Notes: generated by a model not told the origin, from the letters alone. Shown: positions 1 to 64,000, numbered from the stretch's first letter. The stretch is DNA of 64,000 nucleotides from PVC group bacterium (GCA_945890715.1 CAMDCX010000001.1:13751-77750); one strand, 5' to 3'. Made by a program: numbers and translations.

Positions 1-345
1 GACGGCATTCTGGCAGCGGCCACCGAGGTGAAGGGGATGAAGCTGATGGCCGTGGCTGTCGGTGAGGTCTCGCCCGAAGCGCTCAAAACTCTGGCCGAGG
101 CGGCGATGGCGAAGGCCGGGTCGGCCGTGGTGGTGTTGGGTGCCAGCCATGCCGGCAAGGCGCAGTTTATTGTGGCGGTCAGTCCCGACCTGGTGAAGCA
201 GGGGGTCCACGCCGGGAAAATTATCAAGGAAGTGGCCAAGGTGGCAGGTGGCGGGGGTGGCGGACAACCCGCCCTGGCGAATGCCGGAGGCAAGGATGTC
301 AGCAAGATTGCCGAGGCGGTCGAGAAGGCCAGGGCGTTGCTGTGA
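1..345 (+). CDS. alaS: Alanyl-tRNA synthetase, C-terminal DHHA1 region (5' truncated by window edge)
   Basis: Open frame from base 1; '[28 protein letters not shown]' is the typical AlaRS C-terminal motif. Confidence 0.9.
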
Positions 346-375
346 GATGTGAAACGTGAGACGTGAGGAGTGCAC

Positions 376-732
376 ATGAGTGTGGAAATCATCTGCGCGG
401 GGTGTGGACAGGAAAGTCTTCTGAGGCGGGAGCCTGTTTATGAGGGGTTCAAGAAGGTGGGGGAGATTCTAACCTGTGCCGCTTGCGGACATGACTATGC
501 TTCCGAGGAGGAGGTGCCGTTCAAGCAGAAGGCGGCGCCTCAAGTCTTTGATGCCAGTGATGCCCCTCGGACCATCAAGGTTTTCCGCGAGAACGAAGCG
601 GAGACCCTTTGTCGCCACTGCAAACACTTTGTGGTGAACCCGTTTCTTCAGCGTTGCGGCAGGCATGCCAAGAGTGTGGAAGCCACCGATTCGTGCCGCG
701 ATTTCGAGAAGAAGCCTGTGCCGAAGCTCTAG
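376..732 (+). CDS. Small Cys-rich hypothetical protein (putative zinc-binding)
   Basis: GAGGAG RBS before ATG 376; CxxC, CxxC, CxxC...C...C pattern. Confidence 0.7.
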   Translation: MSVEIICAGCGQESLLRREPVYEGFKKVGEILTCAACGHDYASEEEVPFKQKAAPQVFDASDAPRTIKVFRENEAETLCRHCKHFVVNPFLQRCGRHAKSVEATDSCRDFEKKPVPKL

Positions 733-825
733 AAGATGGCCCGCGATCTCCGAGCGCGGGGATCTCCGGCTTGACTCCCGTTGCCTGTCAATGGCACGAT
801 GCCCGCGCTTTTTTATGGGGGTCAT

Positions 826-2001
826 GTGAAGTCGAGTCGGCGCGAAAATATTGAAACATTCATGGTGGACTTGATTCAGAGGAAGGATACCTCGCGGATC
901 AAGGATCGGCGTGTGTTACTGCTGCTTTGGACGCTTCGTCAATTTTCCCGTGTGTTCAATGTCATCGTCAAGACCCGTCATCTGCTCTATGCCCACGGGA
1001 TTATCCGCCATCACACGCTTGGCTGCCAGGTCATCAGCATTGGAAATGTCACGGTAGGGGGGACGGGAAAGACGCCGGTTGTGGAAGTGTTTGCCCGTTC
1101 GCTTCAAAAGAAGGGGCGGAAAGTCGCCATTCTCAGCCGTGGGTATAAGAAAAAAGAGCTCCCGCTGGCGGAACGCCTGGTGAATAAGCTTTTGCTCCGC
1201 GAAACCCGGATTCCGCCGCGAGTGGTATCGGATGGGAAAAACCTGCTTCTGGATTCCGATATGGGCGGTGATGAGCCTTACATGCTGGCGTCCAATCTGA
1301 CGGATGTGGCCGTGCTGGTGGACAAGGATCGCGTCAAGAGCGGACGCTATGCCATCAACCGGTTTGGGTGTGACACCCTGGTTTTGGATGACGGGTTTCA
1401 GTATCTGGCGTTGAAGCATCATGTTGAAATTGTGCTGGTGGACAGCAAGAACCCCTTTGCCAACGGCTTTATGTTGCCGCGCGGACTTCTTCGGGAGGAT
1501 GTTCGTAATCTCGCGCGTGCTCACTATATTTTCATCACCAAATGCGACGGAAGCGATAACACCGCCCTGAAGGCCGAACTCCGGAAATTGAACGCCAAGG
1601 CTGAAATGATCGAGTGCACCCACAAAGCCCGTTACCTGACGAATGTGTTCACCACCGCTCGCGAGGAACTGTCCTTCCTTCAGGGACGATCAGTCGCGGC
1701 CGTGTCTGGAATTGCCGCGCCGGGTGGTTTTGAACGGGAACTCGAGCGGTTGGGTGCCCGTCTGACTCAGCGGGTGCAATTTGCCGACCATCACCGTTAT
1801 ACCCAGCAGGAGATCATCGAGGTCATCAACAGTGCGCGCGACAGCGGGGCCGAGGCGATTATGACGACCGAAAAGGATGCGGTACGGTTTCCGCGGCTTG
1901 ACCGGTGCGATCTGCCGATCTATTTTCTGAGGGTGGATATTGAATTGTTATCCGGGAGTGAGGACTTCAATGCCTGTATCGCCCGAATTTGTTTCCATTA
2001 A
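826..2001 (+). CDS. lpxK: Tetraacyldisaccharide 4'-kinase
   Basis: 'SIGNVTVGGTGKTP', 'LSRGY', 'GDEP', 'LDDGFQ', 'FADHH', 'TTEKDAV' motifs; start uncertain (GTG 826 or ATG 862). Confidence 0.93.
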   Translation: MKSSRRENIETFMVDLIQRKDTSRIKDRRVLLLLWTLRQFSRVFNVIVKTRHLLYAHGIIRHHTLGCQVISIGNVTVGGTGKTPVVEVFARSLQKKGRKVAILSRGYKKKELPLAERLVNKLLLRETRIPPRVVSDGKNLLLDSDMGGDEPYMLASNLTDVAVLVDKDRVKSGRYAINRFGCDTLVLDDGFQYLALKHHVEIVLVDSKNPFANGFMLPRGLLREDVRNLARAHYIFITKCDGSDNTALKAELRKLNAKAEMIECTHKARYLTNVFTTAREELSFLQGRSVAAVSGIAAPGGFERELERLGARLTQRVQFADHHRYTQQEIIEVINSARDSGAEAIMTTEKDAVRFPRLDRCDLPIYFLRVDIELLSGSEDFNACIARICFH

Positions 2002-3037
2002 AGCGGCGCCTCATGGCGTCGGATCGGCCCGGATCCTGATCGTCGGGCTCAGTTGGCTGGGGGATGGTATCATGGCCATGCCGGCCCTGGCGGCCTTTCG
2101 GAAGCGCCTTCCCGGCGTCCATATCACCATGCTGGCCAAACCCTCGGTCGCATCGTTGTGGTCGATTTTTCCAGGCGTGGACGATGTGATTTTGCTCAAG
2201 AAGGGTTTTGTCGGAATGCGCGACACCATTCGGGCGGTTCGAAAAGGCGGTTTTGATTTTGCCTATATCCTGCCGAAATCATTCCGAACCGCCTGGATTC
2301 CCTTTCTAGCGGGCATTCCCGGACGGCGTGGGCTGTCTGGAAACGGCCGGGGCTGGATGTTGACGGAGACTGCTGCATTATCGGAGGCGGCAGTGTGCGG
2401 GCACCAGTCCCTCGAAATCGCCGATGTACTTCAACTTTCCCATGGGGATTTGGAATTGCCTCCGTTTTTGATGGTTTCTGACGAGATTCGTAAGCGGATA
2501 CGAAACCGGGTGGACACATTTCAGGGCGGAGTAGAGGAAGGTAAGTTGATCGCTTTTTTCCCCGGTGCGGCGCATGGTCCATCCAAACGCTGGCCCGCCG
2601 GAAATTTTGCCGCTGTGGGGCGCAGGTTGGTTTCGGAGCCGGGGTGTCGCCTGCTGATTCTGGGGAGTCGGGGCGACAAGGTTGTCTGTGATGAAGTCGC
2701 CGCCGGGATCGGGGACGGTGCGGTGAATCTGGCGGGAGAGACGGATTTTCTGGAACTGATCGGTTTGCTCAGCCTGTGCCGGTGTGTCGTGGCCAATGAT
2801 AGTGGCGGGATGCATTTGGCGGCGGGGCTTGGCGTTCCCGTGATCGGACTCTTCGGGTTGACGGATCCTTCCAAGACGGCTCCCGTTGGAACCCGCCACA
2901 CGCTTTTATGTGCAGAAGGAGTCCGCCAGTCACGGGATATTGACCCGGATTCCCCGGAGGCTCGATCAGCTATCGCCTCCATTTCCGTTGACGCCGTCCT
3001 GGGTGCCGTTGCAAGGGTGGTCGCGGGGTCTGTTTAA
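1970..3037 (+). CDS. waaF: LPS heptosyltransferase II (GT9)
   Basis: 'SWLGDGIMAMP', 'PGAAHGPSKRWP', 'NDSGGMHLAAG' GT9 motifs. Confidence 0.85.
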   Translation: MPVSPEFVSIKAAPHGVGSARILIVGLSWLGDGIMAMPALAAFRKRLPGVHITMLAKPSVASLWSIFPGVDDVILLKKGFVGMRDTIRAVRKGGFDFAYILPKSFRTAWIPFLAGIPGRRGLSGNGRGWMLTETAALSEAAVCGHQSLEIADVLQLSHGDLELPPFLMVSDEIRKRIRNRVDTFQGGVEEGKLIAFFPGAAHGPSKRWPAGNFAAVGRRLVSEPGCRLLILGSRGDKVVCDEVAAGIGDGAVNLAGETDFLELIGLLSLCRCVVANDSGGMHLAAGLGVPVIGLFGLTDPSKTAPVGTRHTLLCAEGVRQSRDIDPDSPEARSAIASISVDAVLGAVARVVAGSV

Positions 3038-3146
3038 TCTTTTTTCGCCTGTCGGCTTTTTCAGGGTATTTCCCGTAGATCAGGAGAAGAGTGTATCACG
3101 CGAAGACGATCGTTAATACCAGGAATGGACGCACTCCTTTCGCTTT

Positions 3147-5501
3147 TTATCGTGGCCCGACATTGATCGTCAGGTTACCTGCTTGGGCCAAGGAAGCCTG
3201 ATAGGGTGTCATGGCCAGGTCATCAATGATTAAACGGTTATGTTCAGCAGGTTCGACGAATCTCATGAGAATATACAGGCGATTTCTTTTTTTGATCGAA
3301 AACGCGAACTCCTCACAGATGCGCGAACCCGCCTTGAAGGTCTTCGTCAAATGTGTTCGGCCACCCTCCCGAATGACCAATTCAATATCTGAATCTCCAT
3401 GGATCTCCGCCCGGAATCGAAGGGCATAATCATGCTCGCCAACGGGTATTGGATCCATCAATGTAGCCCAACAATACTCAGGGTGAATGTCCCAGCCATT
3501 GGGTGTGATTAGAGGATATGAAATAATCCCGCCACGGTTAACTTGCTTCGCACGGCTTCCCGTTACTTCTTGGACGGCTCGAGGCCAGCGTTCCGCGCGG
3601 CAGAGATTGGAATAGTCCAGCAGGGACAATGGACGCGACGTGTCTCCGAACGCCCACATGAAGGCGTGATGGGGAATTGTTCGCTCCCATTTTTGCGCCG
3701 TCCACAGGGGGAAGTACGTGGCATTATCCGGAGACGTGCGATTAAGGAAAATAACTCCCGCAGTCAAGACGACGACTCCATATTGCAGAACGACAGGAAT
3801 CTTCCGGAAAAGCCAGAGAAAGGCCAGGAGGGCTGTTCCGCCCATCACTATCCACGGGAAAGCAGTTCCGGGCGGCAACAGGAAGCGAGGGAGGGGCGAA
3901 AGCAAGAAGTGGAAATCGCCAACGATGTGGGGGTCATGCAATGCACGTAAATCAGGATAGACCGACAGGAGGAAACAAAACATGTTCATGGAAAAGAAAC
4001 CGAGAAAGAAAATCACCAGGCGAAATCCAGGAGCTGCCACATCGAGAACCACTGCTAGAACCCCCATTAGGATGGGAACGGTGACGAGGAGAAATCGTCC
4101 CGGCAATGTCGCCCCTCCCCACCAGTCAGAGGCAGAACAAGATGTCAGCCAAATGCTCATGAAACAAAGCAAGGCCAGGAAAGCATGGGCGCGATGCCGT
4201 GAGTATTGAAGCAGTCCAATCGTGCCCAGGAGAGCGCAGGAAAAAACGGGAAACGCCACCAGGATTCCCTTGGAGGAGGTCAGGACGTGCCACAGACCCG
4301 AGGGACTAGCCATGAGAAAGGCCGATACGGGAGCCACCGTCCCTCCGATGAACATCCGGTACTGATTCAGGTAGAGCAACGTCCACACGGCAAGAATGAG
4401 AGCCGCGAACATGGACAATCGTGGTAATCCGCGTCGCCATGGACTGGACAAGTAGAGACACTGGACGCCATAGGCGCCCGCAAGGGTCATGGCCAGCGGG
4501 ATAAAGCGGACATAGGCCCACGGCAATGCCCCGATGCACGGGACGGCTAGCAAGAGAGCGTGAACGGGGTGCGTCCTCTGCAGCACTATGGCGACGAATC
4601 CATAAACGGCTAGCGTTCCGCCAAGGACTTCCGGGAGAGCACGGCAGGAGTAAATACCCCAGAACGTGCTGCCGCCCATCAGGATGGCAACAGCCCAACC
4701 TCCCCGTCTGGATGCGCCCAGCAAACGAGCCAATAGATAGGTGCCCGCGAGGCCTAGACCGGCAATTATGCCAAGCACGAGATGTCTGGCGTACAGCCCG
4801 TGTTCACTGGTCGGAGCTAATAGGATACACAGAACTGACGAATGCAAGGAATACCACTTTCCGTTTCGCGAATTCGGGCTGATATGTGTGCGCTCGGAGA
4901 AATCTTCCGCGGCGACATCGCCGAGGTTGTTCCGCAGGTCCAGATCCCCATCGTCGTGGAGGCTTTTTGCCTGGATGAGATAGTGCCCCTCATCGCCGGA
5001 GTGCTCGCCGACGGTCTTTGTGATCCAGACCCCCAGCAGGCAAAACAGGATCGATCCTGCTGCGAACAGGATTATCCAATCCTTGCCACGGCAATCTCTT
5101 TCTCCGCAAGAGGTTACGCTAAAGGCTTTCACAGCGGCAGCAGACAGGATGCATGACGGAATGAAGATATGGAGAAAGGCGCTGAGGTGCGGATGCCATG
5201 GGAGCCCCAGTAAGCCTAAGGAGGGAAGCAGGGCGAGCCATTTGAGCCATGCGTTAATCTTGCCGAATTGCCCTGTTTTCCCACAGCACTGGGCAACACA
5301 ATACCCGATGAACAGAATCGCGCTTACCACCACAAATGTGCTGTACAGGTAAGGCAAGGAAATTAACACCCGGCCGGGAAATTCACGAAAAACAACAACG
5401 CCTTCGCCAAGAAACGGCGTCACGATCCACAGCCCCAGAAAAAGAGACATCCACAGCAAGCCAGCCATCTTACTCCATAATTGTCGTAGACACGTATGCA
5501 A
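3147..5501 (-). CDS. Large polytopic membrane protein, GT-C/ArnT-PMT-like glycosyltransferase with C-terminal soluble domain
   Basis: Many hydrophobic segments; 'SGDEGHYL' acidic loop motif, 'WWGG...PGRFL'; start may be 5468. Confidence 0.6.
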   Translation of the reverse strand: MHTCLRQLWSKMAGLLWMSLFLGLWIVTPFLGEGVVVFREFPGRVLISLPYLYSTFVVVSAILFIGYCVAQCCGKTGQFGKINAWLKWLALLPSLGLLGLPWHPHLSAFLHIFIPSCILSAAAVKAFSVTSCGERDCRGKDWIILFAAGSILFCLLGVWITKTVGEHSGDEGHYLIQAKSLHDDGDLDLRNNLGDVAAEDFSERTHISPNSRNGKWYSLHSSVLCILLAPTSEHGLYARHLVLGIIAGLGLAGTYLLARLLGASRRGGWAVAILMGGSTFWGIYSCRALPEVLGGTLAVYGFVAIVLQRTHPVHALLLAVPCIGALPWAYVRFIPLAMTLAGAYGVQCLYLSSPWRRGLPRLSMFAALILAVWTLLYLNQYRMFIGGTVAPVSAFLMASPSGLWHVLTSSKGILVAFPVFSCALLGTIGLLQYSRHRAHAFLALLCFMSIWLTSCSASDWWGGATLPGRFLLVTVPILMGVLAVVLDVAAPGFRLVIFFLGFFSMNMFCFLLSVYPDLRALHDPHIVGDFHFLLSPLPRFLLPPGTAFPWIVMGGTALLAFLWLFRKIPVVLQYGVVVLTAGVIFLNRTSPDNATYFPLWTAQKWERTIPHHAFMWAFGDTSRPLSLLDYSNLCRAERWPRAVQEVTGSRAKQVNRGGIISYPLITPNGWDIHPEYCWATLMDPIPVGEHDYALRFRAEIHGDSDIELVIREGGRTHLTKTFKAGSRICEEFAFSIKKRNRLYILMRFVEPAEHNRLIIDDLAMTPYQASLAQAGNLTINVGPR

Positions 5502-5520
5502 AGCAGAAAGGTTGCATGAA

Positions 5521-5558
5521 TTGACTGTTTATTACAGACATTATTAATGTTTTCATAA
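5521..5558 (+). promoter_or_regulatory. Candidate sigma70 promoter (TTGACT-N18-TAATGT) with overlapping Rex-like box TTATTAA-N4-TTCATAA
   Basis: Motifs read directly from the sequence upstream of the CBS-hox operon. Confidence 0.45.
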
Positions 5559-5604
5559 TAATCCAGATGGGAGTAGACTAGCGCCAACAAGCAGGAGGTA
5601 TTCC

Positions 5605-6048
5605 ATGAGTACAGTCAAGGATCTGTTGACGGCTAAAGGTTCCTCGGTTTCCACGATTTCCCCCCAGGCAAAGGTGTATGAGGCTTTGGCCCTCATGGCG
5701 GAAAAGGATATCGGCGCCTTGGTGGTGGTGTCTGAAGGTAAGGTAGTGGGCGTGATCTCCGAACGTGACTATGCCCGCAAGGTTGTTCTCAAAGGACGTT
5801 TCTCCAAAGAGACGGCCGTCAAGGATGTCATGAGTTCCCTCGATGCCACGGTCAAGCCCTCCCAAACCGTGGAAGAGTGCATGGCGATCATGACGGAGAA
5901 ACGGCACCGGCATCTTCCTGTACTGGATAATGGAAAGCTGGTGGGGATCATTTCCATCGGCGATCTGGTCAAGAGCATCATCTCCAACCAGAAGTTCATG
6001 ATCGAGAACCTCGAGAATTACATCAGTGGGGCGCCGGAAGTCCGGTGA
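5605..6048 (+). CDS. CBS-pair domain protein
   Basis: 'GVISERDY', 'RHRHLPV', 'GIISIGDLVK'; GGAGG RBS. Confidence 0.92.
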   Translation: MSTVKDLLTAKGSSVSTISPQAKVYEALALMAEKDIGALVVVSEGKVVGVISERDYARKVVLKGRFSKETAVKDVMSSLDATVKPSQTVEECMAIMTEKRHRHLPVLDNGKLVGIISIGDLVKSIISNQKFMIENLENYISGAPEVR

Positions 6049-6099
6049 CCGGCTTGATTCGACGGGATTCCTGGGCCGGCCCGGAGCGGGAGGATAGTC

Positions 6100-7890
6100 A
6101 TGGGTAATACCATCACCGATGTGATCAAGCAGTACGGCGGGGATGAAACCCGGCTCATGGATATCCTGATTGATATCCAGGCGGCGCAAGGATATCTCTC
6201 CGATTCGGCGATTACGCAGATAGCGCGTGCTCTGGGTATTCCCCAGGTTGATGTCGAGCAGACGGTGTCCTTCTATCATTTCTTTGCGCGGGAGCCGCGG
6301 GGCAAATATGCCATTTACCTGAATGACAGCGTGGTGGCGGAATTCAATGATCGGGCTGGTGTCGTCAAGGCCCTGGAGGAGGCCGCAGGGTGTTCCTTCG
6401 GGCAAGTGTCCCCGGACGGCCTGATCGGACTCTTTCCCACAGCCTGTATCGGCATGAGCGATCAGGAGCCCGCTGCTCTGGTCAACGAGGTGGTATTCCC
6501 CCGAATGACCCCTGCGAAGGCGCGGGCTTTGGTGGCGGGACTGAAGGCGGGTAAAACCGTCGCCGATCTTGCCGGAACGGATTTCGGGGAAGGGCAGAAT
6601 GCCCACCCGCTGATCCGGTCCACCGTGCGCAATAATATCAGACTTCGGGGCGACATGGTGTTTGACCGTTATGAACCCGGTACGGCGCTCCGGCGTGCCG
6701 TATCCATGAGTTCGCGGGAGATCATCGCCATGGTGAAGGCGGCGAGTGTGCGGGGCCGCGGCGGCGCGGGTTTTCCCACGGGCATGAAGTGGGAGTTTGC
6801 GCGCAAGGCACCGGGTGATGTGAAGTACATCTTCTGCAATGCCGATGAGGGTGAGCCGGGAACGTTCAAGGATCGTGTCATCCTGACCGAATTGCCGGGG
6901 TTGGTGTTTGAGGGGATGGCCGTGGCGGGATATGCGGTGGGCGCCAGGCATGGCATTCTGTATATTCGCAACGAATACCGTTATCTTCGATCCTACTTAG
7001 AGAGCATCCTGGCGGACATGCGGGAGCAGAATCTCCTGGGTGCGTTCATCGTAGGCAAGGCGGGTTTTAACTTTGACATCAAGATTCAGTTTGGCGCCGG
7101 GGCCTATGTCTGCGGGGAGGAATCCGCGCTCATCGAGTCGGCGGAGGGGAAACGCGGGGAACCGCGGGATCGTCCGCCGTTTCCCGTTGAGAAAGGATAC
7201 CTCCAGAAACCGACGGTGGTGAATAATGTCGAGACGCTGTGTTCCGTCGTTCAGGTTCTGGTCAAAGGGGTGGACTGGTACAATTCGCTGGGAACCCCGG
7301 AATCCAAGGGCACCAAAGTGCTCAGCGTGTCAGGCGACTGCGATAAGCCCGGCATTTACGAGATTGCCTGGGGCTTTTCGGTGAATGATGTCCTAAAGAT
7401 GGTCGGAGCCCGGGAGGTTCAGGCGGTTCAGGTCGGAGGGCCGTCGGGTGCGTGCATCGCTCCCGGAGAATTCAACCGCATTCTAGCCTATGAAGATCTC
7501 GCCACGGGTGGATCGTTGATTATTATCGGGGCGCATCGGGATTTGTTGAAGGATGTCGTTTTGAACTTTGCCCGCTTTTTCCGTGAGGAGTCCTGCGGAT
7601 CCTGTGTCCCGTGCCGCGCCCTGACGGTGATGGCCCAACGGGTGATGGAGCACATCGTGGCGGGGAAGGGAACCCCAACCGATCTCGCCCGGTTTGTGGA
7701 ATGGACCTCCATCATGAAGAAGAACCGGTGCGGCCTCGGCCAGACGGCCTTGAATCCGATCATCACGACCCTCCGGAATTTCAAACCGCTGTATGATCGC
7801 CGGATCGCCGTTGGCGACGACCGGTTTATGCCGACATTCGACCTGGCGGCGGCGGTCAGGGATTATGATGAGGCGGTCAAAGAAACCTGA
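6100..7890 (+). CDS. hoxF: NAD-reducing hydrogenase diaphorase subunit (NuoE-NuoF fusion)
   Basis: 'GRGGAGFPTG', 'CNADEGEPGTFKDR', 'GAGAYVCGEE', 'ESCGSCVPCR...CGLG'. Confidence 0.92.
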   Translation: MGNTITDVIKQYGGDETRLMDILIDIQAAQGYLSDSAITQIARALGIPQVDVEQTVSFYHFFAREPRGKYAIYLNDSVVAEFNDRAGVVKALEEAAGCSFGQVSPDGLIGLFPTACIGMSDQEPAALVNEVVFPRMTPAKARALVAGLKAGKTVADLAGTDFGEGQNAHPLIRSTVRNNIRLRGDMVFDRYEPGTALRRAVSMSSREIIAMVKAASVRGRGGAGFPTGMKWEFARKAPGDVKYIFCNADEGEPGTFKDRVILTELPGLVFEGMAVAGYAVGARHGILYIRNEYRYLRSYLESILADMREQNLLGAFIVGKAGFNFDIKIQFGAGAYVCGEESALIESAEGKRGEPRDRPPFPVEKGYLQKPTVVNNVETLCSVVQVLVKGVDWYNSLGTPESKGTKVLSVSGDCDKPGIYEIAWGFSVNDVLKMVGAREVQAVQVGGPSGACIAPGEFNRILAYEDLATGGSLIIIGAHRDLLKDVVLNFARFFREESCGSCVPCRALTVMAQRVMEHIVAGKGTPTDLARFVEWTSIMKKNRCGLGQTALNPIITTLRNFKPLYDRRIAVGDDRFMPTFDLAAAVRDYDEAVKET

Positions 7891-7902
7891 GGAGCTGGAG
7901 AC

Positions 7903-8598
7903 ATGGCCACATTTGTCAAATTTACATTGAACGGGGTGGAGTGCCTCGCCGAGGACGGAACGCAACTCGTGGAGGCGGCTGCTGAGAATGGCGTGTTCAT
8001 TCCCACGCTTTGCAATTATCCGGGAATCCCGCCCAAAGGCTCATGCCGGATCTGCACGGTGCTGGTAAACGGGATTCCCGTCACCGCCTGCACCACTCGG
8101 GTCGTCGAGGATATGAAGGTTCAGACCTCGACCCCGGAATTGGAATCATTCAGGAAGTCGGTCGTTGAAATTCTTTTTGCGGAAGGCAACCATCTCTGTC
8201 CGTCCTGTGAAAAAAGCGGCAGTTGCGAATTGCAGGCGCTGGCCTACAGGTACCGGATGACGGTGCCTCATTTCCCTTATCTGTTCCCCACGCGTGATGT
8301 AGAAGCCTGGCATCCCAAGATTCTCAAGGATCACAATCGCTGCATTCTGTGCAAGCGGTGTATCCGCGGGATTCACAATAAGGACGGTAAGGCGTTGTTT
8401 GCCTTTGGTAAACGGGGAGACCGGCTGGTGATCAATATCGATCCCGAAACGTCACGGGATGTCAGTGATGAATTGGTCCAGAAGGCGATGGACATGTGTC
8501 CTGTCGGGGCCATTCTGAAAAAAGAAAAGGGATTTGATGTGCCCATCGGGTCCCGGAAATACGATGTGGCCCCCATCGGTAGTGAGATTGAAGGCTGA
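7903..8598 (+). CDS. hoxU: NAD-reducing hydrogenase Fe-S subunit
   Basis: NuoG-N-like 'PTLC..GSCRIC', 'HLCPSCEKSGSCEL', 'CILCKRC'. Confidence 0.92.
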   Translation: MATFVKFTLNGVECLAEDGTQLVEAAAENGVFIPTLCNYPGIPPKGSCRICTVLVNGIPVTACTTRVVEDMKVQTSTPELESFRKSVVEILFAEGNHLCPSCEKSGSCELQALAYRYRMTVPHFPYLFPTRDVEAWHPKILKDHNRCILCKRCIRGIHNKDGKALFAFGKRGDRLVINIDPETSRDVSDELVQKAMDMCPVGAILKKEKGFDVPIGSRKYDVAPIGSEIEG

Positions 8599-8612
8599 TC
8601 GGAGAGTGTGTT

Positions 8613-9164
8613 ATGCCCAAGAAAATCATCGCCACCGCATCCCTCGCAGGCTGTTTCGGCTGTCATATGTCGTTTCTTGATATTGATGAGCGGCTTCTGG
8701 ATCTGATCGAACTTGTGGAGTTCCATAAATCCCCGCTTACCGACATCAAAACCTTTTCGAAGGAGTGCGATATCGGGTTGATTGAGGGGGGCTGCTGTAA
8801 TGACGAGAATGTCCATACCCTGATGGAATTCCGGAAGCACTGTAAGATTCTCGTTTCGGTGGGGGAATGTTCCATCATGGGCGGGCTACCGGCTTTGCGG
8901 AACATGATTCCCCTTCGGGAATGCCTGGAGGAATCCTACCTGAGAGGGCCCACCACAGGCGATGGAACGGGGAAGGGGATTATCCCCCATGATGAGGATC
9001 TGCCGAAAATTCTCGACCGGGTTTATCCCTGCCACGAAGTGGTGAAGATTGACTATTACCTGCCGGGATGTCCCCCCAGGGCGGACTTGATCTGGGAGGC
9101 GCTGGTGGCGTTGGTGAACGGCACCGAATTGAAGCCGACGGATGCGATGTTTAAATTTGATTAA
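8613..9164 (+). CDS. hoxY: [NiFe] hydrogenase small subunit
   Basis: 'GCFGC', 'VGEC', 'PGCPP'. Confidence 0.92.
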   Translation: MPKKIIATASLAGCFGCHMSFLDIDERLLDLIELVEFHKSPLTDIKTFSKECDIGLIEGGCCNDENVHTLMEFRKHCKILVSVGECSIMGGLPALRNMIPLRECLEESYLRGPTTGDGTGKGIIPHDEDLPKILDRVYPCHEVVKIDYYLPGCPPRADLIWEALVALVNGTELKPTDAMFKFD

Positions 9165-9178
9165 CGGGAGTGCTGTTT

Positions 9179-10630
9179 ATGGCCAGGAAGATTGTCATCG
9201 AACCGGTTACCCGCGTGGAGGGGCACGGGAAGGTCACGATCCAGCTCGACGACGCGGGCATGGTGACCCGGAGTCGGCTTCACATTGTGGAGTTTCGCGG
9301 GTTTGAGCGGTTCGTTCAGGGGCGGCCTTACTGGGAGGCGCCCGTTCTGGTGCAGCGGTTGTGTGGAATTTGTCCGGTGAGTCATCATCTGGCGGCGGCG
9401 AAGGCAGTGGACGTGATTGTCGGCGCCGGAACGGGTGAGGGACTTACTCCGACGGCAGAGAAGATCCGGCGCCTGATGCACTATGGCCAGATTTTTCAGT
9501 CACACAGCCTGCATTTCTTTCATCTGGCATCTCCGGATCTGCTCTTCGGATATGATTCGCCGCCGGAGACCCGGAATGTAATCGGGGTCGCCATGGCGAA
9601 CCGGGAGCTGGCCACTCAGGCCGTGATGATGCGCAAGTACGGCCAGGAGGTGATTTTGGCGACCGCCGGAAAGAAAATTCACGGAACCGGCGCCATTCCC
9701 GGCGGGGTGAATAAAAGCCTGACCCCGGCCGAGCGGGACACCCTGCTCAAGGGGCCGCACCCGCTCAATGCCGTCCAGATGATCGCCTGGGCGCAGGGCG
9801 CGGTGGCATTTTTCAAGGATTACTACCGGAAGAACAAGGCGTTTATCGACGGGTTCTCGCGGTTCCCCTCAAACCACATGAGCCTGGTTCGCCAGGATGG
9901 CGCGATGGATCTCTACCACGGCGTCCTGCGCGTGGTGGATGCGAACGGGAAGCGGATTCTTAACGATGTGGATTATCAGGACTATGCGAAGTATATCCGG
10001 GAGGATGCCCGGACATGGACCTATATGAAATTTCCGTATCTCCAGGCTCTGGGGCCTGAAAAGGGATGGTATCGGGTGGGACCCCTGGCGCGGTTGAATA
10101 CGGCGGATTTCATTCCCAGTCCCCTGGCCCAGCAGGAGTTTGAGGAGTACAAGAAGGGGACGGGTGGCAAGCCGAACGACATGTGCATGCATACGCACTG
10201 GGCCCGGCTGATTGAGACGCTCCATGCGGCCGAAATGATGAAAGAATTATTGGAGGATCCGGACATCACGGGCGACAAGCTTGTGGTGAAGGGGCGGCGC
10301 CAGGCGGAGGGAGTTGGGTTGATCGAGGCACCGCGCGGGACGCTTTTCCATCATTACCGGGTTAATGGCGACGACCAGATCGAGATGGCGAACCTGATTG
10401 TTTCGACCACGAACAACAACGAAGCCATGAACGAGGCGGTGAATATCGTGGCGCGGGCGCAAATGAACGGGGTCAAGGAGATCACCGAGGGCATGATGAA
10501 TGCCGTCGAGGTGGCGATCCGCGCTTATGACCCCTGCCTGAGTTGTGCCACGCACGCTTACGGACAGATGCCTCTGGAGGTTTCCCTGTTGGACGCAGGC
10601 GGAACCCTCATTGACCGGAAACTGAAATGA
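9179..10630 (+). CDS. hoxH: [NiFe] hydrogenase large subunit, group 3d
   Basis: 'TRVEGHG', L1 'RLCGICPVSH', L2 'DPCLSCATH' followed by a cleavable C-terminal extension. Confidence 0.95.
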   Translation: MARKIVIEPVTRVEGHGKVTIQLDDAGMVTRSRLHIVEFRGFERFVQGRPYWEAPVLVQRLCGICPVSHHLAAAKAVDVIVGAGTGEGLTPTAEKIRRLMHYGQIFQSHSLHFFHLASPDLLFGYDSPPETRNVIGVAMANRELATQAVMMRKYGQEVILATAGKKIHGTGAIPGGVNKSLTPAERDTLLKGPHPLNAVQMIAWAQGAVAFFKDYYRKNKAFIDGFSRFPSNHMSLVRQDGAMDLYHGVLRVVDANGKRILNDVDYQDYAKYIREDARTWTYMKFPYLQALGPEKGWYRVGPLARLNTADFIPSPLAQQEFEEYKKGTGGKPNDMCMHTHWARLIETLHAAEMMKELLEDPDITGDKLVVKGRRQAEGVGLIEAPRGTLFHHYRVNGDDQIEMANLIVSTTNNNEAMNEAVNIVARAQMNGVKEITEGMMNAVEVAIRAYDPCLSCATHAYGQMPLEVSLLDAGGTLIDRKLK

Positions 10631-11088
10631 CCTCGATTCTGGTCTATGGTTATGGAAACCCCGGCAGGCAGGATGACGGGTTGGGTCCCGCCCTGGTATC
10701 GGAATTGGAAGTCTGGCTTACGGTGAATCCTGATCGGCGGATTACCCTGGATTCCAATTACCAGTTGAACGCCGAGGACGCGCTGGCGGTATCCGGACAT
10801 GATGGGGTGATTTTTGTCGACGCAACTCAGGCGGGAGAGGCTCCCTATGAGTTTCGATCCCTAGTTCCGGAAAAGACCATTGCTTTTTCGACCCACGCTA
10901 TGACTTCCGCCACAGTGTTGGCGTTATGCGAGGAACTCTATGACAAACATCCCGCCGCCTGGATCCTGACCATTCGCGGGTATTCCTGGGAGCTGAATGC
11001 CAATCTGACTCCCGAGGCCTCCGCCAACCTGGTGGCGGCCTCTGAATTTATCAAACTGCATTTGAGTCGTTTATGTGATACGCTGTGA
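10627..11088 (+). CDS. hoxW: Hydrogenase maturation protease
   Basis: 'GYGNPGRQDDGLG', 'FVDA', 'FSTH'; 4-bp overlap with hoxH. Confidence 0.9.
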   Translation: MTSILVYGYGNPGRQDDGLGPALVSELEVWLTVNPDRRITLDSNYQLNAEDALAVSGHDGVIFVDATQAGEAPYEFRSLVPEKTIAFSTHAMTSATVLALCEELYDKHPAAWILTIRGYSWELNANLTPEASANLVAASEFIKLHLSRLCDTL

Positions 11089-11091
11089 GAC

Positions 11092-11736
11092 ATGAATCAG
11101 ACGGTTCAGTCCTATTCGTTGCCCGAGGAGATCGCCAATAGCGTCATCCATGGAATCGGTTTTATCCTGGCCGTGGCGGCGTTGTCGGCGATGGTGTTTT
11201 TTTCGGCGATGCGCGGAACAGCCTGGCATATTGTGGCGTGTTCGGTGTACGGGACGACGCTGGTGCTGTTGTTTGCGTCCTCGACGCTCTATCACAGTCT
11301 ACCCTGGCCCCGGACCAAAGCTGTACTGAAAATCATTGACCACTCCGCAATCTACCTGCTTATTGCCGGAACCTATACGCCCTTTCTTCTGATTTCCCTG
11401 CGGGGTCCGTGGGGCTGGTCCCTGTTTGGCATCATCTGGGGGTTGGCGCTGGTGGGGGTGGTGTTCAAGGTCTTTTTTGCCGGCCGCTTCAAACTGTTTT
11501 CGACGCTGGTCTATATCGGCATGGGCTGGATGGCGGTGGTGGCGATAAGACCGCTCTACCTGGGACTGCCCCGGGGCGGATTGTTGTGGTTGGTGGCGGG
11601 TGGGGTGCTCTACACGGCCGGAACGATTTTCTACCTGGGTCGCCGTATTCCCTTTAATCACGCTATCTGGCACGCTTTTGTTCTGGCCGGGAGTCTCTGC
11701 CATTTCCTCAGCGTCATGCTGTATGTGATCCCGTGA
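11092..11736 (+). CDS. Hemolysin III / PAQR family membrane protein
   Basis: 'EEIANSVIH', 'SSTLYH', 'DHSAIYLLIAGTYTP', 'HAIWHAFV'. Confidence 0.92.
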   Translation: MNQTVQSYSLPEEIANSVIHGIGFILAVAALSAMVFFSAMRGTAWHIVACSVYGTTLVLLFASSTLYHSLPWPRTKAVLKIIDHSAIYLLIAGTYTPFLLISLRGPWGWSLFGIIWGLALVGVVFKVFFAGRFKLFSTLVYIGMGWMAVVAIRPLYLGLPRGGLLWLVAGGVLYTAGTIFYLGRRIPFNHAIWHAFVLAGSLCHFLSVMLYVIP

Positions 11737-11780
11737 AGAACGGAGTCTGAGAACGCCCTGTCAGCCCATTGGACAATCTG

Positions 11781-11863
11781 CGGACGCCGAGGCCGGCGTC
11801 CCTCCCTGTTTGAAATCATGGTATTATCCTGTTTTTCGGGAGGGGCGGCGGCCTCGCCGACCG
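11781..11863. repeat. REP-like inverted doublet (GGGAGGG-head family)
   Basis: CGGACGCCGAGGCCGGCGTCCCTCCC ... GGGAGGGGCGGCGGCCTCGCCGACCG between convergent genes; sister copy at 45630-45712. Confidence 0.75.
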
Positions 11864-11872
11864 TCTTGACGG

Positions 11873-13150
11873 TTATCCCTGGATGGTTTTCCACAGGAGG
11901 ATCAGATTCAGGGCAATGACGATGGCGGCCACCAGCCAGAGCCAGAGTTTTCCATACAGGGTGTTGGCATGGGTACCCATGACCCTTCGGGATGAAGTCA
12001 GGTAGATTTGCAGGACGATGGTGATGGGGAGCTGGATGCTGAGAAGAACCTGGGACACAATCAAGGCCTTGAAACTGTTGGTGACAAACATGACTGCGAG
12101 CAGGGCGACCCCAAGGGTAATTCCGACACCTATTTTTGAGAGCGGCTTCTGAATGTCGTAATTCCGGGAAAACAAACCGGCAAAAATGGATCCCCCCGCC
12201 ATCCCGGCCGTGAGGCTTGCCGATAACCCGGCACAAAGCAGGGCCAGGGCGAAGACCGTGGCGGCGAGCGCCCCGCTATGACCCAGCATCGGGTGCAGCA
12301 TTTCCTCCGCTTGCTCGAGGGAGCTCACCTTGACCTTCTGTTGAAAAAAAGTGGCGGCCGCCAGCAAAATCATGGCGCTGTTGATCATCCAGCCGACCAT
12401 CATCGAGAACAGGGTGTCAAGCCATTCAAACCGCAAATGACTGATGATGACGCCTTCGCCCTGACTATTCCATTGCCGGTTCTGAATGACCTCGGAATGC
12501 AGGAACAGATTGTGGGGCATCACCACCGCGCCCAGGACGCTCATCACAATCAGGATGGAGCCGGTGGGGAGATCGGGCGTCACCCAGCCCTTGGCCGCGC
12601 TGATCCAGTGGGTGTCGATCAGGGTCAGTTCAAACAGAAAGGCCAGCCCGATCAGGGAAACAAAGCCCACAATGATTTTCTCAAGGCGTTTGTATGAGTT
12701 CCAGAGGAGTAGCCCCGCCACAACCACGGTGGTAAGGATGGCTCCGACCTTGAGGGGAAGATGAAACAACATCTGAAGTGCGATGGCACCCCCCAGGATT
12801 TCCGCGAAGGCGGTCGCCACCGACGCCAGAACGGCGGAGCCTAGCGCCGGACGGGAGACCCATCGGGATAGGTGTTGCGTGGCCGACTCCGCCAGGCACT
12901 TTCCTGTTACAATTCCCAGGTGCGCCGCATTGTGCTGCAACAGAATAAGCATGATTGTACTCAAGGTCACCACCCAGAGTAACTGGTAGCCGAACTCGGA
13001 ACCCGCCGCCACGTTGGAGGCCCAGTTTCCGGGGTCGATAAAGCCCACGGTAACCAGCAGTCCTGGCCCCAGGAACCTCAGGGCATTCAAGGCGCCAGAG
13101 ACTTGCTTCTGCTGTCTTAGTCGCTCTCGGAATTGTTGAAAGAGTTTCAT
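11873..13150 (-). CDS. mntH: Nramp-family divalent metal transporter
   Basis: 'DPGN' and 'GAVVMPHNLFLHS' Nramp signatures. Confidence 0.9.
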   Translation of the reverse strand: MKLFQQFRERLRQQKQVSGALNALRFLGPGLLVTVGFIDPGNWASNVAAGSEFGYQLLWVVTLSTIMLILLQHNAAHLGIVTGKCLAESATQHLSRWVSRPALGSAVLASVATAFAEILGGAIALQMLFHLPLKVGAILTTVVVAGLLLWNSYKRLEKIIVGFVSLIGLAFLFELTLIDTHWISAAKGWVTPDLPTGSILIVMSVLGAVVMPHNLFLHSEVIQNRQWNSQGEGVIISHLRFEWLDTLFSMMVGWMINSAMILLAAATFFQQKVKVSSLEQAEEMLHPMLGHSGALAATVFALALLCAGLSASLTAGMAGGSIFAGLFSRNYDIQKPLSKIGVGITLGVALLAVMFVTNSFKALIVSQVLLSIQLPITIVLQIYLTSSRRVMGTHANTLYGKLWLWLVAAIVIALNLILLWKTIQG

Positions 13151-13263
13151 GTGTCGGGAACAATACCACGGTGATTATAAATTGTCTAAACTCGACACGT
13201 TTGCGTCATTACAGTATTTTCTCAGACTTTTACCGCGCCAGAATGGCGGGAAATGGGTGAATT

Positions 13264-14283
13264 ATGAATGCACAGGATGTAGTTGTTCTGAAAGAGCAGG
13301 GGTTGGCTGAGGCTAGGCAGGCGGCGACGCTGGCCGAGGTCGAGGCGGTTCGGATCAAGTATCTGGGTCGCAAAGGGGTGCTTCAGGAGGTTATGGACAA
13401 CCTGAAATCCGTGCCCGCCGAGGGGCGTCGGGATTTTGGACGTTGCGCCAATGAATTGAAGCAGGAGCTGACCGTTTTGCTGGATGAGCGGAAAACGGCG
13501 CTAGCGGCGGCGGAAAAGGCGGCGGGCCAGAAACAGTTTGATGTCACCATGCCCGGCGCCTGGCGGAGCCTGGGAACCCGTCACCCCGTTACGCAGGTGA
13601 TTGAGGAATCCATCCGCATTTTCAGCATGCTGGGCTTTACTGTGGCTGATGGCCCCGATATCGAAACGGAATACAACAACTTTGATGCCCTCAACACACC
13701 GGCGGATCATCCGTCGCGGGATACACAGGATACCTTCTGGCTGGATAACAAGACGCTGCTTCGCACTCAAACCTCGCCGGTCCAGATTCGTGTGATGGAA
13801 AGCCGCAAGCCGCCGATCCGGATCATTGCGCCGGGCCGCTGCTATCGCCGGGATACCACGGATGCCACGCACAGCGCGAACTTCCACCAGGTGGAGGGGC
13901 TGTATGTGGATCGCAAGGTGTCCATGGCTGATCTCAAGGGTGACATCACGTTTTTTGCCCACCAGATGATGGGGCCGAACGTTAAGGTGCGGTTCCGTCC
14001 GCATTTCTTCCCGTTCACCGAGCCGAGCGTGGAATATGATTTCTCGTGCCATGTGTGCGGCGGGTCCGGGTGCCGGGTCTGCAAGAACAGCGGCTGGATC
14101 GAAATTTCCGGCGCCGGCATGGTGAATCCGAAAGTGTTCACGATTGTCGGGTACGATCCCGAGGCGGTCACCGGCTATGCCTTCGGCATGGGCCTGGAGC
14201 GTATTGCCATGATCAAGTTCGGCATCGAGGATATCCGGTTGTTGTATGATAACGATGTAAGGTTCCTGTCCCAGTTCTCGTAA
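13264..14283 (+). CDS. pheS: Phenylalanyl-tRNA synthetase alpha subunit
   Basis: 'LRTQTSPVQ', 'FPFTEPS', 'FGMGLER'. Confidence 0.97.
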   Translation: MNAQDVVVLKEQGLAEARQAATLAEVEAVRIKYLGRKGVLQEVMDNLKSVPAEGRRDFGRCANELKQELTVLLDERKTALAAAEKAAGQKQFDVTMPGAWRSLGTRHPVTQVIEESIRIFSMLGFTVADGPDIETEYNNFDALNTPADHPSRDTQDTFWLDNKTLLRTQTSPVQIRVMESRKPPIRIIAPGRCYRRDTTDATHSANFHQVEGLYVDRKVSMADLKGDITFFAHQMMGPNVKVRFRPHFFPFTEPSVEYDFSCHVCGGSGCRVCKNSGWIEISGAGMVNPKVFTIVGYDPEAVTGYAFGMGLERIAMIKFGIEDIRLLYDNDVRFLSQFS

Positions 14284-14293
14284 GGGGTTGATT

Positions 14294-16723
14294 ATGAAGT
14301 TACCGTTGAGTTGGTTGAAAGAGTATGTCGATGTTGGCCTGAGTCCCAAGGAGCTGGCTTCCCTGCTGACGTTCTCCGGAACGGAAGTGGAGGGGATCAA
14401 GACCATTGGCGGGGATTTCACGGGAATCGTGGTGGGTGAAGTGCTTTCTGTCGAGCGGCATCCGAATGCCGACCGGTTGACCGTCTGTCAGGTGAACAGC
14501 GGGTCGGAAACCCTGACCGTGGTCTGTGGCGCGCCGAATGTGGCGGCCGGGATCAAGGTGCCGCTGGCCACTCTCGGAACCCTGGTTCCGAACGGCTTGA
14601 AGATCAAGAAGGCCAAGGTCCGGGGCGTCGAATCCTTCGGGATGCTTTGCGCGGCCGACGAACTGGGACTGTCCGAGGATCATAGTGGGTTGATGATTCT
14701 GCCGCCTGAGACCAAGGTCGGAACACCCTTTTCTGAAATTGCCGGGCCGCCGGAGACGGTGCTGGAACTTGAGGTGACGCCAAACCGGCCGGATTGCCTG
14801 AGCTTGATCGGGATGGCCCGCGAGGTGGCGGCCTTGCTGGGCAAGCCCCTGAAGATGCCGAGTCCGGTTGTGAAAGAAGAGGCTCGCACGGTCGAAAGTC
14901 TCGCCAGTGTCACCATTGAAGACGCGGTGGGATGTCCGAGATATACCGGCCGAGTGCTTTCCGGGATCACCATTGCCCCGAGCCCGCAATGGATGCAGCG
15001 GCGCCTGACGGCGGCAGGGATCCGTCCGATCAACAATGTCGTCGATATCACCAACTATGTCATGCTGGAATGCGGTCAACCGCTGCACGCTTTTGACTAC
15101 GAGTTGCTGGACGGCCACAAGATCATTGTGCGCCGGGCGAAGGCCGGGGAAGCTATGAGCACGCTGGATGGCACGGCGCGGGAAATCAATCCGGACATGC
15201 TGATGATTGCCGATGGCCGACGGCCCGTGGCCGTGGCGGGCGTCATGGGCGGGGCGGGGAGCGAAATCCGGGACGTCACCAAAACGGTTCTGCTGGAGAG
15301 CGCCTATTTCAAGCCGTCCGATATCCGGAAGACCTCCAAGAAGCTGGGGCTGTCCACCGACTCGTCCTACCGGTTCGAGCGCGGGGTGGATATCGAGAAC
15401 GTCGATTGGGCAAGCCGGCGTGCCGCGCAGTTGATGGTGGAACTGGCGGGCGGGGTGGCGGCGAAAGGGGTGATCGATGTCTTCCCGGCAAAACCGGCGC
15501 GTGGTCAGGTGTCGTTGCGGTTTGAGCGCGCCCGGGATCTTCTGGGAATTCAGATTGCCGATGAGGTGATCCTGACGATTTTCAAGGCGCTGGGATTGGG
15601 GCTTGTTTCCCGGGATGCCGTGTCTTGCTTGATGGAAATTCCCGCATACCGGGTTGACCTTAAGCAGGAAGCGGATCTGATCGAGGAAATCGCGCGCATT
15701 CACGGGTTGGATAAGGTTCCGTCGCCGTCTCCCGTGGCAAAGATTATTCCCGGCGCCGACGACAAGCCGACGCGTGCCATTCTGGCGTGTCGGGCGAATC
15801 TGGTCGGGCTTGGGCTTTCGGAAATCATGAACTACAGTTTCCTTTCCGGGCGCCTGCTGGACCTAGTGGGACATGGCGATCCGGAGAAGCGGGTCGTGCT
15901 GCCCAACCCGATCAGTGCGGATCACACGGTGTTACGGGATTCCTTTATTCCTCAGATGATTGAGACTTTAGGGAAGAACCGGGCGCGCCAGGCTCGGGAA
16001 GCGTCGTTATTTGAAATGGGCCGCGTATTCTTCAAGGACGACTCGGGAAAGAATGCCGAAGCCGACCGGATTTGCATTGGCCTGATGGGTCCTGTGGGGC
16101 GAACCGGGATGGCGAAATCCAAGCCGGTGAAGGACGAGGAGATGTTCCAGTGGATCACGGGCATCCTGGAGTCGCTCTGCCGCGCGCAGCATGTTCCGGA
16201 GATCGCGAAGGGCGGATTGGCGAGCTTGGATCTCGTGCTAAAGCCTGTAAAGAGCCCCTGTTATGAAGAGGGACGGGGCGTCAGCATCTGGATCTCCAGC
16301 GCCTGTGTTGGAACGATGGGGCTGGTTAGCGAACGGGTTCGCAATGAGTGGCGGCTGGTTGATCCTGTGGCGGTGCTTGAGCTTGATCTGGCGCCATTGG
16401 TGGCCCAGGCCCTGCGGATTCCGGTTTCCCGTGCCCTCGGGACGTTCCCCAGTGTCGATCGTGATGTGGCTCTGGTCGTTGATGATGGCATTTCGCACGA
16501 GGCGATTCTCAAGACCATTTGGACGGTGGCCCCGCCGGAATTGGTGGATGTCCGTTTGTTCGATATCTATCGTGGCGAAGGGGTCGGGAAAAACCGGAAG
16601 AGCATGGCGTATTCCCTGACTTATCGCTCGATGGAGAAGACGTTGACCGATGAGGTGGCGAACGGATTCCACGAGAAGGTGAAAGCCGCCATTTGCAAGG
16701 ATGTTGGGGCGGAAATACGATAA
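14294..16723 (+). CDS. pheT: Phenylalanyl-tRNA synthetase beta subunit
   Basis: 'HPNADRL', 'VVCGAPN', 'TPNRPD', 'RFERGVD', C-terminal FDX-ACB domain. Confidence 0.97.
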   Translation: MKLPLSWLKEYVDVGLSPKELASLLTFSGTEVEGIKTIGGDFTGIVVGEVLSVERHPNADRLTVCQVNSGSETLTVVCGAPNVAAGIKVPLATLGTLVPNGLKIKKAKVRGVESFGMLCAADELGLSEDHSGLMILPPETKVGTPFSEIAGPPETVLELEVTPNRPDCLSLIGMAREVAALLGKPLKMPSPVVKEEARTVESLASVTIEDAVGCPRYTGRVLSGITIAPSPQWMQRRLTAAGIRPINNVVDITNYVMLECGQPLHAFDYELLDGHKIIVRRAKAGEAMSTLDGTAREINPDMLMIADGRRPVAVAGVMGGAGSEIRDVTKTVLLESAYFKPSDIRKTSKKLGLSTDSSYRFERGVDIENVDWASRRAAQLMVELAGGVAAKGVIDVFPAKPARGQVSLRFERARDLLGIQIADEVILTIFKALGLGLVSRDAVSCLMEIPAYRVDLKQEADLIEEIARIHGLDKVPSPSPVAKIIPGADDKPTRAILACRANLVGLGLSEIMNYSFLSGRLLDLVGHGDPEKRVVLPNPISADHTVLRDSFIPQMIETLGKNRARQAREASLFEMGRVFFKDDSGKNAEADRICIGLMGPVGRTGMAKSKPVKDEEMFQWITGILESLCRAQHVPEIAKGGLASLDLVLKPVKSPCYEEGRGVSIWISSACVGTMGLVSERVRNEWRLVDPVAVLELDLAPLVAQALRIPVSRALGTFPSVDRDVALVVDDGISHEAILKTIWTVAPPELVDVRLFDIYRGEGVGKNRKSMAYSLTYRSMEKTLTDEVANGFHEKVKAAICKDVGAEIR

Positions 16724-16730
16724 GCGATCA

Positions 16731-17195
16731 ATGAAGTGCCTCATCCAGCGCGTCAGTCGTGCCAGTGTCACCGTGGACGGGCAGGTTACCGGCTCCATAG
16801 GGAAAGGTTTTGCTATTTTACTTGGCGTAAGGATCGGCGACACGGATGCCGACTCGGTTTATCTGGCTGAGAAGACGGCCGGGCTGCGGATTTTTCCCGA
16901 TGCACAAGACAAGATGAACCTGGCACTGGGTGAGGTGGGTGGTGCGGTGTTGGTTGTTTCCCAATTCACCCTTTACGCCGATACCCGGAAGGGGAACCGG
17001 CCGAGCTTTATCCATGCCGCTCCGCCCGCCGAAGGCGAGCGGCTCTATGAAGTCTATGTGGGTCATCTCCGGCGGATCCTGGGGTCCGGCCAGGTGGCCA
17101 CCGGCACCTTCCGCGCCAGCATGAGCGTCGAGATCATCAACGATGGACCGGTTACGATTGAGTTGGTGTCAGATGGCCGTGGCGGCGGTAGGTAA
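16731..17195 (+). CDS. dtd: D-aminoacyl-tRNA deacylase
   Basis: 'IQRV', 'SQFTL', 'NDGPVT'. Confidence 0.95.
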   Translation: MKCLIQRVSRASVTVDGQVTGSIGKGFAILLGVRIGDTDADSVYLAEKTAGLRIFPDAQDKMNLALGEVGGAVLVVSQFTLYADTRKGNRPSFIHAAPPAEGERLYEVYVGHLRRILGSGQVATGTFRASMSVEIINDGPVTIELVSDGRGGGR

Positions 17196-17208
17196 AGGTG
17201 GGACAGCG

Positions 17209-19011
17209 TCAACTGTGAGCCGAACCGCCCGGTTGATACTCTGGTAGACGGATGAGGAAGGTGGTGCCCGCGCCCGGCTGGCTTTGGGCGGTGATCGTTC
17301 CCCCGTGTTGTTGGACGATCTTCTGGCAGACCGCGAGTCCGATTCCCGACCCTGGATACTGATCTTCTGAATGAAGCCGCTGGAAGGGTTTGAAAATTTG
17401 TTCAACATGCTTCTCGTCGAAACCGATCCCATTGTCCCGTATCCGGATCTCAATCAGGCCCTTGCCGGGGCTCCGGCTCGAGACGCAGACGCGCGGGGCA
17501 CAGCCGGGCGTGACAAATTTAAGGGCATTGCCGATAAGATTCAGGAACAGTTGATACAATTGCAGTTGATCGCCCAGTACTGTCGGCAGGATCCCGACCT
17601 CCACCGCGGCTCCTGTTTCCTTGATGCGGGGTGCTAAATCTTCAAGGGCCTGATTGACCGGATTCGACAAGGCCACAGGAAAGAACACCCGGTCGCCTTT
17701 ATTCACGCGGGCGTACATCAGGAGCCCCTGAATTAATTGCTGCATGCGCTGGGAGGATTTTTCAATGTGACTCAGAAAATCACGCGCCGTGTCCGGCAGG
17801 GCGGCCGCGCACTCTTCGCGAAGGAGTTCGCTGAAGCCGATGATCCGTCGCAGGGGGGCTTGTAAATCATGCGAGGCGATGTAGGCAAACTGATCGAGCT
17901 CGGCATTTGACCGGGCCAGTTCCTCCGACTTTCGAAAGACTTCAGCTTCTGCTTGTTGGCGAAGACTGATCAAGCGGGCGTTTGTAAGGCTAAGGGCGCA
18001 CAGGCTGACAATATCAAGGGCCAGATTAAGGTAGTCCTGACCGTGATGCGGCAAGGTGATCGTGTCGGCGATCACAAATCCCAAGGTTGCATTCTGGTAT
18101 TTGACACGTACGGAAAACCCGCTTTCCGTCATGGCGGAAGTCTCATCGGGTCTGAACCGTGCCATCCAGGCCTCTATCCATTCGGCATCATCAGGTTTCG
18201 GGAAGTTGCTGTAGATTCTTTTTGTCTGACCCCCATCAGGCGAAACATAGGCCACGCGCTCGGCTCCAAACAGCATGGTGAAAAGCTCGAGTATGGCCTG
18301 GATCGCGTCTTCCTCATTCATAATCCGCGTCAATTTCACCAACAGATCCATGGCTAGCACATGGTCGGCCAGTTTCTTGTTGGCACGCGCGAATTCCTCT
18401 TTCACCAGAAGCTCGGCTTCACGGGTGCGCCACGCCTGGACAAGATAACTCAGAATGAGTCTGAAATGGTCCAGTCCCACGGACATGACTTCGGTCGGAA
18501 GTCCAAGGTATTCGGCGCAATCGTGCAGGCGGGTCTGAGCCTCCGGATCGACGCCGGTATCAAGCAGAACCATGCGGCGTGCGCCTTCGGCAAAAAACAT
18601 TCGTGCTGTTTCCCGGTCAAACTGCCAGGCGTCAATATGCTGTTGCCAGTGTTCCAGCCAACCGGAGGTGACCAGGTGCGATCCGTCACAAAGACACCGG
18701 TCAATGGTCGTCTTGTTGATAAGCATATGAAAGCATAATTCCTCCCGGTGAATCCGGTGATACCGGTCCTCGGACAAGGCCGTTTTATTCTGGTTCAGGA
18801 GGTAGCAGGCCCCGACCAGAATAGTGGTCTGTCCATTTTTTCCCGAGTCATAAAACTGGTGTGTCAGCGTCGCCGTCAGATCCGCCCGGGGGCGAACACA
18901 GAGATCGGGAAATGCCGAGACGCTGACGTTTTCAAAGCCTTCGGATTGGAGGATGACCTGTGCTTCCTTGAGGTAGTACTGGCAGACGAGGAGATGGAGA
19001 CTGGGAGGCAT
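17209..19011 (-). CDS. Cytoplasmic sensor histidine kinase: DUF1638-like N-domain, GAF-like segment, HisKA, HATPase_c
   Basis: H-box 'FAYIASHDLQAPLR', N-box 'NLIGNALKF', 'DNGIG', 'GSGIGL'; N-terminal 'LVC..LKE / GAC / TSGW / LLDTG / AEYLGL' pattern; no transmembrane segment seen. Confidence 0.85.
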   Translation of the reverse strand: MPPSLHLLVCQYYLKEAQVILQSEGFENVSVSAFPDLCVRPRADLTATLTHQFYDSGKNGQTTILVGACYLLNQNKTALSEDRYHRIHREELCFHMLINKTTIDRCLCDGSHLVTSGWLEHWQQHIDAWQFDRETARMFFAEGARRMVLLDTGVDPEAQTRLHDCAEYLGLPTEVMSVGLDHFRLILSYLVQAWRTREAELLVKEEFARANKKLADHVLAMDLLVKLTRIMNEEDAIQAILELFTMLFGAERVAYVSPDGGQTKRIYSNFPKPDDAEWIEAWMARFRPDETSAMTESGFSVRVKYQNATLGFVIADTITLPHHGQDYLNLALDIVSLCALSLTNARLISLRQQAEAEVFRKSEELARSNAELDQFAYIASHDLQAPLRRIIGFSELLREECAAALPDTARDFLSHIEKSSQRMQQLIQGLLMYARVNKGDRVFFPVALSNPVNQALEDLAPRIKETGAAVEVGILPTVLGDQLQLYQLFLNLIGNALKFVTPGCAPRVCVSSRSPGKGLIEIRIRDNGIGFDEKHVEQIFKPFQRLHSEDQYPGSGIGLAVCQKIVQQHGGTITAQSQPGAGTTFLIRLPEYQPGGSAHS

Positions 19012-19015
19012 GATG

Positions 19016-20062
19016 TTAGATCCAATCAAGGGGGTAGCGGCCCCAGCGGCGAACCGCATCCGCGATAGTGAGCAGGACGGAATCCGGAACCTGCCAGGGA
19101 ATTTCCCCATGGTTATCTGTTAAAACAAATCCGCCGCCCGGCCCGGCTTTTGCGATCGCCTCCTTGACCCTGATCTCGGCCTCGGCGGGAGTCCAGTGCC
19201 GCATTTCGATCGCATTCAAATTGCCCATAACGGTAAGCCGTCCCCGGGCTGCGGCCTTGACAGCGGCCAGATCTTCCAGAAAACTGGCTCCGATCCCGAC
19301 GGTGCCCGTTTGAACGACATCATCGAGAATTGCCAGGCAACGGCCGGAGGCAAAGCTGGTTGCAACGGCTCCTTTGATTTTCGACAATGTTCTTCTGGCG
19401 ATCAGGAACCCTGTTTTCAGGTATAGTGCCCGGGGAATGATGGTGGGGGACGATACCGGGTCGGCATACGCGATGGCTCCTGCGCCCGCCTCCAGTTGTG
19501 CGTTGGCCCACTCCACGCAAAAGGCTTCGTTCAGGCGCATGAGTTGCTCAAACCGTTCTGGTTGTTCGTGGAGTAAAAGCAGGTAATTCTCGAAACCCAA
19601 CTGCATGACCGGCAGTGAAAAGGGCGAAATCACCGAGCCGAACACGGGGACCTCGTTGCCCGCCCGGTCCTTCAGGAGACGAATGAGACGCAGCACTTTC
19701 TGCAGGCAGGGGGTATCGCGCACCCGGGGCGGTTCAAGGCGGGCGATGTCCGCCGATCCTGACAGGGGCGGTTGGCCTGCATTGGGCGGGCCATCTTCCC
19801 GATAGATCACTTCACCTCCCCACGCCTCAGCCTCCACAGCCCCATACATGAAACCGAGCAGGGCATCATGTCCATAGCGGACGCGGAGTCGCCACTGGCC
19901 TTCCGCCACGAGATCCGGCCGGCTGAAGTAGTCCCGGATTGAGAGGCCGAATTCCCTCGCGCCCTGCATGACGGTGGGAAGCAGGAAGGGAACGCGATCC
20001 GGTTCCCTGTGGGACATCGCCGTGCTGAGGCGTTCCGAGGAGGTCATGGACTCCGGTTTCAT
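19016..20062 (-). CDS. Uroporphyrinogen decarboxylase / MtaA-CmuA (MT2) fold protein
   Basis: 'ERL.TA...EPDRVP', 'SPFS', 'AQLEAGA', 'MGNL', 'GGGFVL'; lacks the HemE RQAGR motif. Confidence 0.85.
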   Translation of the reverse strand: MKPESMTSSERLSTAMSHREPDRVPFLLPTVMQGAREFGLSIRDYFSRPDLVAEGQWRLRVRYGHDALLGFMYGAVEAEAWGGEVIYREDGPPNAGQPPLSGSADIARLEPPRVRDTPCLQKVLRLIRLLKDRAGNEVPVFGSVISPFSLPVMQLGFENYLLLLHEQPERFEQLMRLNEAFCVEWANAQLEAGAGAIAYADPVSSPTIIPRALYLKTGFLIARRTLSKIKGAVATSFASGRCLAILDDVVQTGTVGIGASFLEDLAAVKAAARGRLTVMGNLNAIEMRHWTPAEAEIRVKEAIAKAGPGGGFVLTDNHGEIPWQVPDSVLLTIADAVRRWGRYPLDWI

Positions 20063-20691
20063 GGTAGAACCCCCGCTAATCGTGAAATGGCCGCAATGGC
20101 ATCGGATGCCGTGTTGCCGAAGGCGTCCGCTCCGACCTCTTTCCAGAGCTCTTCATCAAAGCGGAAAGGGGCGCCTCCTACTACAATTAGCGGGACGCAC
20201 CCCTTTGCCTGAAGCCGTGTGCGGAGCTCTTTGATCCGAAGCGCCGCCGGCAGCATGAGTGCGGAGAGAAGCAGAATACGAATCCCGTCGGTCTTGATGT
20301 GGGCGACCAGTTGGTTCATGTCGGTTCGTCCATAATTTCGCAACGAAAACCCGCTCGCCCGCAATGTCGAGTATACAATTCTCAAGCCCAGCAAATGATA
20401 ATCTTCAAGGGCTGCGATTGCCAGCGGCGGCATGCTTTTCCGGGTGTCATCGGAGGGGGGGAGAATGGCGTCAACCGCTTCCTCGCAAAGGCGACCGCTC
20501 ATGTATACCTGAGACAAGGAAACGCTCCCTTCCTCCCAGCCGACGCCAATCCGCTCCAGGGCCGGAACAATCAGGCTCTCGATTCTTGTGAGCGGTGAAG
20601 GCGAAGCGGAGGCTTCCGACAGCACGCGGTTGACGGTCACCCTGTCAAGCGACAGGAGAGCACTCTCCAGTTGATCCAACGGCGACTCCAT
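20059..20691 (-). CDS. Corrinoid (cobalamin-binding) protein with cap and Rossmann domains
   Basis: 'IVPALERIG..W' cap, 'EDYHLLG' (DxHxxG), 'LSALM' (SxL), 'VVGGAP'. Confidence 0.88.
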   Translation of the reverse strand: MESPLDQLESALLSLDRVTVNRVLSEASASPSPLTRIESLIVPALERIGVGWEEGSVSLSQVYMSGRLCEEAVDAILPPSDDTRKSMPPLAIAALEDYHLLGLRIVYSTLRASGFSLRNYGRTDMNQLVAHIKTDGIRILLLSALMLPAALRIKELRTRLQAKGCVPLIVVGGAPFRFDEELWKEVGADAFGNTASDAIAAISRLAGVLP

Positions 20692-20858
20692 GGCGTTCTC
20701 TTTTTGCTCGCTCCTATTACTCGGAACGTATTCCAGCCCGCCGGGCAAACCTGTAATCAGCTTCTCGATCTGAAACTACGCGCAATTCAAGTGTTTGTCA
20801 GCTATTTTTATTTTGACTTTTATCCGTCACTGCCAACTGGTATTGTCCGATTAAAGCC

Positions 20859-22007
20859 ATGAGTAAAATTCTCAAAGCCCTGATTGTCGAGGATTCTGAG
20901 TGTGATGCACTCCTGCTGTTAGGGCACCTGAAGCGGGGAGGGTACGATACGACATCCCTTCGCGTCGATAATGCTTCTGATCTTGTGGCAGCATTAAGCG
21001 AAAGAGAATGGGACATTGTTTTTTCAGATCACAACATGCCGCAATTCACCTCCATTGAGGCCCTGGAGCTTGTGCGCGCCCGCGATCCGGACATTCCTTT
21101 CCTGATTGTTTCCGGGAGCATCGGGGAAGATGTGGCGGTGGCGTCCATGAAGGCGGGAGCCCAGGACTATCTGATGAAGGGCAACCTGACCCGTCTTGTA
21201 TCGGCCGTTGATCGCGAGTTGAAGGATGCCGGGGATCGCCGCGCACGCAAGGTGGCGGAGCATGCACTTTTGGCGCGTGAGGAGGAACTCAGAATCGCCC
21301 GCGAAGTTCAACAGTTGCTCTTCCCGATTTCCATGCCTGTCATCGGCGGTTACGATATCGCGGGCGCCTCTTGCCCGGCGGACGCCACAGGCGGTGACTA
21401 CTACGATGTTATCGTCCGTCCGAATCACGATATTTATGTGATTGTCGGGGATGTGACCGGGCATGGGCTCGGGCCGGCCCTGCTCATGACCGATGTTCGG
21501 GCATACCTCAGGGCACTTGTCCTGGAGGACAGATCCCTCGAGGATCTCATGACTCTGGTGCGTCACCTCCTGCTTGAAGATCTTGGAAACGACCGGTTTA
21601 TCACCATGGTGATCGCCCGGTTCACTCCCGGAGAGGGTGTCATGGATGTGATTAATGCGGGGCATCCAACGGGCTATATTCTTGCGCCTGGAGGCGGGAT
21701 AAAAACGGAACTGAATGCCACTGTTCCAGCCTTGGGTGTTGACGCCGAGGTGGATCGACTTGAGTCCTGCAAGGTCCGGCTGGAAGCAGGAGAACTGGCT
21801 GTATTCCTGACGGATGGGATTCTCGAGGCGTGTTCACCGGCTGGCGAGGAGTTCGGGGTGCCGCGCCTGCTTGGGATTCTCCAGCGCGAAAGGGACCGGC
21901 CCGCCGCTGAAATCATCAGGATTCTCTTCGATGAAGTGCGCAAGTTTGGTTCCCCGGAAGGGATTCAGGACGATATCACTGCGGTGATCATCAAACGCTC
22001 GTCCTAA
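20859..22007 (+). CDS. Response regulator with PP2C/SpoIIE (RsbU-like) phosphatase output
   Basis: REC 'IVEDS', 'SDHNMP', 'YLMK'; PP2C 'GGDYYD', 'DVTGHG', 'NAGH', 'TDGI', 'DDIT'. Confidence 0.92.
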   Translation: MSKILKALIVEDSECDALLLLGHLKRGGYDTTSLRVDNASDLVAALSEREWDIVFSDHNMPQFTSIEALELVRARDPDIPFLIVSGSIGEDVAVASMKAGAQDYLMKGNLTRLVSAVDRELKDAGDRRARKVAEHALLAREEELRIAREVQQLLFPISMPVIGGYDIAGASCPADATGGDYYDVIVRPNHDIYVIVGDVTGHGLGPALLMTDVRAYLRALVLEDRSLEDLMTLVRHLLLEDLGNDRFITMVIARFTPGEGVMDVINAGHPTGYILAPGGGIKTELNATVPALGVDAEVDRLESCKVRLEAGELAVFLTDGILEACSPAGEEFGVPRLLGILQRERDRPAAEIIRILFDEVRKFGSPEGIQDDITAVIIKRSS

Positions 22008-22044
22008 AGGGACAGGGTGTGGGCGTTCGACTTAAGAGCACGAC

Positions 22045-22830
22045 ATGGAAGACCCTATCGGAACGGAAAAAATTGTCCACGGGCAACGGTGGGGTGAGTT
22101 TCATAACGGCTACTTCTCCGATCCGGTGATCGTGCGCCCCCTGATTGACGCTGCCCTGCGAGTTCTGACTAAATCGCCCGTCGATGTCGTTGTTGATTTA
22201 GGGGGTGGAACGGGTTTTCTGTTATCCCAGTTGGCCTCGAACGGGATCGGCGCCACCACGAAGCTGGTCAATGTCGACTGCTCGGACGCCCAGCTTGCGC
22301 TCAAGGATTCTGCCGGTATTGTTCGGGTTCATGCGTCCATCGGAGAGTTCCGTCGCCGGGAGGTTGTCCCCGGAGATCAGCGACTTTTCCTGCTCATGAG
22401 GTCTGTTCTTCATTATCTCGGGGAAGACGGATTGCTCCCCTTATTGCGTCATCTCCGTGGTCAGGTTGCGGAAGGGGAGTTCTTCGTTCATCAAAGCGCC
22501 TCCTTTAAGAATAAAGAGGATGCGGCATGTCTCAATGCCCTGTACCGGCACATGCGGTCCCGGAAGTGGTATCCCTCTGTGCATCATTTAAAAAACTGTT
22601 TGCTAAAATCCGGCTGGCGCGTAGCGGACGCCATGGAGGCCCCATCTCTTGTACTGACCTCGGAGGATCTCGGGCTGCGGTATGCGCTGAACACAAGTGA
22701 CATCGTTCGCATACGGGAGGCGATGGCGGGTGAATTCGGTGGGGAAGGTCCTGTCTTTCGTCTGACGCCATCAGGGTTTCAGGCCGACTTGCATTACCGG
22801 ATTTTCACCTGTGTCGCGATGTCATCCTGA
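22045..22830 (+). CDS. Class I SAM-dependent methyltransferase
   Basis: 'VVDLGGGTG', 'VD.S..QL', 'SVLHY'. Confidence 0.75.
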   Translation: MEDPIGTEKIVHGQRWGEFHNGYFSDPVIVRPLIDAALRVLTKSPVDVVVDLGGGTGFLLSQLASNGIGATTKLVNVDCSDAQLALKDSAGIVRVHASIGEFRRREVVPGDQRLFLLMRSVLHYLGEDGLLPLLRHLRGQVAEGEFFVHQSASFKNKEDAACLNALYRHMRSRKWYPSVHHLKNCLLKSGWRVADAMEAPSLVLTSEDLGLRYALNTSDIVRIREAMAGEFGGEGPVFRLTPSGFQADLHYRIFTCVAMSS

Positions 22831-23364
22831 AGACGATGCGAAGCGGCGGATGAAGAGGAGCCAGGCGGCGAGGGTTTTGGAGTCATCGACAAGGCCGCCG
22901 TCAATCAGGGATTCAAATTCCTCCCGTGTCAGGTATTCCACGGTGATCCGTTCGTCAGGGTCGCCCTCCTGAAGTTCGGCAGATTCTGAAAGTTCCGCAA
23001 AGAACAGATGAATGATTTCGTCAATATACCCCGGGGAGGGGTAGATAACGCCCAGAGAGTGGAGGGAAACGACATCATGGCCGGTTTCCTCCTTGATTTC
23101 CCGCGCAGCGCAATCCTCGGGGCGTTCTTCGAGTTCCTTCCGCCCGGCAATAATTTCAAGAACCTCGCGTTCAATGGGTTTCCGGAACTGCTTTACGAAA
23201 ACATAACGGCCGTCAGGCAAACGGGCCACGGCGGCAATGGCACCAGGATGCCTGATGATTTCCCGATGGGCGCGATGTCCAGGCTCCAGTTCAACCACCT
23301 GGGTTTCCACCGAAATCATACGGCCCGTGAAGACAGGCGTGATGGAAAGGGTTCTTTCGTTCAT
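22822..23364 (-). CDS. NUDIX hydrolase (ADP-ribose pyrophosphatase-like)
   Basis: Nudix box 'AGRKE..E.PEDCAAREIKEETG'; 'SPG'; 4-bp overlap with rfbB. Confidence 0.88.
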   Translation of the reverse strand: MNERTLSITPVFTGRMISVETQVVELEPGHRAHREIIRHPGAIAAVARLPDGRYVFVKQFRKPIEREVLEIIAGRKELEERPEDCAAREIKEETGHDVVSLHSLGVIYPSPGYIDEIIHLFFAELSESAELQEGDPDERITVEYLTREEFESLIDGGLVDDSKTLAAWLLFIRRFASSSG

Positions 23365-24389
23365 GAACAAGACCTGTCCCGCCACCCGTACATCGTGTCG
23401 TAGGCCTTGAGGTATTCGCCGCTGCGGATGCGATCCCACCAGGCTTTGTTGGCCACATACCAGTTGACCGTTTCCTTCAGGGCGTCCTCGAACCGGTGGG
23501 CGGGTTCCCAGCCCAATTCGGTCTTGGCTCGCGTGTTGTCCATGGCGTAACGCCGGTCGTGACCGGGGCGATCCTTGACATAGGTGATCAGGCTTTCCGG
23601 CTTACCGAGGATTTTCAGGATTCCCTTTACGATCTCGATATTCGGGACATCGTAGTTGCCGCCGAGATTGTAGACTTCCCCTGATTTTCCTTTTCGGAGC
23701 ACCGTATCGATGCCGGAACAGTGATCCATGACATAAATCCAGTCTCGCACATGCATGCCGTCGCCATAGACGGGAAGGGGCTTGTCGGCGAGGGCGTTGG
23801 AGATCATGAGAGGGATCAGTTTTTCAGGGAATTGATATGGGCCGAAGTTATTGGAGCAGCGGGTGATGACGGCGTCCAGTCCGTGCGAGTGCTGGGCGGC
23901 GCGGACCATGAAGTCGGCCCCGGCCTTGGTCGCGGAGTAGGGGTTATTGGGCTGGATCGGGGTCTCTTCCGTAAAGGCGCCGGTCGGGCCGAGGCTTCCA
24001 TACACTTCGTCGGTGGACACCTGCAGGAACCGGGGTACTTTGTGCTTCCGGGCGGCATCGAGAAGGTTCTGGGTTCCCATGATATTGGTCTTGATGAATT
24101 CACGGGGGCCCATGTGCAGGCTGCGATCCACATGACTTTCGGCGGCAAAATTGAGGACGGCGTCAAAGCGGTGTTCCCTGAAAAGCCGGTTCACATCGCG
24201 GGTTGAGGTGATGTCGCCGTGCACGAACACATGGCGGGAGTCATTCTTGATATCAGTGAGATTTTCAAGATTCCCCGCATAGGTCAGGGCGTCAAGATTG
24301 ACGATCTCATCCGCCGGATGAGTCTTTAAAATATAATGTACAAAATTACTGCCGATAAACCCGGCTCCCCCTGTTACCAATAATTTCAT
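23361..24389 (-). CDS. rfbB: dTDP-glucose 4,6-dehydratase
   Basis: 'TGGAGFIGS', 'AAESHVDRS', 'STDEVYG', 'YSATK', 'DRPGHDRRY'. Confidence 0.95.
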   Translation of the reverse strand: MKLLVTGGAGFIGSNFVHYILKTHPADEIVNLDALTYAGNLENLTDIKNDSRHVFVHGDITSTRDVNRLFREHRFDAVLNFAAESHVDRSLHMGPREFIKTNIMGTQNLLDAARKHKVPRFLQVSTDEVYGSLGPTGAFTEETPIQPNNPYSATKAGADFMVRAAQHSHGLDAVITRCSNNFGPYQFPEKLIPLMISNALADKPLPVYGDGMHVRDWIYVMDHCSGIDTVLRKGKSGEVYNLGGNYDVPNIEIVKGILKILGKPESLITYVKDRPGHDRRYAMDNTRAKTELGWEPAHRFEDALKETVNWYVANKAWWDRIRSGEYLKAYDTMYGWRDRSCS

Positions 24390-24457
24390 AAGTGTTCTCC
24401 TGCCCGAATGTATAGGGGACAGACCCGTCCGGTTCCAGCATTTTTTCTGCAAGGAGC

Positions 24458-24490
24458 GATTATGATTAAGATTACGATTACGATTATGAT
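24458..24490. repeat. GATTAY hexamer tandem repeat
   Basis: GATTATGATTAAGATTACGATTACGATTATGAT in the rfbB/fprA divergent spacer. Confidence 0.7.
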
Positions 24491-24549
24491 GAAGATATGG
24501 TATACATGATCGGTCTGTATTTCTTATTTATAAGGAGATGAGGTGTTTT

Positions 24550-25737
24550 ATGCCGATTGAACTAGCTAAAGGGGTTTACTGGGTGGGTGTGACCGATTGG
24601 GGCATCCGTCATTTTCACGGGTTTGAGCTCTCGGTTCATCGTGGAACGACTTATAATTCCTATCTCATTATGGATGAGAAAATTGCTTTGGTGGATACCG
24701 TTTGGTCGCCCCATTCGGAGGAATTCCTTGCCCGGGTCAGGGAATTGGTGGATCCCGCCAAGATTGATTATGTGGTGGTGAATCATGCGGAGCCGGACCA
24801 TTCCAGCAGTTTGCCCGCTCTGATGAAGCTATGCCCCAATGCCACAGTGGTGGTTTCCAAAAATGGGGCCACCAGTGTTCCCGGGCATTATCATGAAAAC
24901 TGGAATTTCAAAGCCGTCAAAACCGGGGATCGGATCAGCTTGGGCAAAAATGAACTGGTTTTTGTCGAGGCGACGATGCTGCACTGGCCGGACACTATGT
25001 TCTGCTACCTGACCGGGGAACAGATCCTGATGTCGAATGATGCCTTCGGTCAGCACTATGCCACGGCTTTTCTGTTCAACGATCTGGTCAATCAGGAGGA
25101 ACTGTATGAGGAGGCGTTGAAATATTTTGCCAATATTTTAACCCCCTACACAGATAAGATCTTGAAGAAAATTGACGAAATTCTGGCTCTGAACCTTCCG
25201 GTCAAGATGATTGCGCCGAGTCATGGGGTGATCTGGCGTCAGGATCCTCTCCAGATCGTTAAGCAATACCAGGAATGGTCCCTGCAGAAACCGGCTCCCA
25301 CGGCGGTGGTTTTGTATGACACCATGTGGCGTGCCACCGAAAAGATGGCAAAGGCGATTGCCGAGGGCTTGATTGAATGCGGCATCGACTGCAAGGTCTC
25401 TCACGCGGCGACTGCAGACAGCAACGACCTGATGGTGGAGATCTTTAAGGCAAAACTGGTTGTTTTGGGATCCTGTACCTATAACAATGGCATTCTTCCC
25501 TCCATGGCAAAGATTCTGGAGGAGATGCGGGGACTTCGATTCAAGAACAAGATTGGCGCCGCTTTCGGATCCTACGGGTGGAGCGGGGAGTGCGTGAAGT
25601 CCATCGAGGAAATCTTCCAGAAGTCCGGCATTCCCCTGGTGCGCTCTGGCCTTCGTGTCAAGTGGCAGCCCAGTGACGCCGATCTGCAGTTGTGTCGGGA
25701 GTTTGGACGCGAACTGGCGGCGGCGACCAAGGGCTGA
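24550..25737 (+). CDS. fprA: Class A flavodiiron protein (O2/NO reductase)
   Basis: 'HAEPDH', 'HWPD', 'DAFG', 'PSHG' diiron ligands plus flavodoxin 'FGSYGWSG'. Confidence 0.93.
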   Translation: MPIELAKGVYWVGVTDWGIRHFHGFELSVHRGTTYNSYLIMDEKIALVDTVWSPHSEEFLARVRELVDPAKIDYVVVNHAEPDHSSSLPALMKLCPNATVVVSKNGATSVPGHYHENWNFKAVKTGDRISLGKNELVFVEATMLHWPDTMFCYLTGEQILMSNDAFGQHYATAFLFNDLVNQEELYEEALKYFANILTPYTDKILKKIDEILALNLPVKMIAPSHGVIWRQDPLQIVKQYQEWSLQKPAPTAVVLYDTMWRATEKMAKAIAEGLIECGIDCKVSHAATADSNDLMVEIFKAKLVVLGSCTYNNGILPSMAKILEEMRGLRFKNKIGAAFGSYGWSGECVKSIEEIFQKSGIPLVRSGLRVKWQPSDADLQLCREFGRELAAATKG

Positions 25738-25740
25738 GTT

Positions 25741-27441
25741 TTAGAAAAATGCCCCGGCTAGAAGGCTTTCCGCTTCGGAAATCCATGCCTTGGAAAATTT
25801 GTTTTTCAGGGGGAACTGAATCATCACCCGCCTTGACGCGATTTTTCCCGTCAGAGCCACCGGTGCGTAACGGTCAATGAGGTGGCGGGGCTGGCTCCGA
25901 ATCACTTCGATCAGACCATCCAGTAGATCCAGCGGTTCTTCATGATCCGGGCATAGCACAAACTGGAACAGCCCGTCGGGCTCCCTTCGGATGGCGGTTC
26001 GGATATACCCCTCCAATTCTTTTCGGTGGGCGAATAGATCGGAGCCAGAAAATAGACAAGCGCACCGGGTGGAGGTAATGGCGGGCTCTATTCTGGGGTC
26101 GGAGGCTGTTACTTTAATCTGGTTTTTAAAGAGCATCAGCCGGGTTCCCGTGAATGCCCCGGTGTGAATATCCGACCGCAATTTCGGGTGGCGGGCAATC
26201 AGATGCTCAATGGCAAGGAAGTCCTCGGTATTCATGGTATCGGTTTCCGTCACTGCATAAGGGGGGTGTGTCAGCGCACGCATGCGCCATTCCTTGCGCC
26301 GGTCACGCAGTTCTGTTCCCGGCAGAAGCAACGTTTGCAGGCATTGGACATTTGTGGACGGGAGTTTCAAGGCCCAGTTTACTGATCGTCTTACATCGCC
26401 TGTGCCCTGTAGCGGAAGACCATACATAACATCCAGGGTGACTTTGATCCGGCGCCGGGTGAGGAGCCGAATTCCCGATTCCAGCTTCCCGAGTGAAGTG
26501 GGGCGACGGATTGCCTTGAGCACGGCGGGATCACGGCTTTGCAGGCCCACTTCAACATCCACAAAACGGGCCCGCGCCAGGTTGTCCGCTTGTTCTGCGG
26601 TAAGCCGTTCCGCATTGATCTCGGCAAAAAACGCCAGATTTCTGGACTGGTTCAGGTGGGCCAGACGCTGGACAATTTCGCCGAAATGCGGATGGGCGTT
26701 GAAGGAGGGATCCACGAAGCGGATTTCCTTCGCTCCGAGACGACGCAGGGCGCGAACGCGTGACAGAATGTCGTCCGGCTCCAGGAAAGACATGGACTGG
26801 CGCAGATGGGGATAGCGGCAATAGGTGCAGCGCATGGGGCAGCCCCGCGAGGCTTCGAGATAGGCCATTCCTCGGGCATCCGGTCGGCTGGCTCCATAGC
26901 CTGGGGGCGGCAGTTGATGCGACAGGCAGACGGCAGGCGGGGGCTCGGATCCCCAGCGATAGCCGTTACCGGTTCGCGTCGCCACGGTTGAATAGGGGAC
27001 GGATTTTCCGGTGCGAAAGGCGCGCAGCAGGGCCGGAAAAACAATTTCCCCTTCGCCCACCACCAGGGCATCGGCGGTTTTGTTTTTGAAAAGGAAGGGA
27101 TGGGCTCGGGCCACTTCGGGGCCGCCCAGGACGATCCGGGTTTCAGGAAGCCGATTGCGCAAAAGTCGGGCCAGTCGCAAGGTCCGTTCAATATTCCACA
27201 GGTATAGTGTTCCGGCGAGAACATCAGGGGCGAGGCGCGTCAGGGTGTTGAGCAGGGACTGGTTTCCCGCGTCCTGTTCTGATTCTGGAAGTCTGCAGAA
27301 CTCGTAATGAGCCCCTTCGCCCGCTTGTTCGGCGGCATACTGGAGGGTGGCGGCGGCCAGCGGGACATTCTCATGGTCCGCCTGGAGATCGTTATCCAGC
27401 TGGGGGAGTTGAATAAATAAAACCCTTTTCCGTTTCGGCAT
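25741..27441 (-). CDS. B12-binding-domain radical SAM protein
   Basis: 'YLWN', 'LGGPEV', 'EASRGCPMRCTYC', 'GLQS', 'YGLP', 'LLPGT'. Confidence 0.88.
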   Translation of the reverse strand: MPKRKRVLFIQLPQLDNDLQADHENVPLAAATLQYAAEQAGEGAHYEFCRLPESEQDAGNQSLLNTLTRLAPDVLAGTLYLWNIERTLRLARLLRNRLPETRIVLGGPEVARAHPFLFKNKTADALVVGEGEIVFPALLRAFRTGKSVPYSTVATRTGNGYRWGSEPPPAVCLSHQLPPPGYGASRPDARGMAYLEASRGCPMRCTYCRYPHLRQSMSFLEPDDILSRVRALRRLGAKEIRFVDPSFNAHPHFGEIVQRLAHLNQSRNLAFFAEINAERLTAEQADNLARARFVDVEVGLQSRDPAVLKAIRRPTSLGKLESGIRLLTRRRIKVTLDVMYGLPLQGTGDVRRSVNWALKLPSTNVQCLQTLLLPGTELRDRRKEWRMRALTHPPYAVTETDTMNTEDFLAIEHLIARHPKLRSDIHTGAFTGTRLMLFKNQIKVTASDPRIEPAITSTRCACLFSGSDLFAHRKELEGYIRTAIRREPDGLFQFVLCPDHEEPLDLLDGLIEVIRSQPRHLIDRYAPVALTGKIASRRVMIQFPLKNKFSKAWISEAESLLAGAFF

Positions 27442-27577
27442 GGGATGCACCTTACCACAACCCGCCGCGAAAACGCGAGAGTTCGACATAGCCAAAGAAC
27501 GATTGAAACAAGGGCGATGAGGCGATATACTCGCCCGTTTTACAGTGAAATTGCTGAGCCGGAAGTGGAGTTGAACC

Positions 27578-28703
27578 GTGAATAACGATGATATAAAGGG
27601 CCGCATTCAAGAGTTGCGGGAAAAGACCGATGAAATGCGAGGTTATCTTTGACGTTGCCACCCGCCGTGCCACGTTAAGGGAATTGGAGTCTCAAACCTC
27701 CGCGCCGGATTTCTGGGAAGATCCCAATAAGGCCAAGAATCATCTGGCCAAGGTGAATGAAATCAAGGCCGTTCTCACTCCCTTTGATGAAATCGAGAAA
27801 TTCCTCGAAGAAGCCGGCGTGATGCTCGAACTTGCCGATGCCGAGGCTCCGGGTCCCGCTCGTACCCAGGCCTTGAGCGATGCCGGAAAAGATCTGGATC
27901 GCGCCGATGCCGATTTCCGGAAACTGGAGATGCAATCACTTCTGAACGCCAAATTGGACCGGAACAATGCCTTTGTTACCATTCATGCGGGCGCCGGGGG
28001 GACGGAATCCTGCGACTGGGCCAGCATGCTGTTCAGGATGTTTCAACGGTTTTGCTCCATCAAGGGGTTCGAGGTGGAAGTTCTCGATATTGCGGAAGGG
28101 GATGAGGCTGGGATCAAGTATGCCACCTTCGCCGTGCGCGGCACTTATGCTTACGGGTTCATGAAGTGTGAACGCGGGGTGCACCGGCTGGTGCGAATCA
28201 GTCCGTTCGATTCCAACAAGCGGCGCCATACCTCCTTTGCCTCATTGGATGTGATTGCCGAATTGGATGACGATATTGATATCGTGATTGAAGATAAGGA
28301 TTTGCGTGTCGATACGTTCCGGTCCAGCGGGTCGGGGGGGCAGCATGTCAATAAGACCGATTCCGCCATCCGCATTACCCATATGCCCACCGGGGTGGTG
28401 GTCTCCTGCCAGGCGGAACGTTCCCAGCATGCCAACCGGGCCAAGTGTATGAAGGTGTTGCAGTCGAAACTTTACGAACTGGAACAGGACAAGAAACGCA
28501 AGGATATGGAGCGGTTCTACGGGCAGAAGGGCGAAATTTCCTGGGGTAGCCAAATCCGGTCGTATGTGCTCCAGCCTTATACCATGGTCAAGGATCATCG
28601 GACGGATACGGAAACCAGTAATACCGCGGCCGTTCTGGATGGCGGGTTGGATATGTTTGTGGAAGCCTATTTAAAGCAGTTGAAGGCCTCGGAAAAGAAG
28701 TGA
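27578..28703 (+). CDS. prfB: Peptide chain release factor 2 with programmed +1 frameshift
   Basis: GTG 27578 frame reads to CTT-TGA-C (27647-27653) and continues in the +1 frame; 'SPF' and 'GGQ' motifs. Confidence 0.95.
27638..27653 (+). other. RF2 frameshift cassette (internal SD plus CTTTGAC)
   Basis: CGAGGTTATCTTTGAC. Confidence 0.92.
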
Positions 28704-28710
28704 GGGGTTT

Positions 28711-29595
28711 ATGGCATTGCGCAGCATGACCGGATACGGAAGGGGAGAGGCGTCAGGTCGGGGAATTCGCGTGGAGGCGGAACTGACCTCTGTGAATCGC
28801 AAGCAACTTGAAGTCAGGTTGAACCTTCCCCGCTCTCTCTCTTCCCTGGAGTCCCGGATGGTGGAGTTGATTCAGGGATCTGTCTCGCGCGGGCAGATCA
28901 CGGGAAGCGTGATGATTCATGTGTCCGAGGCCTTGCGCCAGAAAAGCCTGAAGGTTGACCGCGTCATGGCCTCGGCGTACATCGTTGAACTTCGAAAAAC
29001 GGCGGCGGCGTTGAAGTTGACGGATGATCTTTCGGCCAGTCTCCTTTTGGAGCTTCCGGAAGTGGTCCGGTATTGCGGGGCGGACGAGGACGTCGATGCA
29101 GTCTGGCCGGTCCTGGAGAAGGCGCTGAAGGGTTCGCTCAGGAATCTGGTGGTGATGCGCCTTAAGGAAGGCGCCGCGCTGGTGACCGATCTGCAGAAGC
29201 GCGTGAAAAAGCTTACCCACCACCTCGAGGAAATTAAGGCCGAAGCCCCCCATGTCACGCAGCGTTATCGTGAAGCGCTCCGGAAACGGCTGGTTGAGGC
29301 GGGGATCACGCTTCAGGTGGAAGATCCGATGATGATCAAGGAACTGGCCGTATTTGCGGATCGTTCCGATATCACGGAGGAGATTACCCGTCTGGACAGT
29401 CATTTGAAGCAGACCCACGAATTGTTCAAGTCCAGTGAGCCGGCCGGGCGGACCCTTGATTTTCTCGCCCAGGAGATGTTCCGGGAGATCAACACGATCG
29501 GGTCGAAGGCCAACGAGGTCCGGATTACCCGTCAGGTGATCGAGTTCAAGACCGAGTTGGAGCGAATCCGGGAGCAGGTTCAGAATATCGAATAA
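28711..29595 (+). CDS. yicC: YicC/YloC family endoribonuclease
   Basis: 'SMTGYG', 'SVN', 'EE..RL.SH', 'LDFLAQEMFREINTIGSK', 'REQVQNIE'. Confidence 0.93.
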   Translation: MALRSMTGYGRGEASGRGIRVEAELTSVNRKQLEVRLNLPRSLSSLESRMVELIQGSVSRGQITGSVMIHVSEALRQKSLKVDRVMASAYIVELRKTAAALKLTDDLSASLLLELPEVVRYCGADEDVDAVWPVLEKALKGSLRNLVVMRLKEGAALVTDLQKRVKKLTHHLEEIKAEAPHVTQRYREALRKRLVEAGITLQVEDPMMIKELAVFADRSDITEEITRLDSHLKQTHELFKSSEPAGRTLDFLAQEMFREINTIGSKANEVRITRQVIEFKTELERIREQVQNIE

Positions 29596-29619
29596 TAGTG
29601 ATTATCCGGGCATCCTCAA

Positions 29620-29674
29620 GGTGGATCGCGACCTCCGGGCGCGATCAGACGCCGCCCGGAGGTCGGCGTCCACC
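29620..29674. repeat. REP-like inverted doublet (GTGG-head family)
   Basis: GGTGGATCGCGACCTCCGGGCGCGATC followed by an inverted variant ending GGCGTCCACC; related single copy at 735-760. Confidence 0.7.
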
Positions 29675-29720
29675 AAGTGGATGTGGCGACAATAATGGAC
29701 GGGAGATGAGGGGATAAAGG

Positions 29721-30332
29721 ATGATAGGAACAGAAAAAAGACGGGTGTTATTGCTGGTGGTGTCGGCTCCTTCCGGGGCGGGGAAGAGTACGCTGTGCGA
29801 CCGCCTGTTGGCCGATCATTTCTTTATGACCCGTTCCATTTCCTGTACCACCCGTGCCCCCCGCGGCGCCGAGGTGGATGGCAGGGACTACCATTTCTTG
29901 TCCGAGGCTGAATTCAGCCGGCGAGTCGCGGAGGGATTGTTCCTGGAACATGCGGTGGTTCATGGCAACCTGTATGGAACCCTGAGGGCCACGGTGGAGG
30001 AAGGGTTGAAGGCAGGCAAAGACGTTCTCATGGTGATCGATGTACAGGGCGCGTCCTCCGTCCGCGCCGCCGCGCGGGCCGCCGGTGGCATTTTAGGAGA
30101 GTCTTATGTCGATATCTTCATCAGTCCACCCTCCTTGGAGGCCTTGCGCGACCGGCTCCAGGCACGCGGCGAGGATGCGCCTGAGGTGATTGAGCAGCGA
30201 TTGGCCAATGCGCAGGGGGAGATGCTTCGGGCACGGGAATATCAGCACCGAGTCATCAACGACCAACTTGATCAGGCCTATGCCGAGTTACATGCGATTA
30301 TTCAAGCCGAGCATGACCGGACGCCATGCTGA
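29721..30332 (+). CDS. gmk: Guanylate kinase
   Basis: 'SAPSGAGKST', 'TTRAPRGAEVDGRDYHF', 'YGT', 'IDVQG'. Confidence 0.95.
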   Translation: MIGTEKRRVLLLVVSAPSGAGKSTLCDRLLADHFFMTRSISCTTRAPRGAEVDGRDYHFLSEAEFSRRVAEGLFLEHAVVHGNLYGTLRATVEEGLKAGKDVLMVIDVQGASSVRAAARAAGGILGESYVDIFISPPSLEALRDRLQARGEDAPEVIEQRLANAQGEMLRAREYQHRVINDQLDQAYAELHAIIQAEHDRTPC

Positions 30333-31111
30333 CGGATACTCATGTTCATTTTCGCGGGGCGATGACACCGGACGATATCGCGGGTCTGGTGAGCCGGGCC
30401 TCGGTCGCCGGGGTAGGGCGTCTGGTAGCCGTTGGTTGCGAGCCTGATGCCAATGCTGCGGCGCTTCGTGTCGCGGCGATGTTTCCCGAATGTGTCAAGG
30501 CGGCGGTGGCCTATGATCGCAGTCTGGCAGGAACCGGTGTCGGAGCCGGAGCTATTCGGGAGTTGATCCTTTCGGCGCCGGTTGGACATGTGGCGGCCAT
30601 TGGCGAACTCGGACTCGATTTCCATTATATGCCGGAGACGGCGGAACCCCAGCAGGCCTTGATGGCGGAGCAGTTGGAGTTGGCTCGTGAACTCCGGTTG
30701 CCGGTCATCGTGCACAGTCGTGAAGCCGACCAGGAAACCGTGGCGTTATTGTCAGCTCATGCCCGGCAATGGGGCGGGGCACCCAACCGGATCGGGGTGT
30801 TGCATTGTTTTACCGGAACGGAATCCCTGGCCCGTCAGTTACTCGATCTGGGTTTCATGATCAGCTTCAGCGGGATTGTCACCTTCCGTAATGCCGATCC
30901 TCTGCGCGCGGTGGCCCGGGGAATTCCTTCCGACCGACTCCTGATCGAGACCGATACTCCGTACCTGGCGCCCGTTCCCCATCGTGGAAAGCCCAACGAG
31001 CCGTGCTACCTTCCTGATGTGGCCGCCTTGTTGGCCAAAGTGCGGGGAATTGAGATGGCGGAACTTGTCATTCAAACCACCGCCAATGCCGAGAAGCTGT
31101 TCGGATGGTGA
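30326..31111 (+). CDS. tatD: TatD family hydrolase
   Basis: 'DTHVH', 'IGELGLD', 'VHSR', 'HCFTG', 'ETDTPYL'. Confidence 0.92.
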   Translation: MLTDTHVHFRGAMTPDDIAGLVSRASVAGVGRLVAVGCEPDANAAALRVAAMFPECVKAAVAYDRSLAGTGVGAGAIRELILSAPVGHVAAIGELGLDFHYMPETAEPQQALMAEQLELARELRLPVIVHSREADQETVALLSAHARQWGGAPNRIGVLHCFTGTESLARQLLDLGFMISFSGIVTFRNADPLRAVARGIPSDRLLIETDTPYLAPVPHRGKPNEPCYLPDVAALLAKVRGIEMAELVIQTTANAEKLFGW

Positions 31112-32719
31112 TTACAGGGTGTTCAGGAGGTGCTCAGCTGATCGCATGCCATCGATGGCGGAACTGACGATGCCCCCGGCGTATCCGGCGCCTTCCCCAA
31201 CGGGATAGAGGCCGCGTGTGTTGACGGATTCTCCTTCCGCGGTTCGGGTGATCCACAGTGGACTTGAGCTGCGCGTCTCAGGGGCGTACAGGACGGCGTC
31301 CTTCAGCTTTACGCCGTACAATTCCTGTAACATCGGGGGAATGGCCTTCTCCAAAGTGGTCGTGACAAAATCAGGAAGAAGGGTTCGGAATTCAACCGGT
31401 ACGGCCACGGGGCACGAACCTCCTTCCGGGAGCGCGGCAGAAACACTTTTGGCCAGAAAGTCGACCAGGCGTACGGCAGGGACTTTGTAGCCGCCCCCCG
31501 CCGCCGTAAAGGCGTCACGCTCCAGTTTGCGTTGAAACTCGACACCTGCCAATGCGGGAATGGCGTGCTCAGGATAGTCGGCCGGGCCGACGGGAACCAG
31601 AAAGGCGGCATTGCCAAGCGGTAACGACCTTTTTGAATAACTCATGCCGTTCGTGGTCAGAAGTCCCGGTTCCGATGCGCACGTGATGACTTTCCCTCCG
31701 GGGCACATGCAGAAACTGTAGCAGGAGCGGACGTCCTCTTCCTCCCGCCGGGTCAGCCGGAAACTCGCGGGTCCCAGTAGGGGGCTTCCCGCAAATCGCC
31801 CATACTGGGCACGGTCAATGGCCGATTGTGAAATTTCAAGGCGGACACCGACAGCGAAGGGTTTTGGTTGAAGGGCCACGCCTCGGTTTGCCAGCATTTC
31901 ATAGACATCACGGGCGCTGTGTCCCACTGCCAGCACGCAGTGTGTGCAGGCGATTTCGTGCCCGTTCACCACGATTGCCCGAAGTTGGCCTGCTTCAATG
32001 ATGACGGCATCGAGTCGTGATCGGAAACGCACCTCGCCGCCGGTAGCGATGATCCGTTCGCGGAGGCGGGGAACAATCGTCAGCAGAGCATCACTGCCGA
32101 CATGGGGTTCTGCATCGATCAGGACATTTTCATTGGCGCCGCAGGTATGAAGCAGTTTCATGAAGTCCCGGATACGTCCCCGCTCCTTGCTTCGTGCGGT
32201 GAGCTTACCGTCCGAAAATAGTCCCGCGCCCCCCTCGCCATAGAGGACATTGCTTTCCGGATCCAGGATTCCGTCGTTCCAGAACTGAGCCACTTTGGGT
32301 GCCCGCTCTGAGGCCTCGTCACCCCGTTCAATCAGAAGGGGGCGAGCCCCGGCGATCGCCAGTTGGTACGCCGCCATTAAACCGGCGGGGCCGGCACCCA
32401 CCACAACAGGGCGAATGCCGGTTTCAGGAAGAGCTCGAACCCGTGTGCTGGGTATTTCATCCTCTGTCGGACCGGTCACGATTTCCACGGCCGGGCTTGT
32501 TGCCGAGGGAGGCAGGGAGGGGAGATTGAAATCCACTTCAACGGTCAGGGCGTACACCGGTTCCGGGTTGCGGGCCCGGGCATCCAGGGAGCGGCGGACG
32601 ATTTTCGGATTAGCCAGGCAATCGGAATCGCATCCAATTTTACGGCTCACGCGTTGCAGAATCGTTGGGTCGTCATAGGAAAGAGGGACATTGACCTGAT
32701 GGACGAGCAATCTCATCAC
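31112..32719 (-). CDS. FAD-dependent oxidoreductase (uncharacterised, COG2509-like)
   Basis: 'VVGAGPAG', 'GEGGAGLFSDGKL', 'FCMCPGG', 'GEGAGYAGGI'. Confidence 0.85.
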   Translation of the reverse strand: MMRLLVHQVNVPLSYDDPTILQRVSRKIGCDSDCLANPKIVRRSLDARARNPEPVYALTVEVDFNLPSLPPSATSPAVEIVTGPTEDEIPSTRVRALPETGIRPVVVGAGPAGLMAAYQLAIAGARPLLIERGDEASERAPKVAQFWNDGILDPESNVLYGEGGAGLFSDGKLTARSKERGRIRDFMKLLHTCGANENVLIDAEPHVGSDALLTIVPRLRERIIATGGEVRFRSRLDAVIIEAGQLRAIVVNGHEIACTHCVLAVGHSARDVYEMLANRGVALQPKPFAVGVRLEISQSAIDRAQYGRFAGSPLLGPASFRLTRREEEDVRSCYSFCMCPGGKVITCASEPGLLTTNGMSYSKRSLPLGNAAFLVPVGPADYPEHAIPALAGVEFQRKLERDAFTAAGGGYKVPAVRLVDFLAKSVSAALPEGGSCPVAVPVEFRTLLPDFVTTTLEKAIPPMLQELYGVKLKDAVLYAPETRSSSPLWITRTAEGESVNTRGLYPVGEGAGYAGGIVSSAIDGMRSAEHLLNTL

Positions 32720-32728
32720 GAATGAATA

Positions 32729-33022
32729 TCATGGGATCGACGGAAATGAAAGCATAGCCTGTGTTGCGGTGATCCCTTTGACGGATACCCGTTTCTGACG
32801 ACTGGTCTGGCCCGAGAGCAGGGTGACTTGTCGGCGCGGGACATTCAGAACTCCGGCCAGAAATTCCAGTAGTGTGTCATTGGCTTTTCCGTCCACCGGC
32901 GGCGCCTGGAGGCGGATTTTCAGCGCCTCACCGTGAAGTCCCTGAATCTGGTTTTTGGCGGCGCGCGGTGTGGCGTGTATGGACAGGACAACGCCTTCTT
33001 TGGTTTCAGTTATCCAACTCAT
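32729..33022 (-). CDS. DUF167 / YggU family protein
   Basis: 'LKIRLQAPPVDGKAN', 'GQTSRQK'. Confidence 0.9.
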   Translation of the reverse strand: MSWITETKEGVVLSIHATPRAAKNQIQGLHGEALKIRLQAPPVDGKANDTLLEFLAGVLNVPRRQVTLLSGQTSRQKRVSVKGITATQAMLSFPSIP

Positions 33023-33249
33023 GTTGTTATACTGACGGGCTCGGTCAGGACAGTCGAGACAAGAAAATCATTTCGGCGCTTCCTTCGGTCTATCAACGGC
33101 TTAACAATTTGACGCTAGCGGAGAGGGGGAAAAGGCTTGAAGAAGATGGTGGTGAAGTACTATAGTCTGACTGTTTTTTTGTGCTCGATTAGGAAATCAA
33201 CCGGATGAATGAATCATCCGGAAAAACTCTGGAAAGGGAGTTGAAGGCT

Positions 33250-36200
33250 ATGGCTGAGAATAAGAACATGATCATGGTGGATGGAAATCAGGCGGTTGCC
33301 AATGTCGCCCATGCCACGAACGAAGTTTGCGCGATTTATCCGATTACCCCCTCCTCCGCGATGGGCGAATGGGCTGATGAGTATAGTGCCGCTGGCATGA
33401 AGAATGTCTGGGGAACGATCCCGCAAGTGGTGGAGATGCAGTCCGAGGGCGGCGCGAGTGGCGCGGTTCATGGCGCGTTGGCCACCGGTGCCCTGACGAC
33501 GACGTTCACGGCCTCTCAGGGTCTGCTTCTGATGATTCCCAACATGTACAAGATTGCCGGTGAGCTCACCAGTACGGTATTCCATGTCACCGCCCGTTCC
33601 CTGGCCTGTCAGGGGTTGTCGATTTTCGGCGACCACTCGGACGTCATGGCCGTGCGCCAGACCGGGTTTGCGATGCTGGCTTCTGCCAGCGTTCAGGAAG
33701 CGCATGATTTCGCCCTCATTTCGCAGGCGGCTACCTTGCAGGCGCGGGTTCCCTTCGTGCATTTCTTTGACGGCTTCCGGACGTCCCATGAAGTTCAGAA
33801 GATTGAATCCATTTCCAGCGATGTAATTCGTGCGATGGTTACGGATGATCTTGTATTTGCCCATCGCCGGCGCGCCCTGTCGCCTGATCGTCCCATGATC
33901 CGGGGTACCGCCCAGAATCCGGATGTGTATTTCCAGGGTCGCGAAACCGTCAACAAGTATTACGATGCCTGTCCGGGTATTGTGCAGAAGACCATGGATC
34001 AGTTTGCCAAGCTGACGGGTCGCCAGTATCACCTGTTCGATTACGTCGGAGCCCCGGATGCCGAGCGCGTGATCATCATTATGGGGTCAGGCGCCGAGAC
34101 CGTTCATGAAACAGTTGAGGCTCTGGTTGCCAAAGGCGAAAAGGTCGGCGTGCTCAAGGTTCGCCTGTTCCGTCCCTGGGATATCAAGACCTTCGTCAAG
34201 ACCCTGCCGGAAACCGTTCGCTCCATTGCCGTCTTGGATCGCACCAAGGAGCCGGGCTCCATCGGTGAGCCGATGTACGAAGATGTCCGGACCGCAATCG
34301 GCGAGGCGCAGAGCGAGAAGCTCATGCAGACCAAGTTCTATCCCCTGGTCGTTGGCGGCCGCTACGGCCTTGGTTCCAAGGAATTCACCCCGGCCATGGT
34401 GAAGGCTGTTTTCGACAATCTCGTCACCGGTAAAAAGAATCACTTCACAATCGGAATCAACGACGACGTGACGAATACGAGTCTGTCCTTTGACCCGTCT
34501 TTTCAACTCGAGCACAAGGGCCGAATCGAGGCCATGTTCTACGGGCTTGGGTCCGACGGCACGGTGGGCGCCAACAAGAATTCGATCAAGATCATCGGGG
34601 ACGACACGGATTTCTCCGCACAGGGGTATTTCGTGTACGATTCGAAGAAGGCCGGCACGATCACCGTGTCGCACCTGCGATTCGGACCCGGCTTGATCCG
34701 CAGTCCATACCTTTGCACCAAGGCCGACTTCGTGGCCTGCCATAACTTCTCATTCGTCGAGAAGTACGACATGCTGGCGACAGCCAAGATGGGGGCCGCA
34801 TTCCTGCTGGCAAGCCCGTTCACGGCGGCGGAAGTCTGGAATCATATGCCCGATGAACTGGAACAGCAGATCATCGACAAGAAAATCAAGTTCTATGTGA
34901 TTGATGCCAATAAATTGGCCGCCGATCTCGGGTTGGGCGCCCGCATCAATACCCTGATGCAGACCTGTTTCTTCAGCATTTCCGGTGTTCTGCCCCAGGC
35001 AGAAGCCGTTGAAAGCCTCAAGAAGGCCATTAAGAAGAGTTACGGTCGCAAAGGCGATGATGTGGTTAAGTCTAACTTCCAGGCTGTGGATGCCGCCGTT
35101 GCCGCCATCCAGCCTGTCAAGGTTCCTGCCACGGTTGCCGGCAAGGTGAAAATGCCTGCCGTTGTCCCGGCGGATTCCCCGGAATTCGTGCGGACCGTTA
35201 CGGCGACTCTGATCAAGCAGAAGGGTGACAGCATTGCCGTGAGCCAGATGCCCGAGGATGGAACCTGGCCGACTGGGACGACCCAGTACGAGAAACGGAA
35301 CATTGCGGTTGAGATTCCCGAATGGAATCCCGATCTGTGCATCCAGTGCGCCCAGTGTTCGCTGGTTTGCCCCCATGCGGCAATCCGTGTCAAGGCCTAC
35401 GATGCGAAGGCCTTGGCCTCTGCGCCGAAGACCTTCAAGTGCAGCGATGCCAAAGGTAAGGAATTTGCCGGCCTTAAGTTCACCGTTCAGGTGGCTCCGG
35501 AAGATTGCACCGGGTGCGGCGCCTGTGTCTGGAATTGTCCCGGACGGGAGCGCGACAAGGCGACCAAGCAGGAAACTGGCAAGCGCGCGATTATGATGGC
35601 GCCCCAGTTGCCGCTTCGCGAAAATGAGGCCGAGAACTTCAAGTTCTTCCTGGCGCTTCCTGAAACAGACGTCAAGCTCTACAAGAAGGACACGGTCAAG
35701 GGCAGCCAGTTCGTAAAGCCGTTGTTTGAGTTCTCCGGAGCCTGTGCGGGTTGCGGCGAGACGCCGTACGTCAAGTTGCTGACCCAGTTGGTGGGCGACC
35801 GTCTGTATATCGCCAATGCCACAGGCTGTACGTCGATCTATGGCGGGAACCTGCCCACGACCCCTTACGCAAAGCGGGATGATGGACGCGGTCCGTGTTG
35901 GGCAAACTCGTTGTTCGAGGACAACGCCGAGTTTGGCTACGGGATGCGCCTGACGGTTGATAAGTTCAATGAGTACGCTCTGGAACTTGTGGATCAGTTG
36001 ATCGGGGGTGCCTGTGACAGCCTGAAGGCGGACAAGGATCTCCTGACGGCCATCAAGACGGCGGATCAGACAACGCAGGCCGGGATTGAGGAGCAGCGTG
36101 CCCGGGTGGCTACGCTCAAGACCAAGCTGGCCGGTTGCAAAGCCGAGTCCTGTACGCGGTTGCTCTCACTGGCCGATTATCTGGTGAAGAAGTCCGTCTG

Positions 36201-36870
36201 GGTACTGGGCGGCGATGGCTGGGCCTATGATATCGGCTATGGTGGCTTGGATCATGTCCTTGCCTCAGGCCGCAATATCAAGATATTGGTGGTGGATACA
36301 GAAGTGTATTCCAATACCGGCGGCCAGGCTTCCAAGTCGACCCCGATGGGCGCTGTGGCCAAGTTCGCGGCAGGCGGAAAACCGTCCATGAAGAAGGATC
36401 TGGGTATGATCTCGATGACCTACGGGAACATCTATGTGGCCACCGTGGCGTTGGGTGCGAACCCGGGCCAGTGCGTGAAGGCGTTCATGGAAGCCGAGCA
36501 GTATGACGGTCCCGCCATCATCATTGCCTACTCGCATTGCATCGCCCACGGGATTGACATGACCTCGGGTATGCAGGGCCAGAAGGATGCCGTGAATTCG
36601 GCTCACTTCCCGCTGTACCGGTTCAATCCGGAGCTGTCGGCGCAGGGCAAGAATCCACTTGTGCTGGACAGCAAGGCTCCGACGATGAAGTTCAGCGAGC
36701 ATGCCATGAAGGAAAACCGGTTCCGTGTATTGAAGAAGATCAATCCGGAACAGGCCACGAAACTCATGGCCATTGTGGATCAGAAGGTTTTGGCCAAGTT
36801 CGATATGCTCACCAAGCTGGCGGGTATGCCGCCCTGCACGGGTGAAGTGACTTCGGCCCCGCAGGCCTGA
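33250..36870 (+). CDS. nifJ: Pyruvate:ferredoxin (flavodoxin) oxidoreductase, single-chain
   Basis: 'YPITPS', 'MQSEGGA', two CxxCxxCxxxCP ferredoxin motifs, 'GACAGCGE', 'GGDGWAYDIG'. Confidence 0.96.
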   Translation: MAENKNMIMVDGNQAVANVAHATNEVCAIYPITPSSAMGEWADEYSAAGMKNVWGTIPQVVEMQSEGGASGAVHGALATGALTTTFTASQGLLLMIPNMYKIAGELTSTVFHVTARSLACQGLSIFGDHSDVMAVRQTGFAMLASASVQEAHDFALISQAATLQARVPFVHFFDGFRTSHEVQKIESISSDVIRAMVTDDLVFAHRRRALSPDRPMIRGTAQNPDVYFQGRETVNKYYDACPGIVQKTMDQFAKLTGRQYHLFDYVGAPDAERVIIIMGSGAETVHETVEALVAKGEKVGVLKVRLFRPWDIKTFVKTLPETVRSIAVLDRTKEPGSIGEPMYEDVRTAIGEAQSEKLMQTKFYPLVVGGRYGLGSKEFTPAMVKAVFDNLVTGKKNHFTIGINDDVTNTSLSFDPSFQLEHKGRIEAMFYGLGSDGTVGANKNSIKIIGDDTDFSAQGYFVYDSKKAGTITVSHLRFGPGLIRSPYLCTKADFVACHNFSFVEKYDMLATAKMGAAFLLASPFTAAEVWNHMPDELEQQIIDKKIKFYVIDANKLAADLGLGARINTLMQTCFFSISGVLPQAEAVESLKKAIKKSYGRKGDDVVKSNFQAVDAAVAAIQPVKVPATVAGKVKMPAVVPADSPEFVRTVTATLIKQKGDSIAVSQMPEDGTWPTGTTQYEKRNIAVEIPEWNPDLCIQCAQCSLVCPHAAIRVKAYDAKALASAPKTFKCSDAKGKEFAGLKFTVQVAPEDCTGCGACVWNCPGRERDKATKQETGKRAIMMAPQLPLRENEAENFKFFLALPETDVKLYKKDTVKGSQFVKPLFEFSGACAGCGETPYVKLLTQLVGDRLYIANATGCTSIYGGNLPTTPYAKRDDGRGPCWANSLFEDNAEFGYGMRLTVDKFNEYALELVDQLIGGACDSLKADKDLLTAIKTADQTTQAGIEEQRARVATLKTKLAGCKAESCTRLLSLADYLVKKSVWVLGGDGWAYDIGYGGLDHVLASGRNIKILVVDTEVYSNTGGQASKSTPMGAVAKFAAGGKPSMKKDLGMISMTYGNIYVATVALGANPGQCVKAFMEAEQYDGPAIIIAYSHCIAHGIDMTSGMQGQKDAVNSAHFPLYRFNPELSAQGKNPLVLDSKAPTMKFSEHAMKENRFRVLKKINPEQATKLMAIVDQKVLAKFDMLTKLAGMPPCTGEVTSAPQA

Positions 36871-36890
36871 CACGCGTAATAGAAAGATCG

Positions 36891-36931
36891 ACAGGGCGGC
36901 CTGAGTCAAATCAGGTCGCCCTGTTTTTTTT
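36891..36931 (+). terminator. Rho-independent terminator after PFOR
   Basis: ACAGGGCGGCCTGA/TCAGGTCGCCCTGT stem followed by a T run. Confidence 0.88.
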
Positions 36932-36972
36932 GAAAACACGCACCGTGGATCAAGGGGAAAGGGATAATGGAC

Positions 36973-37200
36973 TCATGACCCAGGACTTGGGGAGGGGGGC
37001 TCGACCTGGCGGGTTCCTTTGCAGTTGGGGTAAGCGGTGCAGCCCCAGAAATCGTGGCCTGCATTTTTGCCTGCCCGTGCCTTGCGCTTTTGCATGGGTT
37101 TTTCGCAAAGGGGGCAGGCTGGGGAGGGCTCGCCTGATGCGGCGGTACCCCGTGTGTGGCCTTGAGATGAGATCTGCTGATGAGGCGCTTTTCGGTTTGC
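36973..37200 (-). pseudogene. Orphan topoisomerase-type C4 zinc-finger fragment
   Basis: 'PACPLCEKPMQKRKARAGKNAGHDFWGCTAYPNCKGTR'; no convincing start codon; 5' boundary approximate. Confidence 0.55.
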
Positions 37201-37273
37201 TGATAGAAGAATCGTTATGGTGGCCGATAGACGGGGGCACCTTATTCCAGGCACAATACGCCAGTATCCAATA

Positions 37274-37303
37274 TTGACAAGGAGTAAGCCAATGGCGTAT
37301 AGT
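37274..37303 (+). promoter_or_regulatory. TA promoter TTGACA-N18-TATAGT containing the operator-like palindrome TAAGCCAATGGCGTA
   Basis: Near-consensus hexamers; palindrome at 37285-37299; extra half-site TACGCCA at 37257-37263. Confidence 0.65.
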
Positions 37304-37627
37304 GATGTGGTAGTGTTTATTGAGACACCTGTATTTACAAGGCAGATCGAAGACCTGTTGACGGAGGATGAATACTGTGGACTCCAGCAGGCTTTGATTC
37401 TCAATCCAGGGGTGGGTGATGTGATACGTAACAGTGGCGGGTTACGGAAGGTGCGGTGGCGAGCGGGATCAAAGGGGAAACGTAGCGGGATCCGGGTGAT
37501 CTATTATTGGTTCGTTCGCGAGCATGAAATTTATATGCTTCTTGCGTATGGTAAAAATCAAAAGGATGATTTATCTCCAAGGGAATTAAGCATTTTACGG
37601 GGGGGCGTTCATAAGGTGCAGTTATGA
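37292..37627 (+). CDS. higB: RelE/HigB-family toxin
   Basis: 'FIETPVF', 'G..I..SGGLRKVRW', 'GKRSGIRVIYY', 'Y.KN.KDDL'; true start may be GTG 37307 or 37313. Confidence 0.85.
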   Translation: MAYSDVVVFIETPVFTRQIEDLLTEDEYCGLQQALILNPGVGDVIRNSGGLRKVRWRAGSKGKRSGIRVIYYWFVREHEIYMLLAYGKNQKDDLSPRELSILRGGVHKVQL

Positions 37628-37917
37628 AAAAAGAATTATTCGAAAAATTGGTCACAAGCATAACTCAGGTGGATCGGATCAGAAAAGGGGTTTTGGCGCC
37701 TGGGCGAATCTATAAATACCGCTCTGTCGATGTGAAACGTATCCGAAGCGGCTTGCATGTGTCTCAAAGTCAGTTTGCCATGATGATTGGTGTGAGCAAG
37801 GCGACTCTCCAGAACTGGGAGCAGGGGCGCCGTGATCCGGAGGGTCCTGCGCAAGCCCTTTTACGTATCGTGGAAAAACAACCCAAGGCTGTTTTGGAAG
37901 CTTTGCGGGCATCATGA
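37624..37917 (+). CDS. higA: XRE-HTH antitoxin (HigA/NadS-like)
   Basis: 'SQSQFA..IGVS..TLQNWEQGRR.P.GPA..LL'; ATGA overlap with the toxin. Confidence 0.88.
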   Translation: MKKELFEKLVTSITQVDRIRKGVLAPGRIYKYRSVDVKRIRSGLHVSQSQFAMMIGVSKATLQNWEQGRRDPEGPAQALLRIVEKQPKAVLEALRAS

Positions 37918-38018
37918 TAGGCTGTGGGAACACTGGGTGACACCCAGGCAATTTGATTTGCTCCGCTTTTTCAAACGGCGGCGAATTCGAGTGAACAATG
38001 GTACGGAGTTTTTGAAAT

Positions 38019-39086
38019 ATGAGTCATGAGATTAGCAAAACTGTGATGAAGGGCCGGGAAGGCGTGGCGGCCGAACCGCATGGCCAGCTTCTTGTCTATC
38101 AGTCTGAGGATGGGCGGGTGAAGATAGAGGTTCGGCTCGAGAACGAAACGGTCTGGCTGACTCAGAAAAACATGGCGGATTTGTTTCAGACAACCAAGCA
38201 AAACATCAGCCTGCATCTTCAAAACATATTCAAAGAGAATGAGTTAGTAGAGATTTCAGCTGTCAAGGAATCCTTGACAACTGCCAGTGATGGCAAGAGT
38301 TACCAAACGAAAGTCTACAACCTCGACGCCATCATTTCCGTTGGTTACCGGATCAAGAGTGCTGTGGCCACCCGGTTCCGAATCTGGGCCACCCAGCAAC
38401 TCCGCGAGCTTATCGTTAAGGGCTTCGTCCTCGACGATGAGCGCCTCAAAAATCCTGATCGACCTTTTGATTACTTTGACGAACTGCTACGCCGGATTCA
38501 GGATATCCGTACTTCCGAGCGGCGGTTTTACCAGAAGATCACGGACATCTATGCCACGAGTATTGACTACGACCCCACGCGGTCGGAAAGCATTGAGTTC
38601 TTTCAGACGGTTCAGAACAAACTGCACTGGGCTATTACCGGTCAGACGGCGGCAGAGATCATCCATGTCCGCGCTGACAGCGCTAAACAAAACATGGGTT
38701 TGACCACTTGGCGTGGTGCCAAGGTGCGCAAGGAGGATGTGGCCATTGCCAAGAATTATCTCACTGAGCCGGAACTCGCCGCGCTGAACAACCTTGTTGA
38801 ACAATACCTAGTTTTTGCCGAAGGCCAGGCAATGCGCCGCGTGCCCATGCACATGAAGGACTGGATCACCAAGCTGCACGCTTTCCTGACGATTAACGAC
38901 CGCGACATCCTGACCCATGCGGGGCGGATTTCCCATGAGATGGCCTTGGAACAGGCCGAGGCGGAGTACGAGAAATTTAGCCGCAAACGCATTCAACAGT
39001 GTGATGGTGCAGGCGGTGATTTCGAGAAAGCCATCAAGCACTTGCCTCCACCACCAAAACCTATAAAAAAGAAAGTGAAGAAATGA
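38019..39086 (+). CDS. rhuM: Virulence RhuM family protein
   Basis: 'ETVWLTQ..MA.LF', 'YNLDAIISVGYRI.S..AT.FR.WAT', 'IRTSERRFYQK'. Confidence 0.88.
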   Translation: MSHEISKTVMKGREGVAAEPHGQLLVYQSEDGRVKIEVRLENETVWLTQKNMADLFQTTKQNISLHLQNIFKENELVEISAVKESLTTASDGKSYQTKVYNLDAIISVGYRIKSAVATRFRIWATQQLRELIVKGFVLDDERLKNPDRPFDYFDELLRRIQDIRTSERRFYQKITDIYATSIDYDPTRSESIEFFQTVQNKLHWAITGQTAAEIIHVRADSAKQNMGLTTWRGAKVRKEDVAIAKNYLTEPELAALNNLVEQYLVFAEGQAMRRVPMHMKDWITKLHAFLTINDRDILTHAGRISHEMALEQAEAEYEKFSRKRIQQCDGAGGDFEKAIKHLPPPPKPIKKKVKK

Positions 39087-39490
39087 GCCAGGTAAAACAA
39101 CTATTCCAAGTGATTCTCATGGGTTTTCTCTTCAGCTGCCAGGCTTGTTCTACCGCGAAATTATGGGAGGACGCCGATCCGAATGCCCGTATTTGGATGG
39201 ACGCGGATAAGACGACTGAGGCGGCTTTGAAGGAGCGGGGATTGCATTATCAGGTCTACAATGAGCAGGGGGTGTCCGGGTTTCTGATCGAGAAGCGCGG
39301 GCTGGAAAGGATGAAGGATTATCAACTCCGGGCATTGGGCACTCCCGTCACCCTGGTTGTGGATGCCGCCGCCACTGTCGTCGTGGTTGGCGTTTATGTC
39401 TTTCTCACGGATCCCGTCGGAACCTGTTCGCTGATCGAAGGCCTTTCGAATGGACACAAGGGCCATGGGGGGCATCATCAGGTTAAATGA
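39083..39490 (+). CDS. Putative lipoprotein, hypothetical
   Basis: Hydrophobic leader ending 'FSCQAC'; overlaps both neighbours by 4 bp. Confidence 0.6.
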   Translation: MSQVKQLFQVILMGFLFSCQACSTAKLWEDADPNARIWMDADKTTEAALKERGLHYQVYNEQGVSGFLIEKRGLERMKDYQLRALGTPVTLVVDAAATVVVVGVYVFLTDPVGTCSLIEGLSNGHKGHGGHHQVK

Positions 39491-40044
39491 GACGTTTTCT
39501 TCCAGGATGGATTGTGTTGCTGGGGCTGGCCACGACGGTTTTCCTGTTGCGTTTTGAGGGGCGTATCTGGTGGTGCGCGTGCGGGAGGCTTAACTTCTGG
39601 GACGGGGATATCTGGAGCGCCCATAATTCGCAGCATGTTTTCGATCCCTACAGCTTTACCCATGTGTTGCATGGCATCCTGCTGTTCTGGATTCTGGGCT
39701 GGGTATTCAAACGAATGGCATTCAAGTGGCAGGTGGCCCTGGCCATTCTGCTTGAGTCCGTCTGGGAAGTGCTCGAGAATTCCCCCTTCATTATTCAACG
39801 CTATCGCGAGGCCACCATCGGCCAGGGGTATACGGGGGATTCGATTGTCAACTCGCTGTCCGATATCCTCTGTTGCGCCGCAGGAGTTCTGCTGGCGCGC
39901 CAACTGGGATTTCGACTGGCTCTCGCCCTGTTCGTGATTGTGGAACTGGCGCTGGCGTGGATGGTGCGGGATAACCTGACTTTGAATGTCCTCATGCTCA
40001 TCTGCCCGATTGATGCCGTCAAACAATGGCAAATGATCCATTGA
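39487..40044 (+). CDS. DUF2585 family membrane protein
   Basis: 'GR.WWCACG', 'SQH.FD.YSFTH..HG', 'WE..EN', 'RDNLTLN'. Confidence 0.85.
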   Translation: MRRFLPGWIVLLGLATTVFLLRFEGRIWWCACGRLNFWDGDIWSAHNSQHVFDPYSFTHVLHGILLFWILGWVFKRMAFKWQVALAILLESVWEVLENSPFIIQRYREATIGQGYTGDSIVNSLSDILCCAAGVLLARQLGFRLALALFVIVELALAWMVRDNLTLNVLMLICPIDAVKQWQMIH

Positions 40045-40141
40045 GGCGGGTGTTGAACAATACTGCCAGGAACGATACTCTCTCTTGGACCGGGATTGTT
40101 GAACTGCAGGGTGGGTAATCATTTTGAAAGGCGGGACGATA

Positions 40142-40507
40142 ATGAATATTTTTTGGATGAGTTTGGTCTTTTTGGCCATTGTTGTTGTGATTGTCAAATT
40201 CGGGCTGGGAACCTCAGGGGCTGATCGTGCGGTGGTCAGTGAAAAAATTCAGAAGGGGGCCGCAGTGATTGATGTGCGGACTCCGTCTGAATTCCGAGCG
40301 GGGCATTACCCAGGTGCGCTGAATATCCCCTTGCAGGACTTGGGCGGCCGGTTGGGTGAGCTGGGGGACAAGAAACGGGCGATTGTTGTGTATTGTGCGT
40401 CCGGGATGCGAAGTGCGCAGGCTGCGAAACGTCTGGCCACCGCCCATTTTACGGATGTCACCAATGCCGGTGGCCTGAGAAGCTTGGAGCAAGCCGTCCT
40501 CAAGTAA
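40142..40507 (+). CDS. Membrane-anchored rhodanese-like protein
   Basis: 'IDVRTPSEF..GH..GA.NIP', 'YCASGMRS'. Confidence 0.9.
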   Translation: MNIFWMSLVFLAIVVVIVKFGLGTSGADRAVVSEKIQKGAAVIDVRTPSEFRAGHYPGALNIPLQDLGGRLGELGDKKRAIVVYCASGMRSAQAAKRLATAHFTDVTNAGGLRSLEQAVLK

Positions 40508-40631
40508 GTGGATGTATGGGTTTCTGTTGTCTATCGTCGGCTGACTGTGATAGAAAAAACGGTTTTCAAGGGGCTGGAATGTTCCAGCGTCGAGGTAATC
40601 ATGGCAGGGACAAAATGAAGGGAAAGCGAGC

Positions 40632-42668
40632 ATGAAGGACATTGTTGTTGCTGACGTTCGAAACTTTGTTTTGATGGGACACACGGCCAGCGGGAAAACC
40701 ACCCTGGCGGATGCGATGCTCTACAAGATGGGCGTCAATGACCGGCTGGGTTCGGTTGATCAGGGCACCAGTCTGGGCGATTACACCGACGAGGAAAAAT
40801 CTCGCAAGACAACAATCTACGCCAAGTCTTTCTGCGGTCTGTACAAGAGTTCCGATGGTCATAACATGGATATCGTTTTCTGCGATACGCCCGGGTATGC
40901 CGATTTCTTCGGGCAGGTAATCCAGGCCAGCCGTATTGCTGGCGCCGCGTTGATTACAGTTGATGCTCATGCCGGAATCCAGGTTGGCACCATGAAGGCC
41001 TGGAAACAGGCGTCCGCCCTTGATATTCCCCGGGCCATTGTGGTCACCGGCCTGGATCGCGAAAATTCCCCGTTCGATAAGGTGATGGCCGACATCAAGG
41101 CCACCTGGGGCGATCGCTGCATTCCCGTTCTGATCCCGCTTCCCGATAACAGTGCCGTGGTGGATGTCCTGGCGGCGACCAGTGTTCCGGACAGCATCAG
41201 TGAGGGCGTGAAGGCGGCCAAGGGCGCTCTGGTTGAAATGGCGGCAGAAACCGATGACACTCTGATTGAGAAGTACCTGGCCGGGGAGTCCCTGACGGCC
41301 CGTGAAATTGCCGATGGATTGCGTCATGCGGTGTTCGATCGGAAACTGGTACCCGTTTTCGCCTGTATGGCTCTTAAGAATGTAGGGGTGGGGGAACTCC
41401 TTGATGGGATTGCCCGGTTCTTTCCGTCTCCTGCCGACCGTCCCATGAAGGACGCGTCCGGCAAGGCCATCGACACCTCGCCCTCCGCTCCGTTCGTCGG
41501 GTATGTGTGGCGTACGGTGAATGATCCCTTTATCGGGCACATGAGTTTCGTCTATGTCTGCGGGGGAACCCTGAAGGCCGATACTGAAGTGTTGAATGTC
41601 AATAAGGAGCAGAAGGAACGGATCGTCCAGTTCGTGGCACTGAACGGGAAAAAGCAATTGCCCATCACGGAGGCCGAAGCAGGCGATATTGTGGCGATTG
41701 CCAAGCTGAAGGTGACGGGACTCGGGGACTCGCTCTGCCAGAATGGGGTCAAGGCGACATTTGAGCCCTTCAAGTTCCCCAATCCCGTCATGTGGTTTGC
41801 TATCGCGGCCAAGACGCAGGGGGATGAGGACAAGATCGGGACAGCGTTGCATAAGTTGGCGGAAGATGACCCGACCATTCATGTCGAGCGCCATCCCGAC
41901 ACCCATGAAACGATCCTTTCTGGAATGGGCGATACCCATCTGTCGGTGGCGGTGGAGCGGATGAAAAAGCGCAATAGTGTGGATGTCGTTTTGAGCACGC
42001 CGAAAATTCCCTACACGGAAACGATTACAGGTCGGGCGGAAGGCCACTACAAGCATAAAAAGCAGTCGGGTGGCCGCGGCCAGTATGGTGAGGTTTACCT
42101 CAAGGTTGAGCCGCTTCTGGAGGGGGATGAGGAATGGTTCGATAATGCTCTCGTGGGAGGGGCTATCCCACACAACTTTGTGCCGGCGGTTCAGAAGGGT
42201 GTCGTCGAGGGGATGACGAAGGGGGCGCTTGCCGGATGCCCGGTGGTGAAGGTGAAATCCACTGTGTATGACGGTTCCTATCATGATGTGGATTCCTCAG
42301 AAATCGCGTTCAAGATTGCCGGAAGCCGGGCCTTCCGGGAGGCGATCAGCAAGGCCAAGCCGGTCCTTCTTGAGCCGATCATGTCGGTCAAGATCACGAT
42401 TCCCGAGCATTTCATGGGCGATGTCAATGGCGACATGAGCCATCGGCGCGGCCGGATTGTCGGAATGGAGTCCGCCGACGGATTGCAGGTGATCACGGCT
42501 GATATTCCCCAAGCGGAATTATTTACCTACTGTGCGGAACTGCGGAGCATGACGGGAGGGCGAGGCTCGTTTGAGATGTCCTTTTCACGGTATGATGTGG
42601 TGCCCTCCAATGTCGCCCAGAAGATCATTGCGGCGGCCGCCAAGGTAAAGGAGGAGGACCAGGATTAA
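40632..42668 (+). CDS. Elongation factor G-like protein (EF-G2 paralog)
   Basis: Five-domain EF-G layout, 'KKQSGGRGQYG', 'DGSYHDVDSSE', 'LRSMTGGRG'; divergent G motifs. Confidence 0.88.
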   Translation: MKDIVVADVRNFVLMGHTASGKTTLADAMLYKMGVNDRLGSVDQGTSLGDYTDEEKSRKTTIYAKSFCGLYKSSDGHNMDIVFCDTPGYADFFGQVIQASRIAGAALITVDAHAGIQVGTMKAWKQASALDIPRAIVVTGLDRENSPFDKVMADIKATWGDRCIPVLIPLPDNSAVVDVLAATSVPDSISEGVKAAKGALVEMAAETDDTLIEKYLAGESLTAREIADGLRHAVFDRKLVPVFACMALKNVGVGELLDGIARFFPSPADRPMKDASGKAIDTSPSAPFVGYVWRTVNDPFIGHMSFVYVCGGTLKADTEVLNVNKEQKERIVQFVALNGKKQLPITEAEAGDIVAIAKLKVTGLGDSLCQNGVKATFEPFKFPNPVMWFAIAAKTQGDEDKIGTALHKLAEDDPTIHVERHPDTHETILSGMGDTHLSVAVERMKKRNSVDVVLSTPKIPYTETITGRAEGHYKHKKQSGGRGQYGEVYLKVEPLLEGDEEWFDNALVGGAIPHNFVPAVQKGVVEGMTKGALAGCPVVKVKSTVYDGSYHDVDSSEIAFKIAGSRAFREAISKAKPVLLEPIMSVKITIPEHFMGDVNGDMSHRRGRIVGMESADGLQVITADIPQAELFTYCAELRSMTGGRGSFEMSFSRYDVVPSNVAQKIIAAAAKVKEEDQD

Positions 42669-42677
42669 GCCTGGCCG

Positions 42678-43586
42678 GTGAATCCTTTTGTTTCATCGTT
42701 GACGCGTTGCGAATTGTGTCCGCGCAAATGCGGCGTAAACCGTCAGGAGGGGCAGCGCGGGTATTGTCGCGCGGGGAGTGTAGCCGAGGTTTTCCGGTAC
42801 GGGCTTCACCATGGGGAAGAGCCTCCTATCTCCGGAACAAGGGGATCGGGAACTGTTTTTTTCAGCCGGTGCACCCTGAGGTGCGTTTACTGTCAGAATT
42901 ATCCCTGGAGCCAGGAGGGGCAGGGGCGCGCGGTGGAGGTCGCTGAACTTGCCGCCAGGCTTGAGAAAATGGACGGGGAAGGGTGTCATAACTGGAATTG
43001 GGTGAGTCCGACCCCCTGGTTGCCCTGGATCTATGAGGCATGGGAAAAAGCGGTCAAGACTGGACACGCGCGTCCAAATGTGTATAACACAAGCGGTTTT
43101 GAACGGGTCGAAGTGCTTCGAGCCATGGAAAACTGGGTGAATGTGTACCTGACCGACCTGCGGTACGCCCGGACGGATTCGGCGCAGGAAGGTTCGGATT
43201 GTCCCGGCTATGTCGAGGCGGCCCGGGCGGCGCTGTTGGAAATGTGGCGTCAGACAGGCCCATTGAAGGTGGATGATGAGGGAATCGCCACGCGCGGAAC
43301 GATCTGCAGGCTTCTGGTGTTGCCGGGGCGGGCGGATGAAGCGGTGGCCAATTTGGAGTGGCTGGCGGAGTCGGTGGGCACCGGGATCCCGGTGAGTGTG
43401 ATGGCGCAGTATACGCCCGCTTACCGGGCACTGGACGGATCGCCCTGGAACCGTCGGCCAACGGTGGAGGAGTACGGGCGCGTGGTTGAGGCGGTGGAGC
43501 GGTTGGGGTTTGTGGACGGATGGGTCCAGGAGTACGATACGCCCACGCCTGAAAATTTGGTTGGATTCAAGATGAGTCCGGGCTGA
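42678..43586 (+). CDS. PflX-like radical SAM protein
   Basis: 'CELCPRKC', 'HHGEEPPISG..GSGTVFF..CTLRCVYCQN'. Confidence 0.85.
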   Translation: MNPFVSSLTRCELCPRKCGVNRQEGQRGYCRAGSVAEVFRYGLHHGEEPPISGTRGSGTVFFSRCTLRCVYCQNYPWSQEGQGRAVEVAELAARLEKMDGEGCHNWNWVSPTPWLPWIYEAWEKAVKTGHARPNVYNTSGFERVEVLRAMENWVNVYLTDLRYARTDSAQEGSDCPGYVEAARAALLEMWRQTGPLKVDDEGIATRGTICRLLVLPGRADEAVANLEWLAESVGTGIPVSVMAQYTPAYRALDGSPWNRRPTVEEYGRVVEAVERLGFVDGWVQEYDTPTPENLVGFKMSPG

Positions 43587-43621
43587 CCGGATGATAACGT
43601 ATCAGGAAAGGCAGGAACGAG

Positions 43622-44377
43622 ATGAGCGGTCATAGTAAGTGGAAGACAATTCAGCACAAGAAGGGCGCGGCGGATGCCAAGCGCGGCAAGATTTTCAGCA
43701 AGATGGCGAAAGAACTGATGGTCGTCGCCAAGGCGGGTGGCGGGAGTCCCGATACCAATACGGCATTGCGCAACCTGATTGTGCGGTGCAAGGCGGTCAG
43801 TATGCCCAACGACAACATTGATCGCGCCATCAAGAAGGGTACCGGCGAACTTGCGGCCGATATCATGGAAGAAATCACCTATGAAGGCTACGCGGATGGC
43901 GGAGTCGGGGTGGTGGTCAAGGTTCTTACCGATAACAAGAATCGTGCGGCAGCTGAAATCCGGCATATTTTCTCCAAGATGGCCTCTGGCTTTGCCTCAC
44001 AGGGCGCGGTCTCCCGCGGTTTCAAGCGACGTGGTCAGATCTTCGTCGACGCGAATGTGGTTGAAGAGGACAAATTGATGGATATCGTTCTCAATGCCGG
44101 CGCCGAGGATATGACCCGGGATGGCGAACAGTTCGAAGTCCTGACCGACCCCAGCGCCTTCACGCCCGTCATGGAAGCTCTTGAGAAGGCCGGCATCAAG
44201 ACGAACGATGCGGAAGTCCGCCTGGTCGCCGAGACCTATGTGCCTGTTACCGACAAGACTGTGGCCAAGTCCGTCATGAAGTTCGTTGAAGCTCTTGAGG
44301 ACAATGACGACGTGCAGAATGTCTACACGAACATGGATCTTGATGACACCGTTATTGCGGCGATTGAAAAGGAATAA
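43622..44377 (+). CDS. yebC: YebC/PmpR family protein
   Basis: 'MSGHSKW..I.HKK', 'YEGY', 'TDNKNR', 'DDVQNVY'. Confidence 0.95.
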   Translation: MSGHSKWKTIQHKKGAADAKRGKIFSKMAKELMVVAKAGGGSPDTNTALRNLIVRCKAVSMPNDNIDRAIKKGTGELAADIMEEITYEGYADGGVGVVVKVLTDNKNRAAAEIRHIFSKMASGFASQGAVSRGFKRRGQIFVDANVVEEDKLMDIVLNAGAEDMTRDGEQFEVLTDPSAFTPVMEALEKAGIKTNDAEVRLVAETYVPVTDKTVAKSVMKFVEALEDNDDVQNVYTNMDLDDTVIAAIEKE

Positions 44378-44388
44378 GGCGGGACGCC

Positions 44389-44886
44389 ATGCGCGTACTG
44401 GGGATAGATACATCGCTACGCTCAACAGGCGTGGGGGTGATTGAATCTCTGGCGGGCAAAACGGTGGCAGTTGAATGCGGTCGGATTCACAACTCCGACC
44501 GCATTTGTTTATCGGAGTGTCTTCGCCGGATTGATGTTGGAATCCGGGATCTCATTCACCGAACAAAGCCCGATCTTGCCTCGATTGAGGATATTTTTTT
44601 CGCCAAGAACGCCCATACCTCCATGGTTTTGGGCGAGGCGCGCGGGGTTGTGATTGCCGCATGCGCCACATCAGGAATTCCCGTCTATCAATATGAGCCG
44701 CGTCGCGTTAAGCAGTCCATCACGGGCTCCGGGGCCGCCGAAAAGGCGCAAGTCCGGAAAATGGTGATGGTCTTGCTGGGACTCAAGGAAGAGCCGCAGG
44801 AAGACGCCGGAGATGCTCTGGCGATCGCCTTGTGTCACCTGAACAGCCGGTCACCCGTGGCCGAGTTGAATCCGAAACCCATTTAA
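44389..44886 (+). CDS. ruvC: Holliday junction resolvase
   Basis: 'LGID', 'IEDIFF', 'ARG', 'DALAIA'. Confidence 0.93.
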   Translation: MRVLGIDTSLRSTGVGVIESLAGKTVAVECGRIHNSDRICLSECLRRIDVGIRDLIHRTKPDLASIEDIFFAKNAHTSMVLGEARGVVIAACATSGIPVYQYEPRRVKQSITGSGAAEKAQVRKMVMVLLGLKEEPQEDAGDALAIALCHLNSRSPVAELNPKPI

Positions 44887-44888
44887 CG

Positions 44889-44992
44889 AAATGATGAAGG
44901 ATGATTTATGAATGGAAGAGCATGCTGAAAGTGCTGTTGTTTACTACTCTTGCCATCACGCTTCATCATTCATCATTCATCATTCATAATTT
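44889..44992. repeat. Degenerate heptamer repeats (ATGAATG / TTCATCA) in inverted arrangement
   Basis: AATGATGAAGGATGATTTATGAATG ... CTTCATCATTCATCATTCATCATTCATAAT. Confidence 0.6.
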
Positions 44993-44995
44993 TCT

Positions 44996-45595
44996 ATGAT
45001 TACATTTCTCGAAGGTATCATCGAAGACAAGCAGCCCACCCATGTGGTTTTGAATGTGGGTGGGGTGGGGTATGAGGTTATTATTTCTCTGAGCAGTTAT
45101 GATCGGCTTCCTGGACTGGGGGAAAAGGTGCGCCTGTTGACGCATGATCATATCCGGGAGGATGCCCACCAGTTGTTCGGGTTTATGACGGCCGATGAAC
45201 GACGGGTATTTACCCTGCTGCTGGGGGTTTCCGGAATCGGGCCCAAGATTGCGTTGTCCGCGCTAAGTGGCATGACGATTCGGGAACTCAAGGTGGCCAT
45301 CAAGGACAGTGACATCAAGCGGCTTAGCGCCATATCCGGAATCGGGAAGAAGACAGCGGAGCGGATGATCGTGGAATTGCGGGACAAGTTTGGCGACGGC
45401 GAAATCCTGGCGGCGGTCGCCGGAGGGCACCCGGAGCTTGAGTCTGATATCAAACTCCGCGATGCCGTTTTAGCGTTGATCTCGTTGGGCTATAAGCGCG
45501 CCGAAGCTCAGGAATTGGTGGTGCGAGTCGTTCGGCAGCCGGCCATGTCCGGAGCCGATGTCGAAGCCATTGTCCGAAAAGCCCTGGCTGGGTAA
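44996..45595 (+). CDS. ruvA: Holliday junction branch migration protein
   Basis: 'GVGYE', 'REDA..LFGF', 'GIGPK', 'GIGKKTAER'. Confidence 0.95.
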   Translation: MITFLEGIIEDKQPTHVVLNVGGVGYEVIISLSSYDRLPGLGEKVRLLTHDHIREDAHQLFGFMTADERRVFTLLLGVSGIGPKIALSALSGMTIRELKVAIKDSDIKRLSAISGIGKKTAERMIVELRDKFGDGEILAAVAGGHPELESDIKLRDAVLALISLGYKRAEAQELVVRVVRQPAMSGADVEAIVRKALAG

Positions 45596-45629
45596 CGCGC
45601 TCGCCGAAGATGCTCTTTCAAAACCCCAG

Positions 45630-45712
45630 CGGACGGCGAGGCCGCCGTCCCTCCCCTCCGCGGGAATCGCCGTTTCTTAATGAATGGGGAGGGTCCGCGG
45701 CCTCGCGGACCG
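45630..45712. repeat. REP-like inverted doublet (GGGAGGG-head family)
   Basis: CGGACGGCGAGGCCGCCGTCCCTCCC ... GGGAGGGTCCGCGGCCTCGCGGACCG. Confidence 0.75.
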
Positions 45713-45740
45713 CCTGGGGATGGGGTTTTGCATGAGCCTC

Positions 45741-46787
45741 TTAGTATTGATTCATTCCCGAGAACTTGCCCTTATCCGTTCTGGTCGAGGAAGGGGGCGC
45801 GGGAGGGGGTAACCCGGTGCCTGTCCCGGGGTCTTCGGTCTGTTTCTTTTTTTTCCATTTTGCGAACAATTCCTCATAGCCAACCCAGAAGCCATCCGGT
45901 AATTTTCCGCCGTTCTTTTTCTCGGTTTCCTCCTCAAACTGAATGAATTCAATCTGGGGGATTCCGGGTGCAATATCCCAGCAGGAGTTATCAATGGAGC
46001 CGGGATTATTCACCATTTTGACTGATCGGGTGATGCTTCGGTCGCCCACTCCCTGATTGATAGGTCCCCAGAAATCGCGCTGTTCGTTGTCGTATTTCGT
46101 TCCCACGGCATCAGCGGCCGTGATTTTCATATTCAGCGTGCTGGCGTCGCCATCCACTTGTTCCTGGGTCAGGCCGAGGGATTGATTTAGGAGACCCGGC
46201 CTGTAATCCACGTTGAGATTCGAAGGCTGGCCATACTGCTCCCTCCAATTTTCCTCCTGCATGGTTTCCCATTCTCCGTGCCAGGCTTTCATAGCCAGCG
46301 AGGATTCCTCCCAATAATTATCCAGACTGGAATTTACAATGGGATGAGTTTCGAAATCCGCAGCGGCATGACAGCGCCAGCCGTAGGCGAACGCCAGATC
46401 CGCCTGGGCACTCGCTACGTCCTTTTCAGCCTGCGCCCGTTCCGCAGCGGTCGTTGCCGCGTTCAAGCGGGCATTTGCCTTAGCCAGGTTATCCGTGGCC
46501 GTTTTCATCAGATTTTCAGCGGTGGCTTTCGGGTCATCACAGTGGGCCGCATCGGAGATCGTGGCCAAGTCGGGGGCACAGGCTCCGCCCCGGAAAGCTT
46601 CCCGTGCGGCCGGATCACTCAGAATGCGCTTCAGAGCGGGGTCGGTCTTGGGATCAGCCAGAAGCTGCTTGATGGTCTCATCGGCAATGATGATGTGGGA
46701 GGTGGGCGATGAGGCTTGGACTCGGGTCAGTAGTCCAGACAGGATCAATCCCAGAACAAGCCAGCGGTTCAATCGTGATGTACTCAT
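45741..46787 (-). CDS. Secreted zinc-dependent phospholipase C / S1-P1-like fold protein
   Basis: Signal peptide; 'TSH', 'GACAPD', 'AH', 'GWRCHAAAD..TH', 'WH..WE' ligand pattern. Confidence 0.7.
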   Translation of the reverse strand: MSTSRLNRWLVLGLILSGLLTRVQASSPTSHIIIADETIKQLLADPKTDPALKRILSDPAAREAFRGGACAPDLATISDAAHCDDPKATAENLMKTATDNLAKANARLNAATTAAERAQAEKDVASAQADLAFAYGWRCHAAADFETHPIVNSSLDNYWEESSLAMKAWHGEWETMQEENWREQYGQPSNLNVDYRPGLLNQSLGLTQEQVDGDASTLNMKITAADAVGTKYDNEQRDFWGPINQGVGDRSITRSVKMVNNPGSIDNSCWDIAPGIPQIEFIQFEEETEKKNGGKLPDGFWVGYEELFAKWKKKKQTEDPGTGTGLPPPAPPSSTRTDKGKFSGMNQY

Positions 46788-46968
46788 GATTCGTGCTCCT
46801 TTTCGATAATGTGAATGGTCACCTTGATAACACAGCGAATTTATCAGGAATCGCCTTTTAAAAAAGATTTTTTTCTTTTTAGCCCGGTTCGAAGTTCAAA
46901 TGAACGGTGTTGACGATCAGGCGCGAATCCCCATAAAGTGTCGTCTCATTCATGAAAAGTGACGGACT

Positions 46969-47985
46969 ATGGCAGAACGTTTAATCAGCGACGGGTTGAA
47001 TAAACCAGACAAGGATCTTGATGTCCGGTTGAGGCCGACCCGGTTCCGGGATTTTGTGGGGCAGAAAAAGGCCAGCGAACGATTGGAGCTGTTCACGGCG
47101 GCAGCGAAAAAGCGCGGCGATGTGATGGAGCATGTGCTTTTATCAGGGCCGCCTGGGCTTGGTAAAACGACCTTGGCCTATATTCTGGCTGAGGAGATGG
47201 GGGTTAACATCAAGTCGACGTCCGGTCCGGTTATTGATAAGCCGGGCGATCTGGCGGGCCTGCTGACCGGGTTGGAGCGCGGCGATATCCTGTTCATTGA
47301 CGAGATTCACCGGATGCAGCGTTCCGTGGAGGAATACCTGTATTCCGCGATGGAAGATTTCGTCATCGACATCATGATCGATCAGGGCGCCAATGCGCGT
47401 TCCGTAAGACTGAACCTTCAGCATTTTACCCTGTTGGGCGCCACAACGCGGAGTGGATTGCTCACCTCTCCGTTCCGGTCACGATTCGGCCTGTCGATCC
47501 GCCTGGATTATTATCATGCGGCGGATCTGGAACACATCGTCAGGCGGTCAGCCAGGATCCTGGATGTGGATGTTGACGAAGGAGGTGCGCGCGAAATCGC
47601 CCGGCGCTCCCGCGGAACACCCCGGATCTGCAATAATCTGCTCAAGCGCGTCCGTGATTTTGCGCAGGTCAAGGCTGACGGTAAAATCACCGGGGACATT
47701 GCGGCTCAGGCGTTGACGATGCTCGATATTGATGAGGACGGTCTGGATGAGATGGACAAGAGAATTCTTGAAACCATCATGCATCGTTTCTCAGGGGGGC
47801 CTGTAGGCTTGAGTTCACTCTCGGTTTCCGTCGGCGAGGAAGCCGATACCATCGAGGAAGTGTATGAGCCGTTCCTGATCCAGGAAGGATTTCTGAAGCG
47901 AACTCCGCAAGGACGTGTCGCCACCGATCTCTGCTACAAGCGCTTTGGAATCACGCCTGTTGCCAACCAGGAACGGTTGCTGTAA
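46969..47985 (+). CDS. ruvB: Holliday junction helicase
   Basis: 'GPPGLGKTT', 'FIDEIHR', 'GATTR', 'RGTPR', 'GGPVG'. Confidence 0.97.
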   Translation: MAERLISDGLNKPDKDLDVRLRPTRFRDFVGQKKASERLELFTAAAKKRGDVMEHVLLSGPPGLGKTTLAYILAEEMGVNIKSTSGPVIDKPGDLAGLLTGLERGDILFIDEIHRMQRSVEEYLYSAMEDFVIDIMIDQGANARSVRLNLQHFTLLGATTRSGLLTSPFRSRFGLSIRLDYYHAADLEHIVRRSARILDVDVDEGGAREIARRSRGTPRICNNLLKRVRDFAQVKADGKITGDIAAQALTMLDIDEDGLDEMDKRILETIMHRFSGGPVGLSSLSVSVGEEADTIEEVYEPFLIQEGFLKRTPQGRVATDLCYKRFGITPVANQERLL

Positions 47986-47991
47986 TTAGGT

Positions 47992-48165
47992 GTGACATTG
48001 TGTCTCTTGTTGTTCAGTCCTTTCCGAAATCGCGACACTATGTCGCCTTTTAAAATTTTTCGAAATGCGATAAAACTATTTTAAAATAGTTGTATCCTAT
48101 TGGTAGTAAAGTTTTTACGATTCATAATATTGATAGCATTTTGGTGTTTTGGCACACGCTTTGCT
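47992..48165 (+). promoter_or_regulatory. Sigma54 (-24/-12) promoter with two upstream activator palindromes
   Basis: TGGCACACGCTTTGCT at 48150-48165 (GG-N10-GC); GTGACA-N3-TGTCTC at 47992 and GCGACA-N3-TGTCGC at 48032; AT-rich spacer. Confidence 0.75.
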
Positions 48166-48233
48166 ATTAAAGAAGCCCTGTTGAGAATTATCATGAATGT
48201 CACACTTCCCTATTTAGGGAGAGGAGTTTAATT

Positions 48234-50156
48234 ATGGCTAAAGTATTAGGAATTGATTTGGGGACGACCAATTCGTGTATGTCCGTGATGGAGGGGGGCG
48301 AACCGGTTGTGATTCCGAATGCCGAGGGGATGAGGACGACTCCCTCCATTGTAGCGTTCACGAAGTCCGGTGAGCGGTTGGTGGGTCAGGCGGCCAAGCG
48401 GCAGTCGATTACCAACTCGCAGAACACGATTTATTCCATCAAGCGGTTCATGGGGCGTAAGTTTGACGAAGTGGCTCATGAAATCTCGCTGGTTCCCTAC
48501 AAAGTGGCGCGCGCCAAGAACGGGGATGTTCAGGTTCAGGTGGGTGACAATGTTTACTCACCGCCGGAGATTTCCTCCATGATCCTCCAGAAGATGCGTG
48601 CCGATGCCGAGGCTTATCTAGGCGAGAAGATCACCCAGGCGGTCATCACGGTGCCCGCGTACTTCAACGACAGTCAGCGCCAGGCGACCAAGGATGCCGG
48701 GAAGATTGCCGGCCTCGAGGTGTTGCGCATCATCAACGAACCCACCGCCGCCTCGCTAGCCTACGGCTTGGACAAGAAAAAGGATGAGAAGATTGCCGTG
48801 TACGATTTGGGAGGCGGAACCTTCGACATCTCCGTGCTTGATATCGGCGAGGGCGTATTTGAAGTCAAGGCGACCAATGGCGATACCCATCTCGGTGGCG
48901 ATGATTTTGACCATACCATCATGACCTGGTTGGCGAATGAATTCAAACGGGAGCAGGGGATCGACCTGACCAAGGATGCCATGGCGATGCAGCGGCTCAA
49001 GGAGGCCGCTGAAAAGGCCAAGTGCGAGCTCTCCAGCGCCCTCAGTACGGAGATCAACCTGCCCTTCATCAGCGCCGATGCGTCGGGGCCAAAGCATCTG
49101 ACGGTAACGTTGTCGCGCGCCAAGCTGGAGCAACTGGTGGATTCCCTGATCGAGCGCACCATGCAGCCCGTGAAGAACTGTATGAAGGACTCGGGGCTCT
49201 CGACTGTGGACGAAGTAGTCCTGGTAGGGGGAATGACCCGCATGCCGAAGGTTCAGGAGATGGCGGGCAAGCTCTTCAACAAGGAGCCGCACAAGGGTGT
49301 CAATCCGGACGAAGTGGTGGCCGTGGGTGCCGCGATCCAGGGCGGTATCCTGAAGGGTGAAGTCAAGGATGTGCTGTTGCTCGACGTGACCCCGCTGTCG
49401 CTGGGTATTGAAACGCTCGGCCGCGTGTTCACGCCTCTGATTGAGCGCAATACAACGGTTCCGACGAAGAAGACGGAAATTTTCAGCACGGCCTCCGACA
49501 ACCAGCCGTCCGTTGAAATTCATGTTCTTCAGGGTGAGCGGAAAATGGCCGATCAGAACAAGACTATTGGCCGGTTCCACCTGGATGGCATTCCCCCGGC
49601 CGCCCGCGGCGTTCCCCAGGTCGAAGTGACCTTTGACGTCGATGCGAACGGCATTCTCCATGTGTCCGCTAAGGATCTGGGGACCGGCCGCGAGCAGAAG
49701 ATCACGATCACCGCCTCAAGCGGTTTGTCCGATTCCGAGATCAAGGAAATGGTCAAGGATGCCGAGGAGCACGCCGAGGATGACAAGAAGCGGCGCGAGA
49801 CAGCGGAAACCCGGAATATGGCGGATAATCTGGTCTACCAGACGGAGAAGCTGATCAAGGATCAGGGCGAGAAGATGCCTGAGGACAAGAAACGGCCGGT
49901 TCAGGACGCCGTCGAAAAGGTCAAGACTGCGCTCAAGGGGGATGATAACGACTCCATCAAGTCGGCCATGGATGAATTGAATACCGTGATGCAGGCCTTC
50001 ACCGCAGAGCTGTATTCCCAGGCCAAGGCGGCCCATCCTGCTGGCGCTCCCGAAGAAGGGGCCGGGCCGGGCGGCAAGACGGAGGGCAAGGGCAAGGGCG
50101 GCAAGGATGACGTGATTGATGCCGACTTTGAGATGGTTGACGACAAGAAGAAGTAA
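48234..50156 (+). CDS. dnaK: Chaperone DnaK
   Basis: 'GIDLGTTNS', 'TVPAYFND', 'DLGGGTFD'. Confidence 0.98.
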
Positions 50157-50225
50157 GGATTAGACGCGGGTGCGGCTGTTCCGCAGTCCGCGATAGGGTA
50201 ACGTAACAAGAAAAGGAGAACTGTA

Positions 50226-50516
50226 ATGTTGAAAGTGAAACCGTTGGCGGATCGGGTTCTGGTTGAACCCAAGAAGGATCAGGAAATGAAGAAGGGCGGG
50301 ATTATCATTCCCGACAGCGCGAAGGAAAAACCCATGGAGGGTACCGTGATCGCCGTGGGAACCGGCAAGCGTGACGAAGCGGGGAAATTGATCCCGTTCA
50401 CCGTCAAGGCGGGCGACAAGGTTCTGATGCCCAAGTACGGCGGCACCGAGGTCAAGATTGACGACAAGGAATACCAGATTATTCGCGAGGATGACATTCT
50501 GGGCGTTCTGGAATAA
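50226..50516 (+). CDS. groES: Co-chaperonin GroES
   Basis: 'PLADRV', '[13 protein letters not shown]', 'KYGG.E'. Confidence 0.97.
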
Positions 50517-50561
50517 GTGTTACTCATCGATTTGAAATCATAACTACAGGAGAGACAGACA

Positions 50562-52211
50562 ATGGCTGACAGAGGCAAGCAACTCAAGTATGACAGCGAA
50601 GCGCGCCAGGCGATGCTTCGCGGTGTGGAAAAATTGAGCCGCGCCGTCAAGGTAACCCTTGGCCCGTGCGGGCGTAACGTGATTCTGGACAAGAAATTCG
50701 GTTCGCCGACCATCACCAAGGATGGTGTGACGGTGGCCAAGGAAATCGAACTTCCGGATCCCTTTGAAAACATGGGTGCCCAGATGGTTCGTGAAGTCGC
50801 CAGCAAGACCAGCGATACCGCTGGTGACGGTACGACGACCGCGACCCTTCTCGCCGAGAACATCTACCGCGAAGGTCTGAAGAACGTGACGGCCGGCGCC
50901 AACCCGATGAGCCTCAAGCGCGGTATCGACAAGGCCGTGGAAGCGGTCGTGGAAGCGATTGCCAAGCAGTCCAAGCGGGTCAAGGAGCATGTCGAAATCG
51001 CCCAGGTCGCGACCATTTCCGCCAACGGCGAAGTCGCCATCGGCGAAATTATCGCGGATGCCATGGACAAGGTCGGCAAGGATGGCACCATCACCGTCGA
51101 GGAGGCCAAGGCCATCGAGACGACGCTGGATGTGGTCGAGGGAATGCAGTTCGACAAGGGCTATATCTCCCCGTACTTCGCCACGAACATGGAAGCCATG
51201 GAAGCGGCGTTGGAAGATGCGTACATTCTGATCTACGAGAAGAAGATCTCGAACCTTCAGGATTTGCTGCCCCTTCTCCAGAATGTGGCCAAGTTGGGCA
51301 AGCCGTTGCTGATCATCGCCGAGGATATCGAGGGTGAAGCTTTGGCGACACTCGTGGTGAACCGCCTGCGTGGCACGCTGCAGATCTGCGCCGTCAAGGC
51401 GCCGGGCTTCGGCGACCGTCGCAAGGAAATGATGAAGGATATCGCAGTCCTGACCGGTGGCGAATGCATCACCGAGGATCTCGGCATCAAGCTGGAGAAC
51501 GTTAAGATCGAGGATCTGGGTCGTGCGAAACGCGTGACCGTGGACAAGGAAAACACCACGATCGTTGAAGGCGCCGGCAAGGCTTCTGCGATCCAGGGTC
51601 GTGTGGCGCAGATCAAGCGTCAGATCGAAGATACCACCTCGGATTATGACCGCGAGAAGCTCCAGGAGCGCCTGGCGAAGCTCGCCGGTGGCGTGGCCGT
51701 CATCAATGTCGGCGCCGCGACCGAGACCGAGATGAAGGAGAAGAAGGCTCGCGTTGAGGATGCGCTTCATGCAACCCGCGCCGCTGTTGAAGAGGGCGTT
51801 GTGCCCGGCGGTGGTGTGGCCCTGTTGCGGTGTCTGTCCGCGCTGGACAAGGTGGTTGCCGAAGGCGACGAGAAGATCGGTGTGGATATCATCCGCCGTT
51901 GTCTCGAGGCGCCCCTGCGTCAGCTTGTGGATAATGCCGGCCTCGAAGGCGCCGTTATCGTCCAGGAAGTCAAGAAGCAGAAGGGGAACATGGGTTACAA
52001 TGTGGCCACACGGCAGTATACCGACCTGATCAAGGACGGCGTGCTGGATCCGGCCAAGGTGACCCGCATGGCGTTGCAGAACGCCGCGAGTATCTCCGGC
52101 CTGCTCCTGACGAGCGAGTGCATGATCACCGAGATCCCGAGCACCGAGAAGCCGGCTCCGATGCCGGGCGGCGGTGGCGGGATGGGCGGTATGGGCGGAG
52201 ACATGTACTAA
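50562..52211 (+). CDS. groEL: Chaperonin GroEL
   Basis: 'GDGTTTAT', 'APGFGD', C-terminal GGM repeats. Confidence 0.98.
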
Positions 52212-52238
52212 ACCGTTTGTAGAAAACGGTTGACCTGT

Positions 52239-52275
52239 GTAAACGGGGCGCATACACTGCGCCCCGTTTACTTTT
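52239..52275 (+). terminator. Hairpin terminator after groEL, overlapping a candidate sigma70 promoter
   Basis: GTAAACGGGGCGCA-TACAC-TGCGCCCCGTTTAC then TTTT; TTGACC-N17-TACACT at 52230-52258. Confidence 0.7.
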
Positions 52276-52294
52276 CTATATACGGAGGTGGATT

Positions 52295-52531
52295 TTGAAT
52301 GCTGAACTGATTGAAAAAGCAAAATTGAAGATGGGCTCAGTCCCGTTGCTCGTGAATATGATTTCCCGTCGCGTGCGCCAGCTGAATGCCGGCATGCGTC
52401 CTTATCTTAAGCCGCTCAGCCAGAATGAAGAGAAGGTTGATATCGCCCTTCGCGAAATCGTGGAAGGCAAATTGACTGCCGAAATCGGCTATTTCGATCC
52501 GTCCGCTCCCGCTTCGGCTGCCAGCCATTGA
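52295..52531 (+). CDS. rpoZ: RNA polymerase omega subunit
   Basis: 'LVNMISRRVRQL', 'DIALREI.EGK'; GGAGG RBS, TTG start. Confidence 0.85.
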   Translation: MNAELIEKAKLKMGSVPLLVNMISRRVRQLNAGMRPYLKPLSQNEEKVDIALREIVEGKLTAEIGYFDPSAPASAASH

Positions 52532-52548
52532 TGCTTGGGCAGTGACCT

Positions 52549-53022
52549 ATGGCGGCCGCTAAGGACAAGAAGGACGCGGGAAAGGCCGCAACCAATCGCA
52601 AGGCGTTCCACGATTATTTTGTCGTGGATCGTTTTGAGGCCGGAATTGAGCTTCTGGGAACCGAAGTGAAGTCGGTTCGAGCCTCCAATGTCACGCTGAC
52701 CGGCGGATACGCCAAAATTGAAGAATCCGGACGGGTTCTTCTCTATGATGTCCATATCGCGCCCTACGAATGCGGGAACCGCTTCAATCACGAACCCACC
52801 CGGCCCCGCACCCTGCTGCTTCATCGTCGTGAAATTGAACGGCTCAAGGGGTTGATTGCCACCAAAGGCTACACCATGATCCCTCTTAAAATGTATTTCC
52901 TGAAGCGCTGGGCCAAGGTCGAAATCGGCCTGTGCAAGGGGAAACAGGACGAGGATAAGCGCAATACCCTGCGCCGCAAGGACGCCGACAAGGAAACCCG
53001 TCGCGCCATGGCAAGGTTCTAG
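52549..53022 (+). CDS. smpB: SsrA-binding protein
   Basis: 'NRKAFHDY', 'EAGIELLGTEVKS', 'LLLH..EI', 'DKR'. Confidence 0.96.
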   Translation: MAAAKDKKDAGKAATNRKAFHDYFVVDRFEAGIELLGTEVKSVRASNVTLTGGYAKIEESGRVLLYDVHIAPYECGNRFNHEPTRPRTLLLHRREIERLKGLIATKGYTMIPLKMYFLKRWAKVEIGLCKGKQDEDKRNTLRRKDADKETRRAMARF

Positions 53023-53041
53023 CGTAGTGTCCCTCAAAACA

Positions 53042-53280
53042 AAGATCACCACCCGCTTCGCTGGAGATACGGAGAGGTGGAGGGGAGAGTAAAAAATCAC
53101 GCAACACCTCCTCGGGAGGAAGGCCAAAAGAATTTCGGCGCTACGCTAGCTCGGGTATTCCTCGAGGAACGGTGTTGCGGCATTTTTGTGCGGTGTACTC
53201 GCCGCATAAAAATGCCGCAACATTTTTCTTTGCCTCTCTTGATCCCCTCCGTTTCTTCAAGCGAAGCGGGTGGTAATCTT
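53042..53280. repeat. ~240-bp element with inverted ends and an internal long hairpin (MITE/REPIN-like)
   Basis: ACCACCCGCTTCGC (53048) / GCGAAGCGGGTGGT (53261-53274); hairpin 53173-53222. Confidence 0.6.
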
Positions 53281-53285
53281 CGCTT

Positions 53286-54425
53286 TTACTTCGCGCTCTT
53301 TTTCGGGATCCAACCGATTCCTTGGCTGCAGGAGATGCGAATCCAGTCATCGCTGGATGAATCCACGGTAACGGGAGTGCCGGGTTGAATGGTGAAAAGT
53401 TCACGGGCTGAATCGGAGGGGCCGAAACGTGCCGTTGTTTCTGCATCCCCTTGGATGACCATGCGCTGGCGACCTTGTAGACGGGTCCCCATTCTGATCC
53501 ACCACGAATCCGGAGAGGATGAATGCCCTGCGGCCGGGAGGATTGAATTCTGAGTAGTACATCCCGTGAGCGCCTGTGTGGGGACATAGACCGGATGCTC
53601 GGGGGGGCGTTCAGCATGGAGTGTGATAGGGAACGGCCCGGAAACCAGGGTTTTGTAACGGGATTCACGACTGTCAAAACAGGTCAGGGCGAAGGCGGGA
53701 AGCGCCTTCAGGGAATTTTCCTGAGGGATCACAGTCTGACGGAAAACCTGCCGGGTGGGGCTGCTTTCTTCGGGAACAGGCTTCGACTCATACACCTTGA
53801 GGCCTGGAATGGGAACGGCCTGGGGCACGCTGAAGGTCTCGGGAAGCCAGTCGCCCTCCACCGTAAAAGACAGGGTAATCAAGTCTCCTAAGGCGATATC
53901 CAGGGGAACGGCCTTTACGCGGAATGTGTAATTCCCGACCAGTCCTGAAAACCGGGGCGGGCGACCCGCCTCCGGAAGGGGAAGGGCGGTGATGGGGAAG
54001 GGTTCAACGGGAATATGGATAGCCCGGCGGACTTGCTGCATGATAAACAGGGTTCGGCTGGTTTGAATCAGGGTTCCCTCCAGCCGGGGAGCCAGGGTCA
54101 TTGTGCCCGGTTTTTTCACGCGGGCCCAGGTCCGGAACCGGCGAATTTCAATCGTTTTTTCTCCCTGGACAACGGTTTCATTGGGTAGTTCCTCAAATGA
54201 GCGTATTTGAATGTCTCCCGGGGGCGGAAGTGCGGCGATGGAGATCTCCTTGTCAAGGGCATCTCCCGATATCCGAAACTCCAAGGTCAGCAGAAAGGCT
54301 TCTCCGGCATGGAGCCTTTCCCGATCCTTGAAAAAATGGGCGGTGACGCGAGATTCCGGGAATGCGGGCTGACTGAAGCATCCCATTACCGCGAGAATCA
54401 GCATGATGGATCGCCTTCGTTTCAT
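53286..54425 (-). CDS. BatD-like exported protein with C-terminal SH3-like domain
   Basis: Signal peptide; 'LPLP..GRP..FSG.VG', 'GD.ITL', 'W.RI....G.GWIP'. Confidence 0.75.
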   Translation of the reverse strand: MKRRRSIMLILAVMGCFSQPAFPESRVTAHFFKDRERLHAGEAFLLTLEFRISGDALDKEISIAALPPPGDIQIRSFEELPNETVVQGEKTIEIRRFRTWARVKKPGTMTLAPRLEGTLIQTSRTLFIMQQVRRAIHIPVEPFPITALPLPEAGRPPRFSGLVGNYTFRVKAVPLDIALGDLITLSFTVEGDWLPETFSVPQAVPIPGLKVYESKPVPEESSPTRQVFRQTVIPQENSLKALPAFALTCFDSRESRYKTLVSGPFPITLHAERPPEHPVYVPTQALTGCTTQNSILPAAGHSSSPDSWWIRMGTRLQGRQRMVIQGDAETTARFGPSDSARELFTIQPGTPVTVDSSSDDWIRISCSQGIGWIPKKSAK

Positions 54426-54555
54426 GAATGGCGGAAAGTTTAGCGTCCGCCTCTTGGGGCGTAAAGTTATTAAGCGAAGACTTAATGACTGGCAAAACAT
54501 GGGTGAGTGCTGCATACTAATATTCCTGAAATAATCTGGACATGATCTTGGAAGA

Positions 54556-54605
54556 GCCACGCCTTAACAGGCGCGGCTACGTAGCCGCCGCGGTTACGCG
54601 GTGGC
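54556..54605. repeat. Head-to-head GTAG-type REP pair
   Basis: Reverse strand GTAGCCGCGCCTGTTAAGGCGTGGC abutting forward GTAGCCGCCGCGGTTACGCGGTGGC. Confidence 0.65.
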
Positions 54606-54657
54606 CGGATCATGGCTGGATTATTATGGGAACATTAATGACGGGATCGAAATTCTC

Positions 54658-55320
54658 ATGATTCTTTATGTGGTGATGGAAACGGCGGAGAAGTACCAAT
54701 CCGGGAACTGGCATCGCCAGAGGTTGATTCTTGAGGAAACCTCAGGCTATTTCTGCCTGATGATTCATTACAAACAACTCAACCTGAAGATGCTGGCTGA
54801 GCTTTGTCCCCGCGCCATTGTGTACAGCGGCGCGTCCACCCCGTTTGAGGATTATGATGTCCGCCGGACCAAGGCGTATCAACACGTGGTTCTGACCTCG
54901 GATATTCCACAATTGGGGATTTGTGGTGGCCACCAGCTGGCGGCTGAAATTTTTGGGAGTACGGTGGGGATAATGCGGAGAACACGCGCGAACGAACCCG
55001 ATCACAACCCCAAGTATCACCCCGGGGAATACAAGGAATGGGGTGTTTATCCGGTGACTATTCTCCAGCGGGAGCCCTTGTTTTCAGGTTGCCGTAACCT
55101 CATCCGGGTTCAGCAGTTTCATCGAAGCGAAATCAAGAAATTGGGCAGGGATTTGATTGTATTGGCAAGCAGTTCGGCCTGTCGGGTACAGGCTTTTCGC
55201 CATACCGAGAGACCTTTTTTCGGGGTTCAGTTTCATCCTGAAGAGGCGACGGAAGCCTATCCGGACGGGTTCACGATTCTCCGGAACTTCTTCCGATGGG
55301 CTGCCACTCGACAGAAATAA
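54658..55320 (+). CDS. Stand-alone class I glutamine amidotransferase-like protein
   Basis: 'LGICGGHQL' and 'GVQFHPE' Cys-His-Glu triad. Confidence 0.85.
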   Translation: MILYVVMETAEKYQSGNWHRQRLILEETSGYFCLMIHYKQLNLKMLAELCPRAIVYSGASTPFEDYDVRRTKAYQHVVLTSDIPQLGICGGHQLAAEIFGSTVGIMRRTRANEPDHNPKYHPGEYKEWGVYPVTILQREPLFSGCRNLIRVQQFHRSEIKKLGRDLIVLASSSACRVQAFRHTERPFFGVQFHPEEATEAYPDGFTILRNFFRWAATRQK

Positions 55321-55382
55321 CGACTTTATGGTAGATCTTAGGCTTTTGCAGGGGAATTCCAAACATCGATGGGTGTAGTGTC

Positions 55383-56198
55383 ATGAAAGCAGCACTAAAA
55401 TTACGGCAGGGCATCACGGATGCCAGGCGGGTGGTGGTCAAAATCGGAAGCCGCGTCTTGGTTCAAAAAACCGGGCGTCCGGAACACCGTCGCATCAAGG
55501 CATTGGTCGCCGAGATGGCGAAATTGCAGCAGAACGGCATTGAAGTTGTTCTGGTTACATCCGGTGCGATCGGGGCAGGGATGGAAGCCCTTGGGATGAC
55601 AAGCCGTCCGACGGCCCTACCGGACCTCCAGATGGCGGCGGCTGTGGGACAGTCCCGTCTGATGACTGCCTACGACAAATTATTTTCGGCAAAACGCTGC
55701 AAGGTTGGGCAGGTGTTGCTCACCCATGACGATTTCAACCATGCGATCCGCCAGAACAATGCCTGCCGTACCATTGAAAATATGCTCCGGCACAAGGTCA
55801 TTCCCATCGTCAACGAGAACGATGTGGTGGCGGACGAGGAAATCCGGGCCGACATCAAGCTCGGTGACAATGATTTTCTGGCCTCTCTGGTCGTGCGCCT
55901 GATCCGGGCGGATTTATTGATCATCCTGAGCACTGTCGATGGATTGAGGGCTCCGGGAGCCAATGGGAAAACCCGCAGGGTTTCCTGTCTCGAGCGGGTT
56001 GACAAGAAGACGCTGGCACTCGTAACGGGGCAAAAAGGAAATTTGTCAACCGGGGGCATGGGATCCAAGTTGAGGGCGGCTGAACTGGCCGCCCGTTCGG
56101 GATCTCATGTGGTGATTGCCGATGGGCGAAAAATTGGAAACATCACCCGCGTGATACGCGGGGAGGATGTCGGAACCTTTGTGGTGGCTTCACTGTAG
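55383..56198 (+). CDS. proB: Glutamate 5-kinase (short form, no PUA domain)
   Basis: 'VVKIGS', 'VTSGAI', 'AAVGQ', 'NEND', 'GDND', 'TGGM.SK'. Confidence 0.95.
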   Translation: MKAALKLRQGITDARRVVVKIGSRVLVQKTGRPEHRRIKALVAEMAKLQQNGIEVVLVTSGAIGAGMEALGMTSRPTALPDLQMAAAVGQSRLMTAYDKLFSAKRCKVGQVLLTHDDFNHAIRQNNACRTIENMLRHKVIPIVNENDVVADEEIRADIKLGDNDFLASLVVRLIRADLLIILSTVDGLRAPGANGKTRRVSCLERVDKKTLALVTGQKGNLSTGGMGSKLRAAELAARSGSHVVIADGRKIGNITRVIRGEDVGTFVVASL

Positions 56199-56221
56199 GG
56201 ACGGCGACGAGAGGAGTCTGT

Positions 56222-57481
56222 ATGGGTCTGCATGAAGAAATGCTGATGTTGGGAGAGAAGGCGGTGGCAGCATCGCGTGATTTGGCCCGCCTCTCGGCCA
56301 GGAAGAAAAACACGATCCTGCTGTCCATGGCCGATGAAATTGAGGCGGCCCGTGAGAGTCTGAAGCAGGCAAATGGAAAAGATCTGGAGGCCGCGCGCGC
56401 GTCCGGCATGTCGGCGGCCCTGCTCGACCGGTTGACGCTCACGGATTCTCGAATCAATGCCATGGCAAAAGGACTGCGAGAAGTTTCCGGGCTCAAGGAT
56501 CCGGTAGGGGCGGTCATCAGTCGCTGGATTCGACCCAATGGGTTGGAGATTCTCAAGACCCGGATTCCGATCGGAGTGATTGCGATTATCTATGAATCGC
56601 GTCCGAATGTCACCGCCGATGCGGCGGGATTATGTTTCAAGACGGCGAATGCCGTTATTTTACGGGGTGGCAAAGAGTCCCTCTACTCTAACCAGGCGAT
56701 TGTTGAGGTGCTTCGGGCTGGCGGCAAAAAAAAGGGGCTTCCTGAAAACGCCATTCAGCTGGTGATGACAACGGATCGGGAGGCCGTGCGGGAACTGGTT
56801 CAGCTTGAGGGAAAGGTGGATCTCGTTATTCCCCGGGGCGGCGAAAGTCTCATTCGTGCGGTTGTGGAGCAGGCCCGGGTTCCCGTGATCAAGCACTATA
56901 AGGGTGTGTGTCATACCTATGTGGATGTTTCTGCGGATTTGGATATGGCCCTCAAGATTTGTGAAAACGCAAAGTGTCAGCGTCCGGGCGTGTGCAATGC
57001 GATGGAAACCCTTCTGGTGCATGAGGCCGTGGCGGTTCCGTTTTTGAAAAAGGTGGCCGCCCGCTTGGGCGGTGACTTGAAAGTTGAACTCAGGGGGGAT
57101 GAGGCGTCGCGGGCACTTGTTCCGACCATGACGCCGGCGACCGAGGAAGATTGGTCGGCGGAATTCCTGGATTTGATTCTGGCCGTCCGGGTGGTGCCCT
57201 CCCTGAAGGCGGCGATTGAGCATATCAATCGCTACGGCTCAAACCATTCGGACGCCATTATTGCCAATTCACCCGAAGCCCAGAAGGAATTCACCCATGA
57301 AGTCGGGTCGGCGGCCGTCTATGTCAATGCTTCCACCCGGTTTACCGATGGTGCGGAATTCGGAATGGGTGCCGAAATCGGAATCAGTACCGATAAGCTG
57401 CATGCACGCGGCCCTATGGGACTTGAAGAACTGACGACCTACAAGTACGTCATCAGTGGTGACGGCCAGATTCGCGAATAA
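56222..57481 (+). CDS. proA: Gamma-glutamyl phosphate reductase
   Basis: 'IYESRPNVT', 'PRGG', 'CNAME', 'NASTRF.DG.EFG.GAEIGIST'. Confidence 0.96.
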   Translation: MGLHEEMLMLGEKAVAASRDLARLSARKKNTILLSMADEIEAARESLKQANGKDLEAARASGMSAALLDRLTLTDSRINAMAKGLREVSGLKDPVGAVISRWIRPNGLEILKTRIPIGVIAIIYESRPNVTADAAGLCFKTANAVILRGGKESLYSNQAIVEVLRAGGKKKGLPENAIQLVMTTDREAVRELVQLEGKVDLVIPRGGESLIRAVVEQARVPVIKHYKGVCHTYVDVSADLDMALKICENAKCQRPGVCNAMETLLVHEAVAVPFLKKVAARLGGDLKVELRGDEASRALVPTMTPATEEDWSAEFLDLILAVRVVPSLKAAIEHINRYGSNHSDAIIANSPEAQKEFTHEVGSAAVYVNASTRFTDGAEFGMGAEIGISTDKLHARGPMGLEELTTYKYVISGDGQIRE

Positions 57482-57503
57482 GGGGTGTTTACTGTTCCGG
57501 ATG

Positions 57504-58151
57504 TCAGATGCAGGTTCTTCCGGTTGCTCGTTCAAACTGGCGCATGATGACGGCACGAACTTCATGCAGGGTGGGACAGGTCGGGCCCAGGATCGCCTTG
57601 AGGGATGTGACCTTTTCACCCTGCAAGCCGCAGGGGATGATGGTGTTGAATCCAGCCAAATCAACGTCCACATTGAAGCTCATGCCGTGCGAGGAAACCC
57701 ATTTTTTGAAACGGACGCCGATGGCCGCCAACTTTCCCGATTCGGTCCAGACCCCCGTTTTTCCTTTTCTCCGGAAGGCAGGGACGATGAATGCGTCGGC
57801 TGTTTGGATGGCGATTTCCTCTAGTTTATTGACGAAGGCGTGCGCATCGGCCTCCGCCCCGGTGAGTTTCATGATGGGGTAGAGAATCAGCTGGCCCGGG
57901 GCGTGGTAGGTCACATCACCCCCGCGGGGCGTTTCATAAAGAGCGATTCCCCGACGGAGCAGGGCCTCAGCAGAGAGTAGAAGATGCTCGGGCTTGGTCC
58001 GGACCCCCATGGTGATCACCGGGCTGTGCTCCAGAATGAGGAGCGTGTCCGGAATTTCGTCCGCCTGCCTTTGCCCAACGAGCTTGTCCTGAAGCGTCAG
58101 GGCCTCAGGGTAGGGGACGGGATTGGGGAAAACCATGACCCGCATATTCAT
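57504..58151 (-). CDS. lipB: Lipoyl(octanoyl) transferase
   Basis: 'LEH..V.T.G', 'RGGDVTYH.PGQ', 'K.AAIG', 'IIPCG'. Confidence 0.93.
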   Translation of the reverse strand: MNMRVMVFPNPVPYPEALTLQDKLVGQRQADEIPDTLLILEHSPVITMGVRTKPEHLLLSAEALLRRGIALYETPRGGDVTYHAPGQLILYPIMKLTGAEADAHAFVNKLEEIAIQTADAFIVPAFRRKGKTGVWTESGKLAAIGVRFKKWVSSHGMSFNVDVDLAGFNTIIPCGLQGEKVTSLKAILGPTCPTLHEVRAVIMRQFERATGRTCI

Positions 58152-59032
58152 GAGATGCGCTTGATGGTGTATTCCGCGAGGGCGATCAGGGGTTGCGGAT
58201 CGCCCGGGAGCGGTCGAATAGCCGCCACAGCGTCACGAATCAGGGCCTCCGCCTTATCCCGACTGGCCTGCAGCCCATGAACCGTGACATAGGTCAGTTT
58301 TTTCAGCTGTTCATCATTGCCCACGGGCTTCCCCAGTTGTTCCGGGGTGGAGGTCACATTCAGGATGTCGTCGGCAATTTGGAACGCAAGCCCTGCCGAG
58401 TCGCCGTAATGAGTCAGGGCGTCCAGCGAAGCGGGCGAAGCGCCGCCGCAAATCCCGCCCATGCGCACTGCCGCCCGGATCAGGGCGGCCGTTTTATGGC
58501 GGTGAATGTAGTCCAGAAGGTCGGCATCGGGATCCGTACCCTCGGCTGAAAGATCCTCGACTTGTCCGCCGATCACGCCCTGGCTTCCCCCTGCGATGGC
58601 GAGCTCCAGTGAAAGTTGGTTTGGAGAATAGGGGGGGGGTGCCTGGATTCCGGCAAGCCACTCGAAAGCCAGAGTCAGAAGGGCGTCGCCCGCCAGAAGA
58701 GCATTGGCCTCGCCGAACATGATATGGGAGGTGGGTCGCCCGCGGCGGAGTTCGTCGTCATCCATACAGGGAAGATCATCATGGATCAGGGTGTAGGTAT
58801 GGAGGATTTCCGTGGCAAGACCCGCCATGAGTGCCAATTCCGGCCTCCCTCCCACGGATTCACAGGCCGCCAGGCACAGGATGGGGCGCAGGCGTTTTCC
58901 GCCTGCCATGACGGAATATCGCATGGCCCGGTGCAGAATGGCAGGACGTGTTGTTTCGGGTGGCATCGTTCTTTCGAGCCCCGCCTCAACAATAGTTTTC
59001 CGCGCTTCAAGATAGGCATTCAAATCAAACAT
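58148..59032 (-). CDS. ispA: Polyprenyl (farnesyl/geranylgeranyl) diphosphate synthase
   Basis: 'GGKRLRP', 'LIHDDLPCMDDDELRRG', 'FQIADDIL'. Confidence 0.93.
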   Translation of the reverse strand: MFDLNAYLEARKTIVEAGLERTMPPETTRPAILHRAMRYSVMAGGKRLRPILCLAACESVGGRPELALMAGLATEILHTYTLIHDDLPCMDDDELRRGRPTSHIMFGEANALLAGDALLTLAFEWLAGIQAPPPYSPNQLSLELAIAGGSQGVIGGQVEDLSAEGTDPDADLLDYIHRHKTAALIRAAVRMGGICGGASPASLDALTHYGDSAGLAFQIADDILNVTSTPEQLGKPVGNDEQLKKLTYVTVHGLQASRDKAEALIRDAVAAIRPLPGDPQPLIALAEYTIKRIS

Positions 59033-59370
59033 GATGATCTCTATATCACATTCCCCACTGTAATCGTAATCTTAATCTCCTGGATTCCTAAACGAAGTAA
59101 AGATGAGCCCAGTGAGATGACCCACATAACAGTACTCAACTGCGTATCCTGCGGGTAGAGATATCAACACCTTCACACCACGGGTGAAAAAAGCAGAAAT
59201 ATTTAGAAGAATCCACTCCGCGGTAGGGTTCTACCCCATAGAACAAGGCCGGAGCGTGGACTAACTTAGAGACGGCAAGCAGGCAAACAGACGGCAGGAG
59301 ACGTGGCACTCCGGGCTTAGGCACTGTTGGATGCGATCAATCGAGTCATGGAAGGTGGAGTGAAACCGGA

Positions 59371-59868
59371 ATGAGTCTTGAACCGACAACATCCATGCTT
59401 CCCGACGGCGGGAGGCACGTCGTCGTCATAAGGTTCGGCGACATCAGGATTGCCTTGCGCCTTTCCGTGGTCGAGCGGGTAATCAGGGCGGTGACCGTTA
59501 CCACGGTGGCTGACGCCCCCGCGGACGTCGGCGGTCTGGTGAATGTTCACGGCACGGTGATCCCCATTCTTGACATCCGTTGTGTGTTTGGCGTTCCCCG
59601 GAAAGCCATTGTGCCTGCCGACCTGTTTGTCATTGCGGGGGCTGGCCAACGGAGGGTCGCCATACCGGTTGAGGAAGTGTTGGGCGTCGCCAAACCCGCG
59701 CCAGGCGCGGCCGTGCCGGCTGGCGACATTCTTCCCGGACTGGTCGGCTTCATTGAGGGCGCCGTCACGTTGGAAGACAGTATGATTCTGATATATGACC
59801 TGGAGCGGTTCCTGCGAAAAAATGGTTCGTTTCTTTTCGATCACGTTGTGCCTGGAGTTTCGCCATGA
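59371..59868 (+). CDS. cheW: CheW-like adaptor
   Basis: 'V.RVI', 'GLVNVHGTVIPILD', 'V.EVLGV'. Confidence 0.85.
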   Translation: MSLEPTTSMLPDGGRHVVVIRFGDIRIALRLSVVERVIRAVTVTTVADAPADVGGLVNVHGTVIPILDIRCVFGVPRKAIVPADLFVIAGAGQRRVAIPVEEVLGVAKPAPGAAVPAGDILPGLVGFIEGAVTLEDSMILIYDLERFLRKNGSFLFDHVVPGVSP

Positions 59869-61349
59869 ACACGGTTGCCATGAAACAAGATACGCTGGAG
59901 GCCGTAAGCAACCTGATCGAACGGCGCCTGGGGCTCCATTTTCCATCTGAACGCCACGACGTTCTTGCCCGCGGATTGGAGCGCGGCGGCACGGAGATGG
60001 GCTTTGCCGATTCCGAGGCGTGCGCGATCCGTCTTCTGGCCACTGGAATCACCCCGGCGGAACAGGACACTCTGGCGCTGGCATTGACGGTGGGCGAAAC
60101 CTATTTTTTCCGCGAACCTGCCGCTCTGAAAGCCCTTGAGGAGCACGTCCTGCCCGAACTGATCGCAGTACGCGGCAAAAGCGGGGAAAGGCGAATCCGA
60201 ATGTGGAGCGCCGGTTGCTGCACCGGCGAAGAGGCGTACACGCTGGCCATCATGCTCACCCGGCTGATTCCTTCTTTGACCGAATGGGACATCACGATTC
60301 TGGCCACCGATATCAACCCTGACTCCCTGCGTAAGGCCAGGGTCGGTCGATATCGGGAATGGTCGTTCCGGGGCGCACCTGCCTGGCTCAAGACCGGCTA
60401 TTTCAGCAAGTCCGCAAGCGACGAATACGAACTCGCCGAGCGCGTGCGGCAAATGGTCAGTTTCTCCTATCTGAATCTCGTCGACGACGTCTACCCGTCG
60501 CTGGTGAATAATACGTCGGCCATGGATGTCATTCTGTGTCGAAACGTGATGATGTATTTTTCCGCTGATCGCGCCAAACTGGTGGCCGGACGATTCCACC
60601 GGGCGCTTCTGGACGGCGGCTGGCTTGTCATGAGTCCCAGCGAGGGCTGCGCCGGGAGTTCCGCTCTTTTCGCCAGGGCGTCGTTCGACAACGCCTCGTT
60701 GTACCGGAAGAGTGGCGCCGTGGCGGTGCCCGTATTGCCGCCGTACGTCCTGTCTGCGACCGACCAGATGGGCGCCTGCGTCATTACCGGCTCGCCTCAG
60801 GCTCGCCCGCCAGGGAGTGATGTGATCCGTACGATATCACTCCCCACGGCACACTCGGAATCGCCCCTGGCGACCGCGGCCGCGGCATACGCGTGCGCGG
60901 ACTACGAAGCGGTCCTGGAGATCGCCGCCACCCTCCCGGAACCAGCGGTACCCGTTCTCGTGCTGGCGGCTCGCGCCTGCGCCAATCTCGGGCGGCTCGA
61001 CGAAGCCTTGGCGTGGTGTCGAACGGCCTTGGAACGTGACAAGCTGCACGCCTCCGTCCACCATCTGCAGGCGACCGTTCTCGTGGCCAAACACGACGAA
61101 CCCGCCGCGCTGGAAGCGCTGAAGCGCGTCCTGTACCTGGAGCCCCATTCCGTCCTGGCCCACTTCACAACGGCGAATCTCATGCTCCAGACCGGAGAAC
61201 CTGCCAAGGCCATGAAGTACTTCCGCAAGACCATGAGTCTCCTCCGTGCGCTGGATGACAGCGCGGTGGTTCCCGACAGCGATGGCATGACTGCGGAAAG
61301 GCTGAAAGTCATGGTGAAACACATTCAGGAAAGTTTGGCGAGAACATGA
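59865..61349 (+). CDS. cheR: CheR methyltransferase with C-terminal TPR (WspC-like)
   Basis: 'VGETYFFRE', 'WSAGCCTGEEAY', 'ATDIN', 'CRNVMMYF', TPR helices. Confidence 0.92.
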   Translation: MNTVAMKQDTLEAVSNLIERRLGLHFPSERHDVLARGLERGGTEMGFADSEACAIRLLATGITPAEQDTLALALTVGETYFFREPAALKALEEHVLPELIAVRGKSGERRIRMWSAGCCTGEEAYTLAIMLTRLIPSLTEWDITILATDINPDSLRKARVGRYREWSFRGAPAWLKTGYFSKSASDEYELAERVRQMVSFSYLNLVDDVYPSLVNNTSAMDVILCRNVMMYFSADRAKLVAGRFHRALLDGGWLVMSPSEGCAGSSALFARASFDNASLYRKSGAVAVPVLPPYVLSATDQMGACVITGSPQARPPGSDVIRTISLPTAHSESPLATAAAAYACADYEAVLEIAATLPEPAVPVLVLAARACANLGRLDEALAWCRTALERDKLHASVHHLQATVLVAKHDEPAALEALKRVLYLEPHSVLAHFTTANLMLQTGEPAKAMKYFRKTMSLLRALDDSAVVPDSDGMTAERLKVMVKHIQESLART

Positions 61350-61894
61350 ACACGGCAAGCCACACAGACCAAAGTATTCTCGATGCGCGGGCCAGGGAAC
61401 TTGCGCGGCCCATTTCACGCAGGACAAGTGCCGAAGGGCAGCTCGCCGTTGTTGAGTTCCAGTTGGCTCACGAGTGCTACGCCATCGAGAGTCGGTTCGT
61501 GGCGGAAGTGTTCCCTTTTGGCGACATCACACCCTTGCCAAGCACGCCTGCGTTTGTCGTCGGAATCGTTAATTTCCGGGGAAGAGTCCTCTCCGTCATT
61601 GACCTGAAGTTCTTCTTTCAGTTGCCGATGAAAGGTTTGAATGACCGCAACCGCGCCATCGTGCTGCGGTCGGGCAACATGGAGTTCGGTGTTTTGGTCG
61701 ATGCGATGCACGGCACCCGGCGCATCGCGCAGGAGACGTTGCAGGAGGCGCTGCCGACGCTCTCGGGTATCCGGGAGAAGTATCTCAAGGGTGTTACACC
61801 CGACGGCGTGGTGGTCCTGGACGGCGGCAAGTTGCTTGCGGATGACGCACTGGTAGTGAGGGACCGAACAAACAAAGGAGAACGCGAACCATGA
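61346..61894 (+). CDS. cheW: CheW-like adaptor (WspD-like)
   Basis: 'ILDARARELARP', 'GIVNFRGRVLSVIDL'. Confidence 0.9.
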   Translation: MNTASHTDQSILDARARELARPISRRTSAEGQLAVVEFQLAHECYAIESRFVAEVFPFGDITPLPSTPAFVVGIVNFRGRVLSVIDLKFFFQLPMKGLNDRNRAIVLRSGNMEFGVLVDAMHGTRRIAQETLQEALPTLSGIREKYLKGVTPDGVVVLDGGKLLADDALVVRDRTNKGEREP

Positions 61895-63735
61895 AAAAAC
61901 TGACGTTGGGCAAGAGAATGGGGCTGGCATTCGGCATATTGATCGTGTTGATGGGTGTACTTGGCGGCTTGGCGGCCTGGCGCATGAACCTGGCCGCAGT
62001 CAGTTCAGCGGATCTGTCCGCCAAATTCGTCCCGGAGGTCCTCGTCGCACAAAAGGTGGCCGTTGGTGCCTGGGCGACTCGGTTCAACATTCGCAACTAT
62101 ACCTTGACGGGCGATGAAGGCTTCCTGCTCAAAACCCGCAAAGGGATTGCCGCATTGAAAGACGAACTCAAAGCAGCGGACGAACTCGCGAAGGCCTATC
62201 CTGATCTCGTCGACCTGCGCCAGGGTGCGGTTGACTCCAGAATCGCTTTGGACACGTGGGAGGCGGACACCGACAAGATGGAGTCCGAACGCAATAACCT
62301 CAAGGTGCAGCACGGACTGCTCGATGCGGCCGGCGAGGCCTATATGCTGGCATGCCAGACGATGCGGGCTTCGGAAGAAAAGGCGATGAAGACTGAAATC
62401 GCCACGAACGCGGCCCCGGCCACACTAGACGAGCAGCTGACGAAACTCGTTAGGATGCAGATGTTGATCGACCATGGCATGGCCATTCGCCTTAACAACT
62501 TCAAGGCTCAGGCTATGGACGACATGGAGGCCCTGCGCGATGTACTCAAGGACTTTGCGCCTCTCGAGGAAGCCTGCACTGGGTTGGGGCCGTTAATGCA
62601 CCAACAGGAGAACATCACCCAGTTGCGCCAGATCCGGGAATACGCGAGCCGTTACAAGGACGCCATGGAGGCGGTGCTGAAAATCCAACTGACCGTCAAT
62701 GAACTCAAGGAGAAACTAGCCAATAGCGCGACGGTGCTCGTGGCCAAGGGTGAAGGGGTGTCAACCGGTGGTCTGGAACGTACAGCGAAGGCGGCAACGG
62801 AGGGAGCGCAGGGTCTCAATGTCACGATTGCCATTCTGCTTGCGGGGTTGGTTGTCGCCCTGATCGTGGGGGTCGTGGTCGCCTGGCTGTCCACGCGCGC
62901 CATTGCCGGGCCAATCCGCGAAGGGGCACAAGTGCTGGTCGCCGCTGCCGGTGAGGTATCCGCCACGGTCAGCCAGATTGCCGCCAGCGCCGGGGAGACG
63001 GCCTCTGCTGTCGCTGAAACCAGCACGACGATCGACGAGGTTCGACAGACCGCGCAACTCGCAAGGGAAAGCGCGAAGGGCGTCTCGGACGGCGCCCAGA
63101 GCGCGGTTCGCACTTCGCACACGGGATCGGACGCCGTACGTGCGAGCGTGGACGGCCTGAAGCGGATCGGCGAACAGATGAAGGCGATCACGCGCTCGGT
63201 CATGAGCATGAGTGAGAAGAGCCAGGCGATCGGCGACATCATCACCACCGTCAACGATCTGGCCGAACAGTCGAATCTTCTCGCCGTCAATGCCTCCATG
63301 GAGGCGGCCCGTGCAGGCGAACAGGGCCAAGCCTTTGCATCGGTGGCCGAGGAAATCCGTAGCCTTGCCAATCAATCCAAGGAAGCGACCAAGCAGGTGA
63401 GGGCGATTCTGAGTGACGTCCAGAAGGCGACAAGCACGGCCGTATTGACCACCGAACAGGGCGGCAAAGCCGTGCAGGAGGGGCAGAAACTCGCTGACCA
63501 GGCTGCGGAAGCCATCAACACCATGGCGGCAGCCATCACGCAGTCCGCCCAAGCCGCCATCCAGATCGCCGCATCAAGCCAACAGCAACTGGCCGGCACG
63601 GAACAGGTTGCCAACGCCATGGGGAACATCAAGGAAGCCAGCCTGCAGAACCAGGCGAGTACCACGCAACTGGCTACGGCTGCACGTAACCTGCAGGATC
63701 TGGGGATGAACTTGCGGAAACTGGTGGAGGGGTGA
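61891..63735 (+). CDS. Methyl-accepting chemotaxis protein
   Basis: Two TM segments, helical periplasmic domain, hairpin tip 'QSNLLAVNASMEAARAGEQG.AFA.VAEEIR.LA'. Confidence 0.93.
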   Translation: MKKLTLGKRMGLAFGILIVLMGVLGGLAAWRMNLAAVSSADLSAKFVPEVLVAQKVAVGAWATRFNIRNYTLTGDEGFLLKTRKGIAALKDELKAADELAKAYPDLVDLRQGAVDSRIALDTWEADTDKMESERNNLKVQHGLLDAAGEAYMLACQTMRASEEKAMKTEIATNAAPATLDEQLTKLVRMQMLIDHGMAIRLNNFKAQAMDDMEALRDVLKDFAPLEEACTGLGPLMHQQENITQLRQIREYASRYKDAMEAVLKIQLTVNELKEKLANSATVLVAKGEGVSTGGLERTAKAATEGAQGLNVTIAILLAGLVVALIVGVVVAWLSTRAIAGPIREGAQVLVAAAGEVSATVSQIAASAGETASAVAETSTTIDEVRQTAQLARESAKGVSDGAQSAVRTSHTGSDAVRASVDGLKRIGEQMKAITRSVMSMSEKSQAIGDIITTVNDLAEQSNLLAVNASMEAARAGEQGQAFASVAEEIRSLANQSKEATKQVRAILSDVQKATSTAVLTTEQGGKAVQEGQKLADQAAEAINTMAAAITQSAQAAIQIAASSQQQLAGTEQVANAMGNIKEASLQNQASTTQLATAARNLQDLGMNLRKLVEG

Positions 63736-63736
63736 A

Positions 63737-63770
63737 GATCAGAAGGCAGAGGACAGAGAACAGAGGTCAG
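63737..63770 (+). repeat. CAGAGGA-like heptamer tandem repeat
   Basis: AGATCAGAAGGCAGAGGACAGAGAACAGAGGTCAG between the MCP and cheA. Confidence 0.55.
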
Positions 63771-63774
63771 CGGT

Positions 63775-64000
63775 ATGGCACAGGCAAACGATAACGCCGT
63801 TCTGAAAAGCATCATGGTGACGTTCAAGGCGGAAGCCGAAGAACACCTCTTGGCTATTTCAGAAGGATTGACCGAACTGCGACGGATGCCGCCGTCCGGC
63901 GCGCGCGCTGAGGTTGTGGAGCGAATCTACCGCGATACGCACAGCCTCAAGGGCGCGGCCCGTTCCGTGGGCCTGGAGATGATCGAGGCGATCTGCCAGA
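63775..64000 (+). CDS. cheA: CheA-like kinase, N-terminal HPt domain (3' truncated by window edge)
   Basis: Manual translation MAQANDNAVLKSIMVTFKAEAEEHL...IYRDTHSLKGAARSVG contains the HSLKG phosphoacceptor motif. Confidence 0.88.
   Translation, partial: MAQANDNAVLKSIMVTFKAEAEEHLLAISEGLTELRRMPPSGARAEVVERIYRDTHSLKGAARSVGLEMIEAICQ

Follow-up and report, generated by a model that had tools for sequence, protein, structure and literature searches.

The corrinoid protein, URO-D/MtaA-fold barrel and DUF1638-GAF region described here very probably constitute, to judge from sequence and genomic context, a signalling input module on which the output can be exchanged. The triad recurs ahead of varied outputs across phyla, and it is therefore likely to represent an undescribed sensor. 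No description of the triad cassette was found in the literature, whose supplementary tables could list such loci.

The triad is encoded on the minus strand of a 64,000-nt stretch of DNA from a PVC group bacterium (the window). It consists of genes for the corrinoid (B12-binding) protein (20059..20691, 210 aa), the barrel (19016..20062, 348 aa) and a DUF1638-GAF-histidine kinase (17209..19011, 600 aa). Across a divergent intergenic region of 167 bp (20692..20858), the plus strand encodes a REC-PP2C phosphatase of the SpoIIE/RsbU type (20859..22007, 382 aa; Pfam Response_reg and SpoIIE), followed by a class I SAM methyltransferase-like gene (22045..22830) with sub-cut-off Pfam matches only. An earlier note had described three tightly packed minus-strand ORFs, among them genes for a DxHxxG corrinoid protein and a soluble kinase, in a block flanked by housekeeping genes. 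That description was borne out. The coordinates agree, with an ATGA overlap at 20059-20062 and a 4-nt gap at 19012-19015; Pfam places Dtd and NUDIX genes on either side; the corrinoid protein exceeds the cut-offs for B12-binding_2 and B12-binding and contains D97-x-H99-x-x-G102; and the kinase shows no clear membrane-spanning helix, its hydropathy over 19 residues peaking at 1.58.

Because the block resembles its neighbours in G+C content and in GC3 (0.62-0.68 vs 0.60-0.73), composition cannot date its insertion. A scan of the intergenic region 20692-20858 revealed no sigma-70-like promoter site, and the promoter and terminator scans were at chance level (2 vs 2.5 and 6 vs 6.1). In two RNA runs from one freshwater sample, 6-7% of words matched; the RNA contigs, over 13 of 30 bins, were short and of low depth, and several came from other organisms.

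The gene-neighbourhood search that the earlier note had asked for revealed a conserved triad with swapped outputs. The census comprises the best 80 of 385 related loci, from 16 phylum groups. A corrinoid gene lies upstream of the barrel gene in 79/80 loci, and a homolog of DUF1638 and/or GAF lies downstream in 77/80, so the gene order is not due to chance. The output is a kinase in 47 loci, GGDEF in 12, SpoIIE (PP2C) in one and PAS-only in two; of the remainder, three have no recognised output, 11 are cut by a contig end, two lack a third gene and two leave no room for one. On a FastTree phylogeny of the barrels (58 labelled rows; L025, L060 and L066 omitted as near-duplicate or split genes), kinase and GGDEF outputs interchange six times, and both occur within one starred Methylococcaceae clade. 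The hosts include aerobic methanotrophs, sulfur oxidisers and strict anaerobes, with sulfate reducers, Clostridia and some archaea among the carriers; Azoarcus sp. KH32C (AZKH_RS24050/24055/26485) is a cultured one. One locus lacks the upstream corrinoid gene, and a superoxide dismutase gene precedes both archaeal copies.

Catabolic operons are evidently not the usual setting of the triad. RACo occurs in the flanks of 3/80 loci and MttB beside 2/80 (MttB is present in 12/50 host genomes and was not found in this one), and no recurring methyl-transfer partner was seen among the 118 of 215 nearby ORFs scanned. The earlier note had reported the absence of a reactivase. This holds for the block, where neither a second methyltransferase nor a reactivase was found, but not for the genome, which encodes RACo and a canonical DUF1638 elsewhere. 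Since the zinc triad of the barrel and the EH motif of the corrinoid protein (see below) are absent and a reactivase is nearby in so few loci, the sequence evidence places the cassette outside both catabolic clusters and photoreceptors of the CarH type.

The corrinoid and barrel proteins might still form an orphan methyl-transfer or detoxification enzyme with which the kinase is only co-operonic. In two Methanomassiliicoccaceae loci the pair is present but a third gene is not; besides RACo, this genome contains eight matches to the URO-D family and, next to MTHFR and Fhs, a canonical corrinoid protein; and the catabolic mec cassette, according to the accessible text of 10.1101/2021.08.30.458270, includes a kinase and a DUF/RACo pair. 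A metabolic pair is nevertheless improbable: DUF1638, a domain of B12 systems, is fused into a signalling protein, and in one locus (L030) to the barrel itself; the third gene often has GGDEF or PP2C at its end instead of being paired with a transcription regulator; and no acceptor enzyme recurs.

The corrinoid protein has a four-helix cap and a Rossmann domain. Its nearest solved structures are the methylamine corrinoid proteins 7XCN and 3EZX, and it scores below the curated cut-off of TIGR02370 (63.4 vs 215.3). The cap is family-specific (G49-x-x-W52 ... S60-Q61-V62-Y63-M64, C69). In 73/73 rows G49, W52, Y63, D97, H99 and G102 are invariant, as are S143, L145, G172 and G173 of the SxL and GG motifs. 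The earlier note had listed light as a possible signal, and a sensor of the CarH/photocobilin type would account for the invariant GxxW (G49/W52), given in the accessible text of PMC11796333 as an AdoCbl photoreceptor signature. Also in its favour are weak sequence matches to 8J2Y/8J2W and AerR, and the B12 domains of photoglobin and photocobilins that feed GGDEF, SpoIIE and kinases (PMC8717448, PMC11796333, in the parts accessible). Against it, the closest structures are methyltransferase corrinoid proteins, and no bilin-binding partner recurs. Moreover, the EH position, which we take to lie ten residues after the Trp, after CarH W131/E141/H142, is V62-Y63 (V/I-Y in the family), and the GxxH position reads E96-D-Y-H99. 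Light sensing is considered highly improbable.

The barrel was confirmed as a member of the UroD/MtaA fold, as the earlier note had proposed (Pfam URO-D, 172.6 bits; best PDB match MtaA 4AY7, E 2e-10), but it is not an intact MT2, for which a His-Cys-Cys zinc triad is the criterion in the accessible text of PMC10418091. In the alignment, LHICG of 4AY7 stands opposite TSFASG. The zinc H-x-C position corresponds to S236-F-A238, with A238 in 78/78 rows and H236 in 69/78, the zinc histidine being lost as well in the window's clade (S236 in 6/78). The loop D316-N-H318-G-E320 has no Cys where other barrels have G-C; that Cys falls on H318 in an ungapped register and on G319 in a MAFFT alignment. The protein scores below every NCBIfam cut-off (mtaA_cmuA TIGR01463, 93.3 vs 235.4; NF040654, 80.2 vs 400; NF041608, 63.6 vs 600; hemE TIGR01464, 35.6 vs 302.95), and an intact MT2 was rejected on both grounds. 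HemE, in which an aspartate and a tyrosine have active-site roles, was likewise rejected: in addition to the low TIGR01464 score, Y73 and M153 occupy the positions that in 4EXQ/6W2O hold the aspartate of FSD and the tyrosine of ACY.

Mean column identity is highest in the barrel (72%), followed by the corrinoid protein (57%) and DUF1638-GAF (38%). E77, A238, H318 and E320 are invariant and D201 and D316 nearly so (78 rows), and H33 and H236 change together in the window's clade. This conservation, in particular that of E77, H318, E320, D201 and D316, would suit a sensor of methyl or alkyl donors, in which the barrel is an MT1-like transferase or receptor that methylates Co(I) and the kinase reads methyl-Co(III); the paired change is such as a shift in specificity might give. 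Even without the cysteines the barrel could be active: O-methyltransferases of the URO-D superfamily have carboxylates or non-ligands in place of one or both zinc cysteines (PMC10418091, accessible text). RACo of the sister cassettes described below would supply Co(I), and a methyl signal is favoured by the Azoarcus KH32C triad, which sits among C1-oxidation genes, between fae/fhc and quinoprotein-associated genes. However, none of eleven Azoarcus neighbour proteins has a homolog flanking the 80 loci, the methylotrophy setting being seen only in this one case, no demethylating enzyme recurs in the cassette, no methyl substrate is obviously common to the hosts, and one sister cassette (L104) lacks the barrel. 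Donor sensing is regarded as rather unlikely.

The kinase begins with a DUF1638-like domain (aa 1-200, 18412..19011, minus strand; Pfam 45 bits, cut-off 27), an assignment shared by 30/30 Atlas matches (0.94 to DUF1638 clusters). Its cysteines C10, C38, C69 and C93, all four of which are present in 54/66 rows, align ligand for ligand with C9/H37/C68/C90 of the genome's own canonical, Cys3His DUF1638, and are predicted to form a metal or Fe-S site. A sequence search for solved relatives gave only two chance saposin matches, and with the structure model (pLDDT 92.8) Foldseek found nothing at E 0.001 and the best VIA Z was 7.7; the lack of a solved relative is evidence neither of a novel fold nor of a function. 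A linker helix and GAF-fold domain follow (approximately aa 205-365, 17917..18411), overlooked in the earlier note and not called by Pfam. The region is modelled at pLDDT 88.9, and its GAF domain matches the PDE6 GAF 3JAB (VIA Z 16.2, rmsd 2.0 over 143 residues). Of the third gene, GAF is the part kept most constantly, with a profile match downstream in 71/80 loci; DUF1638 is absent in 7/80 that retain barrel and GAF. The catalytic core (17209..17916) comprises HisKA (372-438) and HATPase_c (480-592), with H381 in the H-box and N491, D526 and G554 in the N, G1 and G2 boxes.

Both divergent genes had been listed with the block in the earlier note. The REC-PP2C belongs with the triad, in one and the same insertion, but the SAM methyltransferase lies outside the module: of the 80 loci only L004 and L005, both near-identical to the window, have it next to the triad, and in a relative without the cassette (G016/L114) it lies directly behind dtd. 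Its candidacy as corrinoid methyl donor was rejected, given its absence from 78/80 loci and its cassette-free occurrence. A tie to the nearby flavodiiron gene was also rejected, as the rfbB/NUDIX synteny of that gene is found in cassette-free relatives (L114, L121). The REC-PP2C retains receiver residues D57 and K107 and the PP2C metal aspartates, and full-length counterparts, 49-50% identical, are encoded directly downstream of the kinase in two loci (L056, L076). It is likely the cognate receiver of the kinase.

Cassettes with a RACo of their own were found in methanotrophs. Three (L102, L103, L078) combine RACo with a related corrinoid protein, a barrel without zinc triad, a Cys3His DUF1638 and a kinase; L110 shows the same as far as its contig end, and L104 has kinase-RACo-corrinoid-DUF1638. 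These come from ten hand-picked RACo regions, of which five lack a sister cassette. If the output instead distinguished empty from loaded corrinoid protein, the module would report cobamide availability. Neither donor nor reactivase would then be needed, in keeping with the 18/50 host genomes (incomplete bins) in which RACo was not found, and cobalt/B12 genes do lie near a few loci (CbiM/CbiQ at L043, CobB/CbiA at L068). Such genes are, however, non-recurring neighbours (3 proteins among 118 scanned); an Rfam search of 10000-30000 gave no match, and thus no cobalamin riboswitch near the block; and the conserved barrel pocket, the cysteine site and the RACo of the sister cassettes would be left unexplained. 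This reading is accorded a low probability.

If the module is a signalling input, the chances that cobalt redox state is its signal are about evenly balanced; that it is a cytoplasmic sensor in which the oxidation state of cobalt switches the kinase is given somewhat less than an even chance. In such a sensor B12 would load at H99 of the corrinoid protein, the barrel would cover the upper corrin face, and the corrinoid would be reduced in trans by the genome's RACo. Whether the cobalt is reduced Co(I) or oxidised Co(II) would most likely depend on the opposing actions of the reductive activator of the cell and of oxygen or some other oxidant. Once oxidised, the corrinoid protein would be recognised by a metal or Fe-S centre in DUF1638, as happens when B12 is reactivated, and the signal would reach H381 by way of the linker helix and GAF. 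Phosphate is predicted, from genomic evidence, to move from H381 to D57 of the divergently encoded REC-PP2C, which may act on a partner-switching target.

The redox reading is supported by the synteny across 16 phylum groups, the swapping of outputs and the lack of a recurring methyl donor or acceptor enzyme. The RACo sister cassettes, the mixture of aerobic and anaerobic hosts, the archaeal superoxide dismutase neighbour and the lost zinc His also support it, and the one genetic link found for DUF1638, in the accessible text of 10.1101/192971, is its co-fitness and co-occurrence with a RamA-like reactivase in methionine synthesis. Against it, the invariant polar residues and top conservation of the barrel are easier to reconcile with ligand binding or catalysis than with a passive covering role. 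Also counting against it are the loci without DUF1638, the hosts without a RACo match, the hand-picked RACo regions, the archaeal loci without a third gene, the locus without an upstream corrinoid gene, and the divergent REC-PP2C arrangement, which is seen only in near-identical relatives.

Among known systems, MtaC/MtaA and MtbC/MtbA (4AY7, 7XCN, 3EZX) share the stand-alone cap-and-Rossmann DxHxxG protein and the adjacent URO-D-superfamily barrel gene, but the pair described here has no zinc triad, no family-level score and no MT1, carries W...SQVY in the cap rather than F...PEVL, and is coupled to a signalling protein. DUF1638 is also found beside corrinoid proteins with RamA/RACo in split methionine synthase (10.1101/192971) and in MecGH (10.1101/2021.08.30.458270), as far as the accessible texts show; here it is Cys4 rather than Cys3His and GAF-linked to a kinase, with no RACo in the block. 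As described in the accessible text, mec differs in having several methyltransferases, an MtrH-type acceptor enzyme, a PocR-domain kinase and a DNA-binding regulator. CarH, AerR and photocobilins/photoglobin (PMC11796333, PMC8717448, accessible parts) likewise place GxxW-type B12 input before GGDEF, SpoIIE or kinase, but the present family lacks EH/GxxH and any bilin domain and employs a separate methyltransferase-type corrinoid protein, a barrel and a cysteine-rich domain. The type 1 mlp clusters (PMC10418091, Kountz and Balskus) also combine MtaA-like and corrinoid proteins outside methanogens, with no tetrahydrofolate methylase, but their Mlps number two or three and carry His-Cys-Cys, and a Ram protein is present; that text nowhere uses the words 'sensor', 'signal' or 'DUF', and the mlp cluster was rejected as an earlier description of the cassette. 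The Methanosarcina kinases MsmS, RdmS and MA4377 are similarly tied to corrinoid methyltransferase genes, but have their own sensor domains and act on mts transcription, with no corrinoid-protein input described in the accessible parts of PMC11784639 and 10.1101/2021.03.04.434021.

More broadly, and tentatively, at rather less than even probability, the module may exemplify a widespread class of B12-chemistry sensors built from corrinoid reactivation parts and reporting oxygen or another oxidant. In its members a dedicated corrinoid protein would cycle between Co(I) and Co(II), with a cysteine-less MtaA-like barrel as cap and a DUF1638 metal centre plus GAF as reader, and kinase, c-di-GMP or phosphatase outputs would be interchangeable. 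Two forms may exist: in one, as in the window, a Cys4 DUF1638 is fused to the output; in the other, exemplified by Methylobacter, the DUF1638 is of the Cys3His type and accompanied by a RACo of the cassette. The characterised B12 sensor proteins found in the literature respond to light; sensing of cobalt chemistry without light, if true, would give two-component and c-di-GMP signalling a new kind of input. It would also open DUF1638 to direct study, the fused kinase or cyclase serving as a ready read-out; the accessible text of the genetic study (10.1101/192971) makes no specific proposal for this domain. Many family members are annotated as uroporphyrinogen decarboxylase or MtbA, names that would then be mis-annotations.

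The three minus-strand genes described in the earlier note exist and are as tightly packed as it claimed, as judged from ORFs and Pfam matches. The first (20691–20059) encodes a corrinoid protein (Pfam B12-binding_2 and B12-binding) and shares an ATGA overlap at 20059–20062 with the gene for a URO-D/MtaA-fold barrel (20062–19016; Pfam URO-D). This is followed, after a 4-nt gap, by the gene for a histidine kinase (19011–17209; Pfam DUF1638, HisKA and HATPase_c). The starts at 20748 and 19110 in the ORF list are upstream extensions; homologs start at the later ATGs. No clear membrane helix was found in the kinase. A GAF fold, missed by Pfam, is predicted at approximately residues 205–360 (model of residues 1–365, pLDDT 88.9), and it matches the PDE6 GAF domain (VIA Z 16.2, rmsd 2.0, 143 residues). 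The divergent gene encodes a REC-PP2C protein (Pfam REC and SpoIIE), and the gene after it (22045–22830, plus strand), SAM methyltransferase-like, gave only weak class I methyltransferase matches in Pfam.

Searching GTDB genomes with the barrel yielded 385 relatives among 410 candidate stretches, and the best 80 of these relatives (47–99% identical) were fetched with their surroundings as loci. The 80 loci fall into 16 phylum groups by record title, with hosts including Methylococcaceae, Thiotrichaceae, betaproteobacteria, Desulfobacterota, Anaerolineae, Clostridia, Spirochaetota and two Methanomassiliicoccaceae; they are not independent, as three (L004, L005 and L025) almost duplicate the window and there are several further close pairs. 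Using profiles built in this analysis, a corrinoid gene was found directly upstream of the barrel in 79 of the 80 loci (it is missing in L046), while downstream 70 have a DUF1638 homolog, 71 a GAF homolog and 77 at least one of the two. The other three are two archaeal loci that lack a third gene and one that stops at a contig end. When proteins were searched with the barrel alignment, 4042 of the 8000 candidates scored matched at E 1e-30, a figure that takes in more distant URO-D families; named matches were labelled uroporphyrinogen decarboxylase or MtbA. In the two Methanomassiliicoccaceae loci (L033:3892–6748 and L034:6667–9524), the corrinoid–barrel pair lies directly behind a gene for an Fe/Mn superoxide dismutase and has no DUF1638-GAF gene behind it. 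The sole plasmid match, from the cultured organism Azoarcus sp. KH32C (plasmid pAZKH, NC_020548.1; L128:8378–13527), contains the triad and a second kinase, flanked by fae/fhc genes and quinoprotein-associated genes.

The third genes of the 80 loci carry a kinase output in 47 cases, GGDEF in 12, SpoIIE in one, PAS only in two and none recognised in three; the remainder are cut by contig ends (11), or have no third gene (two) or no room (two). These assignments derive from Pfam scans of 63 proteins and, for the rest, from separate inspection of the loci. On a FastTree phylogeny of 78 barrels, the kinase/GGDEF label changes six times among 58 labelled rows, and both outputs are present inside a single starred Methylococcaceae clade. 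The neighbourhood comparison proposed in the earlier note, that the output domain swaps while the triad stays fixed, was thus borne out by the loci and the tree. The triad is a fixed input with mobile outputs, and it is likely to have a signalling role. Seven loci scattered over separate parts of the barrel tree (L009, L056, L058, L069, L075, L076 and L079) keep the barrel and GAF without DUF1638, and the constant coupling element is therefore the linker helix plus GAF rather than DUF1638. A barrel–DUF1638 fusion in L030 could be a sequence error, and two DUF1638-GAF proteins without a Pfam output end in a short helical tail (L041:8914–10275) or a cysteine-rich tail (L061:9049–10386). The cassette is real and widespread, and searches of the open-access literature found no description of it. 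Within that literature it is undescribed: its parts are known, and its design is unlike that of any characterised sensor found there.

The history of the locus was examined in 13 same-genus genomes carrying the NUDIX gene. In two of them, G002 and G013, dtd adjoins NUDIX with the block absent; G005 has a short gene in between; and the SAM methyltransferase gene of G016 stands directly behind dtd without the triad. By these gene orders, the four genes from approximately 17197 to 22035 are a single insertion (or were lost once, in G016), and the methyltransferase gene, previously counted with the block, is an insertion of its own between dtd and NUDIX. It belongs, with its counterpart from G016 (L114), to a family with 357 or more members, most of them without a name. 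A barrel of at least 57% identity was found in six of 40 relatives. The sister clade of the window's barrel (97 support) includes L056 and L076, in which a REC-PP2C gene, its product 49–50% identical, lies directly behind the kinase gene; for this reason REC-PP2C is likely to be the cognate output for the window's clade, not for the whole family. L006 has a REC and a more distant REC-PP2C, and the window's genome contains a single STAS-domain match and one further PP2C. Also near the block are genes for a flavodiiron-type protein (beta-lactamase fold and flavodoxin; 24538–25737, plus strand), a B12-binding radical SAM protein (25741–27606, minus strand) and an Nramp transporter (11873–13150, minus strand); no link of these to the cassette was found.

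RACo, the reductive corrinoid activator, is present in the flanks of three of the 80 loci and MttB in those of two, and clustering of 1804 flank ORFs found no recurring metabolic partner. A catabolic cluster, which the earlier note had named as the normal setting that would count against its proposal, was accordingly rejected. Pfam scans of 118 of the 215 nearby non-signalling ORFs showed a varied assortment, including a single pterin-binding protein and one further URO-D protein. That the corrinoid protein and barrel form a metabolic pair which happens to have a regulator next to it is considered improbable. Among 50 host genomes, which are incomplete bins, 32 gave a RACo match and 12 an MttB match. 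The absence of a reactivase noted earlier holds for the block and fails for the genome, which encodes RACo elsewhere (contig C2, L098:4798–6675), together with a canonical corrinoid protein beside MTHFR and Fhs (C22, L096:4010–7293) and a canonical stand-alone DUF1638 (C27, L097:3320–4027). These scattered parts resemble those of a split methionine synthase or of a methyl-transfer system. The 2.1-Mb genome (89.5% complete) also has two homocysteine S-methyltransferase domains and eight URO-D-family matches; an MttB match was not found in it.

Mean column identity is highest for the barrel (72%), followed by the corrinoid protein (57%) and DUF1638-GAF (38%). The barrel scores below every NCBIfam cut-off. 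Its TSFASG aligns with LHICG of MtaA, the zinc Cys position being Ala in 78 of 78 rows and the zinc His position being His in 69 of 78 and, in the window's clade, Ser; no Cys occurs in the last loop, D316-N-H318-G-E320. According to PMC10418091, His-Cys-Cys marks S-methyltransferases, and O-methyltransferases replace one or both Cys. On that basis the aligned residues would exclude thiol methylation by the barrel, and not other chemistry. The corrinoid protein has DxHxxG intact in 73 of 73 rows, with cap G49-x-x-W52 and Y63 invariant. Of the B12 photoreceptor signature (GxxW, EH, GxxH and GxxxP; PMC11796333), GxxW is present and EH and GxxH are missing, and light is a most improbable signal. 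In DUF1638, 54 of 66 rows have the full set C10, C38, C69 and C93, whose aligned counterparts in the genome's canonical copy are C9, H37, C68 and C90; this suggests a putative metal or Fe-S site. The DUF1638 model (pLDDT 92.8) had no clear match to any solved fold.

Ten RACo regions were hand-picked from hosts in which RACo seemed unexpected: five lie in related cassettes, one (L109) belongs to a cluster of metabolic appearance, and in the other four RACo stands alone. The order RACo-corrinoid-barrel-DUF1638-hybrid kinase occurs in two Methylobacter hosts (L102:7058–13248 and L103:6861–13261) and, as far as the contig end, in L110:511–4461. L104:3861–9842 is barrel-less (kinase-RACo-corrinoid-DUF1638) and L107 DUF1638-less (corrinoid-barrel-RACo-kinase). 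In L041 and L078 (567–7259) a second, RACo-type cassette stands beside the first; that of L078 has its barrel fused to the corrinoid protein. The hosts of L102, L103, L110, L104 and L078 are Methylococcaceae and one Hyphomicrobiales bin. Sister barrels likewise lack the His-Cys-Cys triad, their DUF1638 proteins are stand-alone and Cys3His, and the L-A/S-Q cap and GGAP-F/Y motif of the window's corrinoid protein recur in most of the sister ones. The presence of a reductive activator in such a signalling cassette points to Co(I) as a working state of these systems.

In the mechanism envisaged, the corrinoid protein would hold B12 through H99, covered by the barrel, and would be kept reduced by RACo acting in trans. 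Oxidation would alter its contact with DUF1638-GAF, switching kinase H381 and then receiver D57. Cobalt redox is tentatively ranked first as the sensed signal, because the one genetic link found for DUF1638 is to reactivation (10.1101/192971), a demethylating partner does not recur, one sister cassette has no barrel, and the hosts span the oxygen gradient. Sensing of B12 availability is considered improbable. A methyl donor, somewhat less probable, follows closely behind cobalt redox because the barrel pocket is so highly conserved and the Azoarcus KH32C copy lies among C1 genes, a neighbourhood that does not recur in the 80 loci.
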